NCBI RefSeq assembly: GCF_056712565.1
Contig: NZ_CM160072.1
Reading direction: 5' to 3' (one strand)
Length of the DNA stretch: 64,000 nt
Below are positions 1-64,000 of the stretch, piece after piece. How positions within the stretch are numbered: the stretch's first letter is position 1; each line of letters starts with the position of its first letter. The position numbers were made by a program, and so were the translations under genes. Under the pieces are notes generated by a model. It had not been told where the DNA came from. It did not search any database and was given only the letters and a program-made list of their open reading frames with translations.

Positions 1-877
1 AGCCGCCCAGTGAACCTAAGCAACCCGCAGCTGCGCAGAAGGAAACAATGGCCCCGGCGGTGTCACCCAACGCCATCCGTGCGGCATCACCGAATGGCGA
101 AGCAGAAACGCGCAGTGCGGCATTAGGGATCATCCCCATAATCGCGGTGGTAGAAAGTACATAGCAAACGGCAGCAATCAATACCCCGCCAATGGTGGCG
201 ATAGGGACGTTGCGTTTCGGGTTTTTCACCACACCTGCGGCAACGGAGGCACTTTCCACACCGATGAACGACCACAGCGTAACGTTAAGGGTACTTTGAA
301 TCGCACCGAAGGTGCCCAGGCCGCTGACGTTCCATGCCGCCATATAGGTTTCACCACGGAACCAGAACCAGCCAAATACGGCAATCCCGACGATGGGGAT
401 CAGCGCCAGCACGGTAGCAACGGCCTGTACGCGGGTGATCATTTTCGGACCGACAATGTTCAGCAGGACGAAGATCCACAGCACCACGACGCAGGTGATG
501 GTTAATACCAATGGATCTTTCAGAATCGGGAAGAAGTAACTTAAATATCCTACGCCAATGACCACCATAGCGATATTGCCGATCCAGCAGGCCAGCCAGT
601 AGAGGACGTTGGTTTGATAACCGAGAAACGGGCCAAAGCAGCGGCGGGCGTAAGCGTAAGAACCACCAGGACTTGGGTCGAGGAACGACATTTTGGCGTA
701 TACCATCGAGAGCCCCAGCGCACCGATAATCGTCACCAACCATCCATAAATGGCAATCCCGCCAGTGGAGGCCAGGTTTGCAGGTAACAGAAAAACACCT
801 GACCCCATAATATTCCCCGACACCATCAGGGTGACGGGGATTAAGCCCACTTTGTGAGCATCAGCATCCGAAGACAT
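1..877 (-). CDS. adiC: Arginine:agmatine antiporter AdiC, partial (C-terminal part lies beyond the window start)
   Basis: Minus-strand reading from ATG at 875-877 gives [27 protein letters not shown]..., the AdiC N-terminus; ORF runs off the window edge; adiY/adiA neighbours as in K-12. Confidence 0.9.
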
Positions 878-1013
878 AATTAAACTCCTGCGAAGGCGAG
901 CTTCGTGACAATAAATTACGTCATATCATACGCCTGCATTCGATAGTTGAATTATTATCGGCCGGGTTATCGCTGATGCCGTTATTAATATAGCTCTTCG
1001 TTAAGGTTAAAAA

Positions 1014-1775
1014 TCAGGCGACAGTGCGTTCTCTGTGCTGACTAACATAATGCAGCGGCGTCATACCGTAGAAGTCTTTAAAGACAGAAATAAAGTACGA
1101 CGTACTGTTGTAGCCGCAGGACTGTGATACCTGAGAGATATTTTTACCGTCCATCATTAATTCATTTACGGCATAACGCATGCGGCAGGTGGTGATTATT
1201 TGGCTATAACTGGTGTTTTCGCTTTTCAGCTTTTTCTTTAACAGACTTGGGCTAAGACATAAACAACTGGCTACCATACTAAGATTCCAGTCTTTGTGGA
1301 TATCGCTTTCAATAATTTGATAAACGCTGTCACTTACACAATTACGTAACATATACATCATTAGTGAAAGGAATTTTTTACTGTCGAGAAAACGGGATAG
1401 CACAGTGAATAATAATGCACGTGTTCGTTCCTTTTCTGACTCAGTTTCAGCGGGCATCATGCTATGCTGCGCGGCAACGCGAAAGACGTCTGGCGTCAGG
1501 CATGGCAGGGTGAGGATGGGCGTAGCGCTACGTTGCCATACTGGTATTTGCGAGAGATCTTTATTCAGAAACCGGAGGTAATCTTTGATGATGTCGTGAC
1601 TAATATGAGCAACCAAAGTGTTATTAAGAGAGGAGACGTCGATAATATTATTTTCACAATTTAATAACGCCATGTGGTTAGCTTTAAGGCTAATAGGTTC
1701 TTTCCCATTCACCCTTATCCAGACATCTTTTTCAGTCAATAAAACAATACAAGGTTGGTCGCTGCAAATCCTCAT
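1014..1775 (-). CDS. adiY: AraC-family regulator of the arginine decarboxylase system
   Basis: 253-aa ORF, AraC-type C-terminal HTH, located between adiC and adiA. Confidence 0.9.
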   Translation of the reverse strand: MRICSDQPCIVLLTEKDVWIRVNGKEPISLKANHMALLNCENNIIDVSSLNNTLVAHISHDIIKDYLRFLNKDLSQIPVWQRSATPILTLPCLTPDVFRVAAQHSMMPAETESEKERTRALLFTVLSRFLDSKKFLSLMMYMLRNCVSDSVYQIIESDIHKDWNLSMVASCLCLSPSLLKKKLKSENTSYSQIITTCRMRYAVNELMMDGKNISQVSQSCGYNSTSYFISVFKDFYGMTPLHYVSQHRERTVA

Positions 1776-2110
1776 ACATGTACTCCTGAGTGCGAATAAA
1801 AGACCAGTTCTCGCTAAAGCGAAGCGATACCGGGAAATGGTTATATAATTGTATGATGAATATAAACATGCATAAAAATAACGAGTTTTACTAATATTAC
1901 AAATTTTTATAGTAATTTCTCATGTACATATTTTTTTACAGGCTAAAAAAAGGATAAATAACAGGCAAAAAAAAGCGCGGGGTGGGACCGCGCAAAAAGC
2001 ATGACATTTTTTGTTTGCAGCAATTTTTATGAAAACGTTGCCATACTTAAAAGGCCTCAAGCCAGGCGGCGTAATGTTATTTAACAATTACGCCTTCAGC
2101 GGAATAGTGG

Positions 2111-4378
2111 TTACGCTTTCACACACATAACGTGGTAAATACCGTCAATAATTTCTGTCCCTTCTGTTTCGTGTTCAAATCCAGGGAAATGATGGTCCCA
2201 GGATTGCAGCGAGCGTAAATAACTTACTTGCGGACTGTTTTTATCGCCGAAGTTTTCACCAGACAGCAGCATCGGGATTCCTGGCGGATACGGGATAACT
2301 GAGTTTGCCGCGATACGTCCTGGCAGATTTTCAATGGATACCAGTTCGACATTGTTGTCGACAATCGCGTTGTACGCTTCACGCGGGGTGATTTCCGCCA
2401 CCGGTAGGCCGGAATAGGCTTCATTCAACCGTGCGCCAGGGTTGTTTTCTTTCAGCCAGGCAAACATGGTGTCACCCAGATCGTGAATCCCTATGTTCGC
2501 GTAAGTGTCAGGATATTGTTCAACAAGTTCCGGCATCACCTGCGCCAGCGGTGTGTTGGCATCATAGTGGCGTTTGAAGGAGCAAAGGGTGTTAACCAGA
2601 GTCCCCCATTTCCCACGGGTCACGCCCATAGAGAACAGGAACATAATCTGGAAGTCAGTGGTACGGGTAGGCACAATGCCGTGGCGACCAAGCCAGGCTG
2701 TGACCAGCGCCGCCGGAACACCGGTTTCTTCCAGTTCACCATCTTCACCCATTCCCGGAGCAAGGATGCTGACTTTAATCGGGTCGAGCATACTCCAGTT
2801 ATCCGGAATATCTTTGAAGCCGTGCCAGCTTTCGCCCGGATGCATGACCCAGCAGTCCTGAACGGTGGTCAGCAGTTTGGTTGGTGCGTCAGCAAAGTCA
2901 TAGGTTTTGCCGGTTTGTGGGTCGGTGACGACTTCTTTGTTCCACGGTTTGAAGAACCAGCTACCGTCAGCGGTGAACTCTTTATACAGCCGCGCCATCG
3001 CCTGACGGAAATCAACCGCTTCGTCGATCACTTCCTGGGTCAGTGACAGGCCGCTGTTGCCGTCCATCATCGACACTGCCACGTCGTTGGATGCGCAGAT
3101 GGCATACAGCGGGGAGGTGGTGGCATGCATCATGTAGGCCTGGTTGAAGCGGGAGAAGTTAATCGCCCCACGACCTTCACGTACATGAATATAAGAGGCC
3201 TGGGACAGCGCATTCAGCAGTTTGTGGGTGGAGTGGGTGGCGAAAACGGTAGGACCGTTGTGATCGCCAGGTTCGCCGCGCATGGCATAGTGATCGGCAT
3301 AGATCGGGTTGAAACGTGCATAGCCGTACCAGGCTTCGTCAAAGTGCAGACGATCGGAGGTTTTTTCCAGCAGATCCTGCGCTTCTTTAGCGTTATAACA
3401 CACGCCGTCATAGGTACAGTTGGTCACCACGCAGTAAGACGGTTTTTGCCCGACTTTGTCTTTGGTCAGCGGGCTTTCACTGATTTTCTTCTGCAAGGTT
3501 TCAGGTTGCATTTCCTGCGGATAGATTGGCCCGATAATGCCGTAGCGGTTGCGGCTTGGCACCATGTAGACCGGTTTCGCGCCTGTCAGCATCAAGCCTT
3601 GTTCGATGGATTTATGGCAGTTACGGTCAACGACCACGACATCGTTATCGGTCATGCAAGCCTGCATGATGGTGCGGTTAGAGCCGGAAGTACCGACGAC
3701 TACCGACCAGGAGCGATCGGCACCAAATACGCGTGCGGCATATCTTTCGCTTTCGCCAAATGCGCCAGTATGGTCAAGCAAAGAACCGAGGGAAGTGCGT
3801 TCGATGCCCATGTCGGTGCGGAACAGATTTTCACCATAGTAGTCATGGTAGAAACGTCCGGCGGGTGTTTTGGTAAAACCAACGCCGCCCTGGTGGCCTG
3901 GCGCTGCCCAGGAATATTCATGGATGTCGCTATATTTCATCAGCGCGCTGAACAGTGGCGGCAATAGCTGCTGGCGGTAGCGGGTCATCGCGGCAACGGC
4001 GCGTCCGGCGATAAAGTCGGCAGTATCTTCCAGAATCCAGGCGAATTCATCGACAAGCTCCAGCAGGTCGCGATCCATTGCGGCGAGGGCTTTTTCCCGA
4101 TCGCCCAACAGGAAGACCGGCACGTTTTGTTGGCGCTCATGAAGCTTACCGATCAATTGTCTGACGTTTTGATGTTCGTCCGGATGTTCCATTTGATAGC
4201 TGAACATCAGGCAGTCAATGGCTTCGTTTGAAGAGAGAATGGCAAAACCATCATCAAAGGAGGTGGATTTAATCACGGTAACATTTTGCTGGCTTAAAGC
4301 ATCTGCCAGACGCTCAACGGCGTTACCGACCCAGGTGTCTTGATGGAGAAACTCGCTTTCAACAATTAATACTTTCAT
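2111..4378 (-). CDS. adiA: Biodegradative arginine decarboxylase (PLP-dependent, acid resistance)
   Basis: ORF track 756 aa starting MMKVLIVESEF; canonical start taken at second Met (755 aa); fold-type I decarboxylase paralogous to cadA. Confidence 0.95.
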   Translation of the reverse strand: MKVLIVESEFLHQDTWVGNAVERLADALSQQNVTVIKSTSFDDGFAILSSNEAIDCLMFSYQMEHPDEHQNVRQLIGKLHERQQNVPVFLLGDREKALAAMDRDLLELVDEFAWILEDTADFIAGRAVAAMTRYRQQLLPPLFSALMKYSDIHEYSWAAPGHQGGVGFTKTPAGRFYHDYYGENLFRTDMGIERTSLGSLLDHTGAFGESERYAARVFGADRSWSVVVGTSGSNRTIMQACMTDNDVVVVDRNCHKSIEQGLMLTGAKPVYMVPSRNRYGIIGPIYPQEMQPETLQKKISESPLTKDKVGQKPSYCVVTNCTYDGVCYNAKEAQDLLEKTSDRLHFDEAWYGYARFNPIYADHYAMRGEPGDHNGPTVFATHSTHKLLNALSQASYIHVREGRGAINFSRFNQAYMMHATTSPLYAICASNDVAVSMMDGNSGLSLTQEVIDEAVDFRQAMARLYKEFTADGSWFFKPWNKEVVTDPQTGKTYDFADAPTKLLTTVQDCWVMHPGESWHGFKDIPDNWSMLDPIKVSILAPGMGEDGELEETGVPAALVTAWLGRHGIVPTRTTDFQIMFLFSMGVTRGKWGTLVNTLCSFKRHYDANTPLAQVMPELVEQYPDTYANIGIHDLGDTMFAWLKENNPGARLNEAYSGLPVAEITPREAYNAIVDNNVELVSIENLPGRIAANSVIPYPPGIPMLLSGENFGDKNSPQVSYLRSLQSWDHHFPGFEHETEGTEIIDGIYHVMCVKA

Positions 4379-4576
4379 CATTGCTTACCCGGTTATGAAG
4401 GAATCTTCGTTGCGGGCAAGTATCTTCCGGCCTTTTCGGGCTGTAAAGCGCGTGAAAAACAAACATTTTTGAAATATTTATTTTTATAAACAACACGTTA
4501 TGTGATTATTTTAAATTATTTTCACTGCTTATTATCGACGGCTAAACTATTTTTTTGGCTGATACTGATATCGTCT

Positions 4577-5485
4577 TTAGCCGGGAAACGTCTGGCGGCG
4601 CTGTTGGCTAAGTTTGCGGTATTGTTGCGGCGACATGCCGACATATTTGCCGAACGTGCTGTAAAAACGGCTACTCGAACGAAAGCCTGCCGTCAGGGCA
4701 ATATCGAGAATACTTTTATCGGTATCGCTCAGTAACGCGCGAACGTGGTTGATGCGCATCGCGGTAATGTACTGTTTCATCGTCAATTGCATGACCCGCT
4801 GGAATATCCCCATTGCATAGTTGGCGTTAAGTTTGACGTGCTCAGCCACATCGTTGATGGTCAGCGCCTGATCATAGTTTTCGGCAATAAAGCCCAGCAT
4901 CTGGCTGACATAAAATTGCGCATGGCGCGAGACGCTGTTTTTGTGTGTGCGCGAGGTTTTATTGACCAGAATCGGTTCCCAGCCAGAGAGGCTAAATCGC
5001 TTGAGCATCAGGCCAATTTCATCAATGGCGAGCTGGCGAATTTGCTCGTTCTGACTGTTTAATTCCTGCTGCCAGCGGCGCACTTCAAACGGGCTAAGTT
5101 GCTGTGTCGCCAGTGATTTGATCACCATGCCGTGAGTGACGTGGTTAATCAGGTCTTTATCCAGCGGCCAGGAGAGAAACAGATGCATCGGCAGATTAAA
5201 AATCGCCATGCTCTGACAGGTTCCGGTATCTGTTAGTTGGTGCGGTGTACAGGCCCAGAACAGCGTGATATGACCCTGATTGATATTCACTTTTTCATTG
5301 TTGATCAGGTATTCCACATCGCCATCGAAAGGCACATTCACTTCGACCTGACCATGCCAGTGGCTGGTGGGCATGATATGCGGTGCGCGAAACTCAATTT
5401 CCATCCGCTGGTATTCTGAATACAGCGACAGTGGGCTACGGGTCTGCTTTTCGTCGCTGCTGCACATAAACGTATCTGTATTCAT
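4577..5485 (-). CDS. melR: Melibiose operon AraC-family activator
   Basis: 302-aa ORF with C-terminal AraC HTH, divergent from melA. Confidence 0.9.
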   Translation of the reverse strand: MNTDTFMCSSDEKQTRSPLSLYSEYQRMEIEFRAPHIMPTSHWHGQVEVNVPFDGDVEYLINNEKVNINQGHITLFWACTPHQLTDTGTCQSMAIFNLPMHLFLSWPLDKDLINHVTHGMVIKSLATQQLSPFEVRRWQQELNSQNEQIRQLAIDEIGLMLKRFSLSGWEPILVNKTSRTHKNSVSRHAQFYVSQMLGFIAENYDQALTINDVAEHVKLNANYAMGIFQRVMQLTMKQYITAMRINHVRALLSDTDKSILDIALTAGFRSSSRFYSTFGKYVGMSPQQYRKLSQQRRQTFPG

Positions 5486-5767
5486 GGATGACTCTCTTTC
5501 CTGGAATATCAGAATTATGGCAGGAGTGAGGGAGGATGACTGCGAACAGGCGCACGGTTTTATTCCTCTCCCTGGAGGTGCGAGGAGAGCGGATGAGAAG
5601 ATTTGGGTCGATTATTCAGCTTTTCAGGTAATTTATTCCCATAAACTCAGATCTATTGATGTGCCACTTAGGATCTGAGTTTTCGGGAATGCTCAACCGG
5701 GAAACCGGAGGTTTTCTGCGATATCGCCTGCCATGATGAAGTTATTCAAGCAAGCCAGGAGATCTGC
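5486..5767. promoter_or_regulatory. Divergent melR / melA promoter-operator region (MelR and CRP sites expected from K-12 knowledge; individual sites not mapped here)
   Basis: Intergenic region between divergent melR and melA; sites assigned from established K-12 biology, not located in the sequence. Confidence 0.4.
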
Positions 5768-7123
5768 ATGATGTCTGCACCCAAAATTACATTTATCGGC
5801 GCTGGTTCGACGATTTTCGTTAAAAATATTCTTGGTGATGTGTTCCATCGAGAGGCGCTGAAAACGGCGCATATTGCCCTGATGGATATCGATCCCACCC
5901 GCCTGGAAGAGTCGCACATTGTGGTGCGTAAGCTGATGGATTCAGCAGGGGCCAGCGGCAAAATCACCTGCCACACCCAACAGAAAGAAGCCTTACAGGA
6001 TGCTGATTTTGTGGTGGTGGCATTTCAGATTGGCGGTTATGAACCTTGCACGGTGACTGATTTCGAGGTCTGTAAGCGGCATGGTCTGGAACAAACCATT
6101 GCCGATACGCTGGGGCCGGGCGGCATTATGCGTGCGCTACGTACCATTCCGCACCTGTGGCAGATTTGCGAGGACATGACGGAAGTCTGCCCCGATGCCA
6201 CCATGCTCAACTACGTTAATCCAATGGCGATGAATACCTGGGCGATGTATGCCCGCTATCCGCATATCAAGCAGGTAGGGCTGTGCCATTCGGTGCAGGG
6301 AACGGCGGAAGAGCTGGCGCGTGACCTCAATATCGACCCGGCTACGCTGCGTTACCGTTGCGCAGGTATCAACCATATGGCGTTTTACCTGGAACTGGAG
6401 CGCAAAACCGCCGACGGCAGTTACGTGAATCTCTACCCGGAACTGCTGGCGGCTTATGAAGCAGGGCAGGCACCGAAGCCAAATATTCATGGTAATACTC
6501 GCTGCCAGAATATTGTGCGTTACGAAATGTTCAAAAAGCTGGGCTACTTCGTCACAGAATCGTCAGAACATTTTGCTGAGTACACACCGTGGTTTATTAA
6601 GCCAGGTCGTGAGGATTTGATTGAGCGTTATAAAGTACCGCTGGATGAGTACCCGAAACGCTGCGTCGAGCAGCTGGCGAACTGGCATAAAGAGCTGGAG
6701 GAGTATAAAAACGCCTCCCGGATTGATATTAAACCGTCACGGGAATATGCCAGCACAATCATGAACGCTATCTGGACTGGCGAGCCGAGTGTGATTTATG
6801 GCAATGTCCGTAACGATGGCTTGATTGATAACCTGCCACAAGGATGTTGCGTGGAAGTGGCCTGTCTGGTTGATGCTAATGGCATTCAGCCGACCAAAGC
6901 CGGTACGCTACCTTCGCATCTGGCCGCCCTGATGCAAACCAACATCAACGTACAGACGCTGCTGACAGAAGCTATTCTTACGGAAAATCGCGACCGTGTT
7001 TACCACGCCGCGATGATGGACCCGCATACTGCCGCCGTGCTGGGCATTGACGAAATATATGCTCTTGTTGACGACCTGATTGCCGCCCACGGCGACTGGC
7101 TGCCAGGCTGGTTGCACCGTTAA
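5768..7123 (+). CDS. melA: Alpha-galactosidase (NAD/Mn-dependent, GH4)
   Basis: 451-aa ORF MMSAPKITFIGAGSTIF..., Rossmann N-terminus typical of GH4; stop TAA at 7121-7123. Confidence 0.95.
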   Translation: MMSAPKITFIGAGSTIFVKNILGDVFHREALKTAHIALMDIDPTRLEESHIVVRKLMDSAGASGKITCHTQQKEALQDADFVVVAFQIGGYEPCTVTDFEVCKRHGLEQTIADTLGPGGIMRALRTIPHLWQICEDMTEVCPDATMLNYVNPMAMNTWAMYARYPHIKQVGLCHSVQGTAEELARDLNIDPATLRYRCAGINHMAFYLELERKTADGSYVNLYPELLAAYEAGQAPKPNIHGNTRCQNIVRYEMFKKLGYFVTESSEHFAEYTPWFIKPGREDLIERYKVPLDEYPKRCVEQLANWHKELEEYKNASRIDIKPSREYASTIMNAIWTGEPSVIYGNVRNDGLIDNLPQGCCVEVACLVDANGIQPTKAGTLPSHLAALMQTNINVQTLLTEAILTENRDRVYHAAMMDPHTAAVLGIDEIYALVDDLIAAHGDWLPGWLHR

Positions 7124-7770
7124 GGGGTAATCGCTTCCGGCGCTCTGGTGATTAAGCCAAAGCGCCGTAGCTGGCGGCAATGAAAGCGGGCGAGGAATAT
7201 CACCGTCGTTAATGCGCCCAGTAGTGCGCAGAACATATCGGATTGCGTATCCCACGGGTCGCCTTGAGTACCGAGAAAATCATCTGCGCCCTGGCCCATT
7301 GCCAGCGCTGCCCACCACTCGATTAACTCATACATCGCGCTTATCGCCAGCGCGACACAACAGACCAGAAACGCCACCATTTTACGCCCGCGAACGTACA
7401 TCCCGCGCACGAGGATCTCTCGTGCCACCAGTGCAGGCACCAGCCCCTGGAAAAAATGCCCCAGTTTATCATACGGATTACGGCTCAACCCCAGCCATTC
7501 CTGCACCTCAAAACCAACGGGGACTTTCGCGTAGGTGTATTGCCCGCCGACCATCAGGATGATGGCGTGAAAGAAAATGAGCGTATAGAGCAGCGGCGTT
7601 AACGGGTAACGTTTAGCGGTGGCAAGCAGTAGCGGCACGACAATAATCACCGGTGTCACTTCCATCAGCCAGGTGAGTTTGTCATGGGCCGAAATGCCGG
7701 TATAAATCAGGATTAACGTTAGCGCCAGTGCGCCGGTGTTAAGAATTAACGGCTTGAGTGTGCGGGTCAT
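7120..7770 (-). CDS. yjdF: Inner membrane protein YjdF-like (216 aa); stop codon overlaps melA stop
   Basis: Hydrophobic 216-aa ORF MTRTLKPLILNTGALALTLILIY...; convergent with melA, sharing TTAA at 7120-7123. Confidence 0.75.
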   Translation of the reverse strand: MTRTLKPLILNTGALALTLILIYTGISAHDKLTWLMEVTPVIIVVPLLLATAKRYPLTPLLYTLIFFHAIILMVGGQYTYAKVPVGFEVQEWLGLSRNPYDKLGHFFQGLVPALVAREILVRGMYVRGRKMVAFLVCCVALAISAMYELIEWWAALAMGQGADDFLGTQGDPWDTQSDMFCALLGALTTVIFLARFHCRQLRRFGLITRAPEAITP

Positions 7771-7892
7771 GGTGAGTTCGCAAGTCAGGGAAAATACTGA
7801 CTATTGACCAGTAAGCGTGAAATTACAATCGCAAAAGAGGTGGCCCAGGGGGATCACCTGGCAGCATGCTGCCAGGCGCTGGGCCGAAGAGG

Positions 7893-9539
7893 TTACTTAG
7901 TGCAGTTCGCGCACTGTTTGTTGACGATCTGCTGGAAGAAGTCGTTACCTTTGTCATCGACCAGGATAAACGCCGGGAAATCTTCTACTTCGATTTTCCA
8001 GATAGCTTCCATACCCAGCTCCGGATAAGCGACGCATTCCAGATGCTTGATGCTCTGCTGCGCCAGTACCGCCGCCGGACCGCCGATGCTACCGAGGTAG
8101 AAGCCGCCGTGTTTATGGCACGCGTCGGTAACCTGCTGGCTGCGGTTACCTTTCGCCAGCATGATCATGCTGCCGCCGTGGGATTGCAGCAGATCCACGT
8201 AGGAGTCCATACGACCTGCGGTGGTTGGGCCAAGTGAACCTGATGGATAACCGGCAGGCGTTTTCGCCGGACCCGCGTAGTAGATCGGGTGATCTTTGAT
8301 GTACTGCGGCAGTTCTTTACCGGCGTCAATCAGCTCTTTCAGCTTGGCGTGTGCAATATCGCGACCCACGATAATGGTGCCGGTGAGCGACAAGCGGGTG
8401 GATACCGGGTATTGCGAAAGCTGGGCAAGGATCTCTTTCATCGGGCGGTTAAGGTCGACTTTCACTGCTTCGCCTTCACCTGCCTGACGCAGTTCTTCTG
8501 GAATGTACTGGCCTGGATTGTGTTCCAGTTTTTCGATCCAGATACCTTCGCGGTTGATTTTCGCTTTAATGTTACGGTCAGCGGAGCAGGAGACTCCCAT
8601 GCCTACCGGGCAGGATGCGCCGTGACGTGGCAGACGGATAACGCGGATGTCGTGCGCGAAGTATTTACCGCCAAACTGCGCGCCAAGACCGAGTTTCTGG
8701 GCCTCTTCCAGCAGTTCCTGTTCCAGCTGGATATCGCGGAACGCCTGACCATGTTCGTTCCCTTCCGTCGGCAGTTCATCGTAATAGTGAGCGCTTGCTA
8801 ACTTGACGGTTTTCAGGTTGGTTTCCGCAGACGTACCGCCAATCACAAACGCGATATGGTACGGCGGGCAGGCTGCAGTACCGAGGGTACGCATTTTCTC
8901 GACGAGGAAGTTTTTCAGTTTGCCGGGCGTCAGCAGGGCTTTGGTTTCCTGGTAGAGATACGTTTTGTTGGCAGAGCCGCCGCCTTTAGCGACACAGAGG
9001 AATTTGTACTCATCGCCATCTACCGCGTACAGGTCGATTTGCGCAGGCAGGTTCGTGCCGGTGTTGACCTCTTTATACATGTCCAGCGGCGCGTTCTGTG
9101 AATAGCGCAGGTTATCTTCGATATAGGTGTTATAGACGCCTTTCGACAGCGCTTCTTCATCACCGCCACCGGTCCACACGCGCTGACCTTTTTTACCGAC
9201 GATGATCGCGGTGCCGGTATCCTGGCAGGTCGGCAGCACGCCTTTAGCGGCGATTTCGGAGTTTCTTAAGAATTGCAGCGCCACGTACTTGTCGTTTTCG
9301 CTGGCTTCTGGATCGTGAAGAATAGCCGCAACCTGTTTCTGGTGTGCCGGGCGGAGCATGAAAGAAGCGTCGTGAAAGGCTTGCTGCGCCAGCAGGGTCA
9401 GGGCTTCTGGTTCCACTTTCAGGATGGTTTCGCCGTCGAAGTCGGCAACGCTAACGTAATCAGAAGTGAGTAGATAGTATTCGGTATTGTCTTTCCCCAT
9501 CGGGAAAGGTGCCTGGTAGATAAAGGGTTTGTTTGACAT
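7893..9539 (-). CDS. fumB: Class I (Fe-S) fumarate hydratase, anaerobic
   Basis: 548-aa [27 protein letters not shown]...; adjacent to dcuB as in K-12. Confidence 0.95.
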
Positions 9540-9616
9540 AGCTTCCAGCCTGTAACTCTGTATTTGTTATTCGAAAATGGCGTGCCGCGTAGTCACGGGC
9601 GGCACGCAAAGTGCAT

Positions 9617-10957
9617 TTATAAGAACCCGTACATCGCGGCGAAGATCCAGCCGAAGACGCACGATACGCTCACACCAATCAACCCCGGCAGAATAAAGCT
9701 GTGGTTGATGACGAAGCGACCGATGTGGGTGGTGCCGGAACGGTCAAACTGAATCGCTGCCAGATCGCTCGGATAAGTCGGCAGGATGTAATAACCGTAG
9801 CAAGCCGGTGCTGAAGCCACGATGTATGCCGGATCAACGCCGATCGCCAGCGCGACCGGAACAATCGCCGCCAGCGCCGCAGCCTGAGAGTTTACAAACT
9901 TGGAAACCAGCAGCAGAACAATGGCATAGGCCCACGGATACTCTTTCACCATTTCACCCAGTACGCCCTGAATTTCAGACATATGCGCACCGAACATGGT
10001 TTCAGCCATCCATGCGATACCGTACACCGCCACGATGGCGATCATACCGGAACGGAAGACTTCGTTTTTTGAGATAGACGCGGGATTGGTTTTGGTCAGG
10101 ATAATAATCAGCGCCCCGGTCAGCAGCATAAACATCTGAATAACCAGTACCATCGACAGCGGTTTGCCGCCGAAGGATGGACGCAGGTCCGAATCAGCAC
10201 CAAGAAGGGCGACTACAGCGATTGCCCCGAGGAAGATCCACATTGCCAGCCAGTTGCTTTTCGGCAGTTTTTTATCCAGCAGCGTCGCGGTATCACCGTA
10301 AACATACTCACGGTTTTCCGGTACGGAGATGAATTTTTGGAACTCTTCGTCTTTATCCAGATCTTTACCGCGGAACCAGCTGAAGATACCGATCGCCAGG
10401 ATACCGATTAACGTCGATGGAATGGTGATTGCCAGCAGGTCGAGGAACTCAAGATGGCGACCATCAAAGGTGACATTACCCAGCATCGCAACCAAAGATA
10501 CGACCGCAACCGACACCGGACTGGCGATAATCCCCATCTGTGCACCGATAGAACTTGCCGCCATCGGACGTTCCGGACGGATGTTGTTCTTAATAGCAAC
10601 GTCGTAGATGATCGGCAGAATGGTGTAAACCACATGACCCGTACCGCAAAGAATGGTCAGCGTACAGGTCACAAACGGCGCGACAATTGAGACATATTTC
10701 GGGTTGCGACGCAGCAGCTTCTCGGCAATTTGCAGCATGACATCAAGACCGCCCGAAGCTTGCAAGGTCGCCGATGCCGCCACCACCGCAATGATAACCA
10801 GCATGACATCAACCGGTGGTTTACCTGGCTGAAGGTGGAAGACGAAGACCAGAATGACCAGACCGATACCGCCTAATAAACCCAGCGCGATACCCCCCTT
10901 TCTGGCACCATAAAACAGACATATCAGTATTATGATAAGTTGGATAGTAAATAACAT
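9617..10957 (-). CDS. dcuB: Anaerobic C4-dicarboxylate transporter
   Basis: 446-aa polytopic membrane [25 protein letters not shown]... Confidence 0.95.
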
Positions 10958-11527
10958 GTGTGAACCCTCGCGATAATCCTATTTAAATTTTTGCTGAATA
11001 GATCACAGTCACGTTCTGTTTTGTATGAACTGTTTTCAGAGCCTGACTAAATATCCGTTTGGTCGTTACCGGCTTGAGCAAATACCTCACAGTGAATATT
11101 GGCTGATTAAAGCAGCGGCAAATTTATGCACTGTGATAAGCGGCTTTTTCAGAGAGAAAGACTCTCTGGCGATGGGTTTATAGTTTGTACAGCGCAGATG
11201 TTAATGTTTTGTTTGCTGTTATCTTATTGATATTTATCGGTCTGTTTTTTGTTCTCAGGGCAGGTATCATTAGGTTTATAGATTAATCTGATCTACCCAT
11301 TTGTGGGTAAAAATACACATAATGTGGGTGACATAATAGTTAATTAACTTTTGTTAGCGTTTTGAAATTAAAAACACCGTTCATCTGAAGAGATATTAAT
11401 TTTTAGCGATGATGGAGGGATAATTATATTTGATCTGGCACAAGTTTTACTGATGAACGATGTAACTTGTGCCAGGGGGATTTTGCATTACGGTAATAAT
11501 TATTACTTACAGATAACCAGCGATCCG

Positions 11528-12247
11528 TTATTGGCAATATTGTTTCAGTAGTGAGTAGTGTTCTGCCTGAATACGGTAACGGTAAACCGGACGCCCCGTG
11601 ACGCCATAATGGATACTGGTGAACAATATGTGGCAGTTGACCAGCCAGATAAGGTATTTACGGCAGGAAACACGCGAGATGTTAACCTCGTTAGCCAGCT
11701 CGTCGGTTGAAAACTCATAGTCCTGATGCGCGTCAATCCACTGGCACAGCGTGCGTAACGTCTGCGGCGTTAAGCCTTTTGGCAAGCGACGAGGATCCTG
11801 CTCGTTGGAGCTGCTGCCGTGGATTAGCTGATCAAGCTCGGCCTGGTCATAATACTGATGTTTTTCCAGCGCCATTTTCTTTTGCCGCCAGCCGGTGAGC
11901 GCCTCTTCAAAGCGGGAAGCCTGGAAGGGTTTGATCAGGTAATCCACAACACCGTAATGCAGCGAATCTTTAATGGTTACTGCATCGGCAGCGGAGGAGA
12001 TGACAATCACATCACTTTTGCAACGCGCGTTATGCAGGACAGGCAGTAAATCGAGCCCGTTCTCTTTTTGCATATAGATATCTAGCAATATCAGGTCGAT
12101 AGGCGTATCGCTATTGAAGATAATCTCTTTGGCTTTCTCCAGCGTCGAAGCCGTTCCACAGCATTGAAAGCCCGGGATTTGTGCCACGTATCGGCGATTC
12201 AGCTCCGCGACCATTGCGTCGTCATCGATAATTAATACATTGATCAT
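11528..12247 (-). CDS. dcuR: Response regulator of the DcuS-DcuR two-component system
   Basis: 239-aa ORF with receiver domain (LILLDIYMQKENGLDLL); start overlaps dcuS stop by 4 nt. Confidence 0.95.
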   Translation of the reverse strand: MINVLIIDDDAMVAELNRRYVAQIPGFQCCGTASTLEKAKEIIFNSDTPIDLILLDIYMQKENGLDLLPVLHNARCKSDVIVISSAADAVTIKDSLHYGVVDYLIKPFQASRFEEALTGWRQKKMALEKHQYYDQAELDQLIHGSSSNEQDPRRLPKGLTPQTLRTLCQWIDAHQDYEFSTDELANEVNISRVSCRKYLIWLVNCHILFTSIHYGVTGRPVYRYRIQAEHYSLLKQYCQ

Positions 12248-13875
12248 CTGTTCGACCTCTCCCCGTCCCAGGGTATCTGGACAAAAAATTGTGTGAAAAT
12301 CCCGGGTTCCGATTCCACGGCGATGCTGCCGCCGAGATTTTCTACCTGTTGTTTGACAAGTGCTAAACCGACGCCTCGCTCGCTTCCTTTTGTCGAGACA
12401 CCTTTGTCAAAAATGTGATCGATTTTGTCGGGTGCGATCCCCGGTCCATCATCGTTAACTTCGCAGTGCAGCCAGCCGTGACGGTAGTGCAATGTTACGC
12501 TAATTTCGCCACCGGGTTCCGGTCCTAATGCCTCCAGCGCGTTTTCTATCAGATTTCCCAACGTGGTAATCAGCGTCGCGACCTGATCCTCACTACCGCT
12601 GTCTGGCAGCTGGCTTTCACTGTTTAAAATCAGCGTATGGCCTAAATCGGTCGCGCGGTTAATCTTGCTGATTAAAAAACCAGCGATAACCGGAGATTTG
12701 ATCTTACCCAGCAGAGAGCCAATCTCTTCCTGATAGTTATTGGCTGTTTTGAGAATGTAATCTTCCAACTGCTTATAACTCTTCAGATGCAATAATCCGA
12801 GAATCACATGCAATTTATTCATAAATTCGTGGGATCGTTCACGAAGTGCGTCAGCATAGTTGACCAGACCGTCGAGTCGCTGCATCAGTTTACGTACTTC
12901 AGTTTTGTCCCTGAAGGTTGAAATGGCACCGATGATAACGCCATTACTGCGCACCGGAACGGTGTTGATCAGTAATAGTCGGTCCTTAATCGTAATCTCT
13001 TCGTCGCGGCGTGGGGTTCCGTCGCGTAACACTTCCGAGACATCTACCACCTGTGACCACGAGTGGCTTAGCGTCGACAGTTTCTCATCGTCCTGCGACT
13101 TACGGTAATTCAGCAATTCTTGTGCGGCATCGTTGATCAGCGTGACCTCGCCGCGATCGTCCACGGCAACGACGCCTTCTTTGATGGACTGCAACATGGC
13201 CTGGCGTTGCTCAAACAGTGTGGAGATTTCGTAGGGTTCCAGGCCGAAAAGGATTTTTTTCAGTACGTTAACCAGAATGCATGTGCCGATCAGTCCGACC
13301 AGCATGCCAAATAGTACCGACCAGATAATGCTCCAGCGACTGTCATTGATCTGTTGGGTCACGCGGCTTAACTCAAGGCCGATCGCCACCACGCCAATTT
13401 GTTTATGATTTTCATCGTAGATGGGGGTAAATACGCGTAAAGCCTGCGCCAGAAAACCGCGATTGATAGCGACATTTTCTTCGCCATTCAGCGCTTTAAG
13501 GATGTCATCACCTTTAAATGGCTGACCAATACGCTGGGCTTCAGGATGCGAGTAGCGAAGGCTTTGCATATCGGTAACGACAATAAACAGCAGATCGTTG
13601 CGTTTGCGCACGGCTTCCGCGATGGCCTGGATTCCACTCTCCTGCGGTTTTTTCTGCAAGCCCTGACGGATTTCCGGCGAGTCGGCGAGGGTACGCGCTA
13701 CTGCCAGTGCCTTGTTAGCTAGCCCGTCTCGCGTCATATCACTGATTTGCGAGAAGTAAATCAGATGCACCACCAATAGCACCGAGAACAGTACCGCGCT
13801 GACCATTAAGATCACAGTGGTACTCAATTTCATCGGACGTTTGCGTAACATACGGTAGGGCAATGAATGTCTCAT
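12244..13875 (-). CDS. dcuS: C4-dicarboxylate sensor histidine kinase
   Basis: 543-aa ORF with N-terminal TM segments, periplasmic sensor, PAS and kinase core. Confidence 0.95.
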   Translation of the reverse strand: MRHSLPYRMLRKRPMKLSTTVILMVSAVLFSVLLVVHLIYFSQISDMTRDGLANKALAVARTLADSPEIRQGLQKKPQESGIQAIAEAVRKRNDLLFIVVTDMQSLRYSHPEAQRIGQPFKGDDILKALNGEENVAINRGFLAQALRVFTPIYDENHKQIGVVAIGLELSRVTQQINDSRWSIIWSVLFGMLVGLIGTCILVNVLKKILFGLEPYEISTLFEQRQAMLQSIKEGVVAVDDRGEVTLINDAAQELLNYRKSQDDEKLSTLSHSWSQVVDVSEVLRDGTPRRDEEITIKDRLLLINTVPVRSNGVIIGAISTFRDKTEVRKLMQRLDGLVNYADALRERSHEFMNKLHVILGLLHLKSYKQLEDYILKTANNYQEEIGSLLGKIKSPVIAGFLISKINRATDLGHTLILNSESQLPDSGSEDQVATLITTLGNLIENALEALGPEPGGEISVTLHYRHGWLHCEVNDDGPGIAPDKIDHIFDKGVSTKGSERGVGLALVKQQVENLGGSIAVESEPGIFTQFFVQIPWDGERSNR

Positions 13876-14055
13876 CAGCTTCCTTGTGTGACAAATTTCT
13901 TAAGCATTATCTCTGATGAGGCGGGTAATTCAAAGGGAGTAAGAATGATTGGCTATATAGGGGAAGAGACTCTGGCAACGGAAACTGCCAGTGCTGTATG
14001 AAGATTCCGGGGCTATGCTTATAGCGATAATCATACTGATGAGAGAGGGAAGGTC

Positions 14056-14286
14056 ATGGATCGGGCGCTACTGGACGGGGGTTATCGCTGTTATACCGGC
14101 GAAAATATCGATGTCTATTTTAACACTGCGATATGTCAGCATTCTGGCAATTGCGTACGTGGCAACGGCAAGTTATTTAATCTCAAACGAAAGCCGTGGA
14201 TCATGCCGGATGAAGTCGACGTTGCCACTGTGGTTAAAGTGATTGATACGTGCCCGAGTGGCGCGCTGAAATACCGTCATAAATAA
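14056..14286 (+). CDS. yjdI: Small Cys-containing protein YjdI
   Basis: 76-aa [36 protein letters not shown]... Confidence 0.85.
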
Positions 14287-14297
14287 GCGAGGGTAAA

Positions 14298-14570
14298 ATG
14301 GAAATACGCGAAGGCCACAATAAATTTTACATTAATGACGAACAAGGCAAGCAAATCGCTGAAATTGTCTTTGTGCCGACCGGAGAGAATTTAGCGATTA
14401 TCGAACATACCGATGTCGATGAAAGCCTGAAAGGGCAAGGGATTGGTAAACAGCTGGTTGCGAAAGTCGTGGAAAAAATGCGTCGGGAAAAACGAAAAAT
14501 TATCCCACTATGCCCATTTGCGAAACACGAATTTGATAAAACACGGGAGTATGATGATATTCGCAGTTGA
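14298..14570 (+). CDS. yjdJ: Small GNAT-like protein YjdJ
   Basis: 90-aa ORF 11 nt downstream of yjdI. Confidence 0.85.
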
Positions 14571-14797
14571 TGGGAGAGTACAGAGTCACGATATTTTTCA
14601 TGCTCTCCGCGGTGTGATGCAGGAGAGCATCTGAAGGGTAGGGGGATGCACAAAGAATGGTCAGAGAGAGCGTTTTTTTGTCCCAAGTCATCCCCTTTAC
14701 TGAGCAAAAAAAAAGAATATCTCCTATATGAGAATCATCATTCGGGGTTAATAAGTTTTGCGTCCCCAGAGCGTTCAATATTGATAGGAGTCATATT

Positions 14798-15094
14798 ATG
14801 GAAGGTAAAAACAAGTTCAATACTTATGTTGTTTCTTTTGATTATCCATCATCTTATTCCTCAGTGTTCTTAAGGTTAAGATCATTGATGTATGATATGA
14901 ATTTCTCCTCTATCGTGGCTGATGAATATGGGATACCACGACAATTGAATGAAAACTCCTTCGCAATAACGACATCGTTAGCCGCAAGTGAAATCGAAGA
15001 TTTAATCAGGCTCAAATGCTTAGACTTACCGGATATTGATTTTGACCTCAGCATTATGACAGTTGATGACTATTTCCGTCAGTTTTACAAGTAG
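14798..15094 (+). CDS. ghoS: Type V antitoxin GhoS (endoribonuclease cleaving ghoT mRNA)
   Basis: 98-aa ORF MEGKNKFNTYVVSFDYPSSYSSVF...; immediately upstream of ghoT. Confidence 0.85.
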   Translation: MEGKNKFNTYVVSFDYPSSYSSVFLRLRSLMYDMNFSSIVADEYGIPRQLNENSFAITTSLAASEIEDLIRLKCLDLPDIDFDLSIMTVDDYFRQFYK

Positions 15095-15121
15095 CCAGGA
15101 AGGATAAGAAGAACATAAAAA

Positions 15122-15295
15122 ATGGCACTATTCTCTAAAATATTAATTTTTTATGTGATTGGTGTGAACATATCCTTTGTCATTATCTGGTTTATCTCAC
15201 ATGAGAAAACACATATTCGTTTACTTAGTGCATTTCTGGTCGGAATAACCTGGCCAATGAGTCTTCCTGTGGCATTACTTTTTTCTCTCTTTTAG
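15122..15295 (+). CDS. ghoT: Type V toxin GhoT, small membrane-lytic peptide (57 aa); absent from the ORF track because it is under 60 aa
   Basis: Manual translation ATG 15122 to TAG 15293-15295: MALFSKILIFYVIGVNISFVIIWFISHEKTHIRLLSAFLVGITWPMSLPVALLFSLF. Confidence 0.8.
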   Translation: MALFSKILIFYVIGVNISFVIIWFISHEKTHIRLLSAFLVGITWPMSLPVALLFSLF

Positions 15296-15370
15296 GAGCT
15301 GTAGTTGAGTGGACCCGCTGGTTATCTTGAAACGAAGCGTCTCTCCTCAAAACTGGATTTGCGGAATGAC

Positions 15371-15400
15371 GAACGAAGCAGTCGCCTGACTGCTTCGTTC
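15371..15400. terminator. Stem-loop between convergent ghoT and lysU (possible bidirectional terminator)
   Basis: gaacgaagcag...ctgcttcgttc perfect 11-bp inverted repeat followed by a T-rich tract on the plus strand. Confidence 0.35.
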
Positions 15401-15413
15401 ATTAAAGTGAAAT

Positions 15414-16931
15414 TTATTTCTGTGGGCGCATCGCCGGGAAGAGAATAACGTCGCGAATAGTATGACTGTTTGTAAACAGCATAATCATTCGGTCGATACC
15501 AATACCCAGACCAGCGGTTGGCGGCAGACCATATTCCAGCGCAGTCACGTAATCTTCGTCATAGAACATGGCTTCGTCGTCACCTGCAGCTTTAGCGTTA
15601 ACCTGTTCCTGGAAACGTTCAGCCTGATCTTCTGCGTCGTTTAATTCGCTAAAACCATTACCGATTTCACGACCACCGATGAAGAATTCAAAACGGTCGG
15701 TGATTTCCGGGTTAACATCATTACGGCGCGCCAGCGGGGACACTTCTGCCGGATATTCCGTAATAAAGGTTGGCTGAATCAGATGTGCTTCTGCCACTTC
15801 ATCAAAGATCTCCGTAACAATACGTCCCAGTCCCCAGCTTTTCTCTACCGTAATACCGATAGATTCAGCTAATGCTTTAGCAGCATCAAAATTATCCAGA
15901 TCCGCCATATCGGTTTCTGGACGATATTTTTTGATTGCTTCGCGCATGGTGAGTTTTTCAAACGGTTTGCCGAAATCAAACACATGCTCGCCATAAGTGA
16001 CTTTAGTGGTACCCAGTACCTCTTGTGCCAGGGTGCGGAACAGTGACTCCGTCAGTTCAATCAAATCGTGGTAATCCGCATATGCCATGTAGAGTTCCAT
16101 CATTGTGAACTCAGGATTATGGCGAACAGAAATACCTTCATTACGGAAGTTACGGTTGATTTCGAATACCCGTTCAAAACCGCCTACAACCAGACGTTTC
16201 AGATACAGCTCCGGCGCGATACGCAGGTACATATCTAAATCCAGAGCGTTATGATGGGTAATAAACGGGCGAGCAGATGCCCCACCTGGAATTACCTGCA
16301 TCATCGGGGTTTCTACTTCCATAAAGCCGCGCGCGACCATGAACTGACGGATAGCGGCCAGAATTTTTGAACGGACAACAAACGTTTGACGGGATTTATC
16401 GTTAGCGATGAGGTCCAGATAACGTTGACGATAACGGACTTCCTGATCCTGCAGACCATGGAATTTATCTGGTAAAGGACGTAGTGCTTTAGTCAGCAGG
16501 CGCAGCTCAGTACAGTGAATGGAAAGCTCACCCGTTTGCGTCTTAAACAGCGTACCGCGGGCACCGATAATGTCACCCAGATCCCATTTTTTAAACTGAT
16601 CGTTATAAACACCTTCTGGCAGGCTATCTCTTGCAACGTACAGTTGAATACGGCCACCGACATCCTGCAACGTTACAAAGGAGGCTTTCCCCATAATACG
16701 ACGGGTCATCATTCGGCCAGCAACCGAGACTTCAATGTTTAAGGATTCCAGTTCCTGGTTATCCTTCGCATCAAACTCTTCGTGCAACTGGTCAGAGGTA
16801 TGGTCGCGGCGAAAATCATTGGGAAACGCCACACCTTGCTGACGTAGTGCCGCCAGTTTTTCGCGGCGATTTCTCAGTTCATCGTTAAAATCAATAGCCT
16901 CATTGGCTCCCCGTGTTTCTCGTTCAGACAT
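15414..16931 (-). CDS. lysU: Lysine--tRNA ligase, inducible isoform
   Basis: ORF track 514 aa; canonical start taken at [19 protein letters not shown] (505 aa); class II aaRS motifs. Confidence 0.95.
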
Positions 16932-17167
16932 TTTGGTTCCTCTAAATCCAGCTTTCAATTTAGCGTAGATAAAGAGACAGATCGGTACACTGTATTATCT
17001 GCCTCGACTATTAATAACTCAGTTTATCTTATCGAAACTAACGCTTACCTCAAGTTGATATCACTAATAAATAACCATAAAAATGGTTTAAATGACTTAT
17101 TAATCTCGATTTGCTAGTGTGATAAACTGAAAGTTATTTTATTCATAACCAATTGTTTTTACGACAG

Positions 17168-18625
17168 TTAATCGTTGCTCTCCTGTATCATATTCGTCGG
17201 CGTGCTAAACAGAAAACGGGTAGCAAAGGCCAATACCACGATGATCGCGACACAAGCCAACGTCCACTCTCCCATCTGAGAAAAGAATCGCTGGTAAGCG
17301 GCAATTGCCATACCGCTAATTTGCGACTCTGTCGTCTGCTGTGCCACGACGCCTGCCAGCCAGTTGGCGACTGCGCCTGTTGCCAGCATATAAATACCGG
17401 TTAATACGCCAGACATTTTCAGACGCGTGATTTGCGCAATCGCCACCGGGTCAATAAAGAGTTCAGCAAAGCCCATTAGCGCCAGCCCGGATATCATCAC
17501 GCCCATTGACGCTTGACCGCCAGCCGCTGCATGTCGGGCATCAAATGCCAGCAACATAAAGCCACAAGCCATCAGCAGTAAGCCAAAGGCAAACTTCAGC
17601 CAGACGCGCAATGCTGAATTGCCGCGGCTTTCTGGCGACGCCAGCCAGGCCAGAACAACCCCAGCGAGCATCACCGCAATGGCATTCACCGACTGGAATA
17701 GTGCTGTAGGTACTTCAATATTGAATGCCTGACGATTCACAAAGCGATCGATAAACAAGCTGATGGTACTGCCGCCCTGTTGTGCCAGTACCCAGAACAA
17801 CGTCCCGACAAACATCAACAATACAATTTGCCAAAGAGCACGGCGGTGTTCGGGGAATTTGATCATCATGCGGGCAATGATTTGTGCGGCAATGAGGCAA
17901 ACGATCGCCAGCAAATATCCGGACCAGTCGTTCTCCAGCAGCAGGGTAAAAAATACTGGGGCTAAACAGAGCATCACCACTAACCAGCTCCATACTGGTA
18001 AGGCAAATTTGACGCTTGTGAGCGCTTTTTTATCCATACTACGCGTGGACTGGAAATGACGATGACCACTTAAGAAAATCAACAAACCGATAAACATGCC
18101 GCCTCCCGCAAGGGCAAAGCCAACATGCCATCCATACCACTGAGCAGCCAGGCCGCAGGCGATGGGCGCGGCGATAGAACCGATATTGCCCGCAGCATAC
18201 AGCAGCGAAAAACCGCCATCACGTCGATGATCGTTCTCGTCGTAGAGCTCGCCAAGCAAACAGCTGATGTTTGATTTGAATAAACCGTAGCCACAAATAA
18301 TGATTGCCAGCGCCAGATACAGGCTAAAGGTTGAATTTGTATCAATGCCCAGCACCACATGGCCAAGGGTCATTAACAGCGCGCCGGCAATCACTGCAGT
18401 GCGGTTGCCGAGCAGGCGGTCGGCAAGCCAGCCGCCGAGAATAGGGGTAACGTAAACCAGAGAAGCATATGCGCTGAACAGGCTGATGGCATGGTTATCA
18501 TCAAAACCAAGCTGATGGGTGAGATAGAGAATGAGTAAGGCACGCATGCCGTAAAAACTGAAGTACTCCCAGATTTGGATCGCCACGATATAGTATATCG
18601 CGCGCGGCTGTGAGGGTGTTTTCAT
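17168..18625 (-). CDS. dtpC: Proton-dependent dipeptide/tripeptide permease (POT family)
   Basis: 485-aa MFS-type [38 protein letters not shown]... Confidence 0.9.
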
Positions 18626-18642
18626 GTGTTCTCCTTATGAGC

Positions 18643-18670
18643 AAAAAAGGGAAGTGGCAAGCCACTTCCC
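18643..18670 (-). terminator. Rho-independent terminator of the cadBA operon
   Basis: A6 then gggaagtggc-aa-gccacttccc hairpin on the plus strand, i.e. hairpin plus U-tract on the minus strand just after the cadA stop at 18684. Confidence 0.5.
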
Positions 18671-18683
18671 TTGTACGAGCTAA

Positions 18684-20831
18684 TTATTTTTTGCTTTCTT
18701 CTTTCAATACCTTAACGGTATAGCGGCCATCAGCCTGACGGTATGCACCGTGAATATCGGTTTCAAAGCCCGGATAGTGAGCGCCGATTTCACACAGCAT
18801 CTGCAGGAACTCCAGAACCGGACGGCTTTCTTCGGTGATCATTTCACCCGGCATTACCAGAGGAACTCCCGGCGGATACGGAAGGATCATATTGGCGTTA
18901 ATACGACCTACCATTTCGTCGAGGTAAACTTCTTCGGTCATACCGTGCAGCTCTTTCTGGAACGCAGCATACGGAGTCATTACCATAGTCGGCAGAACTT
19001 CAAATGCGCGATACATCAGATCCGGCAGATTGTGGTGAACAATCAGTTTGTGGATATTCTGAGCCAGTTCCTGAATACGCATGTTTTCATAGAATTCAGG
19101 ATCTTCACGATACAGAGACGGCAGCATGTTTTTCACACGCAGGTTCAGATCGAACGCACGTTTGAAGTCAGTCAGAGCACGCAGCAGGCTCAGTGCTTTG
19201 GTCTTATCGATACCGATGCTGAACAGGAACAGCAGGTTATACGGACCGGTTTTCTCAACAACGATGCCATGTTCGTCGAGGTATTTCGCCACGATGCTGG
19301 CCGGAATACCAAAGTCGCTCATGGTGCCGTCTTTTTCCATCCCCGGAGTCAGCAGGGTGACTTTGATCGGGTCAAGATACATGTGCTCGTTATCGATGTT
19401 TTTGAAGCCGTGCCAGGTGCTGTCAGAACGCAGCGGCCAGCATTCAGTCGTATCGATATGATCCGGCTGCCATACATCAAAGAACCAGCCATCAGATTCC
19501 GTTCTCAGACGTTTGATCTCTTTACGGAATTTGATCGCACGTTCAATGGAACCATTGATCAGACGTTTACCTGCATTGCCTTTCATCATCGCCGCAGCGG
19601 TTTCAGTGGACGCCACGATACCGTAGTGCGGAGAGGTGGTGGTGTGCATCATGTAGGCTTCGTTAAAGGTTTCTTCGTTTACGTCACCTTTAACGTGGAT
19701 CATGGAAGCCTGAGAGAACGCCGCCAGCAGTTTGTGAGTAGACTGGGTTTCGTAAATCACTTTCCCTTCTACACGGCCACCGCTCATACCGCATTTACCT
19801 TCGTAAATCGGTGAGAAGTTGGTGTAAGGCACCCACGCGGAGTCAAAGTGGATGGATTTCACATCCAGTGTTTTCTTGATGAAGTCGGTGTTGTACAGCA
19901 GACCATCATAGGTAGAGTTGGTAATTACAGCATGTACCGGCCAGGTTGCGTTTGGTGTTTCTTTCACGCGCTTAGCAATGGTAGCGTGCTGGAATTCACT
20001 CTGTGGGATACCACCAAGAATACCGTAAGCGTTACGGGTCGGGCGGAAATAGATTGGCGTAACATCGCTCATCATCATCAGGTGGGTCAGCGATTTGTGG
20101 CAGTTACGGTCAATCAGAATGGTGCTGCCTGCCGGAGCAGAGTACATACCAACAATTTTGTTCGCAGTGGAAGTACCGTTGGTCACCATGTAGCTGCGGT
20201 CTGCGTTAAAGACGCGAGCGATATACTGTTCTGCTTCTTTGTGTGGACCACTGTGATCCAGCAGAGAACCCAATTCAGATACTGAAATGGAAATATCAGA
20301 TTTCATGGTGTTCGGACCAAAGAAATCATAGAACAGGCTACCTACCGGGCTTTTCTGGAATGCAGTACCACCCATGTGACCAGGAGTACAGAAAGTATAT
20401 TTACCTTCACGAACATATTTAAACAGTGCTTTGGTCAGCGGAGGCAGAATAGTGTTGATATATTCGTCAGTGGTCTGCTTGATCTTGTTAGCAATATCAT
20501 CAGCAGCACCCAGCGCATATTCAAAGAAGCTAATCTGTAAACGCAGGTCATTCAGGCTTACATCGAGAGTGGAATACGTATTAGCGAACGCGTACAACGG
20601 CAGGTTCTCGTTCATTTTGCTAATTTCTTCGCACAGCTCGAGATTATATTTATCCCAGTCAAAAATAACGCCGCACAGACGCGCATTGTTTTCGATCAGT
20701 TTTAATAAGTCGTCACGGTCGTTCGGGTAAACAATCTGGAAGTTCAGACGTTCAAGCGCGCGATGAAGTTCACGGATGGGTTCTTCTTTAAAATAAACCC
20801 CCATGTGATTCAATATTGCAATAACGTTCAT
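18684..20831 (-). CDS. cadA: Inducible lysine decarboxylase
   Basis: ORF track 728 aa; canonical start at MNVIAILNHMGVYFKEE (715 aa). Confidence 0.95.
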   Translation of the reverse strand: MNVIAILNHMGVYFKEEPIRELHRALERLNFQIVYPNDRDDLLKLIENNARLCGVIFDWDKYNLELCEEISKMNENLPLYAFANTYSTLDVSLNDLRLQISFFEYALGAADDIANKIKQTTDEYINTILPPLTKALFKYVREGKYTFCTPGHMGGTAFQKSPVGSLFYDFFGPNTMKSDISISVSELGSLLDHSGPHKEAEQYIARVFNADRSYMVTNGTSTANKIVGMYSAPAGSTILIDRNCHKSLTHLMMMSDVTPIYFRPTRNAYGILGGIPQSEFQHATIAKRVKETPNATWPVHAVITNSTYDGLLYNTDFIKKTLDVKSIHFDSAWVPYTNFSPIYEGKCGMSGGRVEGKVIYETQSTHKLLAAFSQASMIHVKGDVNEETFNEAYMMHTTTSPHYGIVASTETAAAMMKGNAGKRLINGSIERAIKFRKEIKRLRTESDGWFFDVWQPDHIDTTECWPLRSDSTWHGFKNIDNEHMYLDPIKVTLLTPGMEKDGTMSDFGIPASIVAKYLDEHGIVVEKTGPYNLLFLFSIGIDKTKALSLLRALTDFKRAFDLNLRVKNMLPSLYREDPEFYENMRIQELAQNIHKLIVHHNLPDLMYRAFEVLPTMVMTPYAAFQKELHGMTEEVYLDEMVGRINANMILPYPPGVPLVMPGEMITEESRPVLEFLQMLCEIGAHYPGFETDIHGAYRQADGRYTVKVLKEESKK

Positions 20832-20910
20832 AGTCATATCTCCAGGTAAAAAAGGCCCCTCCCAACACATGGGACAAAATGAAAGGAGGAGCCTCGGAAA
20901 ATACTTTTAA

Positions 20911-22245
20911 TTAATGTGCGTTAGACGCTGTGTGGTTATCCATTGAGTGGCTCTGGCGCTCGTGCATTTTGCGAGCGTAGAACATCAGGATAATCAGGCT
21001 GACGATGAAGGTACCTGCCAGCTCGAAGGAGCTTGCGCCCATCAGCGCGATGAAGCAGAACACGCAACCCAGTACAGAGCAGATCAGGCTGACAAAGTTG
21101 CGGATGTTAACGCCTTCAAAACGAATCAGGTCAACGCAAGAGTAGAAGTACGGCAGCATAGTCAGCAGTACTGCGATACCGGTCAGTTCACCGAACAGGT
21201 CAGAGGCTTTACCACCGGCAGAGTTCATCAGAGTGATGAGGATCATCAGGGCAGTCATTTTCACTGCAGCCAGCAGCAGACCTTTTTTCGGAATACCGTT
21301 GCTGTCGACTTCACCATAAACTTTCGGGAAGTTACCGTCGTTAGCGGCACGTACACCTGCCTGGCCTACCAACATCATCCAGGAGCCCAGAGAAGTCAGG
21401 CACGCAAAGGCGGTGAATGCAGAAACCAGTGGCGCAGCCCAGTTACCGAGGATAGTTGAAGCACTGATTGCAAACGGAGCACCGGAAGCCGCCATTACAG
21501 AAGACGGATACATACCGGAAAGCACCTGAGTCGCAGCGATGTAAACAATACCTGCTAAACCAGTACCCAGCATGGTTGCCAGCGGAACGGTACGTTTCGG
21601 GTTTTTAACCATACCAGTACTTACTGCTGCGGATTCAACACCCACGAAGGCCCACAGGCAGAGCAGAATACTTTTAATGATCGCATGACCATCAGTGGTA
21701 TCCGCAGTATTCCAGTTAGCTGCATAAGTTGCTGCATCAAACCAATGCCAGCCAACAATAGCAGTCATCACCACAGGAATAAGAACCAGCACCAGACCAA
21801 TCGTGGTTAAACGGCTTACCCAGGTACCGCCGAGCATATTCACAAAGGTAAATACCCAGACGATAGCAATACAGGCGATACCCGCCGGAACAGGATCATT
21901 TAATACTGGGAAGAAGGTGGAAAGATAAGATACAGCGGTAATACCAATTGCCAGGTTACCAATCCAGTTAGCATGGTAATAAAGAACACCTGTCTGAAAA
22001 CCAAATGCAGGGGAAATTTCTCCGGCATACGCAATTGGGCCACCTTGTTGCGGGTTTTTTGTTGCCAGTCGGGCATATACATATGCCAGCGACATTGCAC
22101 CAATAATAGAGATAATCCAACCCCAGATAGCAATACCACCGATACTTGCTAGGTTCGCAGGTAATAATGCAATACCGCTCCCCATCATATTACCGGCAAC
22201 AACACCGGTACAGGCAAATAGCCCGATCTTCTTGGCAGAACTCAT
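20911..22245 (-). CDS. cadB: Lysine:cadaverine antiporter
   Basis: 444-aa APC-family ORF MSSAKKIGLFACTGVVAGNMMGSG... Confidence 0.95.
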   Translation of the reverse strand: MSSAKKIGLFACTGVVAGNMMGSGIALLPANLASIGGIAIWGWIISIIGAMSLAYVYARLATKNPQQGGPIAYAGEISPAFGFQTGVLYYHANWIGNLAIGITAVSYLSTFFPVLNDPVPAGIACIAIVWVFTFVNMLGGTWVSRLTTIGLVLVLIPVVMTAIVGWHWFDAATYAANWNTADTTDGHAIIKSILLCLWAFVGVESAAVSTGMVKNPKRTVPLATMLGTGLAGIVYIAATQVLSGMYPSSVMAASGAPFAISASTILGNWAAPLVSAFTAFACLTSLGSWMMLVGQAGVRAANDGNFPKVYGEVDSNGIPKKGLLLAAVKMTALMILITLMNSAGGKASDLFGELTGIAVLLTMLPYFYSCVDLIRFEGVNIRNFVSLICSVLGCVFCFIALMGASSFELAGTFIVSLIILMFYARKMHERQSHSMDNHTASNAH

Positions 22246-22610
22246 GCTCTTCTCCTAATTTCATTTTTGAATTTGGAGTCCGGGTCATGATGTATAACTA
22301 TTTCCTGACCAGACCAAACTGGCGCTAAGATTACTCACGAAAAAAGGATTAATCCTAAAGATTAGGTGAAATAACACAAAAGTTTCTGTAAGTGAGAACT
22401 TGAGGTTTTTTATTAACACATCAGGATCGCAAGTTGATATCATGAAAAGATAAACATTCAATGTTTACAATGCATTGCGTGACATTCTCTGGTTAAATTT
22501 ATGTAATAAAAATTATGCGGCAAATAAATTGCCGCAACATATTATACCAACGGGAACATACAAAAACTCAACAACAAATATTCCCGAGCATGAATCAACC
22601 CGGGAGTTAC
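22246..22610 (-). promoter_or_regulatory. cadBA promoter region (Pcad; CadC and H-NS sites expected from K-12 knowledge, not mapped here)
   Basis: 365-bp AT-rich intergenic region between cadC and cadB. Confidence 0.45.
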
Positions 22611-24149
22611 TTATTCTGAAGCGAGAAATTTGTCGAGATAAGGTACAACATAAGGAACAGAAGTCTGGAATATACCATTTTCAATCCAGTAAAGGGTGTT
22701 TGCCCCTGGGCGTAAATTAAAGGCGGTGAGATATGCATCAGCTGCTTCCCGGTTCATCCCCTTCATTTCATAAACCTTGCCAAGCAACACATAATTTAGC
22801 CAGGACATTTCAAGATCAATGCCGGTATTTATCGCCTGATAAGACTCATCTGTTTTACCTTTTACCAGGGCACTGACCGCTTTTATTTGATATATAATGG
22901 ACAGGTTGTTCAATTCCGGCAGTGTAACAATGTTATCTATTTCTGTGTTCAGTGCTGCTAATTGTTTTTCGTCTAAAGGATGTTGAGAATGGCGCACGAT
23001 ATCAACTAATGCTTTTTCTGCTCTCGCGTAGGTAAATTCTGGGGATGATTGAACAATCTCACCTAATAATTCACTGGCACGATCCAATGATTTATCATCA
23101 CCATGCAGTAAATAATCATGTGCCTGATAAAAATTAGTTAATAACGCACCACGATGCGGCAAAATTTGCTGGAGCATCTCCTGCATTCGTTGTGGCCACG
23201 GTTGGTTTAACGCTTTTGATAAACTCTGGAGCAAATCATTTTGAATCGCCAGCTGATTACCGTTAGTGATGACATAACGTTTATCCAGCATGGTTGAACC
23301 ATCTGCATTGTCTACCAATTTTACCGACATAAAGCATTGTTGAGCACGGTATTGGCGCTGATTAACAAACGCAATAGATAATGTTTTACCGGAACTGCTC
23401 GGTTCATCAATGTTGTAGTTGATTTTGTCATGCACCATAAAGGTGGAGAAGGTGTTAAGTGATGTCGCCACCAAATCACCCACGCCTATCGCGTAAGAGA
23501 GCTGATACGGAGAACTCCAGCTGTTACAACTCTTATTAACCATATTAATGTCAATATCGCGTGGATTGAGCAAAATGCGCGATTTACTCATAGGAAGACG
23601 TGTTTCAAGACTTGAAAACGCTACCAGTGCGACACAGATACCTAACGACAACAGGAAAAAAAACCATACCCAAAAGGTAGTGAATCGTTTGCTTTTAACT
23701 GGGGATTGTTCAGGTGGCGTTGTGGTGTTTTGAATGTTAAGACTGTGGGAGGGAGAATCTGTGGCAGGAACCGCCTCTGGTATAGGGGGAGGCGAAGATA
23801 GCATTATTTCCTCTCCCTCTTCTTCGCTGTACCAGATAACCGGCACCATTAATTTATAGCCGCGCTTTGGTACAGTAGCGATATAGACAGGACTATCTTC
23901 ATCATTATCTTTTAATGACTTACGTAGTTCTGAGATACTCTGCGTCACAACGTGATTGGTGACAATACTTCTCTTCCAGACATTATCGATAAGTTCATCC
24001 CTGCTAAGTACTTCGCCACTGTGTTGAGCAAAGAAAACCAGAAGATCGATTAATCTCGGCTCAAGGGTAAGTTGACGCCCATTGCGGCTAATTTGGTTTA
24101 TGGACGGAGTAACAAGCCATTCGCCAACGCGAACTACAGGTTGTTGCAT
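22611..24149 (-). CDS. cadC: ToxR-like membrane-integrated transcriptional activator of cadBA
   Basis: 512-aa ORF, N-terminal winged-helix domain, central TM segment (FTTFWVWFFFLLSLGICVALVAF), periplasmic sensor. Confidence 0.95.
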   Translation of the reverse strand: MQQPVVRVGEWLVTPSINQISRNGRQLTLEPRLIDLLVFFAQHSGEVLSRDELIDNVWKRSIVTNHVVTQSISELRKSLKDNDEDSPVYIATVPKRGYKLMVPVIWYSEEEGEEIMLSSPPPIPEAVPATDSPSHSLNIQNTTTPPEQSPVKSKRFTTFWVWFFFLLSLGICVALVAFSSLETRLPMSKSRILLNPRDIDINMVNKSCNSWSSPYQLSYAIGVGDLVATSLNTFSTFMVHDKINYNIDEPSSSGKTLSIAFVNQRQYRAQQCFMSVKLVDNADGSTMLDKRYVITNGNQLAIQNDLLQSLSKALNQPWPQRMQEMLQQILPHRGALLTNFYQAHDYLLHGDDKSLDRASELLGEIVQSSPEFTYARAEKALVDIVRHSQHPLDEKQLAALNTEIDNIVTLPELNNLSIIYQIKAVSALVKGKTDESYQAINTGIDLEMSWLNYVLLGKVYEMKGMNREAADAYLTAFNLRPGANTLYWIENGIFQTSVPYVVPYLDKFLASE

Positions 24150-24730
24150 AATAGAAACTCATTCGAAAAGGGAATGATGCAATGATAATTGCCATAACCT
24201 ATTTTTTCCATCTATAGATGGGTTTATTTACATATTATTGGTGAATGTAGGACGTTATTTTTACCCGCCATAAACTTCTTGATTACATAGTATTACGAAA
24301 GGATTTTACTGAGAACCAGAAGTAATTTTCCTTACCATCAAAATTCATCATCTTTGCCAAAGAAAAATGTTCAGAAAATAATCCATGAAAAATTGTCCGG
24401 AGCGCTTACTATTTTAATGGATTGTTAGTCTTTGCATGAGCAAACGGACTGATACATTTCTCTTTGTTCTCATTCAGAAAATCTCATCAGTTGGCGTTCT
24501 GCCCGATGTTGTGCTTTATGGGTGCGTTACGCTCCTGATGACGTCATTTGACGTTCAACAGCATCACGGGGCCGCACGACATTTCACGTCAGTCAGCGCT
24601 ATAGCTCAGAAACAAATTTTCCCGAATTGGGATATGCCCGCAAATTGCTGGTGATGTGGGGAGAATCTGGTTGAGTTCGGTAGAATTGATTTGGCGGCAG
24701 GACGCTTAAATCGTGGCGTCCTGAAACGAA

Positions 24731-24756
24731 AAACGGACCTCCGTGGAGGTCCGTTT
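24731..24756 (-). terminator. Native pheU-proximal terminator hairpin retained beside the att remnant
   Basis: aaacggacctcc-gt-ggaggtccgttt perfect palindrome immediately downstream (minus-strand sense) of the tRNA-Phe 3' fragment. Confidence 0.5.
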
Positions 24757-24765
24757 ATATGAATT

Positions 24766-24787
24766 TGGTGCCGGACTCGGAATCGAA
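24766..24787 (-). repeat. pheU: 22-nt copy of the tRNA-Phe 3' end (island attachment-site direct repeat); not an intact tRNA
   Basis: tggtgccggactcggaatcgaa equals the reverse complement of the tRNA-Phe 3' end TTCGATTCCGAGTCCGGGCACCA with one C missing; homology stops at 24787 and AT-rich foreign DNA follows. Confidence 0.7.
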
Positions 24788-24939
24788 TATTTTATTTATC
24801 ATATTGATATTGATGTGATTTATTTGGTTTGGTGAAAAATGTACCCTCTTTTGTACCCTCAGTCCCTTTTGCTGTGAAAAAGGAATCAAACCCGGGAGTT
24901 GGAAGATGAGGTGAAAAGGGGGACGCATAAAGGGATTCA

Positions 24940-24964
24940 CCTTAACAGCGTACTACTGTTAAGG
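24940..24964 (-). terminator. Stem-loop downstream of the island-terminal gene
   Basis: ccttaacag-cgtacta-ctgttaagg perfect 9-bp stem; no clear U-tract. Confidence 0.25.
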
Positions 24965-24980
24965 TGGGAGGACCATCTCA

Positions 24981-25544
24981 TTATCCCCACCGGTCCCATC
25001 TCACCAGGTTGTTGATGATAATTTTATTACTAAATTTGCAGGGCGGCCTGGTTTTGTAATCCCGGCTCAGTCCTCTGAAGGCATTGATCTCCCCCCGCTC
25101 AAACAGCTCATCCTTATTCTGGTGCAGTTGTTTAAATGTGCTCAGAATGTTCGCTTCGCTGATTTCCGGAAAATTATCATATTCCAGTGACCTGAACCCT
25201 GTATCACGTGCCTGTGCATCCATTAAGGAAAACATCCCGGAACGCTGCATCAGGTTACGCCAGATTTCGCGCTCAAGATTCCGGGTAATGGCTTTCATTG
25301 CTGTTTCTGGTTTCTCCATCATCCAGCAACCACAGCGAAAATTCTGTTTCATCGCCCAGTCCGGGGCGGCTTTACCGCCAATATTTTCCGTCAGTGCTGA
25401 GATTTCTGTCAGTTGCCGGATAAGCGTGTCGATTTGCAGTAGTGTACTCTTTCGTACAGCCAGGATGTGTCTGATACTTGTGGAACAGATAACGGCTGTA
25501 TGCCCGTTGACCGCGTTCGGGTGGGGGATTGTGATATCTGACAT
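24981..25544 (-). CDS. Hypothetical protein at the distal end of the CP4-like module
   Basis: 187-aa ORF with coding-like composition in operon orientation with the yeeW-like/cbtA genes; family not recognised. Confidence 0.45.
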   Translation of the reverse strand: MSDITIPHPNAVNGHTAVICSTSIRHILAVRKSTLLQIDTLIRQLTEISALTENIGGKAAPDWAMKQNFRCGCWMMEKPETAMKAITRNLEREIWRNLMQRSGMFSLMDAQARDTGFRSLEYDNFPEISEANILSTFKQLHQNKDELFERGEINAFRGLSRDYKTRPPCKFSNKIIINNLVRWDRWG

Positions 25545-25628
25545 TATGAGGTTTCCTTTCTGTTTATAAACGAAAACGCCAGCCCTGTTCAGGCTGGCGT
25601 CAGGAGAATGGAGTCTGGTGAGTGAGAT

Positions 25629-26051
25629 TCACCGGTTCTGGTGCATAAGTTGCAGTTGGTGCAGGGTACGGATATCCTCCCTGGCCTGTTCAATACAGGG
25701 CAGCAGTGCTGCCGAATCCGTTTTATCCTCATCGTTGTCGAAAATAATTCCGGACCCGCAGTCGATATTGTCCTGCAGCCACGCAATGAGGATATCCAGC
25801 GCTGTTTCAGTGGTTAATGGCATCACGCTCTGTATCACTGTATTGTCTTCCGGCAACTGATGAGGGCTGGCATAAGTTGCCGGTGTTTCGGTAGAGTCAC
25901 GGTCATCCACCACGCGGAGTGAATCACCGTTTTCAGCGGCCTTATTAATCAGTTCAGCGAGATTAACACCATCAATGTCAACGACAATTCGCCCCATATT
26001 CAGTGCCTGTACGTTAACGCTGTCGGCTTCCGGCGTCAGGGAAAGTTTCAT
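25629..26051 (-). CDS. YeeW-like protein encoded downstream of the CbtA toxin
   Basis: 140-aa ORF overlapping the cbtA stop by 4 nt; position equivalent to yeeW in CP4-44. Confidence 0.5.
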   Translation of the reverse strand: MKLSLTPEADSVNVQALNMGRIVVDIDGVNLAELINKAAENGDSLRVVDDRDSTETPATYASPHQLPEDNTVIQSVMPLTTETALDILIAWLQDNIDCGSGIIFDNDEDKTDSAALLPCIEQAREDIRTLHQLQLMHQNR

Positions 26052-26425
26052 TGTTTCACCTCCGGGTGCTTACCCAGGATAATATTATTTACCGTTCTGT
26101 AATTGTCGCGGGTCATCAGGCCGGTCGCCCTGCGAGCCCGGAGGATATCAATACTGTTTATTAACTGAGAACGGGTACAGGCGCTGAATCCCGGCTGGTC
26201 GGTACGTACCAGTGCGTATTTTTCAACGAGAAAGTTCACCGCATCGCACAGTGAAATGCCTGCCTCAATATGCTGCTCAATCACACGTTCATCAGCGAAC
26301 GGTGTGTCATTCAGCGTAAGGCCGTAGTGCTGATCCAGCAGTCGGGTGAGCAGTGTCTGCCAGATTTCAACCGGAGACGGGCGTGAACTGGCCGCCTGCC
26401 CGGGTAATACAGGTAATGTTTTCAT
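26048..26425 (-). CDS. cbtA: CbtA-family toxin (type IV TA; cytoskeleton inhibitor)
   Basis: 125-aa ORF MKTLPVLPGQAASSRPSPVEIWQTLLTRLLDQHYGLTLNDTPFADE..., near-identical to recalled K-12 CbtA/YeeV. Confidence 0.85.
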   Translation of the reverse strand: MKTLPVLPGQAASSRPSPVEIWQTLLTRLLDQHYGLTLNDTPFADERVIEQHIEAGISLCDAVNFLVEKYALVRTDQPGFSACTRSQLINSIDILRARRATGLMTRDNYRTVNNIILGKHPEVKQ

Positions 26426-26513
26426 ACTGAAGATTTTCCTGATATGCAGAGATGAAAAATGGAAAAGTGGCGTGGTGAAAGCACCAGGCCGAGCAGAAGG
26501 TTATTCTGGAGAG

Positions 26514-26882
26514 TTACTTTTTCGTTTCGGGCGTCGGATAAACAGCCATATAAACGTAGCCACAACTGCCGAGGGTGTCGGCTTCGCAGGTCAGCCCTTT
26601 TGCATACAGCGTGACGGTATGCTGATGGCGGGGATTCAGTTCACCGCTGGTGAGCATGAGTTCCAGTTGTTTCATCAGCAGCGGAAAGGCCTGGTCCAGG
26701 TGGTACGAATCCGCGTCGCTGAACCGCCCTCTGATACCGGCGCGGTCGGCAAGGTAATGCAACCGGTTGCCTTCCTGTACCAGACGGGCACCAAAACAGG
26801 GCGTCACGGTGCAGGGCAGTCCCCACCAGGTACGGTCGTTATTGTCGTCGGGAAGCGTTGTCCCGGGGAGTGTGTCTGACAC
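26514..26882 (-). CDS. cbeA: CbeA-family antitoxin (YeeU/YfjZ family)
   Basis: 122-aa ORF MSDTLPGTTLPDDNNDRTWWGLPCTVTPCFGARLVQEGNRLHYLADRAG... Confidence 0.85.
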   Translation of the reverse strand: MSDTLPGTTLPDDNNDRTWWGLPCTVTPCFGARLVQEGNRLHYLADRAGIRGRFSDADSYHLDQAFPLLMKQLELMLTSGELNPRHQHTVTLYAKGLTCEADTLGSCGYVYMAVYPTPETKK

Positions 26883-26961
26883 GATAAAATCCTCACAGAA
26901 AATTGGTTAAGAATGGTCCGGTGGTGGCGATAATTCTGCTCTTCTGAATGCCCTTCCAGAC

Positions 26962-27183
26962 TCAGTTCAGGGTGACGCTCATCAGCCGGACATACGGACC
27001 AAAACTGTCCTTCCGGCGTTCTGCAAACACGGCCAGCACACAGGGAATATCCTGTACTTCACGGCCGGTATATGTATCCGTGCTACCGTGCCAGCGGTAT
27101 TTACCGGTACAGAACGGAAAAAGACGGGATGCAGGATGCTGACGGTGAATACGCATGGCTTCACCACGGGTGATGATTTTCAT
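26962..27183 (-). CDS. yeeT: YeeT/YkfH-like small protein (DUF987)
   Basis: 73-aa ORF in the conserved position between the radC-like and cbeA genes. Confidence 0.65.
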   Translation of the reverse strand: MKIITRGEAMRIHRQHPASRLFPFCTGKYRWHGSTDTYTGREVQDIPCVLAVFAERRKDSFGPYVRLMSVTLN

Positions 27184-27269
27184 GAGAATAGTCCTCCTGA
27201 ATGTGAAAGTAAGAAACAGCTGAGAAAGAGAAACTGAAGTGATATGAAGGTGATTGTGACGGTGACGGG

Positions 27270-27746
27270 TTAAAGCAGACCGTGTTCCGCAAAGGAGAAA
27301 ACCTGGCTGCCACCGACTATCAGATGGTCCGGCACCCGGATATCCACCAGGCCCAGTGCCTGTACCAGACGTTCCGTGATAAGGCGGTCTGCCTTGCTGG
27401 GTGTGACTTCACCGGACGGGTGATTGTGTGCCAGCACCACAGCAGCGGCATTGTGATACAGGGCGCGTTTAATCACTTCCCGGGGATGGACTTCCGTGCG
27501 GTTGATGGTGCCGGTGAAGAGGGTTTCACCGGCAATCAGCTGATTCTGGTTGTTCAGATACAGCACCCGGAACTCTTCCCGCTCCAGTCCCGCCATGTTC
27601 AGAATCAGCCATTCTCGTGCCGCACGGGTGGAGGTGAAGGCCACGCCGGGTTCATGAAGATGGCGGTCCAGGGTTTTCAGGGCCCGTTGAATGAGGCTGC
27701 GCTCACCGGGCGTCATTTCTCCGGGCAGAAAGGAAATCTGTTGCAT
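27270..27746 (-). CDS. yeeS: RadC-like JAB-domain protein (YeeS/YfjY/YkfG family)
   Basis: 158-aa ORF with JAMM motif region ...VVLAHNHPSGEVTPSKADRLITERL... Confidence 0.8.
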   Translation of the reverse strand: MQQISFLPGEMTPGERSLIQRALKTLDRHLHEPGVAFTSTRAAREWLILNMAGLEREEFRVLYLNNQNQLIAGETLFTGTINRTEVHPREVIKRALYHNAAAVVLAHNHPSGEVTPSKADRLITERLVQALGLVDIRVPDHLIVGGSQVFSFAEHGLL

Positions 27747-27760
27747 TGTTCCGGCCCCTT

Positions 27761-28240
27761 TCAGTCAATGATGCGCATAATGGCGCTGCATTCCGGATGC
27801 TGCAGGGCGTAATCCCGCAGCCGGTAATAATGGACCGTCATGGCATAACATTCCGTACGACAGGCATGATGGCTGTACGTCATCAGACAGGCGGCAATAC
27901 CGGCAGCTTCCGGACTCATTTCAGCGCGGTTACCGTTCATGGCATTGAACAGTACCCATGTTTCGTCATCATCGTCATCCGGTTCAGGTGCCATAAATGC
28001 GCCACCGTTGTTCAGGGTGTACAGATTCCAGATGCCCCCGCAGTAGTCTTCGCACAGACGGTCCATCCAGCCGAAGACACGGGGCTCCAGGGTCACCCAC
28101 TGTGGAATGAGGCCAAAATGCTGCGGCCAGAAGCTGATACGTTGTTCATCAGGGACGGGAGTAGCAACCAGTTGGGGCTGGTTATTCCCTGGTGCTGTGG
28201 CTGAAGAAAGAGCAGTTGTGTTCTGAGAAACGATTTTCAT
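27761..28240 (-). CDS. Antirestriction protein (KlcA/ArdB-like; YfjX/YkfF family)
   Basis: ORF track 183 aa; likely start at internal MKIVSQNTT...; acidic DDDDDE stretch and conserved C-terminal half. Confidence 0.65.
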   Translation of the reverse strand: MKIVSQNTTALSSATAPGNNQPQLVATPVPDEQRISFWPQHFGLIPQWVTLEPRVFGWMDRLCEDYCGGIWNLYTLNNGGAFMAPEPDDDDDETWVLFNAMNGNRAEMSPEAAGIAACLMTYSHHACRTECYAMTVHYYRLRDYALQHPECSAIMRIID

Positions 28241-28505
28241 GAGTGAAATCCTTACAATGTGTATAAATGAGAGGAAATAAAGGCCGGGGGCTGACAACAT
28301 CACGTTCATCACTGACCGTGAGACCCGGCAATATCAGGGATGAATGATATTCGGCTGAAATTCCGGACAGCCGTACGCGTAACCGTTCCGGTCACAGACG
28401 GATGGCCAGAAGATGCCATTGCCTGTACTCAGTCTGCACAGACTGAGTTCTCCGGGGCGTCGGGTGATTCTGGTGCCTGAATCACGCCTTCAGGGACAGA
28501 TTGCA

Positions 28506-29324
28506 TCAGCGCAGGCTCTCCAGTAGCGTTTCTGCCATCACCCACAATGCGCGATTGAGCTTAATGCCGGTGTCGATGCTGTGAATGGCACGGGTGTGGA
28601 TACGTTTTCCTCTGGCACTGCGACCGGAAATTCCGCCTTTTAGCATATTCTCCTGGATGGTCTGATAAGTACTCCACAGGTCCTTACCGTAATCCTCCCG
28701 GCGTCGTGGCGTCAGAATGTCGGCGGTGGTGACGGGCTGATGTTCGTCACCATAACGGTAAGTCAGTGCCGCCTGTGCCAGCGCCTGGCGTGTCGGTGGC
28801 GGCAGGACCAGCGACTGCATGGCATCACGCTTCTCCTCTATCCGGTCAAACACGCCCACCACCTCGTAAGCCCCTTCAATAACTTTCTCCACCACATTTC
28901 CCCGGTGTGGAACACGCAATTCTCCCAGAGACTGACCGCAGACCAGTCCATTGGTACAAATGGCACGAAAATATCCGGGTAACATCTGGTAGCTGGATGA
29001 ACCGTCATGGGAGTTGAGCAGAATAATTTCAGGCACATGCTGACCGGTTATCTGTCCGGCCCGCCGCAGACGCAGCATATGTTTGGTATATTCCCGGCGG
29101 CTCTGGTCGCGCACACGGGTCTGGCAGGCGAAGAACGGCTGAAAGCCTTCCCGCTGCAGATTTTCCAGGACGGTGATGGTGGGAATGTACGCATACCGTT
29201 CACTGCGGGAGGTGTGCCGGTCTTCTCCAAAAATACTCGGGACGTGGTACATCAGTTCTTCGCGTGTCAGTGGGCGCTCCCGACGGATCTGATTTACATG
29301 ACCAAAACGACTGGCTAATTGCAT
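28506..29324 (-). CDS. DUF932-family protein (YafZ/YfjQ-like)
   Basis: 272-aa ORF in the conserved CP4-type gene order. Confidence 0.55.
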   Translation of the reverse strand: MQLASRFGHVNQIRRERPLTREELMYHVPSIFGEDRHTSRSERYAYIPTITVLENLQREGFQPFFACQTRVRDQSRREYTKHMLRLRRAGQITGQHVPEIILLNSHDGSSSYQMLPGYFRAICTNGLVCGQSLGELRVPHRGNVVEKVIEGAYEVVGVFDRIEEKRDAMQSLVLPPPTRQALAQAALTYRYGDEHQPVTTADILTPRRREDYGKDLWSTYQTIQENMLKGGISGRSARGKRIHTRAIHSIDTGIKLNRALWVMAETLLESLR

Positions 29325-29413
29325 ACTTTGCTCCTTATGAATGAATTAGCGGTATAAACGAAAAGGCCGCGTCTCCCGGAGAAGACGCGGCCTGATGGAT
29401 GAAATGAAGACGT

Positions 29414-29647
29414 TTATTGCCTGAGAATTCCCTCACTGGCGAGATACGAATTTAGCTGTTTTCCGGCATCAGGTTCAAAATTCCAGCACCGCCAGCGTAG
29501 CTGCCCTTCGGCATTGCGGATAACCAGCCGGAAATGCGTTCCCTGGTCATCTTCAATAAGCACATTGCGGTAAGCTGTTGTGATGACAACCGCCTGTTCG
29601 CGTGAGAAAGGGCCTTCGGGCAATAAAACAGGGCGACAGTCCAACAT
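29414..29647 (-). CDS. Small hypothetical protein of the CP4-like module
   Basis: 77-aa ORF in operon orientation; family not recognised. Confidence 0.35.
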
Positions 29648-29652
29648 ACCGG

Positions 29653-30330
29653 CTATTTTCCGATAAATTCAACGCTGGCGCCGGTGGCATTACCGTCAGC
29701 ACCAACCGTGACGGTCACTTTGTCGTACGCACGGTCTTCAGGATTGAATACTTCAAACTCAACCTTATTGCCTTTTACTTCGTAAGAGCCAAAATCAGCG
29801 GTTTCTGTTGTTTCCTCGTCGTATTTCCGGGCGTATGCCTGTCGGGCAGCCTGCAGTACGGAGTCTTTATTAATAGTGGTCGTCTGTTTCGGGGAAAAAA
29901 CGGCAAGTGATGTGACAAATTTCGGACAGACCTTCAGCATATCACCGCGGGTGAATTCCATTCGTACACCAAATGCCTGTAAAACGGACACATCACGCTC
30001 TGCTATGGAGTGAACGGCTTTTTTGACCATTTCCGACGCCTGTTCGGCTTCCACCTCAACAGCCCTGAATCCCGTCTGCTGATTACACATTTGTGATGTG
30101 GGGATCAGGTTACCGTTAATACTGATACGGCTGCCCAGGAGCGTCTGTACGCCATTCGGGCATCCCTGCATCAGGCCGGTAATACCAATCGTGCCATTTT
30201 TCAGCATTACCAGCGCCTGACCATCTTCCGTCATGGTCTGGCACCAGCCGTTTTTGACAGCCCAGTTACCGGCGGAGGCGGAGAAGGATGCAACAGTGAA
30301 AAGCAGGGGAAAAAGAGTTCTGGTATTCAT
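29653..30330 (-). CDS. Putative secreted protein or lipoprotein (YfjS/YafY-like position)
   Basis: ORF track 261 aa; likely start at [22 protein letters not shown], a signal-peptide-like N-terminus. Confidence 0.4.
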
Positions 30331-30480
30331 GACTGACCTCTGAAATGAACGTACGGTGTTATTGATAATGATGGAAGGTATGCAGTGACTGTTCAGGAAA
30401 TGACGTAATAGCCATATATTTAGTTTTCTGTTCAACATATTGTCTCCATACCTGTCGGGACGGCTTTGGCAGGCCGGCGA

Positions 30481-31161
30481 TCACAGGTTAAAGGTGTTGA
30501 TAAGTTTATGGATGAAAGAGAAATGTGGCAGGGCGGAGATAAAACGCTCTTCAGCGACCAGATTGTGGATGTGGCCTCTCCGTTCAAACCGTTCTGATGT
30601 CAGGCTGACTGATTTGATATCTGCCAGGGGAAAGACCTGCAGTTTTCCCTTCTGTAACGCGATCAGATACCAGCTTCCGCTGTAATAAATGAGCCGGCAG
30701 GGCTCCAGTGACGTATACCATCGCTCAGTCATCAGCGAGATGTGGATACACTGTTTTATTGCCAGGATGAGTTGCGAGAAACACTCGGGGAACGTTGCAG
30801 TGATATCCGGCGCCGGTAGCCAGATAAGGCAGGGAGAGGGCTCCTGGTTGTCGGTAAGACAGGTTATCAGTCGTCCGTTCCGGAGCGGAAGTATCCGTGC
30901 GATCCCGGTATTCTGTATAAAAGAAAGCATTTCAGGGATCGCACACGGGCTGCTCTGTCGTCTGAGGCTGTACCTGCCATTTCTGTACTCTAAATCCAGG
31001 TGAACCAGACGCTGATGAAAATCGCGCTGTAAAGTACGTTCTGTAACGCCAAATTCATCTGACAGTGTCTTTAGTGACAGAGATTCTCCGGCCATCAGTC
31101 GGCTGATAATGAGTGATAAGCGAACCGCCAGACGATCATGCCGGGAACGATCATCAGACAT
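30481..31161 (-). CDS. WYL-domain transcriptional regulator (YfjR-like)
   Basis: 226-aa ORF, N-terminal HTH (LKTLSDEFGVTERTLQRDF) and C-terminal WYL-like region. Confidence 0.65.
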   Translation of the reverse strand: MSDDRSRHDRLAVRLSLIISRLMAGESLSLKTLSDEFGVTERTLQRDFHQRLVHLDLEYRNGRYSLRRQSSPCAIPEMLSFIQNTGIARILPLRNGRLITCLTDNQEPSPCLIWLPAPDITATFPECFSQLILAIKQCIHISLMTERWYTSLEPCRLIYYSGSWYLIALQKGKLQVFPLADIKSVSLTSERFERRGHIHNLVAEERFISALPHFSFIHKLINTFNL

Positions 31162-31363
31162 AGATGTGTACTCCGTAAGAAAACATCTTTTATTTCATGA
31201 TGTTATTATGCCTCATGGTGTTGAAAGGATGTGTCGTATCTGAATAATCAGGAATAAAATGCAGCAGAAAAAATATTCCTTTAATTATCTGATTTTTAAT
31301 GATGATTTCATAAAAAGAAGAATACTCGTTAATCCAGCGACACATCCTGTCGGCGTGAGTGTG

Positions 31364-32248
31364 TCAGAACAGACGATCCCACAGTGTTTCCAGCAGGCGG
31401 ATAATGCGGTCCCGGGCTTTACGCAGAAGCTGTAACATCCAGACCGGAAAAGTGAACCGGGCAACGGCGTCGTCAAAACTTTTCCCGATGGCGTCACCAA
31501 AAGTCTGTTGTGCGTGTTTCTGGGCCTGTTCAGAGCGGTTTTCCCCCCGGATATGTGAATAAACCGCACTGGTTGCCTGCGGTGGCAGGGCGTGGATCAT
31601 CAGCGACACAAACGCCGGAAGATTCCAGCCGACAGGCGCAGCAACGGGGAGTACCGGAAATGATGACGGGAACAGGGTTGCCACCCTGGCTGTAACAGTT
31701 GCCAGTGAGAGTTCCTGGTGACGGGATGGGCATTTTTCTGTGGCATTCCATTCTTCAGCAGGAAACACGCGATCGGCATGGCTGAGAACAAACAGAAAAC
31801 GCGAGGGATCTGCACCTTCATTCAGTAAAAACTGATGCATGGCAATATCGGCAGCATACGCACGTTCATCAGCCCGCAGGATCCAGATAATCAGATCCAG
31901 TTCCGGCAGTAACTGACGGTAAATCTCCCGGTATTCCTGATCATGCTGCGGTGTCTCACCAATGCCGGGCAGATCGACCAGCGTCATTCTGCGTTCACCA
32001 ATCTGCAGGGTGAGGCGATGAGCCTGGCGGGTGCAGCCGTTCAGGGGATGCGTGGCGCAGATACGGGACTGAAAAATGGCATTACACAGACTGCTTTTGC
32101 CGGTGCCGGATTTACCCATAATGCCAATCACGGGCTCGTAATGAATAACACCGTGGAGATGTTCAAGGATTTTCTGGCGAATTTCTTCAGGAAGAAACGT
32201 CAGATATGATTTCACTTGCGCGGAGAGGGAAGAATTGCTGAATGGCAT
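31364..32248 (-). CDS. YeeP/YfjP/YkfA-family GTPase
   Basis: 294-aa ORF with P-loop GIMGKSGTGKSSLCNAIF and DLPG switch motif. Confidence 0.8.
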   Translation of the reverse strand: MPFSNSSLSAQVKSYLTFLPEEIRQKILEHLHGVIHYEPVIGIMGKSGTGKSSLCNAIFQSRICATHPLNGCTRQAHRLTLQIGERRMTLVDLPGIGETPQHDQEYREIYRQLLPELDLIIWILRADERAYAADIAMHQFLLNEGADPSRFLFVLSHADRVFPAEEWNATEKCPSRHQELSLATVTARVATLFPSSFPVLPVAAPVGWNLPAFVSLMIHALPPQATSAVYSHIRGENRSEQAQKHAQQTFGDAIGKSFDDAVARFTFPVWMLQLLRKARDRIIRLLETLWDRLF

Positions 32249-32348
32249 ACCGGTATCCTGTTGATTTCACTGAACCGGATCACACTAATCCGGTTTATCA
32301 TTCAGGTAATATGGGTGTGAAAATTTTTCCATTGACGGGAAGAAGAGT

Positions 32349-33572
32349 ATGGCTAAAAACAAAGGTATCTGTCGGAATAAAAAATGCAGTAATCCTGTTT
32401 CAGAATTTGATGAGGCAAATGCCTTAAGGTTATGCGATGATCATTATAAGCTATGGAAGCGAAATAAAGAGAATCGTCGGGTCAGGAATATTTGTCGTAT
32501 AATTAGTAGATATGACAAAAGTCTGGACTGGGAGATATTTTATAGAGTAAGAGATGCTGCAAAAAATAAAACGGGAAAGAGAATTATTGAGGACGCAAAA
32601 ATATTACACCAATGGCGTGCTTCAAAGCAAGTAAGAAAAAGTTTTCACAAGGGTGTGCTTCGGTCACGGGAATGGCTTAATACACAGGAGTTACTGAGCA
32701 GAAAACATATATCTGTTACAGGTGAACTATTTAAATTTTACATAAAAGATATTATCAGATTATATTGCTATAAGTTTCTCTACAGCAGAGAATATCTTAA
32801 TGAAAACGCATACAAAAAACGATATCAGAGAGATATTCACCCCAGAAAAGTTAATGTTCCGATACTGCAACTTGAAGTTGCATGGATAAATAATAATTGC
32901 CGCTCAAGTGATTCAAGCACTGATATTATTATCCTTCCGAGGATGATAAGAAGAATGGTTGTATTTAATTATACGAAGATAAATAAACAATTAGAGAAAG
33001 TGTTGGGGGGGATAGCACGAAAACAAACCTCAGAAAGGAATAAAGGCGGTCTCTATACCAGAATAAAAAAAGAAAGTGACTTTCTTTCTATGGATAGATT
33101 TATGGTGGAAATAGAAAATATCATAAGACCTGAAAGGTTTCCTACATCAATTTATCCAGTCTTTTCACATTCATTTATTGAACGAGAGCTTCCGCTACTG
33201 AATCTTGCCCGATCACAGTATAAAAGAGCAATAAGTAAAAGAGTGGCGAATTCAATTTTTTATACTTTGCAAAAAACTAACGTGGCATTATGGCTATATC
33301 TTGAAATGTTTGCTCTGGTGGCATTCATTAAACTGTATACAGGAAAAGGTTTTGAATTCATAAAGAACATGTGTGTATTTATCGATTATGAGAAAGGGAT
33401 AATAAAATCCACACATGAAGAACTGCTGGGTGAAATTAAACGTAACATTCAAGTGAATTTGAAGGTGAATCCTGATAATTTTCCAGAGTTAATAGATATA
33501 TACAATTCATGCTTTAGTGAAAATATATTGTCATATGATATTCAGGATGGTAATTTTAAATGGCGCTCATGA
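32349..33572 (+). CDS. Hypothetical 407-aa basic protein with an N-terminal Cys4-type (zinc-ribbon-like) motif; AT-rich foreign gene, family not recognised
   Basis: Uninterrupted 1224-nt ORF in visibly AT-rich DNA, divergent from the GTPase gene; N-terminus CRNKKCSNPVSEF...LCDDHYKLW; Lys/Arg-rich. Confidence 0.6.
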   Translation: MAKNKGICRNKKCSNPVSEFDEANALRLCDDHYKLWKRNKENRRVRNICRIISRYDKSLDWEIFYRVRDAAKNKTGKRIIEDAKILHQWRASKQVRKSFHKGVLRSREWLNTQELLSRKHISVTGELFKFYIKDIIRLYCYKFLYSREYLNENAYKKRYQRDIHPRKVNVPILQLEVAWINNNCRSSDSSTDIIILPRMIRRMVVFNYTKINKQLEKVLGGIARKQTSERNKGGLYTRIKKESDFLSMDRFMVEIENIIRPERFPTSIYPVFSHSFIERELPLLNLARSQYKRAISKRVANSIFYTLQKTNVALWLYLEMFALVAFIKLYTGKGFEFIKNMCVFIDYEKGIIKSTHEELLGEIKRNIQVNLKVNPDNFPELIDIYNSCFSENILSYDIQDGNFKWRS

Positions 33573-35024
33573 TGTGAAAATATTAATTTCACATTACATA
33601 TTAATTATCCACAAAAAACATATAATTAATTTCAATGAGTTACATATAAAAACGTTGATGATTATCCAGCTTAGTATGGTTATGCAATGTGATGCTTAAC
33701 GCTTACAGATAATAACACATTCATATGAGCTATATATCATAATATTCAATAATCATGATATGCTAATCTGATTATGGATAAAAATTACTGAATGACGCCA
33801 TATTATGATTGGCAGTGTTTCCTGTATACGATGACTTATCTCTCCCGCATCATATGGGGGTACGTTTCTTAGGAAAAGTGACGGGGTTACAGAAGCCAAT
33901 TACGATAGTTTGTTGTAGAGTTATCACGAGTTTTTGTTGTTCTGAAGACGGAATCAGAAAAATAATTCCAGAGTAAACATGTCTGTTTTTTGACCAGTAA
34001 AGATCCATGCTGGCCGTGAAAAACTGAAATCAACACTCAGTCTGCATGGATGTCTGAAGATATTGAGAATGTCGGGAATGGTACTATATACGTATTATAC
34101 AGACATATCTTCACTAAGTGTTATACACGCATTTTCATAAACAATTCTACAAGTGTTTTCATTAAGCATTGCTGTACACATTGTTTGATCTGATACACAT
34201 CCAGTTTAGTAAATCTTTACGTTAGCTAAAATCAGTTTAAAGCTGCTACAAAACAATTTTTCTTGTTTAAGTAATCAGGATGATATTCTATTTTTCTGAA
34301 GTTACGTTTAACCTTTTCTTAGTTTTTGTGTTTTTAGTCGTTAACCTGAGACAAGTGTCTTTATGTAAAAACGCAAATCCGGCTGAGATAACCTGGCGTG
34401 ATTTACTGTGTGCTTACGATGATTTTGTTAAATGGTTTTATGGATGATTTTGTAACGATGAGATTGATGAGATGATTAACTGGCCCTGGTGTTTTTTCTC
34501 AGCGCAAGACTCTTTTCAGGAAAAGCGTGATGATTGGTTCTGGTGTTTTGATTCAGATGAGGTTTACGTTATCGATGGTTAACCGTTTTTATGGAGCGTA
34601 GTTAAAAGTAACGTTTTCAGTATAAGAAAATCGATTCTGATGTTGGTGGTTTTTGTTCTTGGGGCGGGGGTGTCTGTAAACAGGTTTTAATCGCGCTGTT
34701 CGGCTCTGTGATTGAGTTGTGTGGTTAAGCTGTAGGTGTGGTGTTGCTGTTGATTTACAGCGCCAGAAAGCGTTCTGATTGCGTTTCTGACGTTTTGTTT
34801 GCGCGTTCTGTTGATCCGTTTCCCTTCAGGCTTTGTAGTTTTTAAAAAACATTTATGCCGTTGTTGTGTGTTTTACTCTGCGTGTAGGTTTATTTTTTCT
34901 TCGTGGGGGATTCATTCTGTTTTAATCAGGAGCCATTGGCGTTGCTCAATGGCGGGATGCCGTAAAGTTTTACCGCAGTGATTAATGATGTGAAGTCAAT
35001 CCAAATCAACGGAGATCTCTCATC

Positions 35025-35756
35025 ATGAATCAACCAATACACAATGCTTACTGGTTATCCCGTTTTGAAAGTATTCTCAACAGTGCCCTGGCGCAACACC
35101 GTGCCGTCTCGTTAATCCGGGTGGATTTACGTTTCCCTGAGTATATGCCTGCCACCATCATGGATACCGATTTAGATTCAGCGGTGATTTCTCGTTTTTT
35201 TGCATCCCTGAAAGCAAAAATTCAGGCTTACCAGCGACATAAACGACGTGCCAACAAGCGTGTGCGTGCAACCACTCTGCGTTATTTCTGGTGTCGGGAG
35301 TTTGGCAAGGAAAAAGGCAGGAAACATTATCACGTGATATTACTGCTCAACAAAGATACCTGGTGCTCGCCAGGGGATTTCACCGTTCCTTCTTCGCTGG
35401 CGACGCTGATCCAACTGGCATGGTGCAGTGCTCTGCATCTCGAGCCCTGGCAGGGTAATGGACTGGTTCATTTTTCCAGGCGGACGCCTTTCCGTAAACC
35501 GACATCATCTGATGCTCGCCCTTCTTCCGATGATACGCCTTTGTCGGGTGGATGTTCTGAAACCAGGAAGGCTTCAGACAAAAAGTCTGGTGGATCCGCT
35601 GTGCTCTGGGTCAAGCGTGGTGATGTGGAAGCGATGCAGAAAGCCCGGAACAGAGCCAGTTATCTCGTGAAATATGAGACGAAGCAGCATGACGGTTCCG
35701 GGCAACGTAATTATGGTTGCAGTCGTGGGGTAGGGCGTCTACTGGATGGCAGGTGA
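35025..35756 (+). CDS. YagK/YfjJ-family protein (inovirus Gp2-like, HUH-type motif HYHVILLL)
   Basis: 243-aa ORF with RVDLRFPEY and HYHVILLL motifs; assignment from recalled family signature and island context. Confidence 0.45.
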   Translation: MNQPIHNAYWLSRFESILNSALAQHRAVSLIRVDLRFPEYMPATIMDTDLDSAVISRFFASLKAKIQAYQRHKRRANKRVRATTLRYFWCREFGKEKGRKHYHVILLLNKDTWCSPGDFTVPSSLATLIQLAWCSALHLEPWQGNGLVHFSRRTPFRKPTSSDARPSSDDTPLSGGCSETRKASDKKSGGSAVLWVKRGDVEAMQKARNRASYLVKYETKQHDGSGQRNYGCSRGVGRLLDGR

Positions 35757-36102
35757 GCCCTGTAAAACGGCATCCGGTACCAGAGTGTATGTCACGGTAA
35801 GGGCGTCAGCCAACGCCCTTAGATCGTTTTCTGCTAATAGCCCTGAAGTCATGAAACGGTATTTTTATCTGCTTCCGCTCCTGGAAACACTCCGTCGGTA
35901 AAAACTTACCGGGATGATTAATGATGTGAACCGAAGTCAACGGAGATCATTCCCCCTGAACCTGCATCCAGTGTTCTTTCCCTTATCTTCCCGTTCTGCT
36001 TCGGTTCTTCACTTATTCCATCAACTCCATCCGCAAACCATAACACGTCAGCTTATTCACGGGCAGGACGCATTGTGGGCTGCGCATAACGGAGCATATC
36101 TT

Positions 36103-36678
36103 ATGAATGCTATCCCTTATTTCGACTATAGCCTGGCCCCCTTCTGGCCATCTTATCAGAACAAAGTCGTCGGCGTCCTTGAGCGTGCGCTGCGTGAGCA
36201 GTCCGGCTCACGGATACGGCGGATCCTGCTTCGTCTGCCGTGTGAATATGACAATACCTTCAACAGCAGAACGACCTGGTTTGGTATGGATTTTATCGAA
36301 ACCGTCAGTGCGCTGATGAATGCAACCCCCGGACGTGATCTCTGCTGGCTCCTGACCCGTCATCCTGAAAAACCGGAATACCACGTGGTGCTGTGCGTCA
36401 GACAGGAGTATTTCGATGGCCCTGAATTGGACCGGTTGATACTGGATGCCTGGAGTAACGTACTGGGCTTCGCGTCACCGGGTGAAGCAAAGCAGTATCA
36501 GAAGCAGATCACCCGGGATGTGGTGCTGGACAGTCGTTCACCGGACTGTGAAAACATCCTCAAAGAGTTGATATGGGCGTTCAGTGATTTCGCCCGCGAT
36601 CGTCGTGGTGTGTGCGATCCGGAAGCCCGTTGCCTCGCCGGTAATCCCGGCTATCCCGGATCTGCAGGACCGTTCTGA
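36103..36678 (+). CDS. Second YagK/YfjJ-like paralog with degenerate HUH motif (EYHVVLCV)
   Basis: ORF track starts at 35914 but the first 63 codons are the conserved upstream motif and low-complexity sequence; Met at 36103 aligns with the paralog-1 N-terminus (RILLRLPCEY vs RVDLRFPEY). Confidence 0.4.
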   Translation: MNAIPYFDYSLAPFWPSYQNKVVGVLERALREQSGSRIRRILLRLPCEYDNTFNSRTTWFGMDFIETVSALMNATPGRDLCWLLTRHPEKPEYHVVLCVRQEYFDGPELDRLILDAWSNVLGFASPGEAKQYQKQITRDVVLDSRSPDCENILKELIWAFSDFARDRRGVCDPEARCLAGNPGYPGSAGPF

Positions 36679-36806
36679 AAGCTCGGTTCAGCATCTTTCC
36701 CTGCATTCGCACAAACTTCATAAATCTCACAAAGGACATTCTGACCATGTTGACCACAACAAGCCACGACAGCGTGTTACTGCGTGCCGACGATCCCCTG
36801 ATCGAC

Positions 36807-36980
36807 ATGAACTACATCACCAGTTTCACCGGTATGACCGATAAATGGTTTTACAAGCTGATCAGTGAAGGTCATTTCCCTAAACCCATCAAACTGGGGC
36901 GCAGCAGCCGCTGGTACAAAAGTGAAGTGGAGCAGTGGATGCAGCAGCGAATTGAGGAATCACGAGGAGCAGCAGCATGA
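36807..36980 (+). CDS. alpA: AlpA-family phage transcriptional regulator (excisionase-like HTH)
   Basis: TDKWFYKLISEGHFPKPIKLGRSSRWYKSEVEQW matches the AlpA signature; ORF track start 36747, internal Met at 36807 preferred. Confidence 0.7.
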   Translation: MNYITSFTGMTDKWFYKLISEGHFPKPIKLGRSSRWYKSEVEQWMQQRIEESRGAAA

Positions 36981-37098
36981 AACGTGTTGCAATACCAGCG
37001 CCGGCATTGCGGAAATCAGCCCTGTCCCCGATGCTGGCGACACTCCCGCTCATCTTTCTGCTGACTCCTCTGGTCTGCCAACTGTTTGTCATCATTTC

Positions 37099-37266
37099 CT
37101 GACTGATTCGTCATTCCCTTCGTCCCGCCAGTCACTGGTGTTTGTATCGTACCGTCCGGTGTTGATGTGCGTTTTCCGTGTGTCTGCACCGGCTTAACAA
37201 AATTCAACAGGGTTTGAAAAGGAACATTTCGTGCAAATAACCGAAGCCTTAATTTCAGAGCCGGGA
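37099..37266. repeat. Copy 1 of a ~150-170 bp repeat (inverted relative to copy 2 at 44502-44651) with a conserved 7-1-7 palindrome
   Basis: Manual alignment to the reverse complement of 44502-44651: blocks ccggctctgaaa, gcttcggttatttgca, tccttttcaaacc, cgccagtNactggcg, gaatgacga shared; roughly 75 percent identity. Confidence 0.6.
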
Positions 37267-37279
37267 GACATCCGGCGTT

Positions 37280-37636
37280 TTGTTCAGCAGGCGCTGGAGT
37301 TCTTTAATCTGCTTCATGGCAGCAGCAAGTTCAGAGGCAGGAACGACCTGTTCTCCTGCGGCCACAGCAGTAAGACTTCCCTCCTGGTATTGCTTGCGCC
37401 AGAGAAATAACTGGCTGGCTGCCACACCGTGTTGCCGGGCAACAAGGGAGACCGTCATTCCCGGTTCAAAGCTCTGCTGAACAATAGCGATCTTTTCCTG
37501 TGTAGTACGCCGTCTGCGTTTCTCCGGTCCTAAGACATCAATCATCTGTTCTCCAATGACTGGTCTAAAAACTAGTATTAAGACTATCACTTAAATAAGT
37601 GATATTGGTTGTCTGGAGATTCTGGGGGCTAGTCTA
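37280..37636 (-). mobile_element. insC: IS2 remnant (left inverted repeat plus 5' part of insC); rest of the element missing
   Basis: Terminal ggttgtctggagattctgggggctagtcta matches the IS2 IRL; minus-strand [56 protein letters not shown]... equals IS2 InsC until homology ends near 37280. Confidence 0.75.
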
Positions 37637-38793
37637 GTTTTAAAGCGCCCCCTGCCGTATCAGAACTGGGGAATGCTACAGGGTTTGACCTGTTCCTCGA
37701 GGATCGTAGCGGAGCTAGCCATGAAAAAATGATCCAGGCCCGAAATCAGCTTCTTGCTGAAGCGGCGAAAAGTCCAGCGTTAAACATGGTTCGTCCTAAC
37801 GGCATGAACGATGAGCCTCAGTTCCAGATTCTGATTGATGACGAGAAAGTTCAGGCGTTTAAACTGAGCATGAGCGACGTCGACAACATAATGTCAGCAG
37901 CCTGGGGTTCGATGTATGTAAATGATTTTAACGATCGTGGACGGGTGAAAAAAGTCTATATTCAGGGCGAACCCGGCTCACGTATATCACCGCAGGATTT
38001 TGATAAATGGTATGTCCGTAACAGTGATGGCGACATGGTTTCCTTTGCCTCTTTTGCAACAGGCAAATGGATTTATGGCTCACCAAAACTGGAGCAATAT
38101 AATGGTATCTCTGCTGTCGAAATCCTGGGGGAACCGGCACCAGGATACAGTTCCGGGGATGCAATGAAAGCAATTGAGGATATTGCGGCAAGACTTCCCG
38201 AAGGTTTCCATATTTCCTGGACAGGTTTGTCTTTTGAGGAACGACTTTCAGGTTCTCAGGCTCCTGCACTATATGCACTTTCACTGTTGATCGTCTTTCT
38301 GTGTCTGGCTGCACTGTATGAAAGCTGGAGCATTCCTTTCTCGGTCATGCTGGTTGTTCCGCTTGGTGTCCTGGGGGCTGTCTGTGCTACTTTGTTGCGC
38401 GGCCTTGGTAACGATGTCTTTTTCCAGGTCGGTTTATTAACAACAATAGGGCTGTCTGCGAAAAATGCCATACTTATCGTGGAGTTTGCTCGTGAATTGC
38501 ATGAGAAAGAAGGACTAAGCATTAAAGAGGCTGCTGTTGAAGCGGCGAGAGTGAGGTTAAGACCGATAATTATGACTTCGCTGGCATTTGTAATGGGGGT
38601 TATCCCACTGGCTGTCTCGACTGGAGCAAGTTCCGGAAGTAAACATGCCATCGGTACTGGTGTGGTTGGAGGGATGATCACTGCTACGATACTGGCAATC
38701 TTTTATATTCCTCTCTTCTATATGTTAATTGCCGGGTTCTTCAGCCGCAGAAATAAGAAATCATCGGATAAGACTGAAGCTGAGCAATCATAA
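37637..38793 (+). pseudogene. RND multidrug efflux pump (AcrB/AcrF-like), C-terminal ~350 residues only; 5' part removed at the IS2 junction
   Basis: [28 protein letters not shown]...[25 protein letters not shown]... aligns with AcrB residues ~690-1049; no N-terminal two thirds. Confidence 0.8.
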
Positions 38794-38892
38794 GCATGAG
38801 TAAATATTCAGGTGCAGTAAACAACATACTGCGCCTGAGTAAATGGCTGTTGGGTTGGTACTAAATGCCCCAGAGATATTTCCTGAAATAAG

Positions 38893-39493
38893 ATGTCAAT
38901 GGAGATTTCAACAGTGGTGCGGCACACAAAATTTGCAGCGGAAGAAACCCGCAAACAAATCCTGGATGTGGCAGAGTTCTGCTTTTGTGAGACGGGCTTT
39001 TCGAAGACGACACTGGAGATGATTGCGGCGCGCGCAGGTTGTACTCGGGGGGCCATATACTGGTATTTCAACGAAAAAAAAGATCTTCTGCGACAAGTCA
39101 TCGAGCGGGTACCACTATCATTATTTGATGAGCTTACAGCCATCAAAAATGGGAGAGTTTTTGAACCGGTTAAAGCGATGTATCGTTGCTTATCACGTAG
39201 CCTGATTAAATTACAATATAATGTACACTTACGGAATGTAATTTATATTGTGTTTTTTTTGTGAAGAATGTCCGGATGATATAAGAATAAATTTCTTACA
39301 AAAAATGGTGGATGTCAATAATTTTGTGAAATTACTATGTTATATTTTCGAAAAAGGTAAGTTATATAGAGAAATATGTTTGGAAATTCGTAGTGAGACT
39401 CTGGCGTTCCTGCTTTTTTCTTTGTTTACGGGGGGGGGCGAAGTTGCATTCTGCAACCTGATAATAAATCCCTTTTCAGAGAGGGTTGCATAG
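38893..39493 (+). pseudogene. TetR-family regulator (AcrR/EnvR-like), apparently frameshifted
   Basis: N-terminal TetR HTH (TTLEMIAARAGCTRGAIYWYFNEKKDLL) in the 38893-39264 ORF; remainder continues in another frame (39248-39493); T8 run at 39253-39260. Confidence 0.55.
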
Positions 39494-39535
39494 TACTGGA
39501 GTTGACCCAATCAACCTTCACAGGCATCGATAAAA

Positions 39536-39881
39536 ATGAACGCTACTATAAAAAACAGCTCTGATATCAATGAGTTTGCTAAATGGATTGATGAAAATCT
39601 TGAGGTAGAACTCTCAATAAATATTGAGGCAAAAAAAGCTGGATATTCAAAATGGTATTTACAGAGATTGTTTAAACATATCATTGGTATTTCTATTGGT
39701 AGGTATATTAATAAATGCAGCAGAAGAACTACGTTCTACTACTGAATCGGTCACGACTATCACTTTTAAATATCAGTTTGATTTTCAGCAGACATTTACA
39801 AGGGCATTTACTCGCCGCTTTGGTATAGCTCCTATTGCATACCGAAAACTCGCTAAGGAAGAAGTGAGATGGAATAGTTAG
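39536..39881 (+). pseudogene. MarA/SoxS-like small AraC-family regulator, split across two frames
   Basis: INEFAKWIDENLEVELSINIEAKKAGYSKWYLQRLFKHIIG in one frame, FDFQQTFTRAFTRRFGIAPIAYRK in the next; together they resemble MarA. Confidence 0.5.
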
Positions 39882-40237
39882 TTATGTAAGCGTTATTTAC
39901 TTAAGCGTGGATATATAAGAATGATATTATCAATATGTTGCTCATGAGTTTTTAATAGCATATAGGCTTGTTAACATAGCCCAGCAATATACTTTGCAGT
40001 GGGAGCAGGTATGCATACAGAACAGTGGGCGAGGACGAGCGTCCCTTTTCGAACAAGGTAGCAAAAGAGGAAGAAGAAAGACAAATACAACTGGGCCTGA
40101 AAGGGTAGTGTTTAAGCCCCCTTTCAGGGGGCCGTGTCAAAGCCGCCCGCTATGCAGATGGTTTTTTACTTTATCTGTTAAGCAAAAAAATGCCGCGATA
40201 AAGAAATTGTTACCGCGGCAGCGTCATAGCAATTTAC

Positions 40238-40783
40238 TTATTTTTTCTTGCCGCTGGAACGAGGACCTTTCTTTGCTGCCTCCTGCGGTACATCAGATTT
40301 TGTAGGTTTAGTGTTTTCTATTGAGGGTTTAACTGGTTGATGCTGCTCCACGGACTTCAGCGTTTCATCAGTGACATCCATACAGGATGCGCTGATTGAC
40401 GTATCAAGGTTAACCACCGGGAATGTCTGTGAAGGCGCGTTTTCAGCCTGCAGTGTCGGTTGTGCAGCAGGCACTTCAGGTTGAGGTTCTGCGACGCCGG
40501 CGGTCACTTTAGAGTGAATAATCTGCTCGATATGCTGCGCGGTGCGGGCGATCACCTTATGGGCATACACCTCGCCAACCCGGCTTGCCGCGCTGATGGC
40601 TGCCGCTACCGCCGCGTTAATTGCGCCCACTTCCCCTTCCAGCTTCACGGTCACCATCCCGCCGCCTTTCGTCAATTCATAGCCTACCAGACTAACGTTA
40701 GCGGATTTCATTGCGGCATCGGCGGCTTCTACCGCCGCAGACATCCCGACGGTTTCGATTAAGCCTAAACTTTTCCCAGACAT
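40238..40783 (-). CDS. BMC-H shell protein (PduA/EutM fold) with ~90-aa Pro/Lys-rich C-terminal extension
   Basis: MSGKSLGLIETVGMSAAVEAADAAMKSANVSLVGYELTKGGGMVTVKLEGEVGAINAAV... then a low-complexity tail; start at internal Met preferred over ORF-track start. Confidence 0.8.
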   Translation of the reverse strand: MSGKSLGLIETVGMSAAVEAADAAMKSANVSLVGYELTKGGGMVTVKLEGEVGAINAAVAAAISAASRVGEVYAHKVIARTAQHIEQIIHSKVTAGVAEPQPEVPAAQPTLQAENAPSQTFPVVNLDTSISASCMDVTDETLKSVEQHQPVKPSIENTKPTKSDVPQEAAKKGPRSSGKKK

Positions 40784-40827
40784 AAATTTCTCCTGTAATA
40801 AATTCAACTGTGCTGCGCGTCGTCGGC

Positions 40828-41979
40828 TTAACGTCCAACGTCTTCGTATAATAGCGCCGCTTTGTCCGTAACTTCCCACGGAAAGCTGTCGCGACCAAAG
40901 TGACCATAGCAGGCTGTTTTACGATAGCGGGGGACCAGCAGATCAAGCGTAGTAATGATGCCGAACACGCTAAGATCGAAATGGCTGTTAACGCCTCTCA
41001 GCAACGCTTCAGATGACACTGTTTGTGTACCGAAGGTGTTAATCCTGACGGAAACAGGGCGGGGCAGGCCGATGGCCCATCCCAACTGGACTTCACAGCG
41101 TGAGGCAAGCCCAGCGGCGACGATGTTTTTCGCCACATAGCGAGCAGCGTAGGCGGCGGAACGATCGACTTTCGACGGATCTTTGCCTGAAAACGCGCCG
41201 CCGCCATGGCAAGCCGCGCCGCCATAGGTATCAACAATAATTTTACGCCCCGTTAGCCCGCAGTCACCCACCGGCCCGCCAATCACAAAACTGCCTGCAG
41301 GGTTCACCAGAAAGCGGGTTTGTGGTGTGAGCCAGTGCGAAGGCATCACAGGTTTAACAATTTCTTCGATGACCGCTTCCCGTAGCGCGTCCAGAGAAAC
41401 GTCAGGGCTGTGTTGGGTAGACACCACAACGGTATCTACTGAATGAACACGATTATCCTGATAGCGCAGGGTAACCTGGCTTTTGGCATCAGGGAGTAAA
41501 AATGGTAACCGTTGGGATTTACGCAACTGCGCCTGGCGCTCCATCAGACGATGGGCGTATACCAGCGTGGCGGGCATCAGTTCCGACGTTTCATCACAGG
41601 CGTAACCGAAGGTGATGCCCTGATCGCCCGCCCCCAGTTCTTCCATCGAGTGGCCGCGAATGCCTTCAGCAATATTGGCGGACTGTTTGCCAAGGATATT
41701 TAATACACAGCAGGTATTGCCATCAAACCCCAATCGCGAATGGTCGTAACCAATCTCTTTTATGGTGTTGCGGACAATCTTCTCAATATCCACGGCGGCA
41801 TGGGTAGATATTTCTCCGGCAACAATAGTGGCACCAGTTTTCACCAAGCATTCACAGGCAACCTTACCCCACGGGTCCTGTAGGAGTATCGCATCCAAAA
41901 TGGCATCAGAAATTTGGTCCGCCATTTTATCGGGATGCCCTTCGGCAACGGATTCGGAGGTAAACAGGTAATCGTTCAA
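40828..41979 (-). CDS. S-adenosylmethionine synthetase paralog (MetK family) within the microcompartment locus
   Basis: 383-aa ORF with MetK signatures [71 protein letters not shown]. Confidence 0.9.
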
Positions 41980-42107
41980 AGCGAGCCCACTTGTTTGGGA
42001 AGTTTATTCCTATCTTAGGATAGGAACCTGACAAGTGGGCGTAAACTATCTTGCGGGCGTGTTGGACTATTTTGCTTTCATTATCGGGCCAATGCAAAAT
42101 CACGCCA

Positions 42108-43163
42108 TCACCGTGTAATTCCCGGGGACACGACTTTTCGATAATCAGAGGGGGTCATGCCAGTATCTTTTTTGAAGATGCGGCAAAAATAGTTTGAATC
42201 CTGGTATGCCAGTTCCAGCGCAATGGTATTTACTTGTAAGTCACTGAACCGCAATAACGATTTGGCGATAGTAATTTTACGCGTGGCAATATAGTTCGAA
42301 AACCCGAACCCGGTAATTTTCTTAAAGGTACGGCTCAAATAGCAGGCACTGACAAACGATTTTGCTGCCACGTCATCGAGCGTCAAGTTTCTGAGAATAT
42401 TTTTCTCAATATGGAATTTCGCTCGTTCGATAAAATCGATATTGCCTGTATAGCCTTTTAATGCGTAATCAAACAGCTCTTCGCTAATGGTCAGCAGGCT
42501 GATCATGATGCGGAAATAGCGGCTTTCCATCATGCCATACTGGTTGATGTCTTTGATCAGCGCGGCGACTTTACGGTTAGTCGGCATTAACTTTTCCCCT
42601 TTGGCGGTCATATACTGGCTAACTATTTCCAGAAAATCGATCACGTCTTTGCGCTTATCCTCTTCTATCATATCCACCGGACAGGCACCGTTGAGCGTGT
42701 CAAAAATAAAGTTGTGCCACTGGGTGTAATCGCAATCGTCTATCATGGCGAACACTTTCTGTTTTAGGGCGCGGGATTTTTCATTTTCTCCTTCGTCGAA
42801 TGCTAGGGTTTTTTTGATGGTGTCGGTCAAGATACATTTTTTCACTGGTTTGAGCAGATAATCATCCACTTTAAGGTTGTACATGCTGCGTACTATATCA
42901 AAGTCATCATTGGCCGTGATTACGATGATTTTAGTATCGCTGTTTTTTTTCTTCAGATATTCAATCACCTGTTTACCGTTCGGCAACGGAATATTAATGT
43001 CCACTAAGATCATATCGATTTGACTCAGTTGGTCAATTAAGTGAATCGCTTTTTTACCGGTTGAGGCTTCATGGATCGCAGCGTTTTCCACACACTGGGA
43101 GATAATCTGCCGCAGGGATTCTAATTCGATGGGCTCATCTTCAACGATAACAATGGTAAACAT
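42108..43163 (-). CDS. Response regulator with CheY-like receiver and C-terminal AraC-type HTH (YesN-like)
   Basis: 351-aa ORF MFTIVIVEDEPIELESL...DMILVDINIPLPNGKQV... and C-terminal AraC HTH. Confidence 0.85.
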   Translation of the reverse strand: MFTIVIVEDEPIELESLRQIISQCVENAAIHEASTGKKAIHLIDQLSQIDMILVDINIPLPNGKQVIEYLKKKNSDTKIIVITANDDFDIVRSMYNLKVDDYLLKPVKKCILTDTIKKTLAFDEGENEKSRALKQKVFAMIDDCDYTQWHNFIFDTLNGACPVDMIEEDKRKDVIDFLEIVSQYMTAKGEKLMPTNRKVAALIKDINQYGMMESRYFRIMISLLTISEELFDYALKGYTGNIDFIERAKFHIEKNILRNLTLDDVAAKSFVSACYLSRTFKKITGFGFSNYIATRKITIAKSLLRFSDLQVNTIALELAYQDSNYFCRIFKKDTGMTPSDYRKVVSPGITR

Positions 43164-43179
43164 ATGTCCTTTTCCTGTA

Positions 43180-44442
43180 TCAGGCTTCCTGCATTGGGAA
43201 CCGAAGTTTAATGGTTGTACCCATCCTGGGTTTGTTAGGGCTCATTATTTCCAAGCCATAGCTCTCGCCAAATAACAACTTCAATCTATTTTTTATGTTG
43301 TTAATGCCAATACTGCCTTTTTGCAATTTTTGGTCGCCTGATAAAATGCGATTAATGGTATCTGGTGCGATGCCGTCGCCATTGTCAGTGACTTCAATAA
43401 TCACGTTCAGGCCATCGTCCGTGGCACGGATCAGCAGATGACTATTGCTATCCCTTGGCTCCACTACGTAGTTAAAGAAGTTTTCCACCAGCGGTTGCAG
43501 GATCAAAAACGGGCAGACTACATCCAGATATTTTTCCGGGATATCGCACAGGTAATCGAAACGGTCTCTCATACGCACTTTTTGGATCGACATATAGTTG
43601 TTGACGTAATTTATTTCATTACGCAGAGTAATCAGGCCGTGACTATTTTTACGTAACAAATAGCGCATCATGTCAGAGAAATCGTGCACCATTGTTTCGG
43701 TACGCTGCGCATCTTCAAGAAAAGCTAACCGGCCAATGGTATTTAATACGTTAAATAAAAAGTGTGGATTTATCTGATAAGAGAGCGCTTTAAATTCAGC
43801 TTCATGTAGTGAGCGTTCTATCTCTACACGTTTTCTTAACTCATTAGCCAGTGCAAGATCCTTTTTACGAAGTTCGCGTTGGATATTATTGGTGTGCGCT
43901 TGTTCGACCAGATAAGACGATACGTGTAGTAACGTCGAGGCAGTAGACTCAAAACGCTCATACGGCATGCGACGTGTATTCTGGTGCAAATTAATTAACC
44001 AAGGATTATCTTTCCAGACGTCATTATTATTCAGAATATAGGAAATGCTCTGTTCTTTCTCTTCTTCGACTTTTACCTGACCGGAAATAAAAGCACCGAG
44101 ATAATGATCGTTAATCATGATTGGGACAGCGAATTCGACAAAACCGCAGTGGCAGCGATAAACCACCGGTTTGCGAGCGTGCATCGCGGCACGGCCACCA
44201 GCGTTGTCGCTTTCATAACAGTGGTGCGCCAGTGTCGGGTTGAGACGCGAACGCATGCAGAAGTCTGAAAAACCGCTGGGCTTAGTGACCGGGATACCAT
44301 TCTCATCCACAACCACGAGCGCGATCATCATTGATTTTGAAAAGTTGTCCTGCAGGGTCTGAAGGCGTTTTACATCCAAAAACTCATTTAATTTGTATTT
44401 ATTCTTCATACTTTCAGCCTGCATTTTTAAAAACATAATCAT
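43180..44442 (-). CDS. Sensor histidine kinase with N-terminal PocR-like small-molecule-binding domain (cytoplasmic, YesM/LytS-type core)
   Basis: 420-aa ORF; Cys/His-rich N-terminal domain ([22 protein letters not shown]...[14 protein letters not shown]), H-box [18 protein letters not shown]-terminal ATPase; no TM segments noted. Confidence 0.8.
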
Positions 44443-44501
44443 ATATTTATAAATAATTTGTCGCGAAAAAATTGAAATGGATCACAGCAACAAAAACAGC
44501 T

Positions 44502-44651
44502 CCGGCTCTGAAAGTAATGCTTCGGTTATTTGCAAGGGATACTCCTTTTCAAACCTTGCTGAACCAGTGCAGATACACAGGGAAACGTATACCAGAACTG
44601 CCACAATACAAACGCCAGTTACTGGCGATACGAATGGAATGACGAGGCAGT
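44502..44651. repeat. Copy 2 of the inverted repeat (see 37099-37266); lies in the upstream region of the PocR kinase operon and abuts the group II intron 3' end
   Basis: Same alignment as copy 1; contains the perfect palindrome cgccagt-t-actggcg. Confidence 0.6.
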
Positions 44652-44713
44652 CTGTCAGAAAGCCCCACATGAACGATCACCACCTACATAGGAGGTGTTT
44701 TAAAATTGATCGA

Positions 44714-46515
44714 GTAGGAGGCGGGATCACTCCCGCCGTCCTCTCACACCACCGTACATGCGGCTCCGCATACGGCGGTTCATGTTAACACTGGAACTGC
44801 CTCTGCTGTTCCAGCAGTGATATCAGACCCTGCCTGCTGAACCACGCATTCTTTATCGCCTGATTCATATGGCTTGACTCTGAGTTCCACCATGGCCCGT
44901 GGTTGTTGTACGCTGAGATCATCGCCCTGTCCTTACTCAGTCCTGCTCTTTGCAGGTTCTTTGCCCGGGTTAGCGGTCTCTTCCACTGCCGCTACAACAA
45001 GCAACGCAGTTTCCGTTTGATCCAGCCATCCAGCTCCTCCAGCACTCCTCTGACCTCCGTCAGCCTGAAGTAGCTTATCCATCCACACAGCACTGGTGTC
45101 AGAGCATTGATTGTCGCTTTCACTGATTTGCTCCGGTTTCCCGTCGTCAGACTGTGGACTTTCTCCTTCAGCCTGTTCACGCTCGTCAGGGCTATCTTCA
45201 GCTTCGCCTGTTTGTGCCATGTCACACTGTACCCGAGGAACTTCCGATCCCACGGGCGCGCCACCGCGCTCTTCTTCTCATTCACCTTCAGTTTGTTCTC
45301 CACGAACGCCCTGATGTTCTTCAGCAGATGGTCGCCCGCTTTCCGGCTGCTTACGTAGATGTTGCAGTCGTCTGCGTAGCGGCAGAAGCTGTGTCCACGA
45401 CGCTCCAGTTCTTTATCCAGTTCATCCAGCAGGATGTTCGACAGTAACGGCGACAGTGGGCCGCCCTGCAGCATGCCCGCCTGCCGTTTCTCCCTTTGCC
45501 CGTCTTTAACCATTTCCGCTTTCAGGTAGCGGCGTATCAGTCACAGCACCCGCCTGTCCTTTATCGTTCTGGCCAGACGCGTCATCAGGAGTCTGTGATC
45601 CACCCGGTCGAAGAACTTCTCCAGATCCATATCCACCACCCACCGTTTGCCACCCCGTATGTAACGCTGTGCCTGTTGCACCGCCTGCTGGATAAGCCTG
45701 TCCACCACCGTCGGGATGCCTGAGGTTCTCACGCCGCCATCCGGCTTCGGGATATCCATCCGGCGTATTGTCCGCGGCTGGTAGTTTCCGTCAATCAATG
45801 CCTGCCTGACGCTGCGCCAGTTCTTCTTCAGCCACGGTTTCAACTCCGCCACGCTGAGGTTATCCACCCCCGCCGTGCCTTTGTTTTCCACCACGCGCTG
45901 ATAAGCCAGCATCAGGTTTTCTCTCGTTATCACCGCTTCCATCGTCAGCGGCACTTCCGCTTTCGTTTGCCCACCCGCCGCCGTGCTGATTTCAGCGCCA
46001 TCATGCAGCCCTGACGGATACTGTCCGTCTCCTCTGCCGCTGGTCGCAGTGGCCTGCGCTTGTGCTTCATTAATCATCATCGGGTTCGGATGTCCTAATC
46101 ACAGTTAATCATGTTCGGCCCTTCATGCTGCCGGTTTTGCAGCACTACTACGGCGTCGGCTGACTTCTGCCGCCCCATCCCGGCGCCTCACGGCGCCGGT
46201 AGCACACTGGCAGGGCGACAGATCTCCCGGGGTAATTCACGCGACTTTCCTGCTTATGCCTGTCGGCTTTACGTCACAGCGTTCCGTGTGAGTATCGGGC
46301 TTTGGTGATTAGTGCCACCTTACCCTGCTGCGCCGCCTTAACCGCTTCCTGTTCGTCAGGCCAGCATTTTGCATCCAGCTTCCTTCAGATTTCACCTCGC
46401 GATGAACACCCTTGCCTTCCGCTAACACTTCCCCTCACCGGGTGTGTGGAGGACTTTCACCTCTTAGTCGTTCTTCTGCCACCACAGTTGAAGAACAGCG
46501 CCAGTCACGGCGCAC
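44714..46515 (-). mobile_element. Group II intron (bacterial class C-like: inserted just downstream of an intrinsic terminator)
   Basis: Minus-strand 5' end GTGCG at 46511-46515, six nt after the terminator U-tract; domain V-like hairpin (GAACCGCCGTATGCGGAGCCGCATGTACGG) and domain VI-like hairpin near 44715-44780; RT ORF inside; 3' boundary approximate. Confidence 0.7.
44992..45942 (-). pseudogene. Intron-encoded reverse transcriptase/maturase interrupted by in-frame stop codons
   Basis: RT motifs (GVDNLSV, QGGPLSPLLSNILLDELD, FCRYADDCNIYV) and X-domain (CGWISYFRL); in-frame TGA at 45541-45543 and TAG at 44992-44994 after which the frame still reads RQWKRPLTRAKNLQ. Confidence 0.7.
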
Positions 46516-46525
46516 ATAACAAAAA

Positions 46526-46548
46526 GCCAGCAGGCAGACACTGCTGGC
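46526..46548 (-). terminator. Rho-independent terminator of the upstream membrane-protein gene; insertion target of the intron
   Basis: gccagcag-gcagaca-ctgctggc hairpin flanked by A5 and T5. Confidence 0.55.
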
Positions 46549-46565
46549 TTTTTGTTATGGCGGGA

Positions 46566-47471
46566 TTAAAACAGGGGAACCAAGGTAAATAATCCAATGG
46601 TCGCCAACAGATTAATCATCGTGGTCATAATGGTGATGACCATCGCCGGCGGGTCAATATGTGTATCGCCGTGGATCAGGAAGATACGCGACATCAGTTC
46701 ACCCAATATCGCGCAAATTATGCCAACGATAGCAGCCCAAATCAGGCTACCTGATGGCACCGCTACCAACGCGGCAGGCAGCGAAATATGATGTGACACC
46801 GGTACCTGAGTATTGAAATGCAGGAAAATCAGTGAGAACGCGGAAATACCAAACGCCAGCAGCGCGCCGTTGCCGCCAAACTTCAGGCCTAAAAAGCCTG
46901 CCATCAAGCCAATACCCAAGCCCAGCACGGAAAGCTGCGGAATGCGGCTATGGTAAGGTATCCAGCACTTATCCTGCGGCGGATAGCAGTGACGAATTCC
47001 CTGCTCCGGTTTTCCAAACAGGCCAGTTTTACCGAAAACCAGACGCGAGACCACGCCAGAAATCACCACGGTTAGTGCCACGGTATCGGTCCAAGCATTG
47101 CCGGACGGGAAGGCCGGAATCTGGTTCAACCCCCAGGCGATGATGTAACCAACCGCCCCAAAAACCCCGCCTACCAGCAGCACATCGTAAGCCGCCAGAC
47201 CGCTCAACCCGGCAGTGATATCACGCCCGGAACCCAGCTTGCCTTTCTTCGCTGCATACGCCGTCGCCGCAACCCCAGCGGCAAAGCCGCCGGTGTGCGG
47301 GCCAAACAGTCCAAACGGAAAAGTAATAAAGTCCGATGATGCTCCGGTAATAATTTGCACTACCGTCATGGCGATAACCAGAAGCCCAACGAATTCAAAC
47401 GCCGCCAGCGCGCCAACAGCCGCACCAAATATGCCGCCGCCGAAGGCAACTACAATATCTAAGCTATTCAT
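46566..47471 (-). CDS. Polytopic membrane protein, probable transporter (family not recognised; no NPA motifs, so not a GlpF/PduF-type channel)
   Basis: 301-aa Gly/Ala-rich hydrophobic ORF directly downstream of the activase gene. Confidence 0.55.
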   Translation of the reverse strand: MNSLDIVVAFGGGIFGAAVGALAAFEFVGLLVIAMTVVQIITGASSDFITFPFGLFGPHTGGFAAGVAATAYAAKKGKLGSGRDITAGLSGLAAYDVLLVGGVFGAVGYIIAWGLNQIPAFPSGNAWTDTVALTVVISGVVSRLVFGKTGLFGKPEQGIRHCYPPQDKCWIPYHSRIPQLSVLGLGIGLMAGFLGLKFGGNGALLAFGISAFSLIFLHFNTQVPVSHHISLPAALVAVPSGSLIWAAIVGIICAILGELMSRIFLIHGDTHIDPPAMVITIMTTMINLLATIGLFTLVPLF

Positions 47472-47607
47472 CTAGCTTACCTCTGTAATTAAATCAAATG
47501 ACAATATAAGTAATGCAGATTGCTCTATATTTTTAAAATTGAAATAGTATTCATGCGTAACAAATAAACAAGCGCAGCATTTTTTCGCACTCTTATTACA
47601 TCTTTTA

Positions 47608-48525
47608 TTAACCGCCGATATGGCAGTTAAAACCTAAGGATTCAACCATTGCTTTTAACTCTGCCATTTGGGCTTCTTCGATACTTTTTGTATCGCCCAT
47701 CGGATACTGGCGACCAAGCAGATTATATTTATTTTCACCGAAGCTGTGATAAGGCAATAAGTGAATGGTATCGACGTTCTGCATCAGGCGGGCGAACTCC
47801 GCAATATTATGGATTTCCTGCGAATTGTCATTCACTCCTGGGATCACAGGAATACGCACAACCACTTTGGTTAAAAAGGAGATGCGCAGCAGATTCTCCA
47901 GAATCACTCTGTTATTCACGCCGGTGTTGCGCTCATGGATTTCCGGATCGATGGCTTTAATATCGGTCAGAGCAAGATCGACATAGGGAAATATCTCATC
48001 AATCACCGCTTTGGTGGTGAAGCCGCTTGTTTCAATAGCGGTGTGCCAGCCTTTGGCTTTACAGGCTTTAAGCAGCTCGCGGGCAAATTCCGGCTGCGCC
48101 AGCGGTTCACCACCGGACAGGGTAATCCCGCCGCCTGAACGCCGGTATAAATTCTCTTCTTTTTCCAGTTCGCGCATCACTGCCGTTACCGACATACGCT
48201 TGCCCTTCATTTCCAGCGCACGGGTAGGGCAAATCTCAGTACATTTCCCACACTGAATACAGCGGTCGCGATTGATAAACCAGGCATTAGTAGTGGAAAG
48301 AGCCTGTTGTGGGCAAGCATCAATACATTTTCCACAGCGGATGCAATCATTCTTTTTAAATAATAACTCTGGGCTGTGACGTTGTGATTCAGGATTACTA
48401 CACCATTTGCAGGACAGCGGGCAGCCTTTAAAAAAAGGAATGGTTCGAATGCCTGGACCATCATGCAAAGAATAGCGTTGAATATTAAATATGACGCCTT
48501 CGGTTTCGTACTCAACTTTATTCAT
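47608..48525 (-). CDS. Glycyl-radical enzyme activating enzyme (radical SAM, with two ferredoxin-like 4Fe-4S motifs)
   Basis: 305-aa ORF with CPLSCKWCSNPE radical-SAM motif and CIRCGKCIDACP / CIQCGKCTEICP clusters. Confidence 0.9.
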   Translation of the reverse strand: MNKVEYETEGVIFNIQRYSLHDGPGIRTIPFFKGCPLSCKWCSNPESQRHSPELLFKKNDCIRCGKCIDACPQQALSTTNAWFINRDRCIQCGKCTEICPTRALEMKGKRMSVTAVMRELEKEENLYRRSGGGITLSGGEPLAQPEFARELLKACKAKGWHTAIETSGFTTKAVIDEIFPYVDLALTDIKAIDPEIHERNTGVNNRVILENLLRISFLTKVVVRIPVIPGVNDNSQEIHNIAEFARLMQNVDTIHLLPYHSFGENKYNLLGRQYPMGDTKSIEEAQMAELKAMVESLGFNCHIGG

Positions 48526-48633
48526 AACATCACTCTATATTTACCAGATGAATTACCTTTTCAGATAAAAGTAACAACCAGAAGTCGTGGAGAAAGTAAC
48601 GGGCTATATATTGATACATAGCCCGTCTGGTAT

Positions 48634-51186
48634 TTACGACAGTTGTTGCTCAGTACGGCTGATTATGTCGTCCTGAACTTCTTTCGCTAAAACTACCCAC
48701 TGGGCGCTATAGCCCGCAACGCGTACCACCAGATCCTGATGTTGCTCAGGATTTTTCTGGGCTTCGATCAAAGTGTTGCGGTCGATAACGTTAAATTGAA
48801 CGTGCATCCCTTTCTTATCGAAGTAGTGACGTATCAGGCCGCTGAAGTTGCGCAGACCGTTCTCGCCAGCCAAAGAAGACGGCAGGAATTTCTGATTATA
48901 GAGCGTACCGTTGGAGGCGATAAAGTGATCCAGTTTGGCAACTGAGTTGGCTGCGGCGGTTGGGCCAAGGGTGTCTTTACCCTGACGTGGAGATACGCCA
49001 TCCGCCAACGGCTCTTTCGCCAGACGGCCATCCGGCAGTGCGGCAACGTCTTTACCAAACAGCACGTTCGCAGACACCGGATAGATACCAGCCTGGAACT
49101 GGCCACCGCGCGGGTTGGTATATTTCTCAACTTCCTGGCAGTAGATCAGCGCACATTTACGCGCTACTAAATCCACGTCATCGATGTCGTTACCGAAGCA
49201 CGGTGTGTTTTCCAGAATACGACGGATCTCCTCGTGACGGGACATAGTGCCGGATTGCACCGGTGCTGCACTGCCGGAAGTCAGCTGGCGATAAACTTCG
49301 TTTTTAATCGCTGCCGGATCCAGCGCGCCATGCTGTTCAATGATGCGTTTCACCACATCGTAGATATCCTGCTCGTTGAGCGAGGATTTCGCCGCTGGAG
49401 TGTGCGGGTTCGCACCCACCGGATAACCGAAGTTGGCGTCCAGTGCGCTTTTCAGTTCGCTCAAAGACAGTTTACGATCTTCGAATACCTGTTTCTGGAT
49501 GGCATAGACGGAGTCGCCGGTATCGGCTACGCCGAATGCTTGCGGCCCAGTAAAGTTGTAAATCGCCCCGCCTTCCTGGAGAGATTTACCACGGCCGATA
49601 CAGTCGTCGACCAGTGCTGATAGGAACGGCAGCGGGCAGCGTTCGCCGTGGGCAATATCCACGCTGTTACAGGCTTCAACCAGTTGATGAACGAAGTGCG
49701 CCATCTGTTTCTGGAACGCGGTGTAGAAGTCCTCCATGCTGGTGAACTGAGTCAGTTCGCCAGTCACTGGGCCTAGCTGTTTATTGCCAACGCGACCGTT
49801 GTTCAGGGTGATTTCCAGCACTTTTGCAACGTTAAAGAACGCGGCGTCATGCCAGCCCTCGGTGCGATGCGGTGCCTGCGGCTCTACGCAGCCGATGATA
49901 CAGTAATCACGCGCATCACGCAGCGAAATGCCACGGTTCTGCAGCGCCGGGATGATTACTTCATCGTTGTACATTGCCGGAACGCCCAGGCCCATACGCA
50001 CCAGCTCGCAAGCGCGATACAGAAACTCATCCGGAGTACCCTGCCATACGCGGATTGAGAAGGATGGCTGCGGCAGACGCACATGGGCAGTCGCTTCCAT
50101 ACACATGTAGCTCAGATCGTTAGTTGCGTCGCGACCGTCTTCTGTCTGGCCGCCACAGCACAGGTTCTGGAACACTGCGTAACCGGCAAACGCCTGGGCA
50201 GAGACTTCGTCACGCGTTTTGTTAATGTCGTTAAGCTTGATCCAGCAGCAATCCACCAGTTCCTGCGCGAATTCACGCGAGATAGATTTGTCCGACTCCA
50301 GATACGGGTACATATACTGGTCGAAACGCCCCGGGGAGATAGAATGACCGCTGGATTCAATCTGTAACATGCTCTGAATAAACCAGAATGTCTGGCATGC
50401 TTCCCAGAATGTGGTAGCACCGTATTCCGGCACGCGAGTACAGTTTTGAGCAATCTGCTCCAGTTCGCGTTTACGGGTCGGATTGCTCTCCTGCTGCGCC
50501 AGACGGGATGCTTCTTCAGCGTAACGATGGGCGAAACGGATCGCTGCGTTATAACTGATCAGCACCGCATTATAGAACTGTTCTTTCTTTATATATCCTG
50601 GTTCAGTGCGATCTAATGATTCCAAGGCACGGCTAACTTCATTAATGATACCACGGAAACCAATTTTCAGCACTTTACCGTAGTCAACACTGACATGACC
50701 GACGCCCCCGAAGAAGTAGTTACCAACAGTGAATACACCGCTCGCCATACTCTCTTTAGTGCCTTCTGACATGTAAGATGCCGCCAGAGCACTGGTAGTT
50801 TTACCCGGCCAGTATTTAAATGCTTCATGAAGCTCCTGAGCAGTCTTTTTCGGGATAACAAACGGGTCGGCAATACGGTGTTCCATAGTCTCAAACTCTT
50901 TTTCCACCCAGTCGTAGGAGAACTCAGGGCAGATTTCAGTTGAGCGAGGATTAATAGTTACCGCTCCAACGATTAATTCGTCTGGGCGAATTGTTACCGG
51001 TAATTGGTTAAAGATTTTTTCCACCACTTTAGCACGACGCATAATCGCGGGCAGTTGTTCTGTTTCTTTATATGCTTCGGTTGCTAACACCGCGCGTTCT
51101 GATTCCACATACGGCTTCGCCGTCAGGATCATATTTCTCAGTCTTACAACACGGTCTGTCGGATTAGAAAAGCCTTTCTCTAACAT
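48634..51186 (-). CDS. Glycyl radical enzyme of the dehydratase/eliminase clade (probably B12-independent 1,2-propanediol dehydratase; choline TMA-lyase or another diol/amino-alcohol lyase not excluded)
   Basis: 850-aa ORF with catalytic GCVEP motif (DYCIIGCVEPQ) and C-terminal glycyl radical motif VVRVAGYSAQW; substrate assignment is inference from locus context. Confidence 0.85.
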   Translation of the reverse strand: MLEKGFSNPTDRVVRLRNMILTAKPYVESERAVLATEAYKETEQLPAIMRRAKVVEKIFNQLPVTIRPDELIVGAVTINPRSTEICPEFSYDWVEKEFETMEHRIADPFVIPKKTAQELHEAFKYWPGKTTSALAASYMSEGTKESMASGVFTVGNYFFGGVGHVSVDYGKVLKIGFRGIINEVSRALESLDRTEPGYIKKEQFYNAVLISYNAAIRFAHRYAEEASRLAQQESNPTRKRELEQIAQNCTRVPEYGATTFWEACQTFWFIQSMLQIESSGHSISPGRFDQYMYPYLESDKSISREFAQELVDCCWIKLNDINKTRDEVSAQAFAGYAVFQNLCCGGQTEDGRDATNDLSYMCMEATAHVRLPQPSFSIRVWQGTPDEFLYRACELVRMGLGVPAMYNDEVIIPALQNRGISLRDARDYCIIGCVEPQAPHRTEGWHDAAFFNVAKVLEITLNNGRVGNKQLGPVTGELTQFTSMEDFYTAFQKQMAHFVHQLVEACNSVDIAHGERCPLPFLSALVDDCIGRGKSLQEGGAIYNFTGPQAFGVADTGDSVYAIQKQVFEDRKLSLSELKSALDANFGYPVGANPHTPAAKSSLNEQDIYDVVKRIIEQHGALDPAAIKNEVYRQLTSGSAAPVQSGTMSRHEEIRRILENTPCFGNDIDDVDLVARKCALIYCQEVEKYTNPRGGQFQAGIYPVSANVLFGKDVAALPDGRLAKEPLADGVSPRQGKDTLGPTAAANSVAKLDHFIASNGTLYNQKFLPSSLAGENGLRNFSGLIRHYFDKKGMHVQFNVIDRNTLIEAQKNPEQHQDLVVRVAGYSAQWVVLAKEVQDDIISRTEQQLS

Positions 51187-51234
51187 ATAAAACTCCCGAA
51201 TATATTTTGTTAACCTTGCGGAGATGCCAGGGTA

Positions 51235-51810
51235 TTAATGAATAATGCTAGTGCCCATTTGAGTAATAAAGTGACGTAATATTGCTGGATGCCCCATCCA
51301 GGTAGTCGCGGTTATTAAATTACCATCCACAATGGCTTCATCATCTGCGGCAGTGACCCACTGGCCACCCGCCATTTCCACTTCCGGTTTTACCGTAAAA
51401 TATCCCGTCAGTTTCCGGCCTTTTAATACCCCAGCAGCGGCCAGAATTTGTGGGCCATGACAAATTGCAGCAACAGGTAATGTTAAATTCATCGCGTAAT
51501 GCACGATATCCAATACTGACTTATTTAATCGCAAGTATTCCGATGAACGCCCACCAGAAATATAAACACCACTATATTCCTGTAACCTTATGTCATCAAA
51601 TGATGCAGTTAATCTAAAAAGATGTCCGGGTTTTTCGGTGTAGGTCTGATCACCTTCAAAATCATGAATCGCGGTTTTAATAAACTCGCCGGTACGTTTT
51701 CCCGGACACACTACATCCACTCTGAAACCTAACATGTTTAATGCCTGCCATGGCACCATGACTTCATAGTCTTCAGAGAAATCGCCTGTGATAAGTAATA
51801 TCTTCTTCAT
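51235..51810 (-). CDS. DJ-1/PfpI-family protein (class I glutamine amidotransferase-like)
   Basis: Start at internal MKKILLITGDFSEDYEV (191 aa); nucleophile-elbow motif VAAICHGPQILAAAGVL. Confidence 0.75.
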   Translation of the reverse strand: MKKILLITGDFSEDYEVMVPWQALNMLGFRVDVVCPGKRTGEFIKTAIHDFEGDQTYTEKPGHLFRLTASFDDIRLQEYSGVYISGGRSSEYLRLNKSVLDIVHYAMNLTLPVAAICHGPQILAAAGVLKGRKLTGYFTVKPEVEMAGGQWVTAADDEAIVDGNLITATTWMGHPAILRHFITQMGTSIIH

Positions 51811-51820
51811 AAGCGGACTC

Positions 51821-52120
51821 TCAAAACTGGTTATCGTCTTCCTCAATGATTCGCATGGCTTCATGCACCGCCGCGACTTCGCCAAAAATGGCCAATGTGG
51901 TGATATGCTGAGGGCAACTGCCAAAGATTTCTGATACCACCACATTGGCGCTTTTACTGGCTACGTCGGCATAAAAATAGAGATCCGGAACCGGCAGTAT
52001 TAACAAACCAATGGCGTCGATGCGAATCAAATCCAAACGCGAACGAAACTCCCCGGGCATACGCCGTTTCAACATAGCCAAAATATCCGGGGTCGGTGCG
52101 TTTATGATTCGTTTTTTCAT
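51821..52120 (-). CDS. BMC shell protein, EutS/PduU-type (circularly permuted BMC domain)
   Basis: 99-aa ORF ...IGLLILPVPDLYFYADVASKSANVVVSEIFG...TLAIFGEVAAVHEAM... resembling EutS/PduU. Confidence 0.65.
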   Translation of the reverse strand: MKKRIINAPTPDILAMLKRRMPGEFRSRLDLIRIDAIGLLILPVPDLYFYADVASKSANVVVSEIFGSCPQHITTLAIFGEVAAVHEAMRIIEEDDNQF

Positions 52121-52143
52121 CTTTAAGTCACCCTTCGCGATAG

Positions 52144-53661
52144 TTAGCGAATATTCAGCGCTTCAACCATTACACAGCGACGACGGCGTGCAAACGAACG
52201 CGCTGACGTAAGTCCCTCGCCGGTCGGTCCGGCAATCGTAAAGGTGGCATGCCCTTCACCGCCCACCCCCAGCCCTGCATAAGAGGGACCATTTTTAACA
52301 AAGATGGTGGTCTGGATCAGGCGCGCCATTTTGGTCAGCTTTTCGACGTTGGTGGAGTGCATAACCGCGGTATGACGATTGCCGTGCTCCACTTTCACCG
52401 CCAGCTCAATGGCTTCATCAACATTGTCTACGCGCACCACCGGCAGGACCGGCATCATCAGCTCATGCACCACAAACGGATGTGTTTTCTCAGCCTCAAT
52501 TAAGATGACTTTGATATCGTCGCCAACCTGGATTCCCAGTTGTTGCAGGATATAGCGCGCATCTTTGCCGACAAAGGCGGTATTCGGCCCAGTGCCTTTT
52601 TCATTAAGCACCAACGATTGCAGTTGTTGACTTAACTTCTTATCGCACAACAGATAGGCACCGCTTTTCTTCATGCAGTGAATCAGATAGTCCGCTACCT
52701 GGTTCACAACAATCACCTCTTTTTCCGCCACGCACGGCAGGTTGTTGTCGAAGCTACAGCCCTTAATGATGTCGCGGGCTGCTTTTTCGATATCCGCCGT
52801 TTCATCTACCACAGCTGGCGGGTTACCTGCGCCTGCACCAATCGCTTTTTTACCTGATGACATCACGGTTTTCACGATGGCTGGACCGCCAGTCGCTACC
52901 AGCATGTTGATACGTGGGTCGTTGATCAGGACGTTGGTATTGTCGATGGACGGTTTGGTCACCGTTACCACCATGTTCGCCGGTGCGCCCAACTGGGCAA
53001 GCTTGTTGTTGATCAGCTCAACCGCGTACAGCGACACTTTGCGCGAGCGCGGATGTGGACTGAACACCACAGTGTTGCCTGCCGCCAGCATGCCTATGCT
53101 GTTGTTGATAATGGTTTCGGTCGGGTTAGTCGTTGGTGTAATCGAACCAATCACTCCGAACGCAGAGTATTCGATCAACGTTAAACCCCCGTCTCCGGAA
53201 ACCGCGCTGGTGGTCAGATCTTCGATACCTGGCGTTTTCAGCGCTGCGACGCGGTTTTTGATCAGTTTGTCCTCGTAATTCCCCATGCCGGTCTCTTCCA
53301 CCGCCATACGGGAAAGGGCACACAGCACATCTTCCTGCAGGAAGACATCGCGAATGCCATTGATAAACGAGGCGCGGTCTTGCATAGAACAGTGGCGATA
53401 CTGTACCTGTGCCAAGACGGCGGCGGAAATCGCCTCATCCATGGTATCGAATGCTCCAGTGCTAGCATTCGCTACCTTCGCTACCTGAGAGATCGCACTG
53501 GCGTCGCGCACGGAAGAGTGCTGCGCCAACGCCTTAGCGACAATTTCATCCAACCCGTCGACCCGCGCTGCTTCTGACGTGGCGGGAGCTTCATCCGGTG
53601 TTGCTTTGGTGAATTTGCTCAGGATGGTCGAGACAGCCTGAGCGATTTCAATATCATTCAT
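52144..53661 (-). CDS. CoA-acylating aldehyde dehydrogenase (PduP/EutE family)
   Basis: 505-aa ORF with aldehyde dehydrogenase core including catalytic Cys region NNLPCVAEKE. Confidence 0.9.
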   Translation of the reverse strand: MNDIEIAQAVSTILSKFTKATPDEAPATSEAARVDGLDEIVAKALAQHSSVRDASAISQVAKVANASTGAFDTMDEAISAAVLAQVQYRHCSMQDRASFINGIRDVFLQEDVLCALSRMAVEETGMGNYEDKLIKNRVAALKTPGIEDLTTSAVSGDGGLTLIEYSAFGVIGSITPTTNPTETIINNSIGMLAAGNTVVFSPHPRSRKVSLYAVELINNKLAQLGAPANMVVTVTKPSIDNTNVLINDPRINMLVATGGPAIVKTVMSSGKKAIGAGAGNPPAVVDETADIEKAARDIIKGCSFDNNLPCVAEKEVIVVNQVADYLIHCMKKSGAYLLCDKKLSQQLQSLVLNEKGTGPNTAFVGKDARYILQQLGIQVGDDIKVILIEAEKTHPFVVHELMMPVLPVVRVDNVDEAIELAVKVEHGNRHTAVMHSTNVEKLTKMARLIQTTIFVKNGPSYAGLGVGGEGHATFTIAGPTGEGLTSARSFARRRRCVMVEALNIR

Positions 53662-53721
53662 CTTTAAATTCCTTACTACTCTTCATCTACCGACCGCGCC
53701 GCGTGCATCGTCATCAGATGC

Positions 53722-54507
53722 TTAGATATATGGCGTCGTGGTGGATTTAATTTCCACCGGATCTAACGTGGAGAGCAGTTGTAGACCGACTTCACGCGCG
53801 GCAATCACCGCCTGACGTACTGCACCGGAATCACCGGAGAAGGTGAAGATCACTTCGTTACTAAAGCTGGTGCCTTGCGACGGGCTGGCATAACCCACCG
53901 GGTCAATCACGGCGGATTTCGCCGCAGCGTCGGCAATCACTAGGCCAATCGCCGCAGGCGAGGCACAGGTCATCCCGAAGGATTTACCAATCGGCGCACC
54001 CAGCGCTTTATTCAGCGCGTAGCTGGCACGAGCGGTGTACTGGAATTCAAGATGTCCGGCTGACGAGCCATAAACGTCACCCATGGTGCGTTCAATTTCA
54101 GACAGCGCCACTTCAACCGCACGCCTGACGTCGGAAACATCAGACGCACCAAAAATAATTAAGCAACCGTGTCCGCCACCTCCTTCGGTATCGCGGGCCA
54201 GCTCAATAGAAATAATTTCGCTGTTGGTTGCTTTAATCGCTTCGTCAGCCGCAAAAATTTGCGGGCCTGCGCCAGTACGTGCGCCAAGAATACCGATAGA
54301 GCGATATTTCTTGTCGATATTCATGACTTCATGCAATTGATTATCAACATTGGCAATCACTAGGCCGATAGTGTGGCCCAACGCAGTGCCGACAAATTCC
54401 GTAATACCGCAACCAGCGAAATTTGCTGCTGTTTTAGCTTCCGGTGAGATATCGGTTTGTTTATTCATTACGTCAGATATAATCTGCTCAACAAGATTAT
54501 CTCTCAT
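53722..54507 (-). CDS. BMC-T shell protein (tandem BMC domains, PduB-like)
   Basis: 261-aa ORF with two BMC-like repeats. Confidence 0.75.
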   Translation of the reverse strand: MRDNLVEQIISDVMNKQTDISPEAKTAANFAGCGITEFVGTALGHTIGLVIANVDNQLHEVMNIDKKYRSIGILGARTGAGPQIFAADEAIKATNSEIISIELARDTEGGGGHGCLIIFGASDVSDVRRAVEVALSEIERTMGDVYGSSAGHLEFQYTARASYALNKALGAPIGKSFGMTCASPAAIGLVIADAAAKSAVIDPVGYASPSQGTSFSNEVIFTFSGDSGAVRQAVIAAREVGLQLLSTLDPVEIKSTTTPYI

Positions 54508-54528
54508 GATCAGTATCCTTTATTGTTA

Positions 54529-54810
54529 TTAACCGATAGCCTTCGGTAGAATTTTTTCCACCTCAATGTGTGGGCGTGGAATAACATGTACGGAGACCAG
54601 TTCTCCCACTTTACTCGCAGCAGCGGAGCCCGCATCTGTCGCGGCTTTCACTGCGCCAACGTCGCCGCGAACCATCACAGTCACCAAGCCGGAGCCGATT
54701 TTTTCATAACCCACTAGGGTCACGTTGGCAGATTTCACCATGGTATCTGCAGCTTCAATTGCAGAAACCAGACCTTTCGTTTCAACCATTCCTAATGCTT
54801 CTTGTTGCAT
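54529..54810 (-). CDS. BMC-H shell protein (PduA/EutM-like)
   Basis: Start at internal [57 protein letters not shown] (93 aa). Confidence 0.85.
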
Positions 54811-55094
54811 AACGACCTCAATATTTCCGATAGAAAGAAAACGTGCACAGAGGAATAGCAATCTACGGATTCACCCATGTGCATTAATTATTTAATTATC
54901 ATAATGCTAAGGTTATTCAGACAAAATGTTTTGCGCGTCAGTGGGACTATCTTGCTTTTGCATTCCCGCAATTGACAATAAAATCCACCCGAGGTTTGTA
55001 ATAAAAGATCTGCGTTTAAATTTCCTTGCAAAATAGCCCCGCTCTGAATAGCAATCATAATTACTGTTAAAACTGTCGTATTTTTGCCAATTAG

Positions 55095-56291
55095 TTATGC
55101 CGTGCGGGCAATCTCCGCTGCATCTATAGCAATCATTTTTTCTTCATTGGTTGGGATGACCGCAATCTTCGTGGTGTCGGTTTTAGAAATCAGTCCGCTA
55201 CGTCCGCCGAACAGCTGCTGGTTACGTTCTTTATCCAGTTCCAATCCCAGCGCCTGAAGGCGTTGCACGGTAAGTTCTCGAATTAACGCCGAGTTTTCGC
55301 CAATTCCACCGGTGAAAATCAGCGCATCGAAGCGTTTAAGCGAGGTCACGTGGCCGCCGATATGTCGTGCGAGACGATGTACTAACACGTCGATGGCTAA
55401 CGCTGCCCGTTCGTGGCCCTCATCACGCGCCTGCTGAAGGGTGCGGCAATCGCTGGATAAGCCGGAAATCCCCATTAGGCCGGACTGGTTATTGAGCATT
55501 TTGTACAGCGTGTCGAACGTTTGACCTGTGCGTTTCGCCAGATATGCGACGACACCAAAATCAAGATCCCCGCAGCGCGTGCCCATTACCAGCCCTTCCA
55601 GCGGGGTCATACCCATTGAGGTGTCAATGCTCGTGCCGTTTTGCACCGCACATAGCGATGAACCGTTGCCCAAGTGGGCAATCACGATGCCATGATCCGC
55701 CGGGTCGAGATCTAGTGATGCAAGCGCCTCGGCGGCAATATAGCGGTGAGATGTTCCGTGAAAGCCGTAACGTCGCACCATATAATCTTGCTGGAACTCC
55801 AGCGGGATCGCATAGGTGTAAGCAGCCGGAGACAAGGTCTGGTGGAACGCAGTATCGAACACCGCAATATGCGGCAACGCGGGCAACAGAGCCCGAGCCG
55901 CTTCAATACCAATCAGGTTGGCAGGGTTATGCAAAGGGGCCAGCACCGACAGCGCGCGGACTTTTTCGATCACATCATCGGTAACCAGTACTGATCTTTT
56001 GAAGTCGCTGCCGCCATGAGCCACGCGGTGCCCAACGGCGTTGATGGCTTCCAACAGTTGCTGTTCGTCGAGCTTCGCGAAGAGCACTTTGAGCGCATGC
56101 TGATGGCTGGCGTCATCCAGCGCGACAGTGGATTTATGGCCGTCTCGGTCTTTAAACGTTATGACAGCATGATCAATACCCAGTCGTTCCGCTAGGCCCG
56201 ACAGCAACGGCTGATCTGCATCCTGAGGAATGACGGAGAATTTCATTGATGAGGAACCACAATTAATCACTAATACACAAGCTAAAGACAT
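55095..56291 (-). CDS. Acetate/propionate kinase (AckA/PduW/TdcD family)
   Basis: Start at internal MSLACVLVINCGSSSMKF (398 aa); ASKHA motifs FHGTSHRY and FTGGIGENS. Confidence 0.85.
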   Translation of the reverse strand: MSLACVLVINCGSSSMKFSVIPQDADQPLLSGLAERLGIDHAVITFKDRDGHKSTVALDDASHQHALKVLFAKLDEQQLLEAINAVGHRVAHGGSDFKRSVLVTDDVIEKVRALSVLAPLHNPANLIGIEAARALLPALPHIAVFDTAFHQTLSPAAYTYAIPLEFQQDYMVRRYGFHGTSHRYIAAEALASLDLDPADHGIVIAHLGNGSSLCAVQNGTSIDTSMGMTPLEGLVMGTRCGDLDFGVVAYLAKRTGQTFDTLYKMLNNQSGLMGISGLSSDCRTLQQARDEGHERAALAIDVLVHRLARHIGGHVTSLKRFDALIFTGGIGENSALIRELTVQRLQALGLELDKERNQQLFGGRSGLISKTDTTKIAVIPTNEEKMIAIDAAEIARTA

Positions 56292-56319
56292 GATGCCCCC
56301 TGAAATGGACTGCAAAAAA

Positions 56320-56817
56320 TTAACGGGTTGTTGTGAGGGGATAACGCAGAACGCTAAACTGCGCCATCGCCTGGCGGGCGATGAGCATATCTTCCTCAAC
56401 ACTGCCGCCGCTGATGCCGATGCCGCCTAGTAAGCGCCTGCCCGACCAGCAGGGAAAACCACCGCCGAAGCAGCAGATATCTTTTTCTTTCTCAAGGCCG
56501 TACAAATCACCACCCGGCTGTACCAGCGTTGCCAGTTCGTGAGTTGGCATTTTGAGAGCTACCGCGGTCCAGGCCTTTTGTGGTGCCAAGGTATGGCTGA
56601 CCAGCAGGGCGTTATCCATGCTGAAGAAAAAACGCTGCTGACCGCAGGCATCCACTAGGCTAAAAACGATCGATACATTGCTGGACTGTGCTATTTCCCG
56701 GACCAACTTTGCCAGCAGTTCACTGTCCTCCAGGCTCAGCGACATCCGGAGTTCCGGTAACTGCGTGGCAATAGCCTCGTTAATCCAGTTGTCGAGTGAA
56801 GCCTCATTCGCAGACAT
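56320..56817 (-). CDS. GlcG/PduO-C-terminal-like (DUF336, heme-binding-type) protein
   Basis: 165-aa ORF with C-terminal GGIGISGGSVEEDMLIARQAM motif. Confidence 0.65.
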   Translation of the reverse strand: MSANEASLDNWINEAIATQLPELRMSLSLEDSELLAKLVREIAQSSNVSIVFSLVDACGQQRFFFSMDNALLVSHTLAPQKAWTAVALKMPTHELATLVQPGGDLYGLEKEKDICCFGGGFPCWSGRRLLGGIGISGGSVEEDMLIARQAMAQFSVLRYPLTTTR

Positions 56818-56844
56818 AAGTATTCCTCAGCGTACGCGCCGCTA

Positions 56845-57114
56845 TTAACCGTTAAGTTCGAGCGAGTCGACGATACCCACCACGGCAGCGTCAATCACCG
56901 AGTGATCTTTGTTGTTGCTCATACGCGCCGAACTGCCGGTGGTGATGATCACAATCTCTCCATTGCCCGCGCCGACAGTATCAACTGCCACCTGGGCATG
57001 AACAGTCGGCTGATAGTTTTCATCGAGCCGCGCCACTATCAGCAGTTTTGAGCCATTCAGCGAGGCGTGTTTGGTGGTGGAAACCAATGCGCCAGTAACT
57101 TTAGCGAGGTACAT
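56845..57114 (-). CDS. BMC-P vertex (pentamer) protein, EutN/PduN/CcmL family
   Basis: 89-aa ORF MYLAKVTGALVSTTKHASLNGSKLLIV...GAGNGEIVII... Confidence 0.85.
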   Translation of the reverse strand: MYLAKVTGALVSTTKHASLNGSKLLIVARLDENYQPTVHAQVAVDTVGAGNGEIVIITTGSSARMSNNKDHSVIDAAVVGIVDSLELNG

Positions 57115-57125
57115 ATTTCCTCCGG

Positions 57126-57830
57126 TTAACCATGGATAACAGTGAGATTACGCCGCTGGATTTCATCTCTGGCAGCAGGGGTAATCAGCGTGTCGCTCTC
57201 AATGCGCAGCACTGTGCCAATGGTCAGTAGGCGGATATCGCTCTGGGTGATTAAACGTTTTTTACCGGCTACTGTCAGGGTGGATTGGCTTCCTTGCACC
57301 GACTTGACATGGGCTGCACGTTTACCGAAAAGCGTAATGCCATAGCTCTCTAGGACCTGAGCGTAACCTTCCAGACAAGACAGCAGTGGCATCGGTAATT
57401 CGCTATCGACGCATTGTTGATGCAGCGTGGCGATAATCTGTTTACGGTGCTGTAACGTCTGAAATACAGTTTCACAGGCCAGATTATCGCGAATGCCCAG
57501 CGCAATTTTGCTCATGCTGTTGACAGAGAGCGCAGGCAGATAGAGCACCTCATAGTGAGGCGGCGATCTGTCAAATCCAGCACGAGAACCACGCTGAATT
57601 AGCGCATCCATGCAGACAGATTTCAGCGCCGACTGGCTGGCGCTGTGAGAAAAATTTACCCACAACTGATAACCCGCCAGCTCAAGCGCCTCAAGGCAGT
57701 TCAGCGTTTCCGGCAGCGAGGAGATATCCTCACCAGTCACCACTACGCAGACATTTTTCTGCGCGACGGATTGTGCCAACACTTCAGCGATGACCCGGTC
57801 CAGCAGTTGCGATAAGGTTTGATTGTCCAT
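57126..57830 (-). CDS. Hypothetical protein of the microcompartment operon (possible flavoprotein-like fold; unassigned)
   Basis: ORF track 241 aa; start at internal MDNQTLSQLL preferred (follows the EutJ-like stop); VCVVVTGEDISSL motif; family uncertain. Confidence 0.45.
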   Translation of the reverse strand: MDNQTLSQLLDRVIAEVLAQSVAQKNVCVVVTGEDISSLPETLNCLEALELAGYQLWVNFSHSASQSALKSVCMDALIQRGSRAGFDRSPPHYEVLYLPALSVNSMSKIALGIRDNLACETVFQTLQHRKQIIATLHQQCVDSELPMPLLSCLEGYAQVLESYGITLFGKRAAHVKSVQGSQSTLTVAGKKRLITQSDIRLLTIGTVLRIESDTLITPAARDEIQRRNLTVIHG

Positions 57831-57834
57831 TGAT

Positions 57835-58593
57835 TTACCCCTGGTCCGCATTCATGGCGATGCCTAATGGTGTGACCAATAGTGGCTCTGCCGAAGGAAT
57901 CACATTTTTACCGGTTTGTTTACTGAACACGTTGGCAAACTGGCTGAAGCTGCTCGCGCCACCTACCAAATAAATATTTTTTACCTGCTGGGTAGCGAAC
58001 CATCCCGACACCAAGCTGGCCATTTTCTGGGCCACCGGTAGCACCAGGGTAAAGACCTGCGCTTCCTGCCCGTTTTTTTTCATTTCTTCCGCCTCGGCAT
58101 AAGGCAAGCCCAGCGCGCCAGCGATCACCAACTTCATATGGCTTCCACCGGTGGGCTCATCGGCACTGAACGTCACTTTACCGCTTTTCAAAATGCTCAT
58201 GCCGGTGGTGCCTCCTCCGACATCCACCACCGCCCCGTTTTTAATATTCAGCGCGCTGGCAGCGGCTACCGGTTCATCTAGTACTTGGGTCACGATAAAA
58301 CCCGCCAACTCCACTACGTTGACGATCACTTTTGTGTTGCCTTCAGAGATCCCCGGTGGGACTGCGATCGCCGCGCGCTCCAGCGTGCAGCCCTGTTTCT
58401 GTTCAAGAATTTGTTTGAGACGTGCTACTACCCGGCTGGCGGTCAGGTAATCCACCACCACGCCGTCTTTCACCACATTGGAGGGATACATTACCCCTGC
58501 CACCGGCTGGTTATCTTCATCCAGCACCACGATTGCGATATTGGCGGTACCGAGATCCCCCCCACCTTCAACGCGCCGGAGTAGGGCCGACAT
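57835..58593 (-). CDS. EutJ-like actin/Hsp70-fold chaperone; N-terminus apparently displaced by a -1 frameshift in a C7/G7 homopolymer
   Basis: 252-aa ORF with DLGTANIAIVV and VDVGGGTTG motifs; an upstream ATG at 58653-58655 reads MANSPENCRFHELAALIDSGECRPYSGALKVG in another frame and would join in-frame if the run at 58557-58563 were 8 nt. Confidence 0.7.
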   Translation of the reverse strand: MSALLRRVEGGGDLGTANIAIVVLDEDNQPVAGVMYPSNVVKDGVVVDYLTASRVVARLKQILEQKQGCTLERAAIAVPPGISEGNTKVIVNVVELAGFIVTQVLDEPVAAASALNIKNGAVVDVGGGTTGMSILKSGKVTFSADEPTGGSHMKLVIAGALGLPYAEAEEMKKNGQEAQVFTLVLPVAQKMASLVSGWFATQQVKNIYLVGGASSFSQFANVFSKQTGKNVIPSAEPLLVTPLGIAMNADQG

Positions 58594-58647
58594 TCGCCGC
58601 TGTCAATCAGCGCGGCCAATTCGTGAAATCGGCAGTTTTCGGGGCTG

Positions 58648-59334
58648 TTAGCCATGGCGCGCAGCCTGTTTTATGCCGCGAACGGTATCGCCATTACGCA
58701 GACCGACGCCGTTAGCTTCTTCCATATCAATATGCAGTTCCAGCACTGCATCCGCCGTGACGCGTACCACTACATGGCTGAGCACACCACCGCGCGGACC
58801 GTTTGTTTGCACATCGATTTCCATTCCGTCATGCAGGCCGTGCAGTTCGGCTTCTTCGGGCGAGATATGGATATGGCGCCAGGCGACAATCATGCCGTTG
58901 TGTTTCACCACCCGCCCTTTCGGACCGATGATTTCAATGCCCGGCGAATCCAGCAGATCCCCCGACATGCGCACCGGAGCTTTAGTGCCCAGCGCAAAGC
59001 CGTCGGCCACAGAGATTTCCACCTGCGTGGCATTACGCAGTGGCCCTAACACGCGCACTTTGTTGAGCTCGCCTTTTGGCCCGCGCAGCGTCACCATCTC
59101 TTCGGCGGCATACTGACCGGGCTGTTTCAACGCTTTAGAACGGGTTAGCGTAGAGCCGTAGCCAAACAGAATGTCCATATCTTCACGGCACAGATGAACA
59201 TGGCGGTTGGACACGCCCACCGGAATATTCAGCGCGACAGGCGCGGCAGCAGGCGCTGCCGTTTTTTTACTGGTGGCAAGTTCCTGCAAAATTTGTTGGG
59301 TAATCCACTCGGCTTGTTGTTCGGTGTAATTCAT
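58648..59334 (-). CDS. PduL-type phosphotransacylase (phosphate acyl-transferase)
   Basis: 228-aa ORF with PduL signatures NRHVHL and WRHIHISPEEA. Confidence 0.85.
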   Translation of the reverse strand: MNYTEQQAEWITQQILQELATSKKTAAPAAAPVALNIPVGVSNRHVHLCREDMDILFGYGSTLTRSKALKQPGQYAAEEMVTLRGPKGELNKVRVLGPLRNATQVEISVADGFALGTKAPVRMSGDLLDSPGIEIIGPKGRVVKHNGMIVAWRHIHISPEEAELHGLHDGMEIDVQTNGPRGGVLSHVVVRVTADAVLELHIDMEEANGVGLRNGDTVRGIKQAARHG

Positions 59335-59473
59335 AATGGGTACGACCTGATTATTGGGTTATCTTATGGGTAATGGGCGTCTAACGATCAGGATAGGGAG
59401 TAACGACGCCCGGTTTTTGTTTATCAGCAGGACTTTTTTGACTGCTTCACGGAGGCTGAACAAAGTTATCCAG

Positions 59474-60592
59474 CTAGCCGGTAATCAGGTCGATCAACCC
59501 TTCGACATCATGCGTCGTCACCTGCCGCGGGTTCGACGCGGTACAACCGTCGGCCAGCGTCGAATTCACCAGTGCGCTGCGCAACTCGATGATTTTTGCA
59601 CGGTCGATGCCCAGTTCGCTGAGAGTGACGGGGATGCAGAAATGGCGATTGATCTGGCGGATCTCCTGAGTCATCAGCGCGATGGCCTGCTCCGGTACCG
59701 CATGGTCAATGCCTATGATTTGCGCGCAACGGTGATAGCGATCGCGGGTTTCAGTGCTGGCCCGTTTGCTGTTGAAGTCGATGACAATCGGCAGCAGCAT
59801 GGCGTTAATTTTGCCATGAGGAATATGCAGCATCCCGCCGATGGCGTGTGCCATGCCGTGTACCAACCCCAGCCCGGCGGAGTTAAATGCCATGCCTGCC
59901 ATACAGGAGGCATTGTGCATGTGGGTGCGCGCCGCAATGTCTTTTTCGTCGTTAAACACCTGCGGCAGATAGCGCCAGGTCAACGCGATGGCTTTTTCCG
60001 CCAGCGCATCGCTAAAGTCATTTGAGCCAGTAGAGACAAAGGCTTCAATGGCATGGGTCAGCACGTCCATGCCGGTATCTACCGCGACATGACGCGGCGC
60101 GGTTAACACTAGGTTAGGATCGAGAATGGCGATTTCCGGCACCAGTTGCCCGGAGATCAACGGATATTTGCGGCCATTTTGCGGATCAGAGATGATCGCG
60201 TAGGACGTCACTTCAGAGCCGGATCCGCTGGTTGTGGGAATAGCAATGAGATCGATTTGATGATCTCCAAAATACTCTTCCAATGTGACTTTAATTCCTT
60301 TCGCAGCGTCCAGCGACGAGCCGCCGCCGAGGGCGATAATAACGTCGGGCTTAAAGGCTTTAAAACGCGCCGCGCCGGAAGTCAGAATATCAATATCTGG
60401 ATCCGGAGTAACCTCACCGAAAATGCATACCGATGCCTCAGGCATATGGCTTATTAAATAACGAGTTTTACCTGATGACATCATAAAATCATCGGTGACA
60501 ATACCGACTCGTTTATTATTAAATTGGCATAGAGAGGTTATTGCCTCTTCACCAAAATAAATTTTGGGGCACGAAAAATAATAGCGGGCCAT
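59474..60592 (-). CDS. Iron-containing alcohol dehydrogenase (PduQ/EutG-like); first gene of the operon
   Basis: 372-aa ORF with Fe-ADH motifs GGGSSLDAAK and His-rich metal site; 5' intergenic region upstream. Confidence 0.9.
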   Translation of the reverse strand: MARYYFSCPKIYFGEEAITSLCQFNNKRVGIVTDDFMMSSGKTRYLISHMPEASVCIFGEVTPDPDIDILTSGAARFKAFKPDVIIALGGGSSLDAAKGIKVTLEEYFGDHQIDLIAIPTTSGSGSEVTSYAIISDPQNGRKYPLISGQLVPEIAILDPNLVLTAPRHVAVDTGMDVLTHAIEAFVSTGSNDFSDALAEKAIALTWRYLPQVFNDEKDIAARTHMHNASCMAGMAFNSAGLGLVHGMAHAIGGMLHIPHGKINAMLLPIVIDFNSKRASTETRDRYHRCAQIIGIDHAVPEQAIALMTQEIRQINRHFCIPVTLSELGIDRAKIIELRSALVNSTLADGCTASNPRQVTTHDVEGLIDLITG

Positions 60593-60810
60593 GTGTAACT
60601 ACCTTAATCATGGTAAACGACCAAATTTGATGTCGTTAACCTAACATGGCGATTTTTTTAATGGACTGAGGATGTTTGTGCAGGTGAAGGATTATTTTGC
60701 GGTATTGTTTTGCCTTGAGCAAAAAAGTCCTTTTCTAGGAAATACCTAAAATCTGATACAGTCAAACTCAATATTTATTGTCAGAGAATGAATAAAAGCG
60801 GGGTGTTTTT

Positions 60811-61442
60811 TTGCCACTGCACTGCTTCAGGAATGTATTCACCCCTCATAAAGGCTTCAATGACTCTCCGCCATGGCAAACATGCCATAGGGGGAGATTT
60901 TCAGATAATGATAATAATGTTCGCCCACATCCGATTGTAAATGGATCAGAAAAATGGCCGCGTATTGCCCTGCTGAATGTGGATTACGTCACCTGTTTTG
61001 AATTGCCTTTCTGCTTACCCGGACACCACAACTGATTGCTGTGCTGCGTGAAGAATGGGACATCAGCCAGAAAAATGTGGTGTTCAACGATAAACGCTTT
61101 GGCTGCGTGTACAGCCTGAAGGCCAGTCTTTCCAGTGTGCCGGATACATACCGGTATCATCTGTCTCACCGTATTCGTCGCGTGGTTGGGAATGAAAACA
61201 CATCATTGCCATATCAGCAGGTTGCCCGGGAAGTGAAAGCGCCCCGTGAACGGCTGAAGTATGCGCTGGAGGCGGGGTTACTGGTGACCGCACTGGACGG
61301 CCTGTTCTGGTCTGGCAGTCAGCGTATTGCGGCTGATGTCCTGAGACTAAGACAGAGCGGAATGCCGGTGGTGACAACGACCGTGGAGGTGCACGATAAC
61401 CTGACGGGAACAACCCGCAAAATACCGGCATACCATCTCTGA
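60811..61442 (+). pseudogene. Gene fragments of unknown function (two adjacent ORFs in different frames, no convincing start)
   Basis: ORFs 60811-61035 and 61041-61442 (GTG-initiated in ORF track) look like pieces of one disrupted gene; family not recognised. Confidence 0.25.
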
Positions 61443-61462
61443 TACAACCATCAGGGGGAATA

Positions 61463-61771
61463 TTGCTCTGGCAGCAGCAGTACGACATTCTTTATACTTT
61501 ATCCCCGTGCCTGAAAACATGTGCTAAGGAAACGGGAATGGCAAGGTCCGATTACGATATTATCAATCTGTCTCTGGAACATGAACTGAATGAGTGGCTG
61601 GCAGAGAGAGGTTATGCCGGACTGGCGTATAACCGGAACCGGGTGGTAGAGGTGGTTACCCGCAAATTGCAGGACAGCTTTTATATCAACGTTTCCTGGG
61701 ATGCGCTGAACACGGCATACAATGAACACCCGGAGTGGTTTTCAGGGTTTGTCTCCGGGGATGAGAATTAA
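61463..61771 (+). CDS. Hypothetical small protein
   Basis: 102-aa ORF, plausible shorter start at MARSDYDIINL; family not recognised. Confidence 0.3.
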   Translation: MLWQQQYDILYTLSPCLKTCAKETGMARSDYDIINLSLEHELNEWLAERGYAGLAYNRNRVVEVVTRKLQDSFYINVSWDALNTAYNEHPEWFSGFVSGDEN

Positions 61772-61823
61772 TAAGTGGATTATGCTGCCATCAGGCAGTG
61801 TGATTGCCGGCAGGGATTTCGTT

Positions 61824-62015
61824 TTATTCTGTTTCTTCCCGGGGGTCGGGTTTGAATTTTCCCAGAAAGTTGTACATCGGTCGCATACAGGGATGCGGAT
61901 AACCCTCCCGCATAAAAACCACTCGGGTTTCTTCGACGCTGGTTACGGTGGCCAGTGCTCCATGATCGTCTTTGTATCGCTGATTGACTTTCGGTAATGG
62001 AACATCTTCTGACAT
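61824..62015 (-). CDS. Hypothetical small protein
   Basis: 63-aa ORF MSEDVPLPKVNQRYKDDHGALATVTSVEETRVVF...; family not recognised. Confidence 0.3.
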   Translation of the reverse strand: MSEDVPLPKVNQRYKDDHGALATVTSVEETRVVFMREGYPHPCMRPMYNFLGKFKPDPREETE

Positions 62016-62607
62016 AAATTTTAGTACGGTAACAGTTAACTAAATTTTCATGTGGTAGCACTGAATCAGGAGACTGCGTTTCCTGATGTGCGCTGTTAAT
62101 TTTCTGTTTTTACGAAACATTTTCCCCTTCTTCCTGTGTATTTTATTGCGCTCCTCTTTTCATGTCCTTCCCATATCCTGAAACTCACTTAAATGCTGTT
62201 GAATCGTCACGCATTGCAATTTTCAATGACTGAAATCAAAAATTGCTATTTTTTAAGCTAACCAACTGTATTAAAAGCATTCAGTGGAATAATTTTCTGC
62301 ACTTTTCCATTAATTATGGTTATAAATTTTGTAATGTGCTGTTTTTGCGATATTAGTCAGAATAAAGAACTGTTCATTTGTATTATATTGATCGATAAAT
62401 CTGCCATATTGCTGTAGTTCAGATCATTATTCTATAATGATCAAAATTAAGTCAGCTAAAAATTGGCAGATTTATTACTCAGCATTCTGGTACCGGTTGA
62501 TGTGGGTAAATACCGGAAAGGCGGTAGCGTGCCATTGCAAAAAATGGTGGGAGGTATCGTCAGGAGGCTGGTAATTGTTGGTATGGCATGAATAAAAGGT
62601 TTTTCGT

Positions 62608-63045
62608 TTGACTGGAAAATTATGTTGCAGGAACGTGAGGGCTGAGGAACAAAGCGTATTCCGGCGCTGTCCGTCCTTGCTGTCACTGACACTGATGTCT
62701 GCTTTATTATCGCCTTTATCTCTTCAGGCAGCGGATGTCCGGCGTAGCGGAGATGAAGCATTTATCATTCAGCAGCAGCGTCAGGAAGCCCTTGAGCAAC
62801 AACTGATGCCTTCAGCCCCTGATGTTCGCCTTTCTGCACCTGGCTCTTTTGCACGTAAGATTAATTTTCCTGTTGAAACGCCCTGTTTTCAGATTAAACA
62901 GACGGAACTGGAGGGGGCTGATGCGTTACCACACTGGCTGCCTTTACAAAAAATCGCCAACGGGGCGGTCGGGCACTGTCTGGGGGCGAAAGGAATTAAT
63001 CTGCTGATGAGTACATTGCAGAACCGTCTGGTCGATCATGGTTAA
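62608..63045 (+). pseudogene. TpsB-family (ShlB/FhaC/CdiB-like) outer-membrane transporter, N-terminal fragment only
   Basis: Signal peptide plus POTRA-like N-terminus ending ...[20 protein letters not shown] then stop; full TpsB proteins are ~550-590 aa. Confidence 0.55.
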
Positions 63046-63116
63046 CCCTTTCCGGTCAGCAGATAACGCGACTGACAGAATTACCCCCGGCATATAACCT
63101 GCAGCGCAGTGCGCAG

Positions 63117-63515
63117 TTGCTGCAGCAACTGATGGTACTTTTCCCCGACAATCCCCATGTTCAGGAAATGGTGGATAACTGGCAGAAGAGCGTAAGGAGT
63201 CGTGCGCTCCCGGAAGAGGCGATGACGGGCTGGAATGAAGGCATGACCCGCTTACAGCAGCTGGCTGAACGCCTGAACCGTCTGGATGAACAGCGGGGAA
63301 AATACATGACGGTCAGTGAACTGAGAACGGAGGTGTTTGGCATCATGCAGGCCTTTAACCGGCATATCCCGGCGGAAGAGCAGTTACGTCGCTATGATGA
63401 AGCCCGTAACCAGAATGGCAGTGAACAGCAGCAAAAACAGGCTGAAATGGCACTGAATCAGCTGATTAATCGTTATCAGGTGGAACACGCTGGCAAACCG
63501 GAGAGGCAGCCATGA
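63117..63515 (+). CDS. Hypothetical protein or gene fragment
   Basis: 132-aa ORF; reading frame extends upstream without a start; family not recognised. Confidence 0.25.
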   Translation: MLQQLMVLFPDNPHVQEMVDNWQKSVRSRALPEEAMTGWNEGMTRLQQLAERLNRLDEQRGKYMTVSELRTEVFGIMQAFNRHIPAEEQLRRYDEARNQNGSEQQQKQAEMALNQLINRYQVEHAGKPERQP

Positions 63516-63753
63516 TGGCTGATAAAACATGGTAATGGAAAATAAACCCAAAAGAATGCGCACACCATGGGCAATCGAAGATATTCGCTACCTTGAAACG
63601 CATTATGGCGTGAAAAAAAACGCGAAATAGCGGCATATTGCCATGGGAGGGGATATGTCTGTCAGGCTGACTTGTTTTTCTCTTAAATAGCCTTTATTTA
63701 AATTAGCCTTGGTATGAAATTAGAATCTATTAATTTTTATCAAAGGAGATTGT

Positions 63754-64000
63754 GTGACAATAGCAAGAGATTCTGTTAGTGGTGAAATTGTTCATGGTCA
63801 TGATCTTCGGGAAATGGATGATCTTTATATACGAACAACCACTTTTGAATGCCCGTATGACAAATGTAGGATACCCGCTACTCCATGTAGCTTCAAAGAA
63901 ATAAATTTAAATCAATCATACTTTCGATATAAAGAGACTCATAGGCCGGGATGTAATATTCATGATCCTAAGAGTAAAAATAAGTGTAACTCAAAGAATA
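63754..64000 (+). CDS. Cys-rich hypothetical protein, partial (runs off the window end)
   Basis: GTG at 63754 preceded by AAAGGAG at 63742-63748; 82 codons without stop; AT-rich. Confidence 0.35.
   Translation, partial: MTIARDSVSGEIVHGHDLREMDDLYIRTTTFECPYDKCRIPATPCSFKEINLNQSYFRYKETHRPGCNIHDPKSKNKCNSKN

Follow-up and report, generated by a model that had tools for sequence, protein, structure and literature searches.

Why should a bacterial microcompartment locus carry one of its shell genes away from all the others, and why should the product of that gene, a BMC-H shell protein, prolong its shell domain with a long C-terminal tail? Both questions are raised by an open reading frame at positions 40238 to 40783 of a 64,000-nt stretch of contig NZ_CM160072.1 (RefSeq assembly GCF_056712565.1; the whole stretch is hereafter called the window). 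A preliminary description of this DNA had seen in it a BMC-H protein with a long C-terminal extension, encoded apart from the other shell genes and last in line after a two-component regulator and a metK paralogue, and both points were borne out: a Pfam domain is followed by about 87 further residues, and the gene occupies just that place. The gene and the signals that frame it are the following:

40238..40783, minus strand: grpS coding sequence, 181 aa plus TAA stop (open reading frame and translation)
40790..40794, minus strand: ribosome binding site AGGAG, 6 nt 5' of the grpS ATG (read from the sequence)
40181..40220, minus strand: grpS intrinsic terminator, an 11-bp stem with six GC pairs and a run of seven T (terminator scan and sequence)

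The open reading frame (546 nt) begins with an ATG at 40781-40783 and ends with the TAA at 40238-40240, and the alignment places the start of all homologues at this same ATG, in the context M(S/A/P)(G/K)QSLGLIE. The GC-rich terminator hairpin (40220-40191) starts 17 nt past the stop codon. The gene is 100% identical to RefSeq grpS (WP_000015571.1), whose product name is 'propanediol utilization system shell hexameric protein GrpS', and over a 4.4-kb stretch around it the DNA agrees at 100% identity with the annotated genes grpP-grpQ-grpR-grpS of many E. coli strains, among them ATCC 11775, S88 and APEC O1. GrpS of E. coli CFT073 and its relatives likewise has the same sequence and the same neighbours (grpP, grpQ, grpR, grpA-O), with no difference. 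Full-length grpS is present in 537 of the 5426 complete E. coli genomes, at 99% identity or more in 534 of them, and tailed GrpS orthologues occur in Atlantibacter, Pantoea, Leclercia, Serratia, Rahnella, Klebsiella, Raoultella, Symbiopectobacterium, Brenneria, Gibbsiella and other genera. Some variants in ENA are shorter (162-176 aa) through in-frame deletions; each is a singleton from a metagenome assembly, and they were not counted as natural alleles. From sequence identity, the gene can be named grpS with near certainty: it is number five among the shell genes of the grp locus of E. coli, which is of the GRM3 type and encodes a glycyl-radical propanediol microcompartment. A review that cites Lundin 2020 counts five shell proteins in the grp cluster (PMC13210347). 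As the gene is already named and annotated, in a genetically characterised locus, this part of the finding is mostly confirmation; a search of the full-text literature returned no relevant match for GrpS in a microcompartment context, nor for the locus tag c4548.

How is the gene placed within its locus? On the minus strand, the order of the genes is grpA to grpO, a group II intron, grpP, grpQ, grpR and grpS. The products of grpA-grpO comprise a glycyl-radical diol dehydratase and its activase, an aldehyde dehydrogenase, a phosphotransacylase, a propionate kinase and an alcohol dehydrogenase, together with a peptidase, a flavoprotein, an EutJ-like chaperone, a DUF336 protein, a permease and four shell proteins, the shell genes being grpE, grpH, grpI and grpK. 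The GRM3 class was defined by a glycyl-radical enzyme, activase, aldehyde dehydrogenase, phosphotransacylase, acetate/propionate kinase, peptidase, flavoprotein, EutJ-like protein, DUF336 protein, SAM synthetase and a two-component pair (Axen et al., PMC4207490), and the RefSeq annotation of grpA-grpS fits this definition in its gene content, SAM synthetase and two-component pair included. The elements upstream of grpS are:

40828..41979, minus strand: grpR, dedicated methionine adenosyltransferase, a metK paralogue (NCBIfam TIGR01034 metK, 588 bits; RefSeq)
41980..42107, minus strand: grpQ-grpR spacer of 128 nt, promoter/operator-like, conserved across five taxa
42108..44442, minus strand: grpQ (response regulator with AraC-type output) and grpP (histidine kinase with a PocR domain) (annotation, NCBIfam, Pfam domains of orthologues)
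44708..46513, minus strand: group II intron between grpO and grpP (Rfam RF02001, RF01998 and RF00029; extent from other copies)

The grpR gene lies directly upstream of grpS, at a distance of 44 nt, and encodes a protein of 383 aa that matches metK over its full length and has no obvious targeting extension. The reverse-transcriptase/maturase reading frame of the intron is in two pieces (45541-46080 and 44992-45513). The preliminary description had named this intron as what separates grpS from the other shell genes; the separation is present in the window, but it is specific to a lineage, as the intron is missing from the five other lineages compared. In these (Atlantibacter, Raoultella, Rahnella, Brenneria and E. 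coli PK5074), the regulatory module is convergent to grpA-O, while in the window grpPQRS stands behind grpA-O on the same strand. The convergent module marks grpPQRS as a separate transcription unit, and the layout of the window as derived. The Rahnella locus is without metK, and its grpS gene follows directly after grpQ, with the full tail kept.

Being a separate unit, is grpS also expressed on separate occasions? The grpQ-grpR spacer holds the sequence GCAAAATAGTCC at 42064-42075, and two copies of AAGATAG, at 42010 and 42046. A degenerate pattern, GCAARATARTCC, has three exact matches in the 64-kb window, all on the gene strand and upstream of grpR, grpH and grpA, respectively; with one mismatch allowed, it has six matches in the window, against 1.3 expected from shuffled sequences. 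A relaxed pattern, RCAARAWARTCC, is found upstream of grpR in four other loci and directly upstream of grpS in Rahnella, and also upstream of grpH in three of those five other loci. This 12-nt motif is hypothesized to be a candidate operator shared by the grpA, grpH and grpR promoters. It could not be matched convincingly to the footprint that GrpQ leaves on fimS (PMC11724981), and for that reason its role as a GrpQ operator is put forward as hypothetical. A simple scan for the sigma-70 consensus gave no more matches than shuffled sequences did and none in the grpQ-grpR spacer, so that the promoter is read from conservation only. By qRT-PCR, expression of grpR has been found to need GrpP/GrpQ, with 1,2-propanediol under anaerobic conditions (PMC11724981).

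From these elements we largely infer that grpS is transcribed with grpR from their own promoter, whose 12-nt motif would be common with the grpH and grpA promoters; grpR-grpS thus probably has an inducible promoter of its own, within the regulon of the structural operons. The preliminary description had suggested that separate regulation points to conditional incorporation of the protein into the shell. The separate unit stands, whereas conditional incorporation is weakened by the shared motif and by the dependence of grpR on GrpP/GrpQ. A dosage of GrpS different from that of the products of the structural operons remains plausible. GrpS would then probably be produced with the compartment when GrpP/GrpQ sense 1,2-propanediol anaerobically, and likely at a lower dosage than GrpH.

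What kind of shell tile is the protein? Its N-terminal half contains the two elements on which an answer depends:

40502..40783, minus strand: BMC-H domain, residues 1-94 (Pfam, PDB matches, AF2, conservation, dN/dS 0.06)
40655..40678, minus strand: pore loop E36-L-T-K-G-G-G-M43 (alignments to GrpH and PduK)

GrpS has a single Pfam PF00936 domain (residues 5-80, model positions 1-74 of 75, E 1.2e-22), residues 4-91 are collinear with PduA, CcmK, CsoS1, EutM and other BMC-H chains of the PDB, and the order of the domain is the canonical one of a non-permuted BMC-H. An AF2 monomer gave pLDDT values of 79-89 over residues 11-80; a pseudo-hexamer made of five copies of residues 1-112 and one full-length chain, with an alignment of 10 rows, reached a pLDDT of 27.7, too low for an interpretation. 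The KAAN and (P/A)RPH edge motifs are the mark of tiling hexamers (PMC8217296), and GrpS has K26 and N29 (in KSAN) and R80 (in ARTA) at the corresponding hexamer edge, with K26, A28 and R80 invariant among 33 aligned homologues, while the His of the RPH motif is not kept. With K26, N29 and R80 retained, GrpS should be able to tile into shell facets.

The closest of the three shell proteins compared by domain identity is GrpH of the same locus (49%, against 36% each for PduK and EutK), which shares the fold and edge residues of GrpS, but has no tail, a KIGSG pore loop, and PRPH as its edge motif in place of ARTA. Compared with the EKIGSGL of GrpH and PduA, the pore loop of GrpS, ELTKGGGM, has one additional residue (a one-residue gap in the alignment with GrpH), and it equals in length the EKTNGSGW of PduK, to which it aligns without gaps; YELTKGGG is found in most of the 120 relatives listed. 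The GrpU-type Fe-S pore motif, G-x-C-P-Q-(N/H) as defined in PMC6325248, is absent from GrpS, which has TKGGGM in its pore loop; the neighbouring GrpK carries this motif as GSCPQH.

The tail can be divided into four segments, two of which vary and two of which are conserved:

40430..40501, minus strand: linker 1, residues 95-118, rich in Pro, Ala, Glu and Gln, variable in length (indels, low conservation)
40370..40429, minus strand: conserved tail motif, residues 119-138, QTFPVVNLDTSISASCMDVT (alignment of homologues)
40289..40369, minus strand: linker 2, residues 139-165, acidic/polar, variable and missing in some genera (alignment)
40241..40288, minus strand: polybasic C-terminal tip, residues 166-181, PQEAAKKGPRSSGKKK, net charge +5, consensus KKxxRPxGKK(K/R)

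The preliminary description had taken the tail for a low-complexity sequence rich in Pro, Gln, Lys and Ser that ends in a Lys cluster. The composition of residues 95-181 (about 87 residues; P 13%, A 10%, S 10%, K 10%, V 9%, E 8%, Q 8%, T 8%) and the C-terminal end KKGPRSSGKKK roughly agree with the second half of this statement, but the Shannon entropy of the tail over 20 residues (2.9-3.6 bits) does not fall below that of the Ala-rich domain (2.6-3.4 bits), and a plain low-complexity tail is at odds with the two short conserved motifs under purifying selection that were found in it. The consensus of the tail motif in the GrpS family is (I/F)PVVN(L/V/I)(D/E)-x5-8-SC(M/L)D; I121 and C134 are each conserved in at least 90% of 33 homologues (the allele of the window has F121), a PVV-type motif is present in 89 of 109 full-length relatives, and a tail Cys in 101 of the 109. 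The polybasic tip is still more widespread: 106 of the 109 relatives have at least four K/R within the last 15 residues, and the tip has a net charge of +4 to +7 in 32 of the 33 homologues, just as the Pro-rich acidic stalk has a net charge of -4 to -14 in 32 of 33. In the alignment of 33 sequences, the tip stays in frame across tail lengths of 61-106 aa and many indels, which shows that the tail is both translated and selected.

Selection was estimated as dN/dS (Nei-Gojobori) against the divergent E. coli PK5074 allele, with small counts throughout: the BMC domain has the lowest value (0.06), next to 0.3-0.4 for motif and tip and 0.7-1.0 for the linkers, with about 1.0 for linker 1, 0.31 and 0.09 for the tail motif, 0.71 for linker 2 and 0.36 for the tip. 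The regions rank in the same order against Atlantibacter. The structure prediction of the tail that the preliminary description had proposed was carried out with AF2 and an alignment of homologues: residues 96-181, linker 1 among them, have pLDDT values below 50 and no secondary structure, and the tail is accordingly predicted to be intrinsically disordered. No helix was predicted anywhere in the tail that could stand for an encapsulation peptide (a short amphipathic alpha-helix), the conserved motif being rich in Pro and beta-branched residues, unlike such peptides, and inspection of the basic tip by eye revealed no canonical AT-hook or recognised DNA-binding motif. A tail-only profile run against 1.84 billion cluster representatives found six matches, all of them members or fragments of the GrpS family and none outside it, so that the tail is confined to that family.

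To which of the known tailed shell proteins is GrpS then to be likened? CmcE, EutK and PduK form a recognised group of tailed BMC-H proteins, which may join shells as mixed hexamers with canonical ones, and in reported assays CmcE and PduK were seen to co-assemble with canonical BMC-H proteins (PMC12058022). The PduK/EutK class had been named in the preliminary description as the one with which the protein should be aligned, and it was the right comparison. The alignment upheld a shared extended class, but the GrpS tail proved to be no homologue of either tail. PduK resembles GrpS in its plan (a BMC-H domain extended by a disordered linker rich in Pro and Glu, by an element with Cys, and by a basic end), in the length of its pore loop and in the segment AHKVIAR; the domains are 36% identical, and the tails do not align. 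The Pro/Glu-rich linker of the Salmonella PduK tail leads to a four-Cys motif, CNLCLDPKCPRQKGEPRTLC, compared with a single Cys in GrpS, and the Cys-rich tail of PduK is thought to hold an Fe-S cluster (PMC6325248). The order pduJ-pduK-pduL in a B12-dependent pdu operon also differs from the position of grpS after grpR in a GRM3 locus. Membership in the PduK family was rejected on account of one Cys (C134) against the four of Salmonella PduK, and of the wrong type of locus.

EutK is likewise a BMC-H protein with a positively charged C-terminal extension, and its gene adjoins eutR, which encodes an AraC-family regulator, at the end of its locus, as grpS is found beside a gene for an AraC-family regulator. 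The extension of EutK is a folded domain of the nucleic-acid-binding, helix-turn-helix type (PMC12058022), in contrast to the GrpS tail, which has no predicted structure, and the identity is 36%. No second Pfam domain or helix-turn-helix was found in the GrpS tail, by Pfam or in the AF2 model, which has no helices in residues 96-181. Membership in the EutK family was also rejected, with an NCBIfam EutK score of 60.4 bits against a cut-off of 218 and a match limited to GrpS residues 5-110. Judged by sequence, GrpS thus falls outside both the PduK and the EutK families. CmcE, of the GRM2 choline microcompartment, is a BMC-H protein with a C-terminal extension of 40-70 residues, and it too belongs to a glycyl-radical compartment; the likeness is one of description only, and its tail is not detectably related to that of GrpS, given that the tail-only profile has no matches outside the GrpS family.

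What these relatives are reported to do concerns the position of whole compartments in the cell. Deletion of eutK leaves Eut compartments polar and static, EutK is needed for their normal partitioning, and the extension of PduK has been tied to the subcellular distribution of compartments; the same authors link the effect of eutK to the disordered extension of PduK and to the positive tail of EutK, which would possibly bind nucleotides in a ParB-like manner (PMC12487888). Because no similarity to the PduK or EutK tail is detectable in that of GrpS, the analogy is one of function, not of sequence.

The C-termini of BMC-H proteins lie on the concave face of the hexamer, which faces outward in solved shells, and the GrpS tail should therefore project into the cytosol, with an orientation that is probably outward, as for the tails of PduK and EutK. 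On this analogy, the reading that we favour, with a probability of roughly 35-40%, gives GrpS the part of a minor shell tile, with an outward tail that would space and position Grp compartments, the tip binding a polyanion and the motif a partner. GrpS would enter the shell as homo-hexamers or mixed with GrpH, and its tail would serve in the cytosol both to space and to tether: compartments would be held at a distance from each other by the acidic stalk and attached, through the basic tip and the PVVN/SC motif, to a polyanion or a partner, for which nucleoid DNA is the leading candidate. The distribution and inheritance of compartments might thereby be controlled, which is the role reported for EutK and PduK. 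Of the shell genes, reportedly only grpE, grpH and grpI were needed for growth on 1,2-propanediol in the work of Lundin et al. 2020, which would make the role of GrpS non-essential in those conditions and fits an accessory function.

Other explanations place the function of GrpS elsewhere or deny it altogether. A tail acquired through a lost stop codon or a frameshift, functionless in an artefactual or decaying gene, might be suspected from the gene remnants that fill the region downstream of grpS and from the fast evolution of the tail as a whole (dN/dS 0.62), but this explanation is refuted: the same 546-nt reading frame recurs in 534 complete genomes, orthologues with the same C-terminal motif exist in at least 10 genera, the frame is kept through many indels, a terminator lies directly 3' of the stop codon, and motif and tip are under purifying selection. 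The missed stop or frameshift by which the preliminary description had allowed that the tail could be explained away is thus ruled out by the 537 complete E. coli genomes with a full-length gene, which exclude a sequencing artefact. Another explanation, which we consider rather unlikely although it comes nearest to the favoured one, makes GrpS a specialised pore tile, whose Gly-lined LTKGGG loop and flanking Lys would let through a metabolite excluded by GrpH (such as phosphate/propionyl-phosphate, or one related to methionine/SAM), the tail being a solubility or anti-aggregation bristle with no specific partner. The additional and highly conserved residue length of the loop relative to GrpH speaks for it, as do the almost neutral evolution of the linkers and the disorder of the whole tail in AF2, and a role in adjusting permeability has been suggested for shell paralogues encoded outside the main operon (PMC8217296). 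If the tail were a pure bristle, however, there would be no need for purifying selection on two of its segments, conserved as they are across genera that differ in tail length; and a role of the pore does not exclude one of the tail.

The tail could also be put to use either as a luminal scaffold or as a redox element. In the former case, which appears improbable, an inward tail would recruit cargo (the diol dehydratase GrpM, the activase GrpN or the SAM synthetase GrpR) through PVVN/SC or the tip, and would resemble the disordered linker proteins of carboxysomes. Short motifs conserved within a disordered tail typically serve for docking, and grpS adjoins grpR in most loci, GrpR itself being devoid of an obvious targeting extension; but Rahnella keeps a complete GrpS tail in a locus without metK, which weakens a tether specific to GrpR, and the C-termini of BMC-H proteins are on the external concave face of solved shells, while the motif (Pro/beta-branched and not predicted to be helical) is unlike known encapsulation peptides. 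A degenerate PduK-like redox tail, finally, in which Cys134, present six times in a hexamer, would be the ligand of a metal or Fe-S centre or form disulfides, and thus link the shell to electron transfer for the glycyl-radical activase, seems to us very improbable. The strong conservation of this Cys, the Fe-S cluster ascribed to the PduK tail (PMC6325248), and the pore-loop length and AHKVIAR segment common to both proteins are what recommend it. Against this, there is one Cys per chain instead of four and no CxxC spacing, several members of the family without the Cys (Pantoea P0012 and P0035; also P0082 and P0090) nevertheless retain both the PVV motif and the basic tip, and with GrpK a GrpU-type Fe-S hexamer is already encoded in the locus.

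Returning to the positioning of compartments by an outward tail, this reading may be carried one step further, though we find the step somewhat doubtful: the GrpS tail might be a third solution to microcompartment positioning, unrelated in sequence to the helix-turn-helix domain of EutK and the Cys-rich domain of PduK. The outward acidic stalk and polybasic tip would then hold Grp compartments on the nucleoid or another polyanion, and the (I)PVVNxE...SCMD motif would bind a putative partner.

The grp compartment is carried by about 10% of E. coli, largely extraintestinal pathogenic lineages, which can ferment 1,2-propanediol without B12, and its GrpP/GrpQ regulator also affects fimbrial expression. 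Little is understood of the spacing and inheritance of metabolosomes, in which tailed BMC-H proteins are at present suspected to have a part. To this, the present analysis adds a map of the GrpS tail (stalk, motif and tip) that can be used for mutagenesis, along with evidence of selection on the tail; it sets GrpS outside the PduK and EutK families, and describes a candidate promoter motif common to grpA, grpH and grpR, and a lineage-specific inversion of the regulatory module with an intron at the junction. Should the third-solution reading hold true, tailed BMC-H proteins at large would be a class of adaptors for the partitioning of organelles, and two short linear motifs would have been newly defined.

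The module made up of the two-component genes grpP and grpQ, the metK paralogue grpR and the tailed shell-protein gene grpS runs in the same direction as the main genes grpA-O in the common E. coli lineage only (43180-46566 in the window), whereas in the five other lineages compared, namely Atlantibacter (L002), Raoultella (L003), Rahnella (L004), Brenneria (L005) and the divergent E. coli PK5074 (L008), grpPQRS is convergent with grpA-O and lacks the adjoining intron. It follows that an inversion has turned the module round in the window lineage, and the intron sits exactly at the junction:

44708-46513, minus strand: group II intron, with Rfam matches to D1-D4 and to domain V/VI
45541-46080 and 44992-45513: the two ORFs into which its reverse-transcriptase/maturase frame is broken

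Related copies elsewhere, on E. coli chromosomes and plasmids, carry an intact ltrA, and the copy in the window is probably immobile.

A CP4-type island remnant is present in the interval from cadC to the grp locus, and the grp locus thus belongs to a mobile-element-rich region adjoining cadCBA. Immediately 3' of grpS lies a series of gene remnants, which suggests that the margin of a genomic island is decaying here. Past the grpS terminator, at 40095-40140, comes a long imperfect inverted repeat, GGCCTGAAAGGG...CCCTTTCAGGGGGCC, which has no Rfam match.

about 22600-37000: CP4-type remnant, with a cbtA/yeeU toxin-antitoxin pair, an antirestriction gene, DUF932/DUF905 genes, a GTPase and an inovirus Gp2-like gene
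37255-39881: a transposase fragment, the C-terminal part of an RND efflux permease, a short TetR-family ORF and two AraC-family fragments

Within the shell itself, codon 121 of grpS (40421-40423) encodes Phe in the main E. coli allele, and this residue is Ile in at least 90% of 33 aligned homologues, divergent E. coli alleles among them. GrpK (51821-52120, minus strand) is the predicted Fe-S hexamer of the Grp shell, because its pore motif, G-S-C-P-Q-H, is of the GrpU type.

The grp genes also share a 12-nt motif, GCAARATARTCC, whose three exact occurrences in the 64 kb each lie 5' of a grp gene (grpR, grpH and grpA):

42064-42075, 54944-54955 and 60689-60700, minus strand: exact copies
55028-55039 and 60719-60730, plus strand: partial inverted copies

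It is kept at the equivalent site upstream of grpR (of grpS in Rahnella) in all five comparison loci, and upstream of grpH in Atlantibacter, Rahnella and the divergent E. coli. GCAARATARTCC is a candidate operator of the grp regulon, at which GrpQ may possibly act as the regulator; no published description of it was found in the literature accessible to search.

In the Rahnella locus (9692-10001 of L004), the metK paralogue is absent, and grpQ is followed by a 308-nt spacer that retains the 12-nt motif, and then by grpS. The locus can therefore do without the dedicated SAM synthetase, and grpS is independent of it.

Follow-up and report, generated by a model that had tools for sequence, protein, structure and literature searches.

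GrpR, an apparently active methionine adenosyltransferase paralog encoded in the Grp glycyl radical microcompartment locus of Escherichia coli

The window analyzed here, a stretch of 64,000 nucleotides from contig NZ_CM160072.1 (assembly GCF_056712565.1), harbors the 19-gene cluster grpA-grpS at positions 40238-60592, all on the minus strand, as annotated for the identical region of E. coli ATCC 11775. The genes grpA-grpO were mapped onto the window from this annotation through the open reading frame (ORF) coordinates (Table 1). Their products are an alcohol dehydrogenase, a phosphotransacylase, a EutJ-like chaperone, a flavoprotein, shell proteins, a heme-binding protein, a propionate kinase, an aldehyde dehydrogenase, a protease, the diol dehydratase GrpM, the activase GrpN, and a permease. 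The gene names (grp for glycyl radical propanediol) reportedly stem from work by Lundin et al. in 2020 on the uropathogenic E. coli strain CFT073, in which each grp gene is said to have been deleted.

The gene on which we focused, grpR, is located between grpQ and grpS, in one cluster with the genes for the glycyl radical enzyme (GRE), the activase, and the BMC shell proteins; the aldehyde dehydrogenase, phosphotransacylase, alcohol dehydrogenase, and propionate kinase genes belong to this cluster, too. Family scans of the grpR neighbors agreed with the RefSeq annotation. An earlier note, made from the sequence alone, had described the setting as a glycyl radical microcompartment locus and the gene as co-oriented with a PocR kinase, a response regulator, and a shell gene. 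Both descriptions were confirmed, since the GRE and activase genes lie in the same cluster and all these genes are on the minus strand. Among the terminator-like sites listed for the window, none was located in the grpQ-grpR or the grpR-grpS spacer.

Table 1. Genes and sequence elements of the grp locus in the window
Feature	Position	Strand	Description and basis
grpA-grpO	46566..60592	-	Enzyme and shell genes that make up the main part of the Grp (GRM3-type) microcompartment cluster
grpM	48634..51186	-	Glycyl radical diol dehydratase; TIGR01774 (788 bits) and annotation
grpN	47608..48525	-	Glycyl-radical activating enzyme (radical SAM); TIGR02494 (415 bits) and annotation
Group II intron	44709..46406	-	Between grpO and grpP; Rfam RF02001, RF01998, RF00029
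Reverse-transcriptase/maturase ORF of the group II intron	45541..46080 and 44992..45513	-	Split in two; ORFs and annotation
grpP	43180..44442	-	PocR-domain sensor histidine kinase; Pfam PocR/His_kinase in orthologs
grpQ	42108..43163	-	Response regulator with AraC-type HTH
grpQ-grpR spacer	41980..42107	-	128 nt; conserved across genera (ortholog alignments of 6 and 16 spacers)
Extended hairpin 1, TTTTGC...GCAAAA	42100-42069	-	Two compensatory pairs at the base; conserved as a structure at the base only
Invariant box GCAAGATAGTTTAC with -10-like GATAGT	42054-42041	-	Ortholog alignment
Clade-specific hairpin	42040-41985	-	Ends 5 nt before the TTG; fold z-score of -4.19
TAAGAT box	42017-42012	-	Conserved spacer element
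grpR	40828..41979	-	Methionine adenosyltransferase (MetK paralog), 383 aa, TTG start
grpS	40238..40783	-	BMC-H shell protein with long C-terminal tail; 44 nt downstream of grpR
Terminator-like hairpin	40191..40220	-	Intrinsic type, 11 pairs followed by T7; closes the grpPQRS unit

The grpR gene is an uninterrupted ORF, the coordinates of which are exactly those of the earlier note. An in-frame stop is present 9 codons upstream of the TTG, and the next ATG corresponds to Met19, beyond His15 and Asp17. Because of the upstream stop, and because a start at Met19 would remove these two residues, the TTG is the only usable start; it is the sole one that keeps the catalytic N terminus. Against the NCBIfam metK equivalog model TIGR01034, GrpR scored 588.3 bits (cutoff, 309.4 bits; model positions 1-373 of 377), and its best matches among solved structures were E. 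coli MetK entries (residues 3-381; E value of approximately 3e-165). The domains PF00438, PF02772, and PF02773 were detected on a protein 99% identical to GrpR (P0001) and on all 120 relatives described below. RefSeq (PGAP) names the identical gene grpR, [quoted passage not shown] and the DNA identity is 100% in E. coli ATCC 11775, S88, APEC O1, and many others. The listed grpR-positive E. coli genomes match at two places, grpR and the housekeeping metK. The latter is approximately 65.5% identical to grpR in DNA and, in a sensitive DNA search, was found in essentially every E. coli genome. The intact ORF, the 588-bit score, and the two matching places per listed genome thus bear out the claim that a full-length second MetK is encoded here.

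Alignment with MetK of strain K-12 revealed 63% identity without internal gaps (383 versus 384 aa). We take the catalytic and ligand residues of E. coli MetK to be His14, Asp16, Glu42, Glu55, Gln98, Asp118, Lys165, Phe230, Asp238, Arg244, Lys245, Lys265, Lys269, and Asp271 (mature numbering), which, according to structures and mutagenesis, bind ATP or triphosphate, Mg2+, K+, or methionine. All 14 residues are kept in GrpR, and 13 of them are invariant across 110 full-length relatives, the exception being Phe230, which is replaced by Leu in one relative. Disruptive active-site substitutions, named beforehand as evidence against the proposal, were found at none of the 14 residues. Furthermore, nine housekeeping MetKs (gamma- and betaproteobacterial ones plus one from a Lactobacillale) share 175 invariant positions, of which 134 are retained by at least 95% of the GrpR family. 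At eight of the housekeeping-invariant positions, the family has a residue of its own: S12A, T44C, V107I, M123T, R162L, T228A, Y301W, and P338V, and the family has approximately nine cysteines versus four in the enteric housekeeping MetKs. Apparently, GrpR is a catalytically competent MetK isozyme.

Both termini of GrpR are flush with MetK, and an encapsulation peptide (an amphipathic helix of approximately 18 residues on a linker) was detected at neither of them. C-terminal tails of 7-13 residues are present in some GrpR orthologs; they are unconserved and absent in E. coli. Without an encapsulation extension at either terminus of GrpR, SAM supply inside the compartment finds no support in the sequence.

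The 120 closest database relatives of GrpR are 70-99% identical to it and come from Escherichia, Enterobacter, Atlantibacter, Leclercia, Silvania, Buttiauxella, Pectobacterium, Brenneria, Dryocola, Rahnella, Raoultella, Klebsiella, Symbiopectobacterium, Acerihabitans, and Vibrio. A phylogeny against housekeeping MetK had been suggested in the earlier note. For the neighbor-joining tree, which covers GrpR relatives and housekeeping MetKs, housekeeping metK was taken from mislabelled chromosomes in a plasmid collection. The GrpR relatives formed one separate clade in 200 of 200 bootstraps. The housekeeping MetKs of Enterobacterales and Aeromonas were likewise united in all 200, with the GrpR clade outside; support for the GrpR clade as the sister of the gammaproteobacterial housekeeping MetKs was weak (98 of 200). 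GrpR is 59-64% identical, about equally, to all proteobacterial housekeeping MetKs. Within its clade, the E. coli and Vibrio copies are 69% identical, whereas the housekeeping MetKs of E. coli and Aeromonas are 85% identical; similarly, GrpR is approximately 74% identical to its Raoultella ortholog, compared to 97.6% for the housekeeping metK of E. coli and Klebsiella. This pattern of distances and the fast divergence within the clade show that grpR did not arise by recent duplication of the resident metK. By these comparisons, GrpR represents an old lineage that evolves faster and moves together with the locus. The MetKs encoded in clostridial and alphaproteobacterial loci may be orthologs of this gammaproteobacterial clade or may have been recruited independently.

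The grpR clade is under purifying selection. Between E. coli and Atlantibacter, dN/dS was 0.067 for grpR, 0.063 for grpN, 0.052 for grpQ, and 0.049 for grpO. The grpR value exceeds the housekeeping metK value (0.015-0.019) three- to fourfold.

Among 5426 complete E. coli genomes, 538 (9.9%) carry grpR. The gene is full-length in all 538 and, in 535 of them, at least 99% identical to the grpR analyzed here. The GRE gene grpM was likewise found in 538 of the 5426 genomes, and its split by identity band and replicon equals that of grpR.

The genes for the PocR kinase, the response regulator, MetK, and the BMC-H protein form a four-gene unit also in Vibrio, Pectobacterium, Atlantibacter, Rahnella, and Raoultella, as seen at the loci of Vibrio sp. 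EJY3, Pectobacterium parmentieri, Atlantibacter hermannii, Rahnella victoriana (on a 723-kb plasmid), and Raoultella planticola. In all these loci, the MetK gene is the third of the unit, and GRE, activase, and shell genes adjoin. The unit and the main operon converge in Pectobacterium, Atlantibacter, Rahnella, and Raoultella; the Vibrio unit shares its strand with the other locus genes and is located upstream of them. The E. coli unit is co-directional with the main operon, and the group II intron separates the grpP side from grpO. Every GrpR relative for which the context was retrieved sits in such a module, and in each orthologous module inspected, the next gene after that for MetK encodes the BMC-H protein.

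Two loci show what the system looks like without grpR. A contig of Rahnella perminowiae aligns with R. victoriana on either side of grpR, but approximately 50 nt stand in place of the 1.15-kb ORF, and grpP, grpQ, and grpS are all intact; as the contig is only 3.9 kb long, we regard this precise deletion as provisional. Furthermore, a related GRE microcompartment locus on plasmids of Citrobacter, Salmonella, Enterobacter, and Kosakonia, the GRE of which is approximately 60% identical to GrpM, contains no metK. Therefore, grpR is accessory and not obligatory.

The unusual start codon of grpR is the only non-ATG start among the 19 grp genes in the window, and in 22 orthologous loci we counted 11 TTG, 9 GTG, and 2 ATG starts (non-ATG in 20 of 22). 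The Shine-Dalgarno sequence of grpR is weak; the housekeeping metK has an ATG with AGGTGA. The TTG start and the poor Shine-Dalgarno sequence suggest that GrpR may be made in small, catalytic amounts. A degenerate pattern from the spacer region matched 20 species genomes, 17 of them from Enterobacterales, and in 16 of these 17 the pattern lies at a fixed distance before a MetK start. The matches in Methanothermococcus, Sulfurovum, and an epsilonproteobacterial MAG had no MetK nearby and were treated as chance.

The conserved spacer elements (Table 1) were compared with known regulatory signals. The 14-mer GCAAGATAGTTTAC has one exact copy in the window, upstream of grpR. It was rejected as an operator common to the grp promoters, because the six other sites, each with 3 mismatches, are no more than expected by chance. 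In the GATAGT motif, A2 and T6 are invariant and an acceptable -35 element is missing; a scan with the sigma-70 consensus returned no site in the grpQ-grpR spacer. The best three-box match to the met box (AGACGTCT repeats) upstream of grpR reached 11 of 24 positions, and the positive control, K-12 metK, reached just 14 of 24, a narrow margin that gives the scan little power. The TTG-proximal hairpin was discarded as a family-wide mask of the ribosome site, since it is limited to the Escherichia/Atlantibacter/Silvania/Citrobacter clade. With the Rfam covariance models, no match at gathering score was obtained in the grpR leader. One subthreshold match (42156-42191; E value of 0.81) is at chance level and lies inside grpQ, and a SAM riboswitch or another known cis-regulatory RNA in the leader was dismissed for want of a convincing Rfam match. 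It is possible that the spacer combines an internal promoter with deliberately weak translation of grpR.

RefSeq and the microcompartment literature already contain the gene with its name and locus, as well as the idea that it provides SAM for the activase. A SAM synthetase was listed among the ancillary genes of GRM3-type loci, with SAM for the activase as the rationale (Axen, Erbilgin & Kerfeld 2014, PMC4207490), and builders of synthetic GRE microcompartments express MetK alongside the activase on the same grounds (PMC8872734). Of the local SAM supply proposed in the earlier note, the part on the activase may stand, as reasoning already put forward in 2014; if local is taken to mean inside the compartment, the proposal finds no support, as GrpR lacks an encapsulation extension. 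New here are the separate clade, the dN/dS values, the module in five other genera, the lack of an encapsulation peptide, the non-ATG starts, the R. perminowiae deletion, and the metK-less plasmid locus.

Expression data are available from two published systems. In a 2025 study, grpR was used as the reporter of the cluster, and qRT-PCR revealed lower grpR mRNA levels in a grpP/grpQ deletion mutant in the presence of 1,2-propanediol (1,2-PD) under anaerobic, but not aerobic, conditions (PMC11724981). This decrease could partly be a polar effect, grpR being directly downstream of the deleted genes. In the same paper, grpQ is described, with reference to Lundin 2020, as required for the induction by 1,2-PD (PMC11724981). 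Later papers cite Lundin 2020 for the cluster and for its 1,2-PD induction via GrpPQ, and state on the same authority that more than 10% of the ECOR strains ferment 1,2-PD. In Clostridium beijerinckii, the GRM3 metK (CIBE_4889) adjoins a response regulator and a kinase gene and was induced on rhamnose (log2 values of 9.1, 8.1, and 6.6; GRE, 12, 10, and 6.9) (PMC6384099). Thus, the co-expression with the GRE operon that the earlier note had asked about has in effect already been observed (PMC11724981 and, for C. beijerinckii, PMC6384099). In line with its suggestion that grpR is regulated differently from the housekeeping metK, grpR mRNA depends on grpP/grpQ under anaerobic conditions with 1,2-PD (PMC11724981).

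Our preferred reading, to which we assign a probability of roughly 0.7, is that GrpR is an active, GrpPQ-controlled MetK isozyme which acts in the cytosol and raises the SAM supply for GrpN, and which is helpful but not indispensable. It builds on the identity of GrpR, its intact active site, the purifying selection, and the synteny, and on the GrpPQ-dependent expression reported in the literature. According to this model, grpR would be transcribed with grpP and grpQ or just downstream of them, together with grpS, and 1,2-PD under anaerobiosis would switch it on, unlike the control of the housekeeping metK. In the cytosol, GrpR would then turn ATP and methionine into SAM, topping up the cofactor that is cleaved by the radical-SAM activase GrpN, the presumed consumer of the GrpR product; one SAM would be spent per glycyl radical installed on GrpM. 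Three points of this model are our inference: the synthesis of SAM by GrpR in vivo, the importance of this SAM to GrpN, and a site of action outside the shell.

The glycyl radical is regenerated in each turnover, so the SAM demand of activation should be small compared to the cellular pool. This expected low demand, the R. perminowiae deletion, and the metK-less plasmid locus are points against a need for GrpR. A rival view is that GrpR is a dispensable passenger, an active but redundant MetK kept mainly by its linkage to the mobile grp cluster; the housekeeping MetK would cover the activase, and grpR could be lost without a phenotype. Such a view would account for the retention of grpP, grpQ, and grpS next to the precise grpR deletion, for a related GRE microcompartment locus that does without metK, for the weak TTG start, and for a divergence much faster than that of the housekeeping MetK (approximately 74% identity to Raoultella versus 97.6% between E. 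coli and Klebsiella). In the study of Lundin et al. from 2020, only 8 of 19 single grp deletions reportedly abolished the fermentation of 1,2-PD, which may also count in its favor. However, neutrality does not fit a dN/dS of 0.067, the 110 relatives show next to no variation at the catalytic residues, and the gene is full-length in all 538 E. coli carriers. Moreover, linkage alone hardly explains why the order kinase/regulator/MetK recurs in the Clostridium GRM3 locus. We consider mere passage with the cluster rather unlikely.

Other readings start from the neighbors of grpR. The shell gene immediately after grpR in all loci examined could mean that GrpR works in or at the microcompartment and regenerates SAM from the methionine that the activase releases, with ATP from the propionate kinase GrpG, so that the activase would be independent of SAM crossing the shell. 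Lundin et al. are said to have proposed in 2020 that the Grp system recycles cofactors internally, which fits such recycling. It is also consistent with the restricted passage of large cofactors through shells, as described in PMC11626177. Against it, GrpR is flush with MetK at both ends and lacks an encapsulation peptide, and the tails of its orthologs are unconserved. Piggy-back encapsulation may nevertheless occur. E. coli MetK is a large tetramer, and GrpR is by analogy expected to be one, too, which further argues against a place in the lumen; we give lumenal recycling little chance. The neighboring regulators prompt a different thought: MetK always accompanies two regulatory genes and not enzymes, even in the convergent modules and in Clostridium, and the upstream spacer and the non-ATG start (20 of 22 loci) are conserved, as might be expected if GrpR coupled, for example, the methionine or SAM status to the GrpPQ output instead of providing bulk SAM. 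The complete conservation of the catalytic residues, however, indicates that catalysis is what is selected, GrpR contains no extra domain, and we know of no precedent. A regulatory or moonlighting function seems very improbable to us. Finally, the kinase/regulator/MetK arrangement found from Clostridium to Enterobacterales could be taken to mean that GrpR is a low-abundance, separately tuned enzyme that takes part in a loop at or in the microcompartment or in feedback on GrpPQ, an idea we hold to be unlikely. Under it, GrpR would not be a plain copy for bulk SAM; it would form a methionine-to-SAM loop with the activase or feed the SAM or methionine status into GrpPQ. The conserved grpQ-grpR spacer and the non-ATG start in 20 of 22 loci were named as support for it.

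As a discovery, GrpR matters little, and its residual value is practical. If the cytosolic SAM supply for GrpN is the correct reading, GrpR would be a natural case of a pathway with its own supply of a radical-SAM cofactor, a design that synthetic GRE microcompartments copy. Its separate clade, the absence of an encapsulation peptide, the weak start, and the natural deletion offer handles for testing the need of an extra MetK.

Comparison with known systems places GrpR as follows. From GrpR of E. coli CFT073, no difference was detectable: the RefSeq name and product are the same, as is the place between grpQ and grpS; this comparison was made through the annotation and other E. coli copies. 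With the housekeeping E. coli MetK (PDB 7LL3, 1RG9, and others), GrpR has the three-domain fold family and the catalytic residues in common, but it differs in sequence (63% identity), in its own clade, in its nine versus four cysteines, in the TTG start, and in its reported induction by 1,2-PD through GrpPQ. The pdu loci, with PduO, PduS, PduGH, and the cob genes beside pdu, likewise carry the radical-cofactor genes of their signature enzyme (PMC4207490). These Pdu and cob support genes serve adenosylcobalamin, and several of their products are encapsulated, whereas GrpR would serve SAM and has no encapsulation peptide. A parallel in arrangement and expression is the GRM3 SAM synthetase CIBE_4889 of C. 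beijerinckii, which, like grpR, adjoins a regulator and a kinase gene and is co-induced with the GRE.

The spacer between grpQ and grpR is conserved in the alignments of orthologous spacers (A1 and A2). It contains a TAAGAT box, an extended hairpin (TTTTGC...GCAAAA), and a box of invariant sequence, GCAAGATAGTTTAC, which includes the -10-like motif GATAGT. These elements lie at a fixed distance of 79 to 88 nt from the MetK start, and the conserved element was detected in the genomes of 17 Enterobacterales species. It may act as a promoter, an operator, or an RNA element.

Only grpR, of the 19 grp genes in the window, begins with a codon other than ATG. At 22 orthologous grpR loci, the start codon was TTG (11/22), GTG (9/22), or, at the remaining 2/22, ATG. 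In contrast to the TTG of grpR, the housekeeping metK has an ATG start and the Shine-Dalgarno sequence AGGTGA. The proteins also differ: GrpR carries eight family-specific substitutions (residues 12, 44, 107, 123, 162, 228, 301, and 338), each at a site where nine housekeeping MetKs all share one residue, and the GrpR family has roughly double the number of cysteines (9 versus 4 in housekeeping MetK).

In Rahnella perminowiae SL6, grpR is precisely deleted, with approximately 50 nt in place of the 1.15-kb ORF (positions 2376-2427 of contig L026); grpP, grpQ, and grpS are retained, as is the conserved element of the spacer. Since this is a single short contig (3.9 kb) with low coverage, the deletion needs confirmation. 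The Citrobacter freundii plasmid pE51_001 (locus L039) harbors a distinct glycyl radical enzyme (GRE) microcompartment locus lacking metK. Its GRE is approximately 60% identical to GrpM and is also present on plasmids of Salmonella, Enterobacter kobei, Kosakonia, and C. braakii. The pE51_001 locus is flanked by IS elements.

In E. coli, the grpPQRS module (window 40238-44442) and the main grp operon run in the same direction, whereas the two are convergent in Pectobacterium, Atlantibacter, Rahnella, and Raoultella (loci L004, L006, L007, and L008). An inversion must therefore have taken place between the two arrangements. At the junction in E. coli, a group II intron is present, and its position corresponds to the exact joint between the module and the main operon. 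Because its reverse transcriptase/maturase ORF is in two pieces, the intron-encoded protein is probably defunct.

Immediately downstream of grpS, decayed genes were observed (window 37255-39900), including a transposase fragment and pieces of TetR- and AraC-family genes, consistent with a location of the grp cluster within a degraded genomic island. Furthermore, according to the annotation of the identical ATCC 11775 region, a CP4-like island remnant lies between the grp side and cadCBA.

Features of the grp region (window positions) and of the pE51_001 locus
Feature	Position	Strand	Details
CP4-like remnant genes	~24900-36700		cbtA/yeeU toxin-antitoxin pair, antirestriction, JAB/RadC, DUF932, WYL, GTPase, inovirus Gp2-family
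Integrase fragment	within ~24900-36700		in CP4-like remnant
Truncated RND efflux permease	37729..38793		in decayed region
grpR start codon	41977-41979	minus	TTG
grpQ-grpR spacer	41980-42107		conserved
Group II intron	44709-46406	minus	grpO/grpP interval; Rfam RF02001, RF01998, RF00029
Reverse transcriptase/maturase ORF	45541..46080 + 44992..45513	minus	in intron
pE51_001 GRE locus	L039 12853-25409		pduA/pduB-like shell, GRE, activase, MIP channel, phosphotransacylase (PTAC), PduM, EutN, aldehyde dehydrogenase (AldDH), PduQ, PocR regulator

Follow-up and report, generated by a model that had tools for sequence, protein, structure and literature searches.

The grp Locus and the grpPQ Gene Pair

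Within the 64-kb stretch of Escherichia coli DNA analyzed here (the window), two minus-strand ORFs separated by 16 nt encode a sensor histidine kinase and a response regulator (Table 1), at exactly the coordinates that an earlier note on this sequence had assigned to them. Megablast matched both at 100% identity to RefSeq grpP and grpQ in E. coli genomes (match in 538 of 5426 genomes), whose RefSeq names are propanediol utilization sensor histidine kinase and response regulator transcription factor, respectively. Compared with their CFT073 counterparts (c4545/c4546), 419 of 420 GrpP residues and all 351 GrpQ residues are identical, the one substitution being E at GrpP position 162 in this sequence vs. 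K in CFT073. Judged by this protein identity, the pair is the already characterized GrpP/GrpQ of the E. coli grp locus, and the finding is not new. The RefSeq names, the CFT073 identity and published work (PMC11724981, and Lundin et al., 2020, as cited there) likewise bear out the earlier proposal that the pair regulates the locus.

In the window ORFs and in the RefSeq maps of ATCC 11775 and CFT073, grpPQ lies between grpO and grpR within the grp cluster; the grpA–grpS map was taken from ATCC 11775, a genome with a 100% grpPQ match. CFT073 shares the order grpA-O, intron remnant, grpPQRS, as well as the same flanking island remnants, whereas the position of the locus differs, near cadC in ATCC 11775 and at 4.31 Mb in CFT073. 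No tRNA that might serve as an island anchor was found within the window. The grp locus encodes a glycyl-radical-enzyme microcompartment of the GRM3 type, in which 1,2-propanediol is fermented anaerobically. NCBIfam matches and RefSeq names supply the whole GRM3 feature list: glycyl radical enzyme and activase, shell proteins, aldehyde and alcohol dehydrogenases, phosphotransacylase, acetate/propionate kinase, SAM synthetase and the two-component pair, which is an ancillary feature of GRM3 loci (Axen et al., 2014). Eight further loci were examined, and in every one the kinase-regulator pair adjoins genes of a glycyl-radical microcompartment (synteny in Buttiauxella, Vibrio, Rhodospirillum, Mixta, Rahnella, Dryocola, and Brenneria); six of these loci carry the complete module of kinase, regulator, SAM synthetase and shell protein.

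Table 1. Coordinates of genes, domains, and regulatory features of the grpPQ region and related grp intergenic gaps in the window.
Feature	Coordinates	Strand	Evidence or remarks
grpR promoter, -10-like TAAGAT	42017-42012	(-)	Operator geometry
Candidate GrpQ operator upstream of grpR, GTGATTTTGC-N18-GCAAAATAGTCC-N9-GCAAGATAGTTT	42043..42103	(-)	Conserved in 7 genera including Vibrio; exact box match
grpQ, response regulator, 351 aa	42108..43163	(-)	ORF and Pfam; receiver and two AraC-type HTH motifs
grpP, soluble sensor histidine kinase, annotated 420 aa	43180..44442	(-)	ORF, Pfam and RefSeq name
GrpP kinase core, PF06580 dimerisation/phosphoacceptor (H227, NPHFLFN) and HATPase_c	43189..43800	(-)	Pfam
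GrpP PocR sensory domain, residues 20-182	43897..44385	(-)	Conserved C62/C75/C97/C99
Native grpP promoter segment (inferred), ~60 nt	44443..44501	(-)	Upstream alignment across 7 genera
grpP promoter, -10-like TATAAA	44451-44446	(-)	
CRP/FNR-type site TGTGATCCATTTCAAT	44486-44471	(-)	Site center about -39.5
Dispersed repeat, relic of P4-like genomic-island module	44502..44652	(-)	Second inverted copy and native context
Decayed group II intron between grpO and grpP	44714..46515	(-)	Rfam RF02001, RF01998, RF00029
Intrinsic terminator hairpin after grpO	46525..46549	(-)	Fold of containing segment
grpH promoter, -10-like TAGCAT	54909-54904	(-)	Operator geometry
Candidate GrpQ operator in grpG-grpH gap, GGATTTTATTGT-N19-GCAAGATAGTCC-N9-GCAAAACATTTT	54923..54986	(-)	Near-invariant block, 12 Enterobacterales loci
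Box-like TCAAAAAAGTCC in grpA-grpB gap, possible extra internal site	59430..59441	(-)	One mismatch
Candidate main operon promoter upstream of grpA, GGACTTTTTTGC-N18-GCAAAATAATCC-N7-GCACAAACATCC	60636..60730	(-)	Sole conserved upstream block, 15 orthologous loci
Candidate grpA promoter, extended -10 TGtTAGGTT	60646-60638	(-)	

Domain Architecture of GrpP and GrpQ

Pfam recovered every domain that the earlier note had anticipated: PocR (PF10114, E 2.2e-44, model positions 1-161/162), His_kinase (PF06580, residues 215-295, E 5.8e-27), and HATPase_c (residues 313-418, E 4e-7) in GrpP, and Response_reg (residues 4-116, E 4e-20) together with HTH_18 and two HTH_AraC matches (residues 252-343) in GrpQ. 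Among 20 GrpP orthologues with identity down to 44%, the kinase residues H227, N321, D353, G355, G357, and G379 are invariant. PocR domains are expected to bind small hydrocarbon derivatives such as 1,2-propanediol. In the PocR domain of GrpP, C75 and C97 are also invariant, and conservation of C62 and C99 is 90% or more; the same set shows no conservation of any of the seven histidines, so that the description of the domain as Cys/His-rich holds for the cysteines only.

The Kyte-Doolittle 19-residue scan found no transmembrane segment in GrpP, in keeping with the predicted cytoplasmic kinase; the highest mean, 1.32, falls within the ATPase N-box, compared with a maximum of 2.25 for the adjoining permease GrpO. 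GrpP shares its LytS/YesM-type PF06580 core, and the pair its receiver-AraC regulator, with GanS of Geobacillus stearothermophilus (together with its presumed partner regulator) and with the YesM/YesN systems. An N-terminal membrane-spanning sensor module is typical of LytS, YehU, and YesM, and kinases of the GanS and YesM types sit in the membrane and sense signals there or outside the cytoplasm. In contrast, GrpP has no membrane segment and a cytoplasmic PocR domain, making it a soluble variant of the class. Among solved structures, GrpP comes closest to the GanS kinase domain (6swj/6swk, E 4.9e-27); a sequence search of solved structures matched only the kinase core and returned no PocR-domain structure. 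In the model, the PocR domain is predicted to have a GAF/IclR-effector-like fold of the small-molecule pocket type, and a long helix connects it to the LytS/YesM-type DHp domain (H227) and on to the ATPase domain. Because most of the full-length orthologues among the matches listed are 409 aa long and begin at the residue aligned with GrpP M12, the true start codon is probably M12 (44409), 11 codons downstream of the annotated start at 44442, which would give a protein of 409 aa.

The GrpQ receiver has the acidic pocket E8/D9, the phosphoacceptor D55, T83, and K105. Its solved relatives include the response-regulator entries of the 6sw* (GanS) deposition series, presumably the partner of GanS, and the YesN HTH domain (3lsg, E 2e-9), and the earlier characterization of GrpQ as a YesN-like receiver-AraC protein is a fair one.

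Two further systems resemble the pair. Salmonella enterica PocR, which controls the 1,2-propanediol microcompartment operon, shares the PocR sensory domain and the AraC-type HTH output; however, this pdu/cob activator joins sensor and HTH on one polypeptide, whereas GrpP and GrpQ are two proteins linked by His-Asp phosphotransfer. Against the Salmonella PocR equivalog NF047788, GrpP and GrpQ match half each, at 110 and 81 bits vs. a cut-off of 500. In Acetobacterium woodii, a PocR-system-like two-component pair (Awo_c25930/25920) lies, like grpPQ, beside a diol microcompartment operon; the regulator binds the upstream regions of pduA and of the kinase gene, and the best inducer is 1,2-propanediol. 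A PocR-domain kinase has also been noted in PDU1D loci, PDU loci being B12-dependent (Axen et al., 2014).

The Region Upstream of grpP

The only features upstream of grpP that align across seven genera are a TGTGA-N6-TCA motif and a downstream TATAnn-type hexamer, from which we infer a short native promoter segment with a CRP/FNR-type site. As a single-sequence match this site is not above chance in the window, and scanning the window with the FNR and CRP consensus sequences gave matches near chance level, of no value by themselves.

Beyond this segment lies a repeat that the earlier note had taken for the upstream region of the kinase operon. The repeat itself is real, with an inverted copy at 37101-37264 (74% over 165 nt, E 1e-24), but it appears to be a mobile-element relic and not a native regulatory region, and it is not grp-specific. 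It comprises the spacer that follows an AlpA-like HTH gene and the first codons of a UCP030791-family gene. A function as a grp regulatory element is rejected, given its occurrence in P4-like island modules, its spread mostly outside grp loci (3491 of 5426 E. coli genomes matched), and its absence upstream of grpP in other genera.

Farther upstream, a decayed group II intron splits grpA-O from grpPQRS directly after the grpO terminator, its 5′ GTGCG beginning 9 nt past the terminator stem. The reverse transcriptase/maturase ORF is in two pieces (TIGR04416 positions 2-85 and 168-348 on separate ORFs), and related intact copies of the intron are found on plasmids. The segment containing the terminator hairpin, 46512-46566(-), folds with -32.1 kcal/mol (z -9.2).

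Candidate GrpQ Operators in grp Intergenic Gaps

The promoters of grpA, grpH, and grpR share a composite element, GGAYTTTTTTGC-N18/19-GCAARAWARTCC plus a third box-like repeat, that we regard from sequence comparison as a candidate GrpQ operator. Its box footprints are kept across relatives at grpA (15 loci), grpH (12 loci), and grpR (seven genera) while the flanks diverge, and the one block conserved among 15 Enterobacterales loci does lie in the region proposed earlier as the operon promoter (60593-60810). Box centers lie near -94, -64, and -44 at grpA and grpR and about one helical turn closer at grpH (a geometry difference of about 11-12 nt), the -10 assignments and the box positions both being estimates. 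The additional TCAAAAAAGTCC site is kept only in the close E. coli/Atlantibacter/Silvania/Citrobacter clade, in some loci as an exact box. No box was seen upstream of E. coli grpP, in contrast to A. woodii, where the regulator binds the promoter of its own kinase, and the sequences upstream of grpA and of grpP had no significant direct or inverted repeats in common.

A search of Rfam with the grpR leader matched neither a riboswitch nor any other known RNA, even at E 10. A hairpin there is strong in E. coli and Vibrio and not in Buttiauxella, the three-sequence consensus fold is weak, and the hairpin may straddle the -10 element instead of sitting in RNA.

The GGAYTTTTTTGC/GCAARAWARTCC boxes might instead be bound by another factor (e.g., a global anaerobic or nucleoid protein) or be elements of promoter architecture, with GrpQ recognizing something else at these promoters. 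Their A/T-rich composition fits such a reading, as does the lack of resemblance between the predicted operator and the one GrpQ footprint published so far, the 29 bp protected on fimS (Li et al., 2025, PMC11724981). The best matches to that footprint upstream of grpA and grpP (15-16 of 29) are at background, and the fimE-fimA gap contains no grp box at two or fewer mismatches. Against another factor, however, exact GCAARAWARTCC occurs four times in the 64 kb vs. 0.15 expected, each time in a grp intergenic gap, an enrichment that is optimistic because the pattern was defined post hoc; an exact copy is absent from the 45-kb fim region. The same three promoters also keep the boxes from Vibrio to E. 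coli, and 12-mer repeats in tandem and inverted arrangement, spaced 19-21 nt apart, are suited to an AraC-type dimer. We consider this alternative reading of the boxes unlikely.

Published Function and Proposed Signaling Route

Autophosphorylation of GrpP, phosphotransfer to GrpQ and co-transcription of the two genes have been demonstrated (Li et al., 2025, PMC11724981). With 1,2-propanediol, expression of grpR, the representative grp gene in that study, was below wild type in a grpP/grpQ mutant under anaerobic but not aerobic conditions, and deleting grpP or grpQ abolishes 1,2-propanediol induction of grp genes according to Lundin et al. (2020), as cited in PMC11724981. D-serine also activates GrpP/GrpQ, independently of oxygen, and activation of type 1 fimbriae on D-serine constitutes a second role of the pair: GrpQ phosphorylation is D-serine-dependent, GrpQ-P binds fimS, and the mutant is attenuated in mice (Li et al., 2025, PMC11724981).

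GrpP and GrpQ very probably form the dedicated two-component system of the grp locus, operating by the following route. A cytoplasmic ligand, most likely 1,2-propanediol itself, would bind the PocR domain and raise GrpP kinase activity. Phosphorylated GrpQ would bind the conserved composite operator, i.e., the inverted GGAYTTTTTTGC-N18/19-GCAARAWARTCC pair with its third box-like repeat 19-21 nt downstream, and thereby switch on three or more promoters whose -35 elements are weak. The promoter of grpPQ appears to have a CRP/FNR-type class II site in place of such a box, which would put the sensor genes under catabolite and/or anaerobic control.

An alternative, which the earlier note had raised for the aldehyde product, is that GrpP senses propionaldehyde, another downstream metabolite or the general alcohol/aldehyde pool, in which case the diol would induce only where the dehydratase has some basal activity. 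The A. woodii promoter under control of the homologous PocR-kinase system responds to 2,3-butanediol, ethylene glycol, ethanol, and acetaldehyde as well as to 1,2-propanediol, the E. coli response to 1,2-propanediol is confined to anaerobic conditions, which permit activity of the oxygen-sensitive glycyl radical dehydratase, and aldehydes could react with the sensor domain at its four conserved cysteines. Yet 1,2-propanediol is the strongest inducer in A. woodii, the domain is named after Salmonella PocR, a 1,2-propanediol-responsive controller of pdu expression, and D-serine, which is no aldehyde, activates under both oxygen conditions. We consider product sensing unlikely and retain 1,2-propanediol as the most likely ligand.

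A simple one-ligand model does not explain why activation by 1,2-propanediol is anaerobic only whereas that by D-serine is oxygen-independent. One speculative and distinctly improbable addition is that C62/C75/C97/C99 form a metal, redox, or aldehyde-reactive center through which GrpP integrates oxygen or aldehyde status with ligand binding; such a center, if present, could account for both behaviors.

The view of GrpP/GrpQ as a regulator concerned chiefly with virulence in uropathogenic E. coli, responding to urinary D-serine and acting on fimS with grp control secondary or indirect, draws on the D-serine-dependent phosphorylation, fimS footprint and mouse attenuation of Li et al. (2025) but is very unlikely given that the pair, usually with the SAM synthetase and shell genes, lies beside glycyl-radical microcompartments in environmental and plant-associated genera, Vibrio and Rhodospirillum, that a box conserved across genera marks three grp promoters and is missing from the fimS region, and that 1,2-propanediol induction is lost on deletion (Lundin et al., 2020, as cited above). 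From this synteny, the distribution of the boxes and the deletion effect, the fimbrial role looks like a lineage-specific add-on to the dedicated grp regulator.

Implications

Since RefSeq already names this regulator and two papers have studied it, its re-identification adds little alone. In uropathogenic E. coli, GrpP/GrpQ ties phase switching of type 1 fimbriae to the anaerobic fermentation of 1,2-propanediol in a protein organelle. If confirmed, the features proposed here would give the grp regulon an operator and three promoters, the sensor genes a likely CRP/FNR input, and GrpP a corrected start codon. The mismatch between the grp box and the fimS footprint, if it too is confirmed, would bear on the means by which a single AraC-type regulator acts at two unrelated targets.

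The GrpP/GrpQ Pair and Its Published Function

The two open reading frames that the earlier note had proposed as the likely regulator of the locus lie next to each other on the minus strand where it placed them, separated by 16 nt (see table), and constitute the already known GrpP/GrpQ system. RefSeq names grpP a propanediol utilization sensor histidine kinase and grpQ a propanediol utilization response regulator transcription factor, and megablast of the 2335-bp interval against 5426 complete E. coli genomes gave matches in 538, with an identity of 99% or more in 535. GrpQ is identical to the protein of uropathogenic E. coli CFT073 (351/351 residues), and GrpP is one residue apart (E162 here, K162 in CFT073; window 43959 region). 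Glutamate is the commoner residue at this position among orthologues (PYERF).

Published work on the pair, together with the RefSeq identity, supports its role as locus regulator. A GrpP-GST fusion autophosphorylates and then passes the phosphate to GrpQ, the two genes are co-transcribed, D-serine raises both grpP/grpQ mRNA and GrpQ phosphorylation, phosphorylated GrpQ leaves a 29-bp footprint in fimS, and a grpP/grpQ mutant is attenuated (Li et al., 2025, PMC11724981). With 1,2-propanediol, the representative grp gene grpR was expressed at a lower level in the grpP/grpQ mutant than in the wild type anaerobically, but not aerobically (PMC11724981). Deletion of grpP or grpQ is also described there, with reference to Lundin et al. 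(2020), as blocking anaerobic 1,2-propanediol induction of grp genes. The ligand sensed by the pair may be the diol, the aldehyde or D-serine, with oxygen affecting the response to 1,2-propanediol but not that to D-serine. Ancillary genes of GRM3 loci include a two-component pair, and PocR domains, traced to Anantharaman and Aravind (2005), were noted in regulators from several microcompartment locus types (Axen et al., 2014).

Pfam searches recovered the predicted architecture. GrpP carries a full-length PocR domain (residues 20–182, E 2.2e-44), His_kinase PF06580 (215–295, E 5.8e-27) and HATPase_c (313–418), and GrpQ a Response_reg domain (4–116, E 4e-20) and, in its C-terminal part (252–343), HTH_18 and two HTH_AraC matches. 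No membrane-spanning stretch was found in GrpP, in agreement with its proposed cytoplasmic location; its Kyte-Doolittle 19-residue mean peaks at 1.32, vs. 2.25 in the adjoining permease GrpO. Across 20 orthologues, H227 within NPHFLFN is invariant, as are the N and G boxes of the ATPase domain, and the GrpQ receiver residues E8/D9, D55, T83, and K105 are present. The description of the PocR domain as Cys/His-rich holds for its cysteines, with C75 and C97 invariant and C62 and C99 at least 90% kept, but not for its histidines, all of which vary among the same 20 orthologues. The whole-protein AlphaFold model of GrpP (pLDDT 81) comprises a sensor domain of alpha/beta type, a long helix (161–221) and the kinase core, and among solved structures it is matched best by the GanS kinase domain. 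"YesN-like" is a fair term for GrpQ, because its nearest solved relatives are response-regulator entries from the GanS deposition series and a YesN HTH domain.

Features of the grp locus in the window.
Feature	Position	Strand	Remark
grpA to grpS		minus	alcohol dehydrogenase, phosphotransacylase, chaperone, flavoprotein, shell proteins, propionate kinase, aldehyde dehydrogenase
grpM		minus	glycyl radical diol dehydratase
grpN		minus	GrpM activase
grpO, then grpP, grpQ, grpR, grpS		minus	grpO permease, grpR SAM synthetase, grpS shell protein
Candidate operator, grpA	60670-60730	minus	conserved block
Candidate operator, grpH	54923-54986	minus	conserved block
grpO terminator hairpin	46525-46549	minus	very stable
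Decayed group II intron	44714-46515	minus	separates grpA-O from grpPQRS
Dispersed repeat	44502-44652	minus	150-165 nt; just after intron, reading minus strand
Candidate CRP/FNR-type site of grpP	44486-44471	minus	cross-genus alignment
Predicted grpP -10-type hexamer	44451-44446	minus	cross-genus alignment
grpP kinase ORF	43180-44442	minus	420 aa
grpQ regulator ORF	42108-43163	minus	351 aa
Candidate operator, grpR	42043-42103	minus	conserved block

Upstream Region and Predicted Promoter of grpP

Between grpO and grpP, a 55-nt fold containing the grpO terminator (46512–46566; −32.1 kcal/mol, z −9.2) is followed by a group II intron, whose 5′ GTGCG lies 9 nt past the hairpin and whose 3′ end is near 44714. 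Rfam located intron domains at 46406–46118 and 44780–44709; the intron ORF is broken in two (reverse transcriptase/maturase profile positions 2–85 and 168–348), and related intact copies sit on E. coli plasmids. There is a class of bacterial group II intron that inserts right behind terminators, and we infer from the sequence that this intron inserted directly after that of grpO. The arrangement also occurs in CFT073.

The repeat that the earlier note took as the upstream region of the kinase operon is real, but we rejected it as a grp element: it is a mobile-element relic, matched in 3491 of 5426 E. coli genomes, with a second copy inverted at 37101–37264. In one annotated example, from a P4-like island, the repeat is flanked by an AlpA-like HTH gene on one side and on the other by a UCP030791-family gene, whose start it overlaps; another example adjoins zinc-ribbon and inovirus Gp2 family genes. 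The grp cluster and its junk flanks appear embedded in a degenerate P4-like island, with remnants of ECs1377-like and small hypothetical genes beyond grpA (60943–61771). The stretch from the island repeat to grpS (37279–39881) holds transposase remnants, an RND efflux permease in truncated form, and TetR and AraC regulator genes that are split.

Alignment of the 200 nt 5′ of grpP from seven genera left TGTGA-N6-TCA and, further downstream, a TATAnn-type hexamer as the sole conserved features, with 19 nt between the 16-mer site and the hexamer in E. coli. Taking the hexamer as the −10, the site is centered near −39.5, the usual class II position of CRP or FNR; its left half is CRP-like and its right half more like an FNR site. 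Matches of this kind are no more frequent than chance when the window is taken by itself, and the case for a native grpP promoter with a predicted CRP/FNR site comes entirely from conservation. The true grpP start is probably 44409, making the annotated M1 (44442) 11 codons too long, because most listed full-length orthologues (409 aa) begin at the position that corresponds to M12 in the window ORF, and because the predicted −10 element lies just 5′ of the annotated ATG, so that transcription would likely start at or after it.

Candidate GrpQ Operators

The grpQ-grpR gaps of E. coli, Buttiauxella, and Vibrio have in common GCAAAAWAGTCC followed by CAAGATAGTTTA, and the same 12-mer (the box) recurs 5′ of grpA, where a second copy, inverted, lies 18 nt farther upstream. 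In the 64-kb window, GCAARAWARTCC is matched exactly four times, always in a grp intergenic gap, against 0.15 expected; this figure is optimistic, as the pattern was defined with the data already in view. From 33 loci retrieved with a GrpB query, the Enterobacterales ones were aligned. Upstream of grpA, 15 loci have fully diverged except for GGAYTTTTTTGC-N18/19-GCAAAAWARTCC-N5-CTGCACAA and a downstream ATGTTAGGTTAA; this conserved block lies inside the interval 60593–60810 previously proposed as the operon promoter. In the grpG-grpH gap, GGATTTTATTGTC, AACAAGAWAGTCC, and GCAAAACATTTTGTC are nearly unchanged in 12 loci, and the same three elements precede grpR in seven genera. The third, 19–21 nt downstream of the proximal box, resembles a degenerate copy of it in direct orientation. 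If the conserved TAnnAT-type hexamers are the −10 elements, box centers fall near −94, −64, and −44 at grpA and grpR; those at grpH fall near −84, −53, and −32. This predicted layout would suit an AraC-type activator and suggests at least three GrpQ-dependent promoters at the grp locus. A further box-like site, limited to close relatives, occurs in the grpA-grpB gap. For CFT073, RefSeq annotates grpH (record 21812–22095) as a pseudogene with a frameshift; an open reading frame spans it in the window (54529–54810), and it is annotated as intact in E. coli ATCC 11775.

A strong inverted repeat or hairpin between the operator boxes and the grpR start (41986–42039, minus strand; −28.5 kcal/mol, z −5.7) encloses the conserved TAAGAT and may serve as an RNA leader or as a DNA operator covering the −10. 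It had no match in Rfam; a similar palindrome is present in Vibrio and weak in Buttiauxella.

We located the published GrpQ footprint of fimS in the CFT073 fimE-fimA gap, which contains no grp-type box with ≤2 mismatches. Conversely, the footprint gave no more than background-level matches 5′ of grpA and grpP, and it shares no recognizable sequence with the box at the three grp promoters. Either GrpQ binds DNA in two modes, or the assignment of the fimS footprint or that of the grp box is wrong.

Conserved Context of the Pair

In Acetobacterium woodii, the regulator of a two-component pair adjoining pdu binds upstream of pduA and of the kinase gene, and 1,2-propanediol is the best among several inducers. 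GrpO (46566–47471, minus strand; 301 aa) is very hydrophobic and matched no NCBIfam model; a MIP-family channel replaces it at the corresponding place in Buttiauxella (record 14148–14957) and Rahnella (record 6069–6878). Buttiauxella, Vibrio salinus, Mixta, Dryocola, and Brenneria all retain the gene order kinase, regulator, SAM synthetase, shell protein; Rahnella has the module without the SAM synthetase, and in Rhodospirillum rubrum the kinase-regulator pair lies inside the microcompartment operon. The module is convergent with the main operon in Buttiauxella, Vibrio, and Rahnella, and runs in the same direction in E. coli. GrpP/GrpQ therefore travels with glycyl-radical microcompartment genes well beyond uropathogens, which argues that control of the grp locus is the ancestral job of the pair.

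Follow-up and report, generated by a model that had tools for sequence, protein, structure and literature searches.

A decayed E.c.I6 class C group II intron behind the grpO terminator in the grp island of Escherichia coli

Why does a sequence resembling a group II intron, with a reverse transcriptase gene interrupted by stop codons, lie in the middle of an Escherichia coli gene cluster, and can it still splice or move? The question is raised by a stretch of 64,000 nucleotides from contig NZ_CM160072.1 (RefSeq assembly GCF_056712565.1), referred to here as the window, which carries the grp cluster, grpA to grpS. A preliminary description of this DNA had proposed a group II intron on the minus strand, with hairpins resembling domains V and VI at its far end. 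Both proposals were borne out by an Rfam search of positions 40000-50000, in which three group II covariance models, one of them the domain V/VI model, exceeded their gathering scores with full-length matches on that strand (Table 1). A scan of the whole window with Rfam detected no further group II intron copy or fragment. Matches to the Rfam Thr_leader model at 46457-46598 (37 and 27 bits versus a gathering score of 55) were rejected as spurious, since they originate from the terminator hairpin next to the intron.

Table 1. Positions of the intron, its parts, its lesions and its flanks in the window
Feature	Position	Strand	Basis or remark
grpO intrinsic terminator stem-loop, stem GCCAGCAG/CTGCTGGC	46526..46548	-	5'-exon hairpin targeted by the intron
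T-tail and IBS1-like 5'-exon end TTTTTGTTAT	46516..46525	-	last exon base 46516
E.c.I6 group II intron (class C / IIC), decayed copy	44709..46515	-	1807 nt; Rfam and alignment
19-nt deletion site (46508/46507), 5' domain I: GTGCGCCG^TGACTGG	46507..46513	-	alignment with intact copies
Domain I core	46237..46406	-	RF02001 (group-II-D1D4-3), full-length match, 139.7 bits, E = 1.2e-29
RF01998 segment	46118..46202	-	RF01998 (group-II-D1D4-1), full-length match, 73.8 bits, E = 3.5e-12; end of domain I / domains II-III assigned by position
Reverse transcriptase/maturase (LtrA-like) pseudogene	44785..46080	-	431 codons including two internal stops; intact homologue 462 aa
87-nt in-frame deletion site (45689/45688), between GCAGGCG direct repeats	45682..45689	-	alignment with intact copies
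In-frame TGA	45541..45543	-	AGA (Arg) in intact copies
6-nt in-frame deletion site (45292/45291), CTGAAA/CTGAAG repeat	45286..45292	-	residues LK lost
In-frame TAG, maturase (X/GIIM) region	44992..44994	-	TGG (Trp) in intact copies
Domains V and VI	44709..44780	-	RF00029, full-length match, 48.5 bits, E = 3e-7; domain VI bulged A; intron terminus AU
Intron 3' flank, not the ancestral 3' exon	44501..44708	-	no counterpart in relatives

The limits of the element were defined by alignment with two plasmid-borne copies, L001 and L003, whose similarity to the window begins at GTGCG and stops at ...CCTACTCGAT. The 5' GTGCG occupies 46515-46511 and the sequence ends with ...CTCGAT at 44709 (CCUACUCGAU). 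Boundary signals of the GUGYG and AY types are both present, exactly where similarity among 12 copies starts and stops and where the published coordinates place them. The 3' end had initially been placed at 44714; the end of similarity between copies and the published length of 1807 nt move it by 5 nt, to 44709. E.c.I6 is the name used in the Zimmerly group II intron database, and copies designated -1a and -1b have been reported in E. coli CFT073, ED1a, APEC O1 and S88 (Leclercq and Cordaux 2012, PLoS One, PMC3522654). The CFT073 copy E.c.I6-1a (NC_004431, 4320108-4321914) was assigned in that study to ORF class C and described as having a disrupted ORF and lying in the selC island. This interval comprises 1807 nt, begins with GTGCGCCGTGACTGG, finishes with CTACTCGAT and is located between grpO and grpP. 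Comparison with the window revealed identity at 1793 of the 1807 positions, the remainder being 13 substitutions and one N, and the 40-nt flanks are identical. Because the CFT073 interval has the same length, the same flanks and a nearly identical sequence, we identify the element by its sequence as the already catalogued E.c.I6 at the same locus; it is known, not new. Megablast against complete E. coli genomes found the sequence in 1248 of 5426. Among the matches listed, every full-length one with at least 99% identity sits between grpO and grpP, and the remaining matches are copies located elsewhere, some of them with an intact gene annotated ltrA.

The gene upstream of the intron is grpO (46566-47471, minus strand), annotated as a propanediol utilisation permease in identical E. 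coli records. The 45 nt preceding the intron, which include the terminator hairpin of this gene, have a folding energy of -26.6 kcal/mol according to RNAfold, and the same hairpin is present 3' of grpO in Atlantibacter, Citrobacter and Silvania. On the grpO side, nucleotide homology to intron-free relatives stops at 46516-46521, 0 to 5 nt from the 5' insertion site; at this junction Atlantibacter L014 reads ...GCTGGCTTTTTGTTAT|CTCTCAGG. The end of this homology fixes the 5' boundary independently and indicates that the target was the convergent terminator region between grpO and grpS. The preliminary description had located GTGCG six nucleotides after the hairpin. The position of the hairpin was right but the spacing was not, since the terminator stem and the intron are separated by 10 nt (TTTTTGTTAT), a distance that shrinks to 5 nt once the stem is taken to include its A-U extension. 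A stem-loop ending 4 to 10 nt upstream of the intron was found at all of 16 independent insertion sites, namely those of 12 E.c.I6-like copies and of 4 distant relatives from Providencia, Aeromonas and Pseudomonas plasmids. The 5' exons at the 12 E.c.I6-like sites end in (T/G/A/C)T(A/G)T, and a similar T-rich tail is present at the other sites.

The presence of a CGC triad in domain V is diagnostic of IIC introns, and in the Rfam alignment the consensus G-AGC-CGUAU is aligned to C-CGC-CGUAU in the window. The intact 462-aa homologue comprises the Pfam domains RVT_1 (residues 110-316) and GIIM (residues 332-410), and the Pfam search detected no endonuclease (En/HNH) domain in this IEP. The RNA outside the ORF amounts to about 510 nt in the window copy and about 530 nt in the intact form. 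By its target site, the domains of its IEP and its CGC triad, the intron belongs to bacterial class C (IIC), the ORF class being that given in PMC3522654. The original assignment to class C, with insertion after an intrinsic terminator, is thus upheld.

In order to define the lesions of the protein-coding part, we used plasmid copy L001 (ltrA of 462 aa, 413 bits against NCBIfam model TIGR04416 for group II reverse transcriptase/maturase) as the reference; the second reference, L003 (ltrA of 448 aa), has a 42-nt deletion of its own. The window copy likewise has its reverse transcriptase/maturase ORF in domain IV, as a pseudogene whose conceptual translation, with the stops masked, scored 321 bits against the same model (cut-off of 300). 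The TGA and TAG codons reported at the outset do interrupt the reverse transcriptase frame, which runs on through both, and comparison with intact E. coli copies revealed that they are substitutions, as had been proposed, with one base changed in each (AGA to TGA and TGG to TAG). Beyond these two stops, three deletions of 19, 87 and 6 nt distinguish the window copy from intact copies. The 87-nt deletion costs 29 residues, QAIAQQLSAIVDKSFSDSSYGFRPGRNAW, corresponding to reverse transcriptase block 2 and including the conserved SYGFRPGR, so that with the loss caused by the 6-nt deletion the pseudogene has accumulated two stops and lacks 31 residues. Further substitutions affect conserved motifs, such as GVRTLGIP changed to GVRTSGIP and GMPQGG changed to GMLQGG. 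As judged from its coding sequence, the reverse transcriptase is dead, even disregarding the two stops. The proposal that the element is immobilised agrees with a reverse transcriptase that has two stops and 31 residues deleted and with damage to the 5' part of domain I. For annotation, pipelines call two short coding sequences between grpO and grpP, "maturase" and "reverse transcriptase domain"; both are pieces of a single pseudogene located inside a dead intron, and they are not grp genes.

Intact introns of the E.c.I6 type are present on plasmids of E. coli and E. fergusonii, for example pEC5654 (NZ_CP095087.1, ltrA WP_021515390.1). They are 96.5-96.8% identical to the window copy at the nucleotide level (96.5% for L001), have the same domains and are also located after stem-loops but, unlike the window copy, they possess a complete 5' domain I and an open frame for a 462-aa reverse transcriptase/maturase, and they have none of the five lesions. 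The intact 5' form reads GTGCGCCGGGCATGGCGCGTAGCGCCGTGACTGG, in which the 19-nt deletion falls between 6-nt direct repeats (GCGCCG) within a 35-nt quasi-palindrome. Slipped-strand deletion classically takes place at direct repeats within a quasi-palindrome, and skipping by the reverse transcriptase during retrohoming may also contribute to the 19-nt deletion.

The structural consequences of this deletion were evaluated by covariation on diverged relatives. Minimum-free-energy folding of domain I in the long and short forms gave local pairing at the 5' end that did not reproduce the native architecture; it was uninformative on native helices and was used only for the quasi-palindrome and for the way in which the 5' splice site might be sequestered. 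Seven long-form sequences (three from E. coli, one from Aeromonas, one from Providencia and two from Pseudomonas) were compared over their first 310 nt, and four helices were counted: I(i), in which nt 6-10 pair with CCYGG near the 3' end of domain I (columns 6-10/307-311), I(ii), in which nt 15-19 pair with CGCGC, and two hairpins, a and b. In this comparison, 98% of the cells were paired, versus 30-47% when the partners were slid by 1 to 3 columns. Helix I(i) displayed a compensatory swap of G-C to A-U in three relatives, and hairpins a and b covary, with double changes at eight pairs. Since helix I(ii) is invariant in sequence across the relatives, its pairing is a presumed one. The pattern GUGCGCCRGGCAYGGCGCGU is likewise invariant in relatives from E. 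coli, Aeromonas, Providencia and Pseudomonas. The nucleotides lost are nt 9-27, which contribute to two of the five I(i) pairs and make up the 5' strands of I(ii), in its entirety, and of hairpin a. With these 19 nt gone, the window copy has no complete domain I with its basal closing helices; by descent it belongs to the group II family, though as a defective member. Minimum-free-energy folding predicts that nt 3-7 of the short form re-form the neighbouring hairpin by means of the repeat, and this pairing would sequester the 5' splice site. The ribozyme has probably lost its function. The preliminary description had left open that it may still splice, a suggestion at odds with the absence of 19 nt of 5' domain I, with the loss of strands of I(i) and I(ii) and with the lack of an encoded maturase.

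The same short 5' end was present at eight independent insertion sites: the grp locus, a site downstream of a zinc alcohol dehydrogenase gene, a site on an EAF-type plasmid, 3' of perC, and five further sites on plasmids. When domain I was aligned, the copies at the grp, perC and alcohol dehydrogenase sites each had another long-form copy, and not one another, as nearest neighbour. A single insertion at the bcs plasmid site is represented by two alleles, L003 being long and L047 being short with an intact ltrA. Because the short copies are nearest to different long copies and both alleles occur at the bcs site, we conclude that the 19-nt deletion arises repeatedly after insertion. For the same reasons, we discarded the idea that the short 5' form marks a mobile sub-lineage, and we found no sign that the short form ever moved. 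The 5' end carries a deletion hot spot, which provides such introns with a simple route to loss of the ribozyme.

A query made of the joined flanks detected an empty site in 0 of 5426 complete E. coli genomes, and in about 536 of the 5426 the flanks were split, indicating that all grp-positive genomes carry the insertion. The deletions were shared by all six of the grp-locus copies compared (those of the window, ZJ3920, CFT073 and three others at 99.0-99.2%), and both stop codons were checked in four of them; in one of the six, another 33 nt are inserted close to where the ORF ends. The lack of an empty site and the deletions shared among grp-locus copies point to one insertion that decayed and was inherited with the island. 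According to the published view, the copy was already inactive when it arrived as part of the island (PMC3522654), and a single decayed insertion fits this view. Alignment of four grp-locus sequences revealed 21 substitutions in the 1807-nt intron versus 1 in 714 nt of flanks, a higher diversity that would reflect a lack of constraint, although a single clustered tract accounts for part of it. Of the 13 differences from CFT073, ten fall in the last ~170 nt, within 44758-44923, and for eight of these ten the window has the state of mobile, L001-like copies whereas the other grp-locus copies differ. This tract looks like gene conversion from another intron copy rather than neutral drift.

The intron was initially thought to separate the enzyme/shell operon from the regulatory genes. 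It does lie between grpO and grpP, but grpR, encoding a methionine adenosyltransferase, and grpS, encoding a shell protein, both come after the regulators. GrpP and GrpQ form a working two-component system in CFT073, which uropathogenic E. coli uses to control type 1 fimbriae; the paper reporting these results (PMC11724981) mentions neither the intron nor the promoter. A GrpO scan of species-representative genomes revealed another arrangement outside E. coli: in 13 of 13 other Enterobacterales genomes with the cluster (Atlantibacter, Silvania, Citrobacter, Serratia, Symbiopectobacterium, Superficieibacter, Mixta and a MAG), grpN-grpO is followed by grpS-R-Q-P on the opposite strand, with no intron. 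In E. coli, a 4.34-kb segment (40159-44500) is inverted relative to these genomes, and all grp genes are co-directional. The 3' flank of the intron consists of 50 nt and then, at 44502-44658, of a diverged (74%) and inverted second copy of a CP4-type island-backbone intergenic element, the native copy of which lies at 37101-37292 on the plus strand of the same island. The native region upstream of grpP is cut about 58 nt before the annotated start. The other inversion junction (about 40146-40175) reads GATGGTTTTTTACTTTAT|CTGTTAAGC and resembles the uninterrupted ancestral T-tail and downstream sequence. A promoter scan of 44300-46700 returned two sites versus 1.4 expected after shuffling, with none between the intron and grpP, and thus did not support an outward promoter.

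One inversion breakpoint and the intron insertion site coincide to within 0-5 nt, and the two simple models of the inversion are each contradicted by one observation. Recombination between the two copies of the island element was not supported, since the copy at 37101-37292 is backbone-like throughout and that at 44502-44658 is uniformly ~74% identical, with no mosaic. Recombination between two inverted intron copies was not supported either, since no intron remnant was present at the other junction or elsewhere in the window.

The most satisfactory explanation, in which we have good though not complete confidence, is that an E.c.I6 class C intron inserted after the grpO terminator, decayed in place and is now an immobile, non-splicing relic carried with the grp island. 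By analogy with the known behaviour of IIC introns, an active ancestor would have inserted by retrohoming just 3' of the grpO terminator stem-loop and T-tail. The reverse transcriptase/maturase would then have lost 29 residues of block 2 and a further 2 residues and gained two nonsense codons, and the ribozyme would have lost 19 nt of 5' domain I. The relic would now be carried passively by the grp island, which specifies a glycyl-radical 1,2-propanediol microcompartment. Immobility and loss of splicing are expected because the relic encodes no functional protein and its domain I is most probably unable to fold. The cost to the host is probably small, as the relic sits past a terminator in an intergenic spacer.

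Three other readings of the locus were considered. That reverse transcriptase-like ORF fragments lie beside a terminator by chance, with no real intron, has nothing but the broken ORF in its favor and is already refuted by the Rfam E-values (1e-29, 4e-12 and 3e-7), by 94-97% identity to annotated introns bearing ltrA and by the match to the published E.c.I6; we attach practically no weight to it. A more substantial objection is that only the reverse transcriptase is dead and that an intact ribozyme splices, alone or helped by a maturase that another E.c.I6 copy provides in trans. Full-length Rfam matches cover the domain I core, the RF01998 segment and domains V/VI, the last of which are identical to those of intact L001, and intact ltrA copies with 94-97% identity circulate among plasmids of E. 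coli, from which maturase could come. The short form retains GUGCG and intact domains II-VI, and an alternative 6-bp helix (CGUGAC/GUCGCG) is possible in it; these points leave a small chance of residual splicing aided by the maturase of a plasmid copy. The short 5' end also occurs in L047, which is otherwise intact, with an ltrA annotated as complete. Yet the deletion takes conserved 5' nucleotides together with helix strands, of which that of I(i) is backed by a compensatory change, and the remaining 5' end is predicted to sequester the splice site. Moreover, the short forms at independent sites are each nearest to long-form copies and not to one another, and L047 is an allele of the long-form insertion L003. 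We therefore regard continued splicing as improbable.

The relic might also have been co-opted or have played a structural role, either by taking part in the inversion of grpPQRS in E. coli or by affecting grpPQ through read-through or an outward promoter. This reading draws on the convergent and intron-free organization of all 13 relatives, on the loss of grpO-side homology within 0 to 5 nt of the 5' insertion site of the intron, on the foreign DNA in its 3' flank, on the truncated upstream region of grpP and on the presence of the intron in all grp-positive E. coli genomes. Outward promoters have also been reported for IIC-attC introns (PMC3001079). Against it, neither the other junction nor the rest of the window contains a second copy or fragment of the intron, and the other junction is uninterrupted, unlike the product of recombination between two intron copies. 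Promoter-like sites do not exceed the shuffle expectation, and acquisition of the island in a single event accounts equally well for fixation. Co-option is thus quite unlikely in our estimation, and the decayed, passively carried relic remains our preferred explanation. That the intron marks, and may have taken part in, the rearrangement specific to the grp island of E. coli is a proposal that we consider unlikely. If it were true, and recombination had acted on the intron or on a partner copy since lost, the GrpP/GrpQ two-component system would have had its transcription rewired by a selfish retroelement. The relic does sit at the junction of an inversion by which the grp locus of E. coli differs from those of other genera, a position that may matter for grpPQ regulation in uropathogenic E. 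coli.

The additions of this analysis to the published record are modest. They comprise the true length of the intron (1919 nt), the recurrence of the 5' deletion, the fixation of the insertion in all grp-positive E. coli and its position at an inversion junction.

The intron of Oceanobacillus iheyensis, for which a crystal structure is available, is a characterised IIC intron that combines a small ribozyme with a terminator target and a short IBS1. We take E.c.I6, this intron and B.h.I1 of Bacillus halodurans to have in common a 5' GUGYGCC.GGCAUGG motif and, in domain V, the CGC triad. B.h.I1 is likewise a characterised IIC intron with a small ribozyme that inserts after terminator stem-loops and has a short IBS1 (PMC1702495). 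Both B.h.I1 and the O. iheyensis intron belong to another host phylum, are only distantly related in sequence and are functional ribozymes, whereas the window copy is decayed. Within the Enterobacterales, Di.ze.I1 and So.gl.I1 are class C introns that follow Rho-independent terminators and have conserved IBS1 and IBS3 (PMC3522654), and they are distinct from E.c.I6. For E.c.I6 itself, the same study treated the 1807-nt form as "full length", whereas the plasmid copies indicate that this catalogued form arose by deletion from an intron of 1919 nt, which continues to circulate intact on plasmids.

In 13 of the 13 other Enterobacterales genomes compared (loci L013-L027), the 4.3-kb segment comprising grpS, grpR, grpQ, and grpP (window positions 40159 to 44500) is found on the opposite strand and is convergent with grpO. 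The segment is inverted in E. coli relative to these genomes, and the entire E. coli grp locus is co-directional because of this inversion. One breakpoint of the inversion coincides with the insertion site of the group II intron. The sequence at the other junction (GATGGTTTTTTACTTTAT/CTGTTAAGC, the slash marking the junction) is similar to the T-tail of the grpO terminator followed by the original downstream sequence of Atlantibacter (GCTGGCTTTTTGTTTTAT/CTGCTAAGC), and on the strength of this similarity the T-tail seems to be present at both inversion junctions.

In E. coli, the native region upstream of grpP is reduced to ~58 nt (positions 44443 to 44500), corresponding to ~90 nt when counted from the MKNKY start used in relatives. 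A further ~90 to 130 nt, common to Atlantibacter, Citrobacter, and Silvania, are absent from E. coli. The intron is adjoined by an intergenic element of ~150 to 190 nt, present in 3,492 of 5,426 E. coli genomes, which is placed 3' of an alpA-like HTH gene and 5' of a UCP030791-family gene in CP4-type island backbones. Comparison with a related island backbone (L046) revealed that the UCP030791 gene is replaced in the window by the grp cluster together with the gene remnants beyond grpS (positions 37293 to 60942).

Features of the inverted segment, its surroundings, and the intron 5' end
Feature	Position	Strand	Remark
Intergenic element, native copy	37101-37292	+	Inverted relative to the copy adjoining the intron; ~74% identity
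Remnants of transposase, RND efflux permease, TetR regulator, and AraC-family fragments	37279-39881		Beyond grpS
Other inversion junction	40146-40175	+	
Intergenic element, copy adjoining the intron	44502-44658	-	~74% identical to the other copy
Terminator-like hairpin in the adjoining copy	44613-44627		
Intron 5' end with the 19-nt deletion	46507-46515		Deletion also in intron copies L005/L006, L009, and L047-L051

At eight independent insertion sites, E.c.I6-type introns display an identical 19-nt deletion between GCGCCG repeats at their 5' ends. Both a long allele (L003) and a short allele (L047, with an intact ltrA) were found at the bcs plasmid site. The deletion is a recurrent deletion hot spot within a quasi-palindrome.

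Another decayed E.c.I6-type copy (L005/L006) is located on the 3' side of a gene for a zinc alcohol dehydrogenase. From this copy, 18 nt have been lost in domain I and ~40 nt at a more downstream location, and an IS3-family element splits it. In the grp-locus copy L042 (NZ_CP195459.1), 33 additional nt are inserted close to where the open reading frame ends on its 3' side, at the equivalent of position ~44837.

Comparison of the window intron with that of CFT073 revealed 13 differences, 10 of which are clustered between positions 44758 and 44923. At 8 of these 10 positions, the window has the state of the mobile copies resembling plasmid copy L001, and four other grp-locus copies differ. Judging from this pattern of shared states, the tract was probably acquired by gene conversion from another intron copy.

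Follow-up and report, generated by a model that had tools for sequence, protein, structure and literature searches.

Two genes of an Escherichia coli microcompartment operon, grpL and grpF, are on balance best explained as accessory genes of the Grp system, in which GrpL would be a putative glyoxalase III that is cytosolic or borne on the glycyl radical enzyme (GRE) and GrpF a putative binder of a small ligand in the lumen; this explanation is considered slightly more probable than all others taken together. Both proteins were assigned by homology, structure prediction and comparison of loci, and both had been drawn out by an earlier note as a DJ-1/PfpI protein and a GlcG/PduO-C-like protein encoded inside the operon.

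Identity of the locus and its accessory genes

The window, a stretch of 64,000 nucleotides, is E. coli DNA with 100% nucleotide identity to ATCC 11775 and 99.9% to CFT073, and the region is the grp (GRM3b) locus for a 1,2-propanediol microcompartment, which has already been described in the literature. The order of the genes from grpA to grpS is the same as in CFT073/ATCC 11775, and the RefSeq records so annotated match at 100%. A GRE with an internal insertion (at residues ~590-660 of GrpM), an activating enzyme and BMC-H/T/P shell genes were found in one cluster, together with the acylating AldDH, PduL, Fe-ADH and PocR-type two-component system that GRM3 needs. The "b" subtype follows from GrpK, a GrpU-type shell protein with the pore motif GSCPQH, the GrpU Fe-S pore motif having been defined previously (PMC6325248). 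The grp locus was present in 541 of 5426 complete E. coli genomes. In its organelle, 1,2-propanediol is fermented by way of a glycyl radical dehydratase that is B12-independent.

All features described here are on the minus strand. In agreement with the earlier note, an open reading frame for a DJ-1/PfpI protein, grpL (51235..51810, 191 aa, supported by the RefSeq CDS, PF01965 and TIGR01382), was found between the GRE gene grpM (48634..51186; TIGR01774 at 788 bits, and RefSeq) and the PduU/EutS-type shell gene grpK (51821..52120; ORF and RefSeq). The second gene was likewise where it had been placed, grpF (56320..56817, 165 aa), which encodes a DUF336/HbpS-like (PduO C-terminal-like) protein, being located between the EutN/CcmL-type vertex gene grpE (56845..57114) and the propionate/acetate kinase gene grpG (55095..56291), both of which are supported by ORF and RefSeq. 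Between grpL and grpF lie, besides grpK and grpG, the genes grpJ (AldDH, 52144-53661), grpI (PduB-type BMC-T, 53722-54507) and grpH (BMC-H, 54529-54810). The listed reading frame for grpL, 51235-51945, corresponds to 236 aa, but its initial 45 codons extend over part of the shell gene upstream; the true start is the ATG at 51810 (MKKILLITGDF...), 10 nt past the grpK stop, in agreement with the RefSeq CDS of 191 aa. A scan for promoters and terminators inside the operon gave no usable signal, and no tRNA genes were found in the window.

The presence of the two genes in the operon was thus confirmed but is already known, as both had been named before. A peptidase and a DUF336 protein had been listed among the puzzling accessory genes of GRM3 (Axen 2014). 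The RefSeq products are "propanediol utilization system protease GrpL" and "heme-binding protein GrpF", which are homology labels that appear to be disfavoured by the residue-level checks of GrpL and GrpF given below. A search of the literature for GrpL or GrpF by name, or for microcompartments together with PfpI/DJ-1, returned nothing relevant. Lundin et al. in 2020 (J Bacteriol 202:e00017-20) are said to have deleted the grp genes of the E. coli CFT073 locus one by one, grpL and grpF included, and growth on 1,2-propanediol was reportedly lost in only 8 of the 19 grp deletions, among which grpL and grpF are not known to be.

GrpL, a DJ-1d-type protein encoded beside the GRE gene

The family assignments of the earlier note were upheld for both genes (PF01965, E 2e-41; PF03928, E 3e-29), the matches being far beyond chance, and it was also right that neither gene encodes a core metabolosome enzyme. 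In GrpL, the DJ-1_PfpI match spans residues 2-183 and model positions 1-164 of 165, and the PfpI/YhbO subfamily model TIGR01382 was passed with 152.9 bits (cut-off 139.05). Three more specific models gave scores below their cut-offs, namely those for the deglycase PfpI equivalog NF040823 (90.9 bits, cut-off 330), glyoxalase III HchA NF003168 (26.2 bits, cut-off 365) and DJ-1 family glyoxalase III TIGR01383 (35.3 bits, cut-off 131), and GrpL is not an orthologue of the proteins that the three models describe.

The best match of GrpL in the PDB was DJ-1d of Arabidopsis thaliana (AtDJ-1d; At3g02720; PDB 3uk7, 4ofw, 4ogg), a glutathione-independent glyoxalase III, whose two domains were hit at E 5e-55 and 2e-62, the next family following at 1e-24. 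Superposition of the GrpL AF2 model (pLDDT 92) on AtDJ-1d gave a TM score of 0.92, an rmsd of 1.7 Å and 55% identity. Over the whole domain the two proteins are 49-55% identical, share the Cys-His pair and the Glu residues, and align without internal gaps other than one residue; AtDJ-1d, however, is made up of two tandem copies of the domain, whereas GrpL consists of a single domain and, unlike AtDJ-1d, is operon-linked to a GRE. AtDJ-1d has a Km of 0.1 mM and a kcat of 1700/min, the best glyoxalase III listed, and activity is likewise a property of its orthologues OsDJ-1C and GmDJ-1D2 (PMC4702089, PMC5859077). The nucleophile elbow AICHGP, pointed out in the earlier note, corresponds to residues 115-120 (51451..51468) and includes Cys117-His118. 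Residues C117, H118 and E91 align to the triad C100/H101/E74 of Pyrococcus PH1704, which was taken from the published structure paper. Among 81 homologues, 47 GrpL residues are invariant, E16, E91, C117 and H118 among them, and the active site is alike in locus-linked and free-standing members, the only substitutions that split the two groups being conservative ones at three core positions (I/L, V/T), none of them in the active site. GrpL belongs, as a bacterial protein of one domain, to the DJ-1d clade of the DJ-1/PfpI superfamily and has Cys117-His118-Glu91 and Glu16 intact.

In all 15 loci that have grpL, it is located directly upstream of the GRE gene, while the remaining gene order varies. 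It was absent, though, from five of the six GRM3 loci that were sampled from the GRE side; loci without it are those of R. palustris BisB18, Buttiauxella, Rahnella, Lonepinella and V. natriegens. As the gene is missing from several GRM3 loci, any role of GrpL is dispensable, and grpL is an optional extra linked to the locus, located directly before the GRE gene wherever it is present. The locus-linked copies form one clade, which spans Clostridia, Alphaproteobacteria and Gammaproteobacteria. Most members of the GrpL family are free-standing genes of bacteria without microcompartments, the figure from the family scan of genome contigs (12/80) being a sample among the best matches listed and no census. 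No conserved neighbour of the free-standing genes was found, the best cluster (10 of 68 loci) reflecting lineage-specific synteny. A module of grpL with the DUF7973 permease gene grpO, suggested by seven loci, was rejected, as it fails in Pectobacterium and V. salinus, which have a MIP channel instead, and in Azospirillum and R. rubrum. The dN/dS ratio of grpL was 0.12, indicating purifying selection (other grp genes, 0.04-0.32).

The encapsulation-peptide check proposed in the earlier note gave different outcomes for the two proteins: GrpF has a predicted terminal helix and linker, but GrpL has no terminal extension. The GrpL fold occupies residues 3-184 of the AF2 model, leaving a tail of seven residues with no encapsulation-peptide-like terminus, and the locus-linked orthologues are 187-195 aa long with no extension, except for that of V. 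salinus (202 aa), which has an 11-residue C-terminal tail. Lacking a targeting peptide, GrpL would be cytosolic or would ride in on the GRE.

On the closeness to AtDJ-1d, GrpL would most likely work as a glutathione-independent glyoxalase III. Its Cys thiolate would attack the aldehyde carbon of a 2-oxoaldehyde, such as methylglyoxal or glyoxal, and a proton shift helped by His/Glu would lead to a thioester, the hydrolysis of which would yield lactate or glycolate. GrpL would stand outside the core pathway and probably clears putative reactive dicarbonyl by-products of diol or deoxy-sugar fermentation or of GRE chemistry. The glyoxalase part of the role that the earlier note had offered is supported by the analysis, since the closest characterised relative is by a wide margin AtDJ-1d (PMC4702089). 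The other part, in which DJ-1-type deglycation repairs aldehyde damage, fared less well. It would make GrpL a protein or nucleotide deglycase that reverses adducts of intermediate-derived aldehydes inside the compartment, which fits the reports of DJ-1/PfpI/YhbO members as deglycases and the handling of a toxic aldehyde by the microcompartment. The deglycase activity of DJ-1 is disputed, however, its apparent activity being explained by kinetics as glyoxalase action on free methylglyoxal (PMC10127264). Furthermore, propionaldehyde, the aldehyde of this locus, is no 2-oxoaldehyde, neither GrpL nor its orthologues carry a terminal extension able to act as an encapsulation peptide, and many GRM3 loci that make the same aldehyde, several close ones among them, lack the gene, so that a repair function inside the compartment is judged very unlikely.

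GrpL retains the PfpI protease triad, and peptidase or amidase activity may accordingly also be possible. It could thus be a PfpI-type intracellular cysteine protease or peptidase that processes or clears microcompartment proteins, for example an oxygen-cleaved or misassembled GRE, in line with the RefSeq product name and with the "peptidase" listed by Axen 2014. In favour of this, C117/H118/E91 coincide exactly with the Cys-His-Glu triad of Pyrococcus PH1704/PfpI, TIGR01382 bears the name "deglycase/protease", and linkage of grpL with the GRE gene is tight. Pyrococcus PfpI/PH1704 and E. coli YhbO do share the fold and triad positions of GrpL, which passes their subfamily model; against them, however, GrpL is only ~30% identical, is ~25 residues longer and fails the deglycase PfpI equivalog model by far (91 versus 330 bits). 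PfpI-type structures were matched at ~30% identity (E 1e-24), compared with ~55% for the glyoxalase DJ-1d, and the same triad also serves glyoxalase III of the DJ-1d/Hsp31 type (PMC5859077). The predominance of free-standing genes in bacteria without microcompartments also argues for a general small-molecule role of GrpL, and a protease function is regarded as quite unlikely.

GrpF, a DUF336 protein with a targeting-type helix

The DUF336 domain of GrpF (PF03928) covers residues 27-151 (56365..56739) and model positions 1-127 of 128. Its match to PduOC, the C-terminal DUF336 domain of Salmonella PduO (PDB 5cx7), was found at E 3e-34 with 47% identity and TM scores of 0.80/0.95 (0.95 on the target), and the top Foldseek matches were PduOC, OrfY, EfgA, NahX and HbpS. 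The GlcG equivalog NF007275, which describes the protein of the E. coli glycolate operon, gave 19 bits against a cut-off of 246, so that GrpF is "GlcG-like" at the superfamily level only. The AF2 model shows an N-terminal amphipathic helix at residues 2-19 (56761..56814), a disordered linker at ~19-28 (pLDDT < 50 at 19-23) and the domain from residue 29. Encapsulation peptides were recognised as a terminal amphipathic helix of ~15-20 residues that a poorly conserved linker connects to the domain, and the helix was also predicted in orthologues of 15 of 16 other GRM3 loci, being weak in V. natriegens. The hydrophobic moment of the GrpF helix, a measure that discriminates encapsulation peptides poorly, was 0.44, compared with 0.47-0.61 for known peptides and 0.49 for the background 95th percentile; structure prediction and conservation were used instead. 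On these grounds, the helix and linker are predicted to be encapsulation-peptide-like and of the lumen-targeting type, and GrpF would be delivered to the lumen. In each GRM3 locus examined, the vertex gene is directly followed by grpF, which is under purifying selection (dN/dS 0.21; other grp genes, 0.04-0.32).

PduOC and GrpF have the same fold and both come from 1,2-propanediol microcompartment loci, but PduOC is fused to a B12 adenosyltransferase, whereas GrpF stands alone and carries a targeting-type helix of its own at the N-terminus. PduOC binds heme with a Kd of ~0.16 μM and is needed for optimal growth on 1,2-propanediol; its His18 is a bis-His heme ligand between two monomers, the mutation of which abolishes binding and octamer formation (PMC4923194). 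GrpF could accordingly be a protein that, like PduOC and HbpS, binds heme or another tetrapyrrole in a redox or cofactor-handling function, as the 47% identity and the TM score of 0.95 on the target, the tight heme binding of PduOC with its aid to 1,2-propanediol growth, and the abundance of redox accessory proteins in GRMs (PMC6325248) would suggest. At the His18 position, however, GrpF has Glu33 and 19 orthologues have A/C/T/M/E, the PduOC paper itself states that homologues do not conserve the ligand (PMC4923194), and the Grp pathway needs no cobalamin. A heme or cofactor role is thus rather unlikely, and the suggestion of the earlier note that the GlcG-like protein handles a cofactor was not sustained, as this microcompartment works without B12 and none of the GRM orthologues examined has retained His18.

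The pocket residues K81, S136 and D143 are invariant and equivalent to K57/S114/D121 of EfgA, yet residues of this type are conserved in all aligned DUF336 proteins and do not identify the ligand. EfgA of Methylorubrum extorquens (PDB 6bws) has the same fold as GrpF at 33-34% identity and shares the predicted ligand-pocket residues, and both proteins belong to aldehyde-generating metabolism. EfgA, however, is a cytoplasmic protein that is specific for formaldehyde and acts on translation, whereas GrpF is probably luminal, and propionaldehyde had no EfgA-dependent effect (PMC8153426). With the PduOC heme ligand absent, a small carbonyl metabolite would be a likelier ligand of GrpF than heme, and GrpF in the lumen may, tentatively, bind such a molecule in the conserved Lys81/Ser136/Asp143 pocket.

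Accessory roles and their significance

The two genes might alternatively be evolutionary passengers that contribute nothing to the microcompartment. A point in favour of this explanation is that grpL is an optional gene in GRM3 loci. Most deletions of accessory genes in the study of Lundin in 2020 reportedly still grew on 1,2-propanediol, which counts on the same side. Both genes, though, have dN/dS ratios like those of core genes (0.12 for grpL and 0.21 for grpF), their fixed positions, before the GRE gene and after the vertex gene, survive rearrangement across three bacterial classes, and the targeting-type helix of GrpF is conserved, so that passengers without a role are considered highly improbable. 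A more specific proposal than accessory functions in general is that GrpL serves the glycyl radical dehydratase as a dedicated partner, not as a general detoxifier, and that GrpF is a lumen-targeted binder of the pathway aldehyde. A DJ-1d-type enzyme would have been recruited once and then kept before the GRE gene through all rearrangements, and GrpL would clear 2-oxoaldehydes that arise from intercepted substrate- or product-derived radicals of the GRE, as when traces of O2 convert a 1-formylethyl radical to methylglyoxal; alternatively, it might act on oxidised glycyl-loop products. This dedicated partnership is speculative and regarded as improbable in the form given.

Through the grp locus, ~10% of E. 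coli strains, uropathogens included, ferment 1,2-propanediol without B12, and the accessory genes are its least understood part. The refinements offered here for GrpL and GrpF represent an incremental gain and not a new kind of system. If true, a DJ-1d-type, glyoxalase-like GrpL linked to the GRE gene would set right the database label "protease", and a GrpF without the known heme ligand but with a targeting-type helix would do so for the label "heme-binding". An aldehyde-binding luminal GrpF would, if true, generalise the EfgA result to microcompartments. The refinements, if true, would also bear on the long-noted puzzle of DUF336 domains that recur in B12-independent microcompartments (Axen 2014).

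The grp locus and its surroundings

The window is chromosomal E. coli DNA, in which region 51000-57200 is 100% identical to ATCC 11775 and many ExPEC genomes and is found in 541 of 5426 complete E. coli genomes; CFT073 shows 99.9% identity over the 14-kb grp operon. The minus-strand cluster grpA-grpS (40828-60592) is annotated in RefSeq as a "glycyl radical propanediol" microcompartment locus. The gene names reportedly come from Lundin et al. 2020, a study that is said to have deleted every grp gene and found 8 of the 19 to be required. The locus is of the GRM3b type, because GrpM, the 850-aa glycyl radical enzyme (GRE), carries an internal insertion that acts as an intramolecular encapsulation peptide, because the shell genes include PduB-type, BMC-H and EutN-type members, because the PduU/EutS-type shell protein GrpK bears the GrpU Fe-S pore motif GSCPQH, and because the locus lies on an island beside cadC, with an integrase and CP4-like remnants. 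The pore motif (G-X-C-P-Q-H) of GrpK, whose gene (51821-52120, minus strand) adjoins grpL, therefore makes it a putative Fe-S cluster shell protein and a marker of GRM3b. Service of a GRE internal insertion as an intramolecular encapsulation peptide has been described (PMC5311937). In GrpM the insertion (residues of about 590-660; 49207-49419, minus strand) breaks the NCBIfam match into two stretches and contains an amphipathic helix, EQDIYDVVKRIIEQ, in agreement with the intramolecular encapsulation peptide of the R. palustris GRM3 enzyme.

The island (about 24000-41000) on which the grp locus sits has an integrase fragment and a CP4-type block, the latter containing an antirestriction gene, a JAB-domain gene and a yeeU/cbtA toxin-antitoxin pair; pseudogenes of an RND permease, a transposase and AraC/TetR fragments are also present. 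No tRNA gene was found by ARAGORN in the whole window. A degenerate group II intron (44709-46406, minus strand) separates grpO from the regulator genes grpP/grpQ, with Rfam matches to D1-D4 (46118-46406) and D5/D6 (44709-44780) and an intron-encoded reverse transcriptase/maturase split into two open reading frames (45541-46080 and 44992-45513), all on the minus strand. The largest intergenic gap of the operon (54811-55094, 284 bp, AT-rich) separates grpG (kinase) from grpH (main shell gene); a gap of comparable length is kept in the divergent E. coli allele (278 bp) and in Budvicia (320 bp), with a few conserved blocks, and it may hold a promoter internal to the operon, or a regulator site, serving the shell genes.

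The second E. coli allele (loci L083 and L084) encodes proteins 86-98% identical to those of the window (dS 0.12-0.47), with the same grpA-grpO order and the grpS-grpR-grpQ-grpP block inverted; this divergence and inversion indicate at least two old island lineages in E. coli. In L084 the corresponding gap downstream of grpO contains IS110- and Y1-type transposase genes, so that this site is apparently a hot spot for insertions. Against the second allele, dN/dS was 0.12 for grpL and 0.21 for grpF, both inside the range of 0.04-0.32 spanned by the remaining grp genes, and both genes are therefore kept by purifying selection.

GrpL, an optional relative of DJ-1d

The DJ-1 gene that the earlier note placed between the GRE and shell genes is real and corresponds to grpL (51235-51810, minus strand). 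An ORF-lister call of 51235-51945 (236 aa) runs too far, into grpK; the gene really begins with the ATG at 51810, 10 nt past the grpK stop, giving a product of 191 aa. Membership of the family was established by a Pfam DJ-1_PfpI match (E 2e-41) and a TIGR01382 score exceeding the cut-off, while GrpL fell below all three of the equivalog models for deglycase PfpI, HchA and TIGR01383. Among solved structures, GrpL was by far closest to the Arabidopsis glyoxalase III DJ-1d, whose tandem domains both matched over their full length (E 5e-55 and 2e-62), compared with 1e-24 for archaeal PfpI and 1e-15 for E. coli YhbO. The fold was likewise established with an AlphaFold model (pLDDT 92), which superposed on 4ofw with a TM score of 0.92 and an rmsd of 1.7 Å at 55% identity; global alignment with DJ-1d gave 49% (N domain) and 55% (C domain) identity. 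The motif AICHGP spans residues 115-120, and the catalytic residues are established by alignment of the PH1704 triad C100/H101/E74 with Cys117, His118 and Glu91, all of which, together with Glu16, are among the 47 residues invariant across 81 homologues.

Among the tabulated glyoxalase III enzymes that need no glutathione, AtDJ-1d (Km 0.1 mM, kcat 1700/min) has the highest efficiency, and its orthologues OsDJ-1C and GmDJ-1D2 are likewise active (PMC4702089, PMC5859077). Glyoxalase III-type chemistry is thus the best-supported prediction for GrpL, in keeping with the glyoxalase part of the earlier interpretation, while the suggestion that the protein repairs aldehyde damage gained no support. 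Peptidase activity may also be compatible with the active-site residues, as judged by sequence; the "protease" label is, however, a family name. As the model shows no spare terminal helix, the encapsulation-peptide test on GrpL was negative at the level of the prediction.

A genome scan with the family alignment showed the family (about 191 aa) to be widespread and highly conserved among the best 80 loci, in Bacteroidota, Burkholderiales, Planctomycetota, Halomonas and others. A GRE was nearby in only 12 of these 80, and no conserved neighbour was shared by the free-standing genes among them. Linkage to the GRE is established within GRM3: grpL directly precedes the GRE gene, in the same orientation, in all 15 GRM3 loci having it (the two E. 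coli alleles, Budvicia, Pectobacterium, V. salinus, R. rubrum, Azospirillum, two Cohaesibacter, Breoghania, a proteobacterial MAG, Caproiciproducens, Clostridium, C. sporosphaeroides and Terrisporobacter), persisting while the remaining gene arrangement varies and opening the operon in many of them. The locus-linked copies form a single clade whatever the host phylum, so grpL was recruited once and travels with the locus. They show no clade-specific active-site changes and measure 187-195 aa, except in V. salinus, where the protein has 202 aa and ends in a C-terminal tail of 11 residues. When GRM3 loci were sampled from the GRE side, only R. rubrum of six carried grpL; it was absent from R. 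palustris BisB18, V. natriegens, Lonepinella, Buttiauxella and Rahnella, the last two sharing the gene order of E. coli except that grpM comes straight after grpK. grpL is therefore an optional gene of GRM3 loci.

GrpF, a universal DUF336 protein

The GlcG-like gene, placed by the earlier note between the vertex and kinase genes, is also real and is grpF (56320-56817, minus strand; 165 aa). It matches Pfam HbpS-like/DUF336 (E 3e-29) and scores 19 against 246 bits on the GlcG equivalog model, below the cut-off, so that "GlcG-like" holds at superfamily level only. Its closest structure is PduOC, the C-terminal domain of Salmonella PduO (E 3e-34; TM 0.80 on the query and 0.95 on the target; 47% identity), followed by Klebsiella OrfY, the formaldehyde sensor EfgA, NahX and HbpS. 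In PduOC, heme is held by His18 from two monomers, and H18A abolishes binding (PMC4923194). Absence of this ligand from GrpF is established: the position is Glu33 in GrpF and A/C/T/M/E in 19 orthologues. The heme-binding mode of PduOC is therefore unavailable to GrpF, whose "heme-binding" label reflects family membership only. The suggested cofactor handling gained no support. The predicted ligand-pocket residues K57, S114 and D121 of EfgA correspond to invariant K81, S136 and D143, which are conserved throughout the DUF336 proteins aligned and are therefore not ligand-identifying.

In the GrpF model (pLDDT 90), an N-terminal helix (residues 2-19) is joined by a disordered linker to the domain, which starts at residue 29. 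This predicted targeting helix has a hydrophobic i, i+3/4, i+7/8 pattern, also seen at the N-termini of GrpJ, GrpB, GrpD and GrpI of this locus, and such a helix occurs in the orthologues of 15 of 16 other GRM3 loci. The vertex gene is followed by grpF in all GRM3 loci examined; grpF is thus universal, in contrast to the optional grpL. The best reading of GrpF is a universal accessory protein that is targeted to the lumen and would bind a small ligand.

The "flavoprotein" gene grpD (57126-57851, minus strand) gave weak matches to the Pfam Flavoprotein and eut_hyp/PduM models; its N-terminus, QTLSQLLDRVIAEV, is encapsulation-peptide-like, and its start codon is ambiguous, the RefSeq protein having 241 aa and the one called in the other allele 234 aa.

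Proposed roles and relation to earlier work

GrpL would convert 2-oxoaldehydes to 2-hydroxy acids without glutathione, acting outside the lumen or piggy-backing on the GRE, while GrpF would be encapsulated and bind a small carbonyl-type ligand. By chemical reasoning, a candidate source of 2-oxoaldehyde is methylglyoxal from deoxy-sugar/DHAP metabolism, and an alternative candidate is interception of GRE radicals.

Axen et al. considered the role of the peptidase in GRM3 loci unclear and regarded the occurrence of PduO-type DUF336 where no B12 is needed as a puzzle (PMC4207490). Both genes, like the locus, had been described and named, so the finding as stated is already known, and the additions are refinements rather than a new system: placement of GrpL in the DJ-1d clade, the finding that grpL is optional, the invariant adjacency of grpL to the GRE gene and of grpF to the vertex gene, and the targeting-type helix and missing heme ligand of GrpF.

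In a Eubacterium sp. MAG (locus L015, 1211-10546), a GRE, an activating enzyme, a SAM synthetase, a histidine kinase, a response regulator and a DJ-1d-like gene are clustered, and the available 14 kb contain no BMC shell gene. This cluster may represent a relative of the GRM3 core that has no compartment, and, if so, the DJ-1d-like gene would be tied to the GRE and not to the shell.
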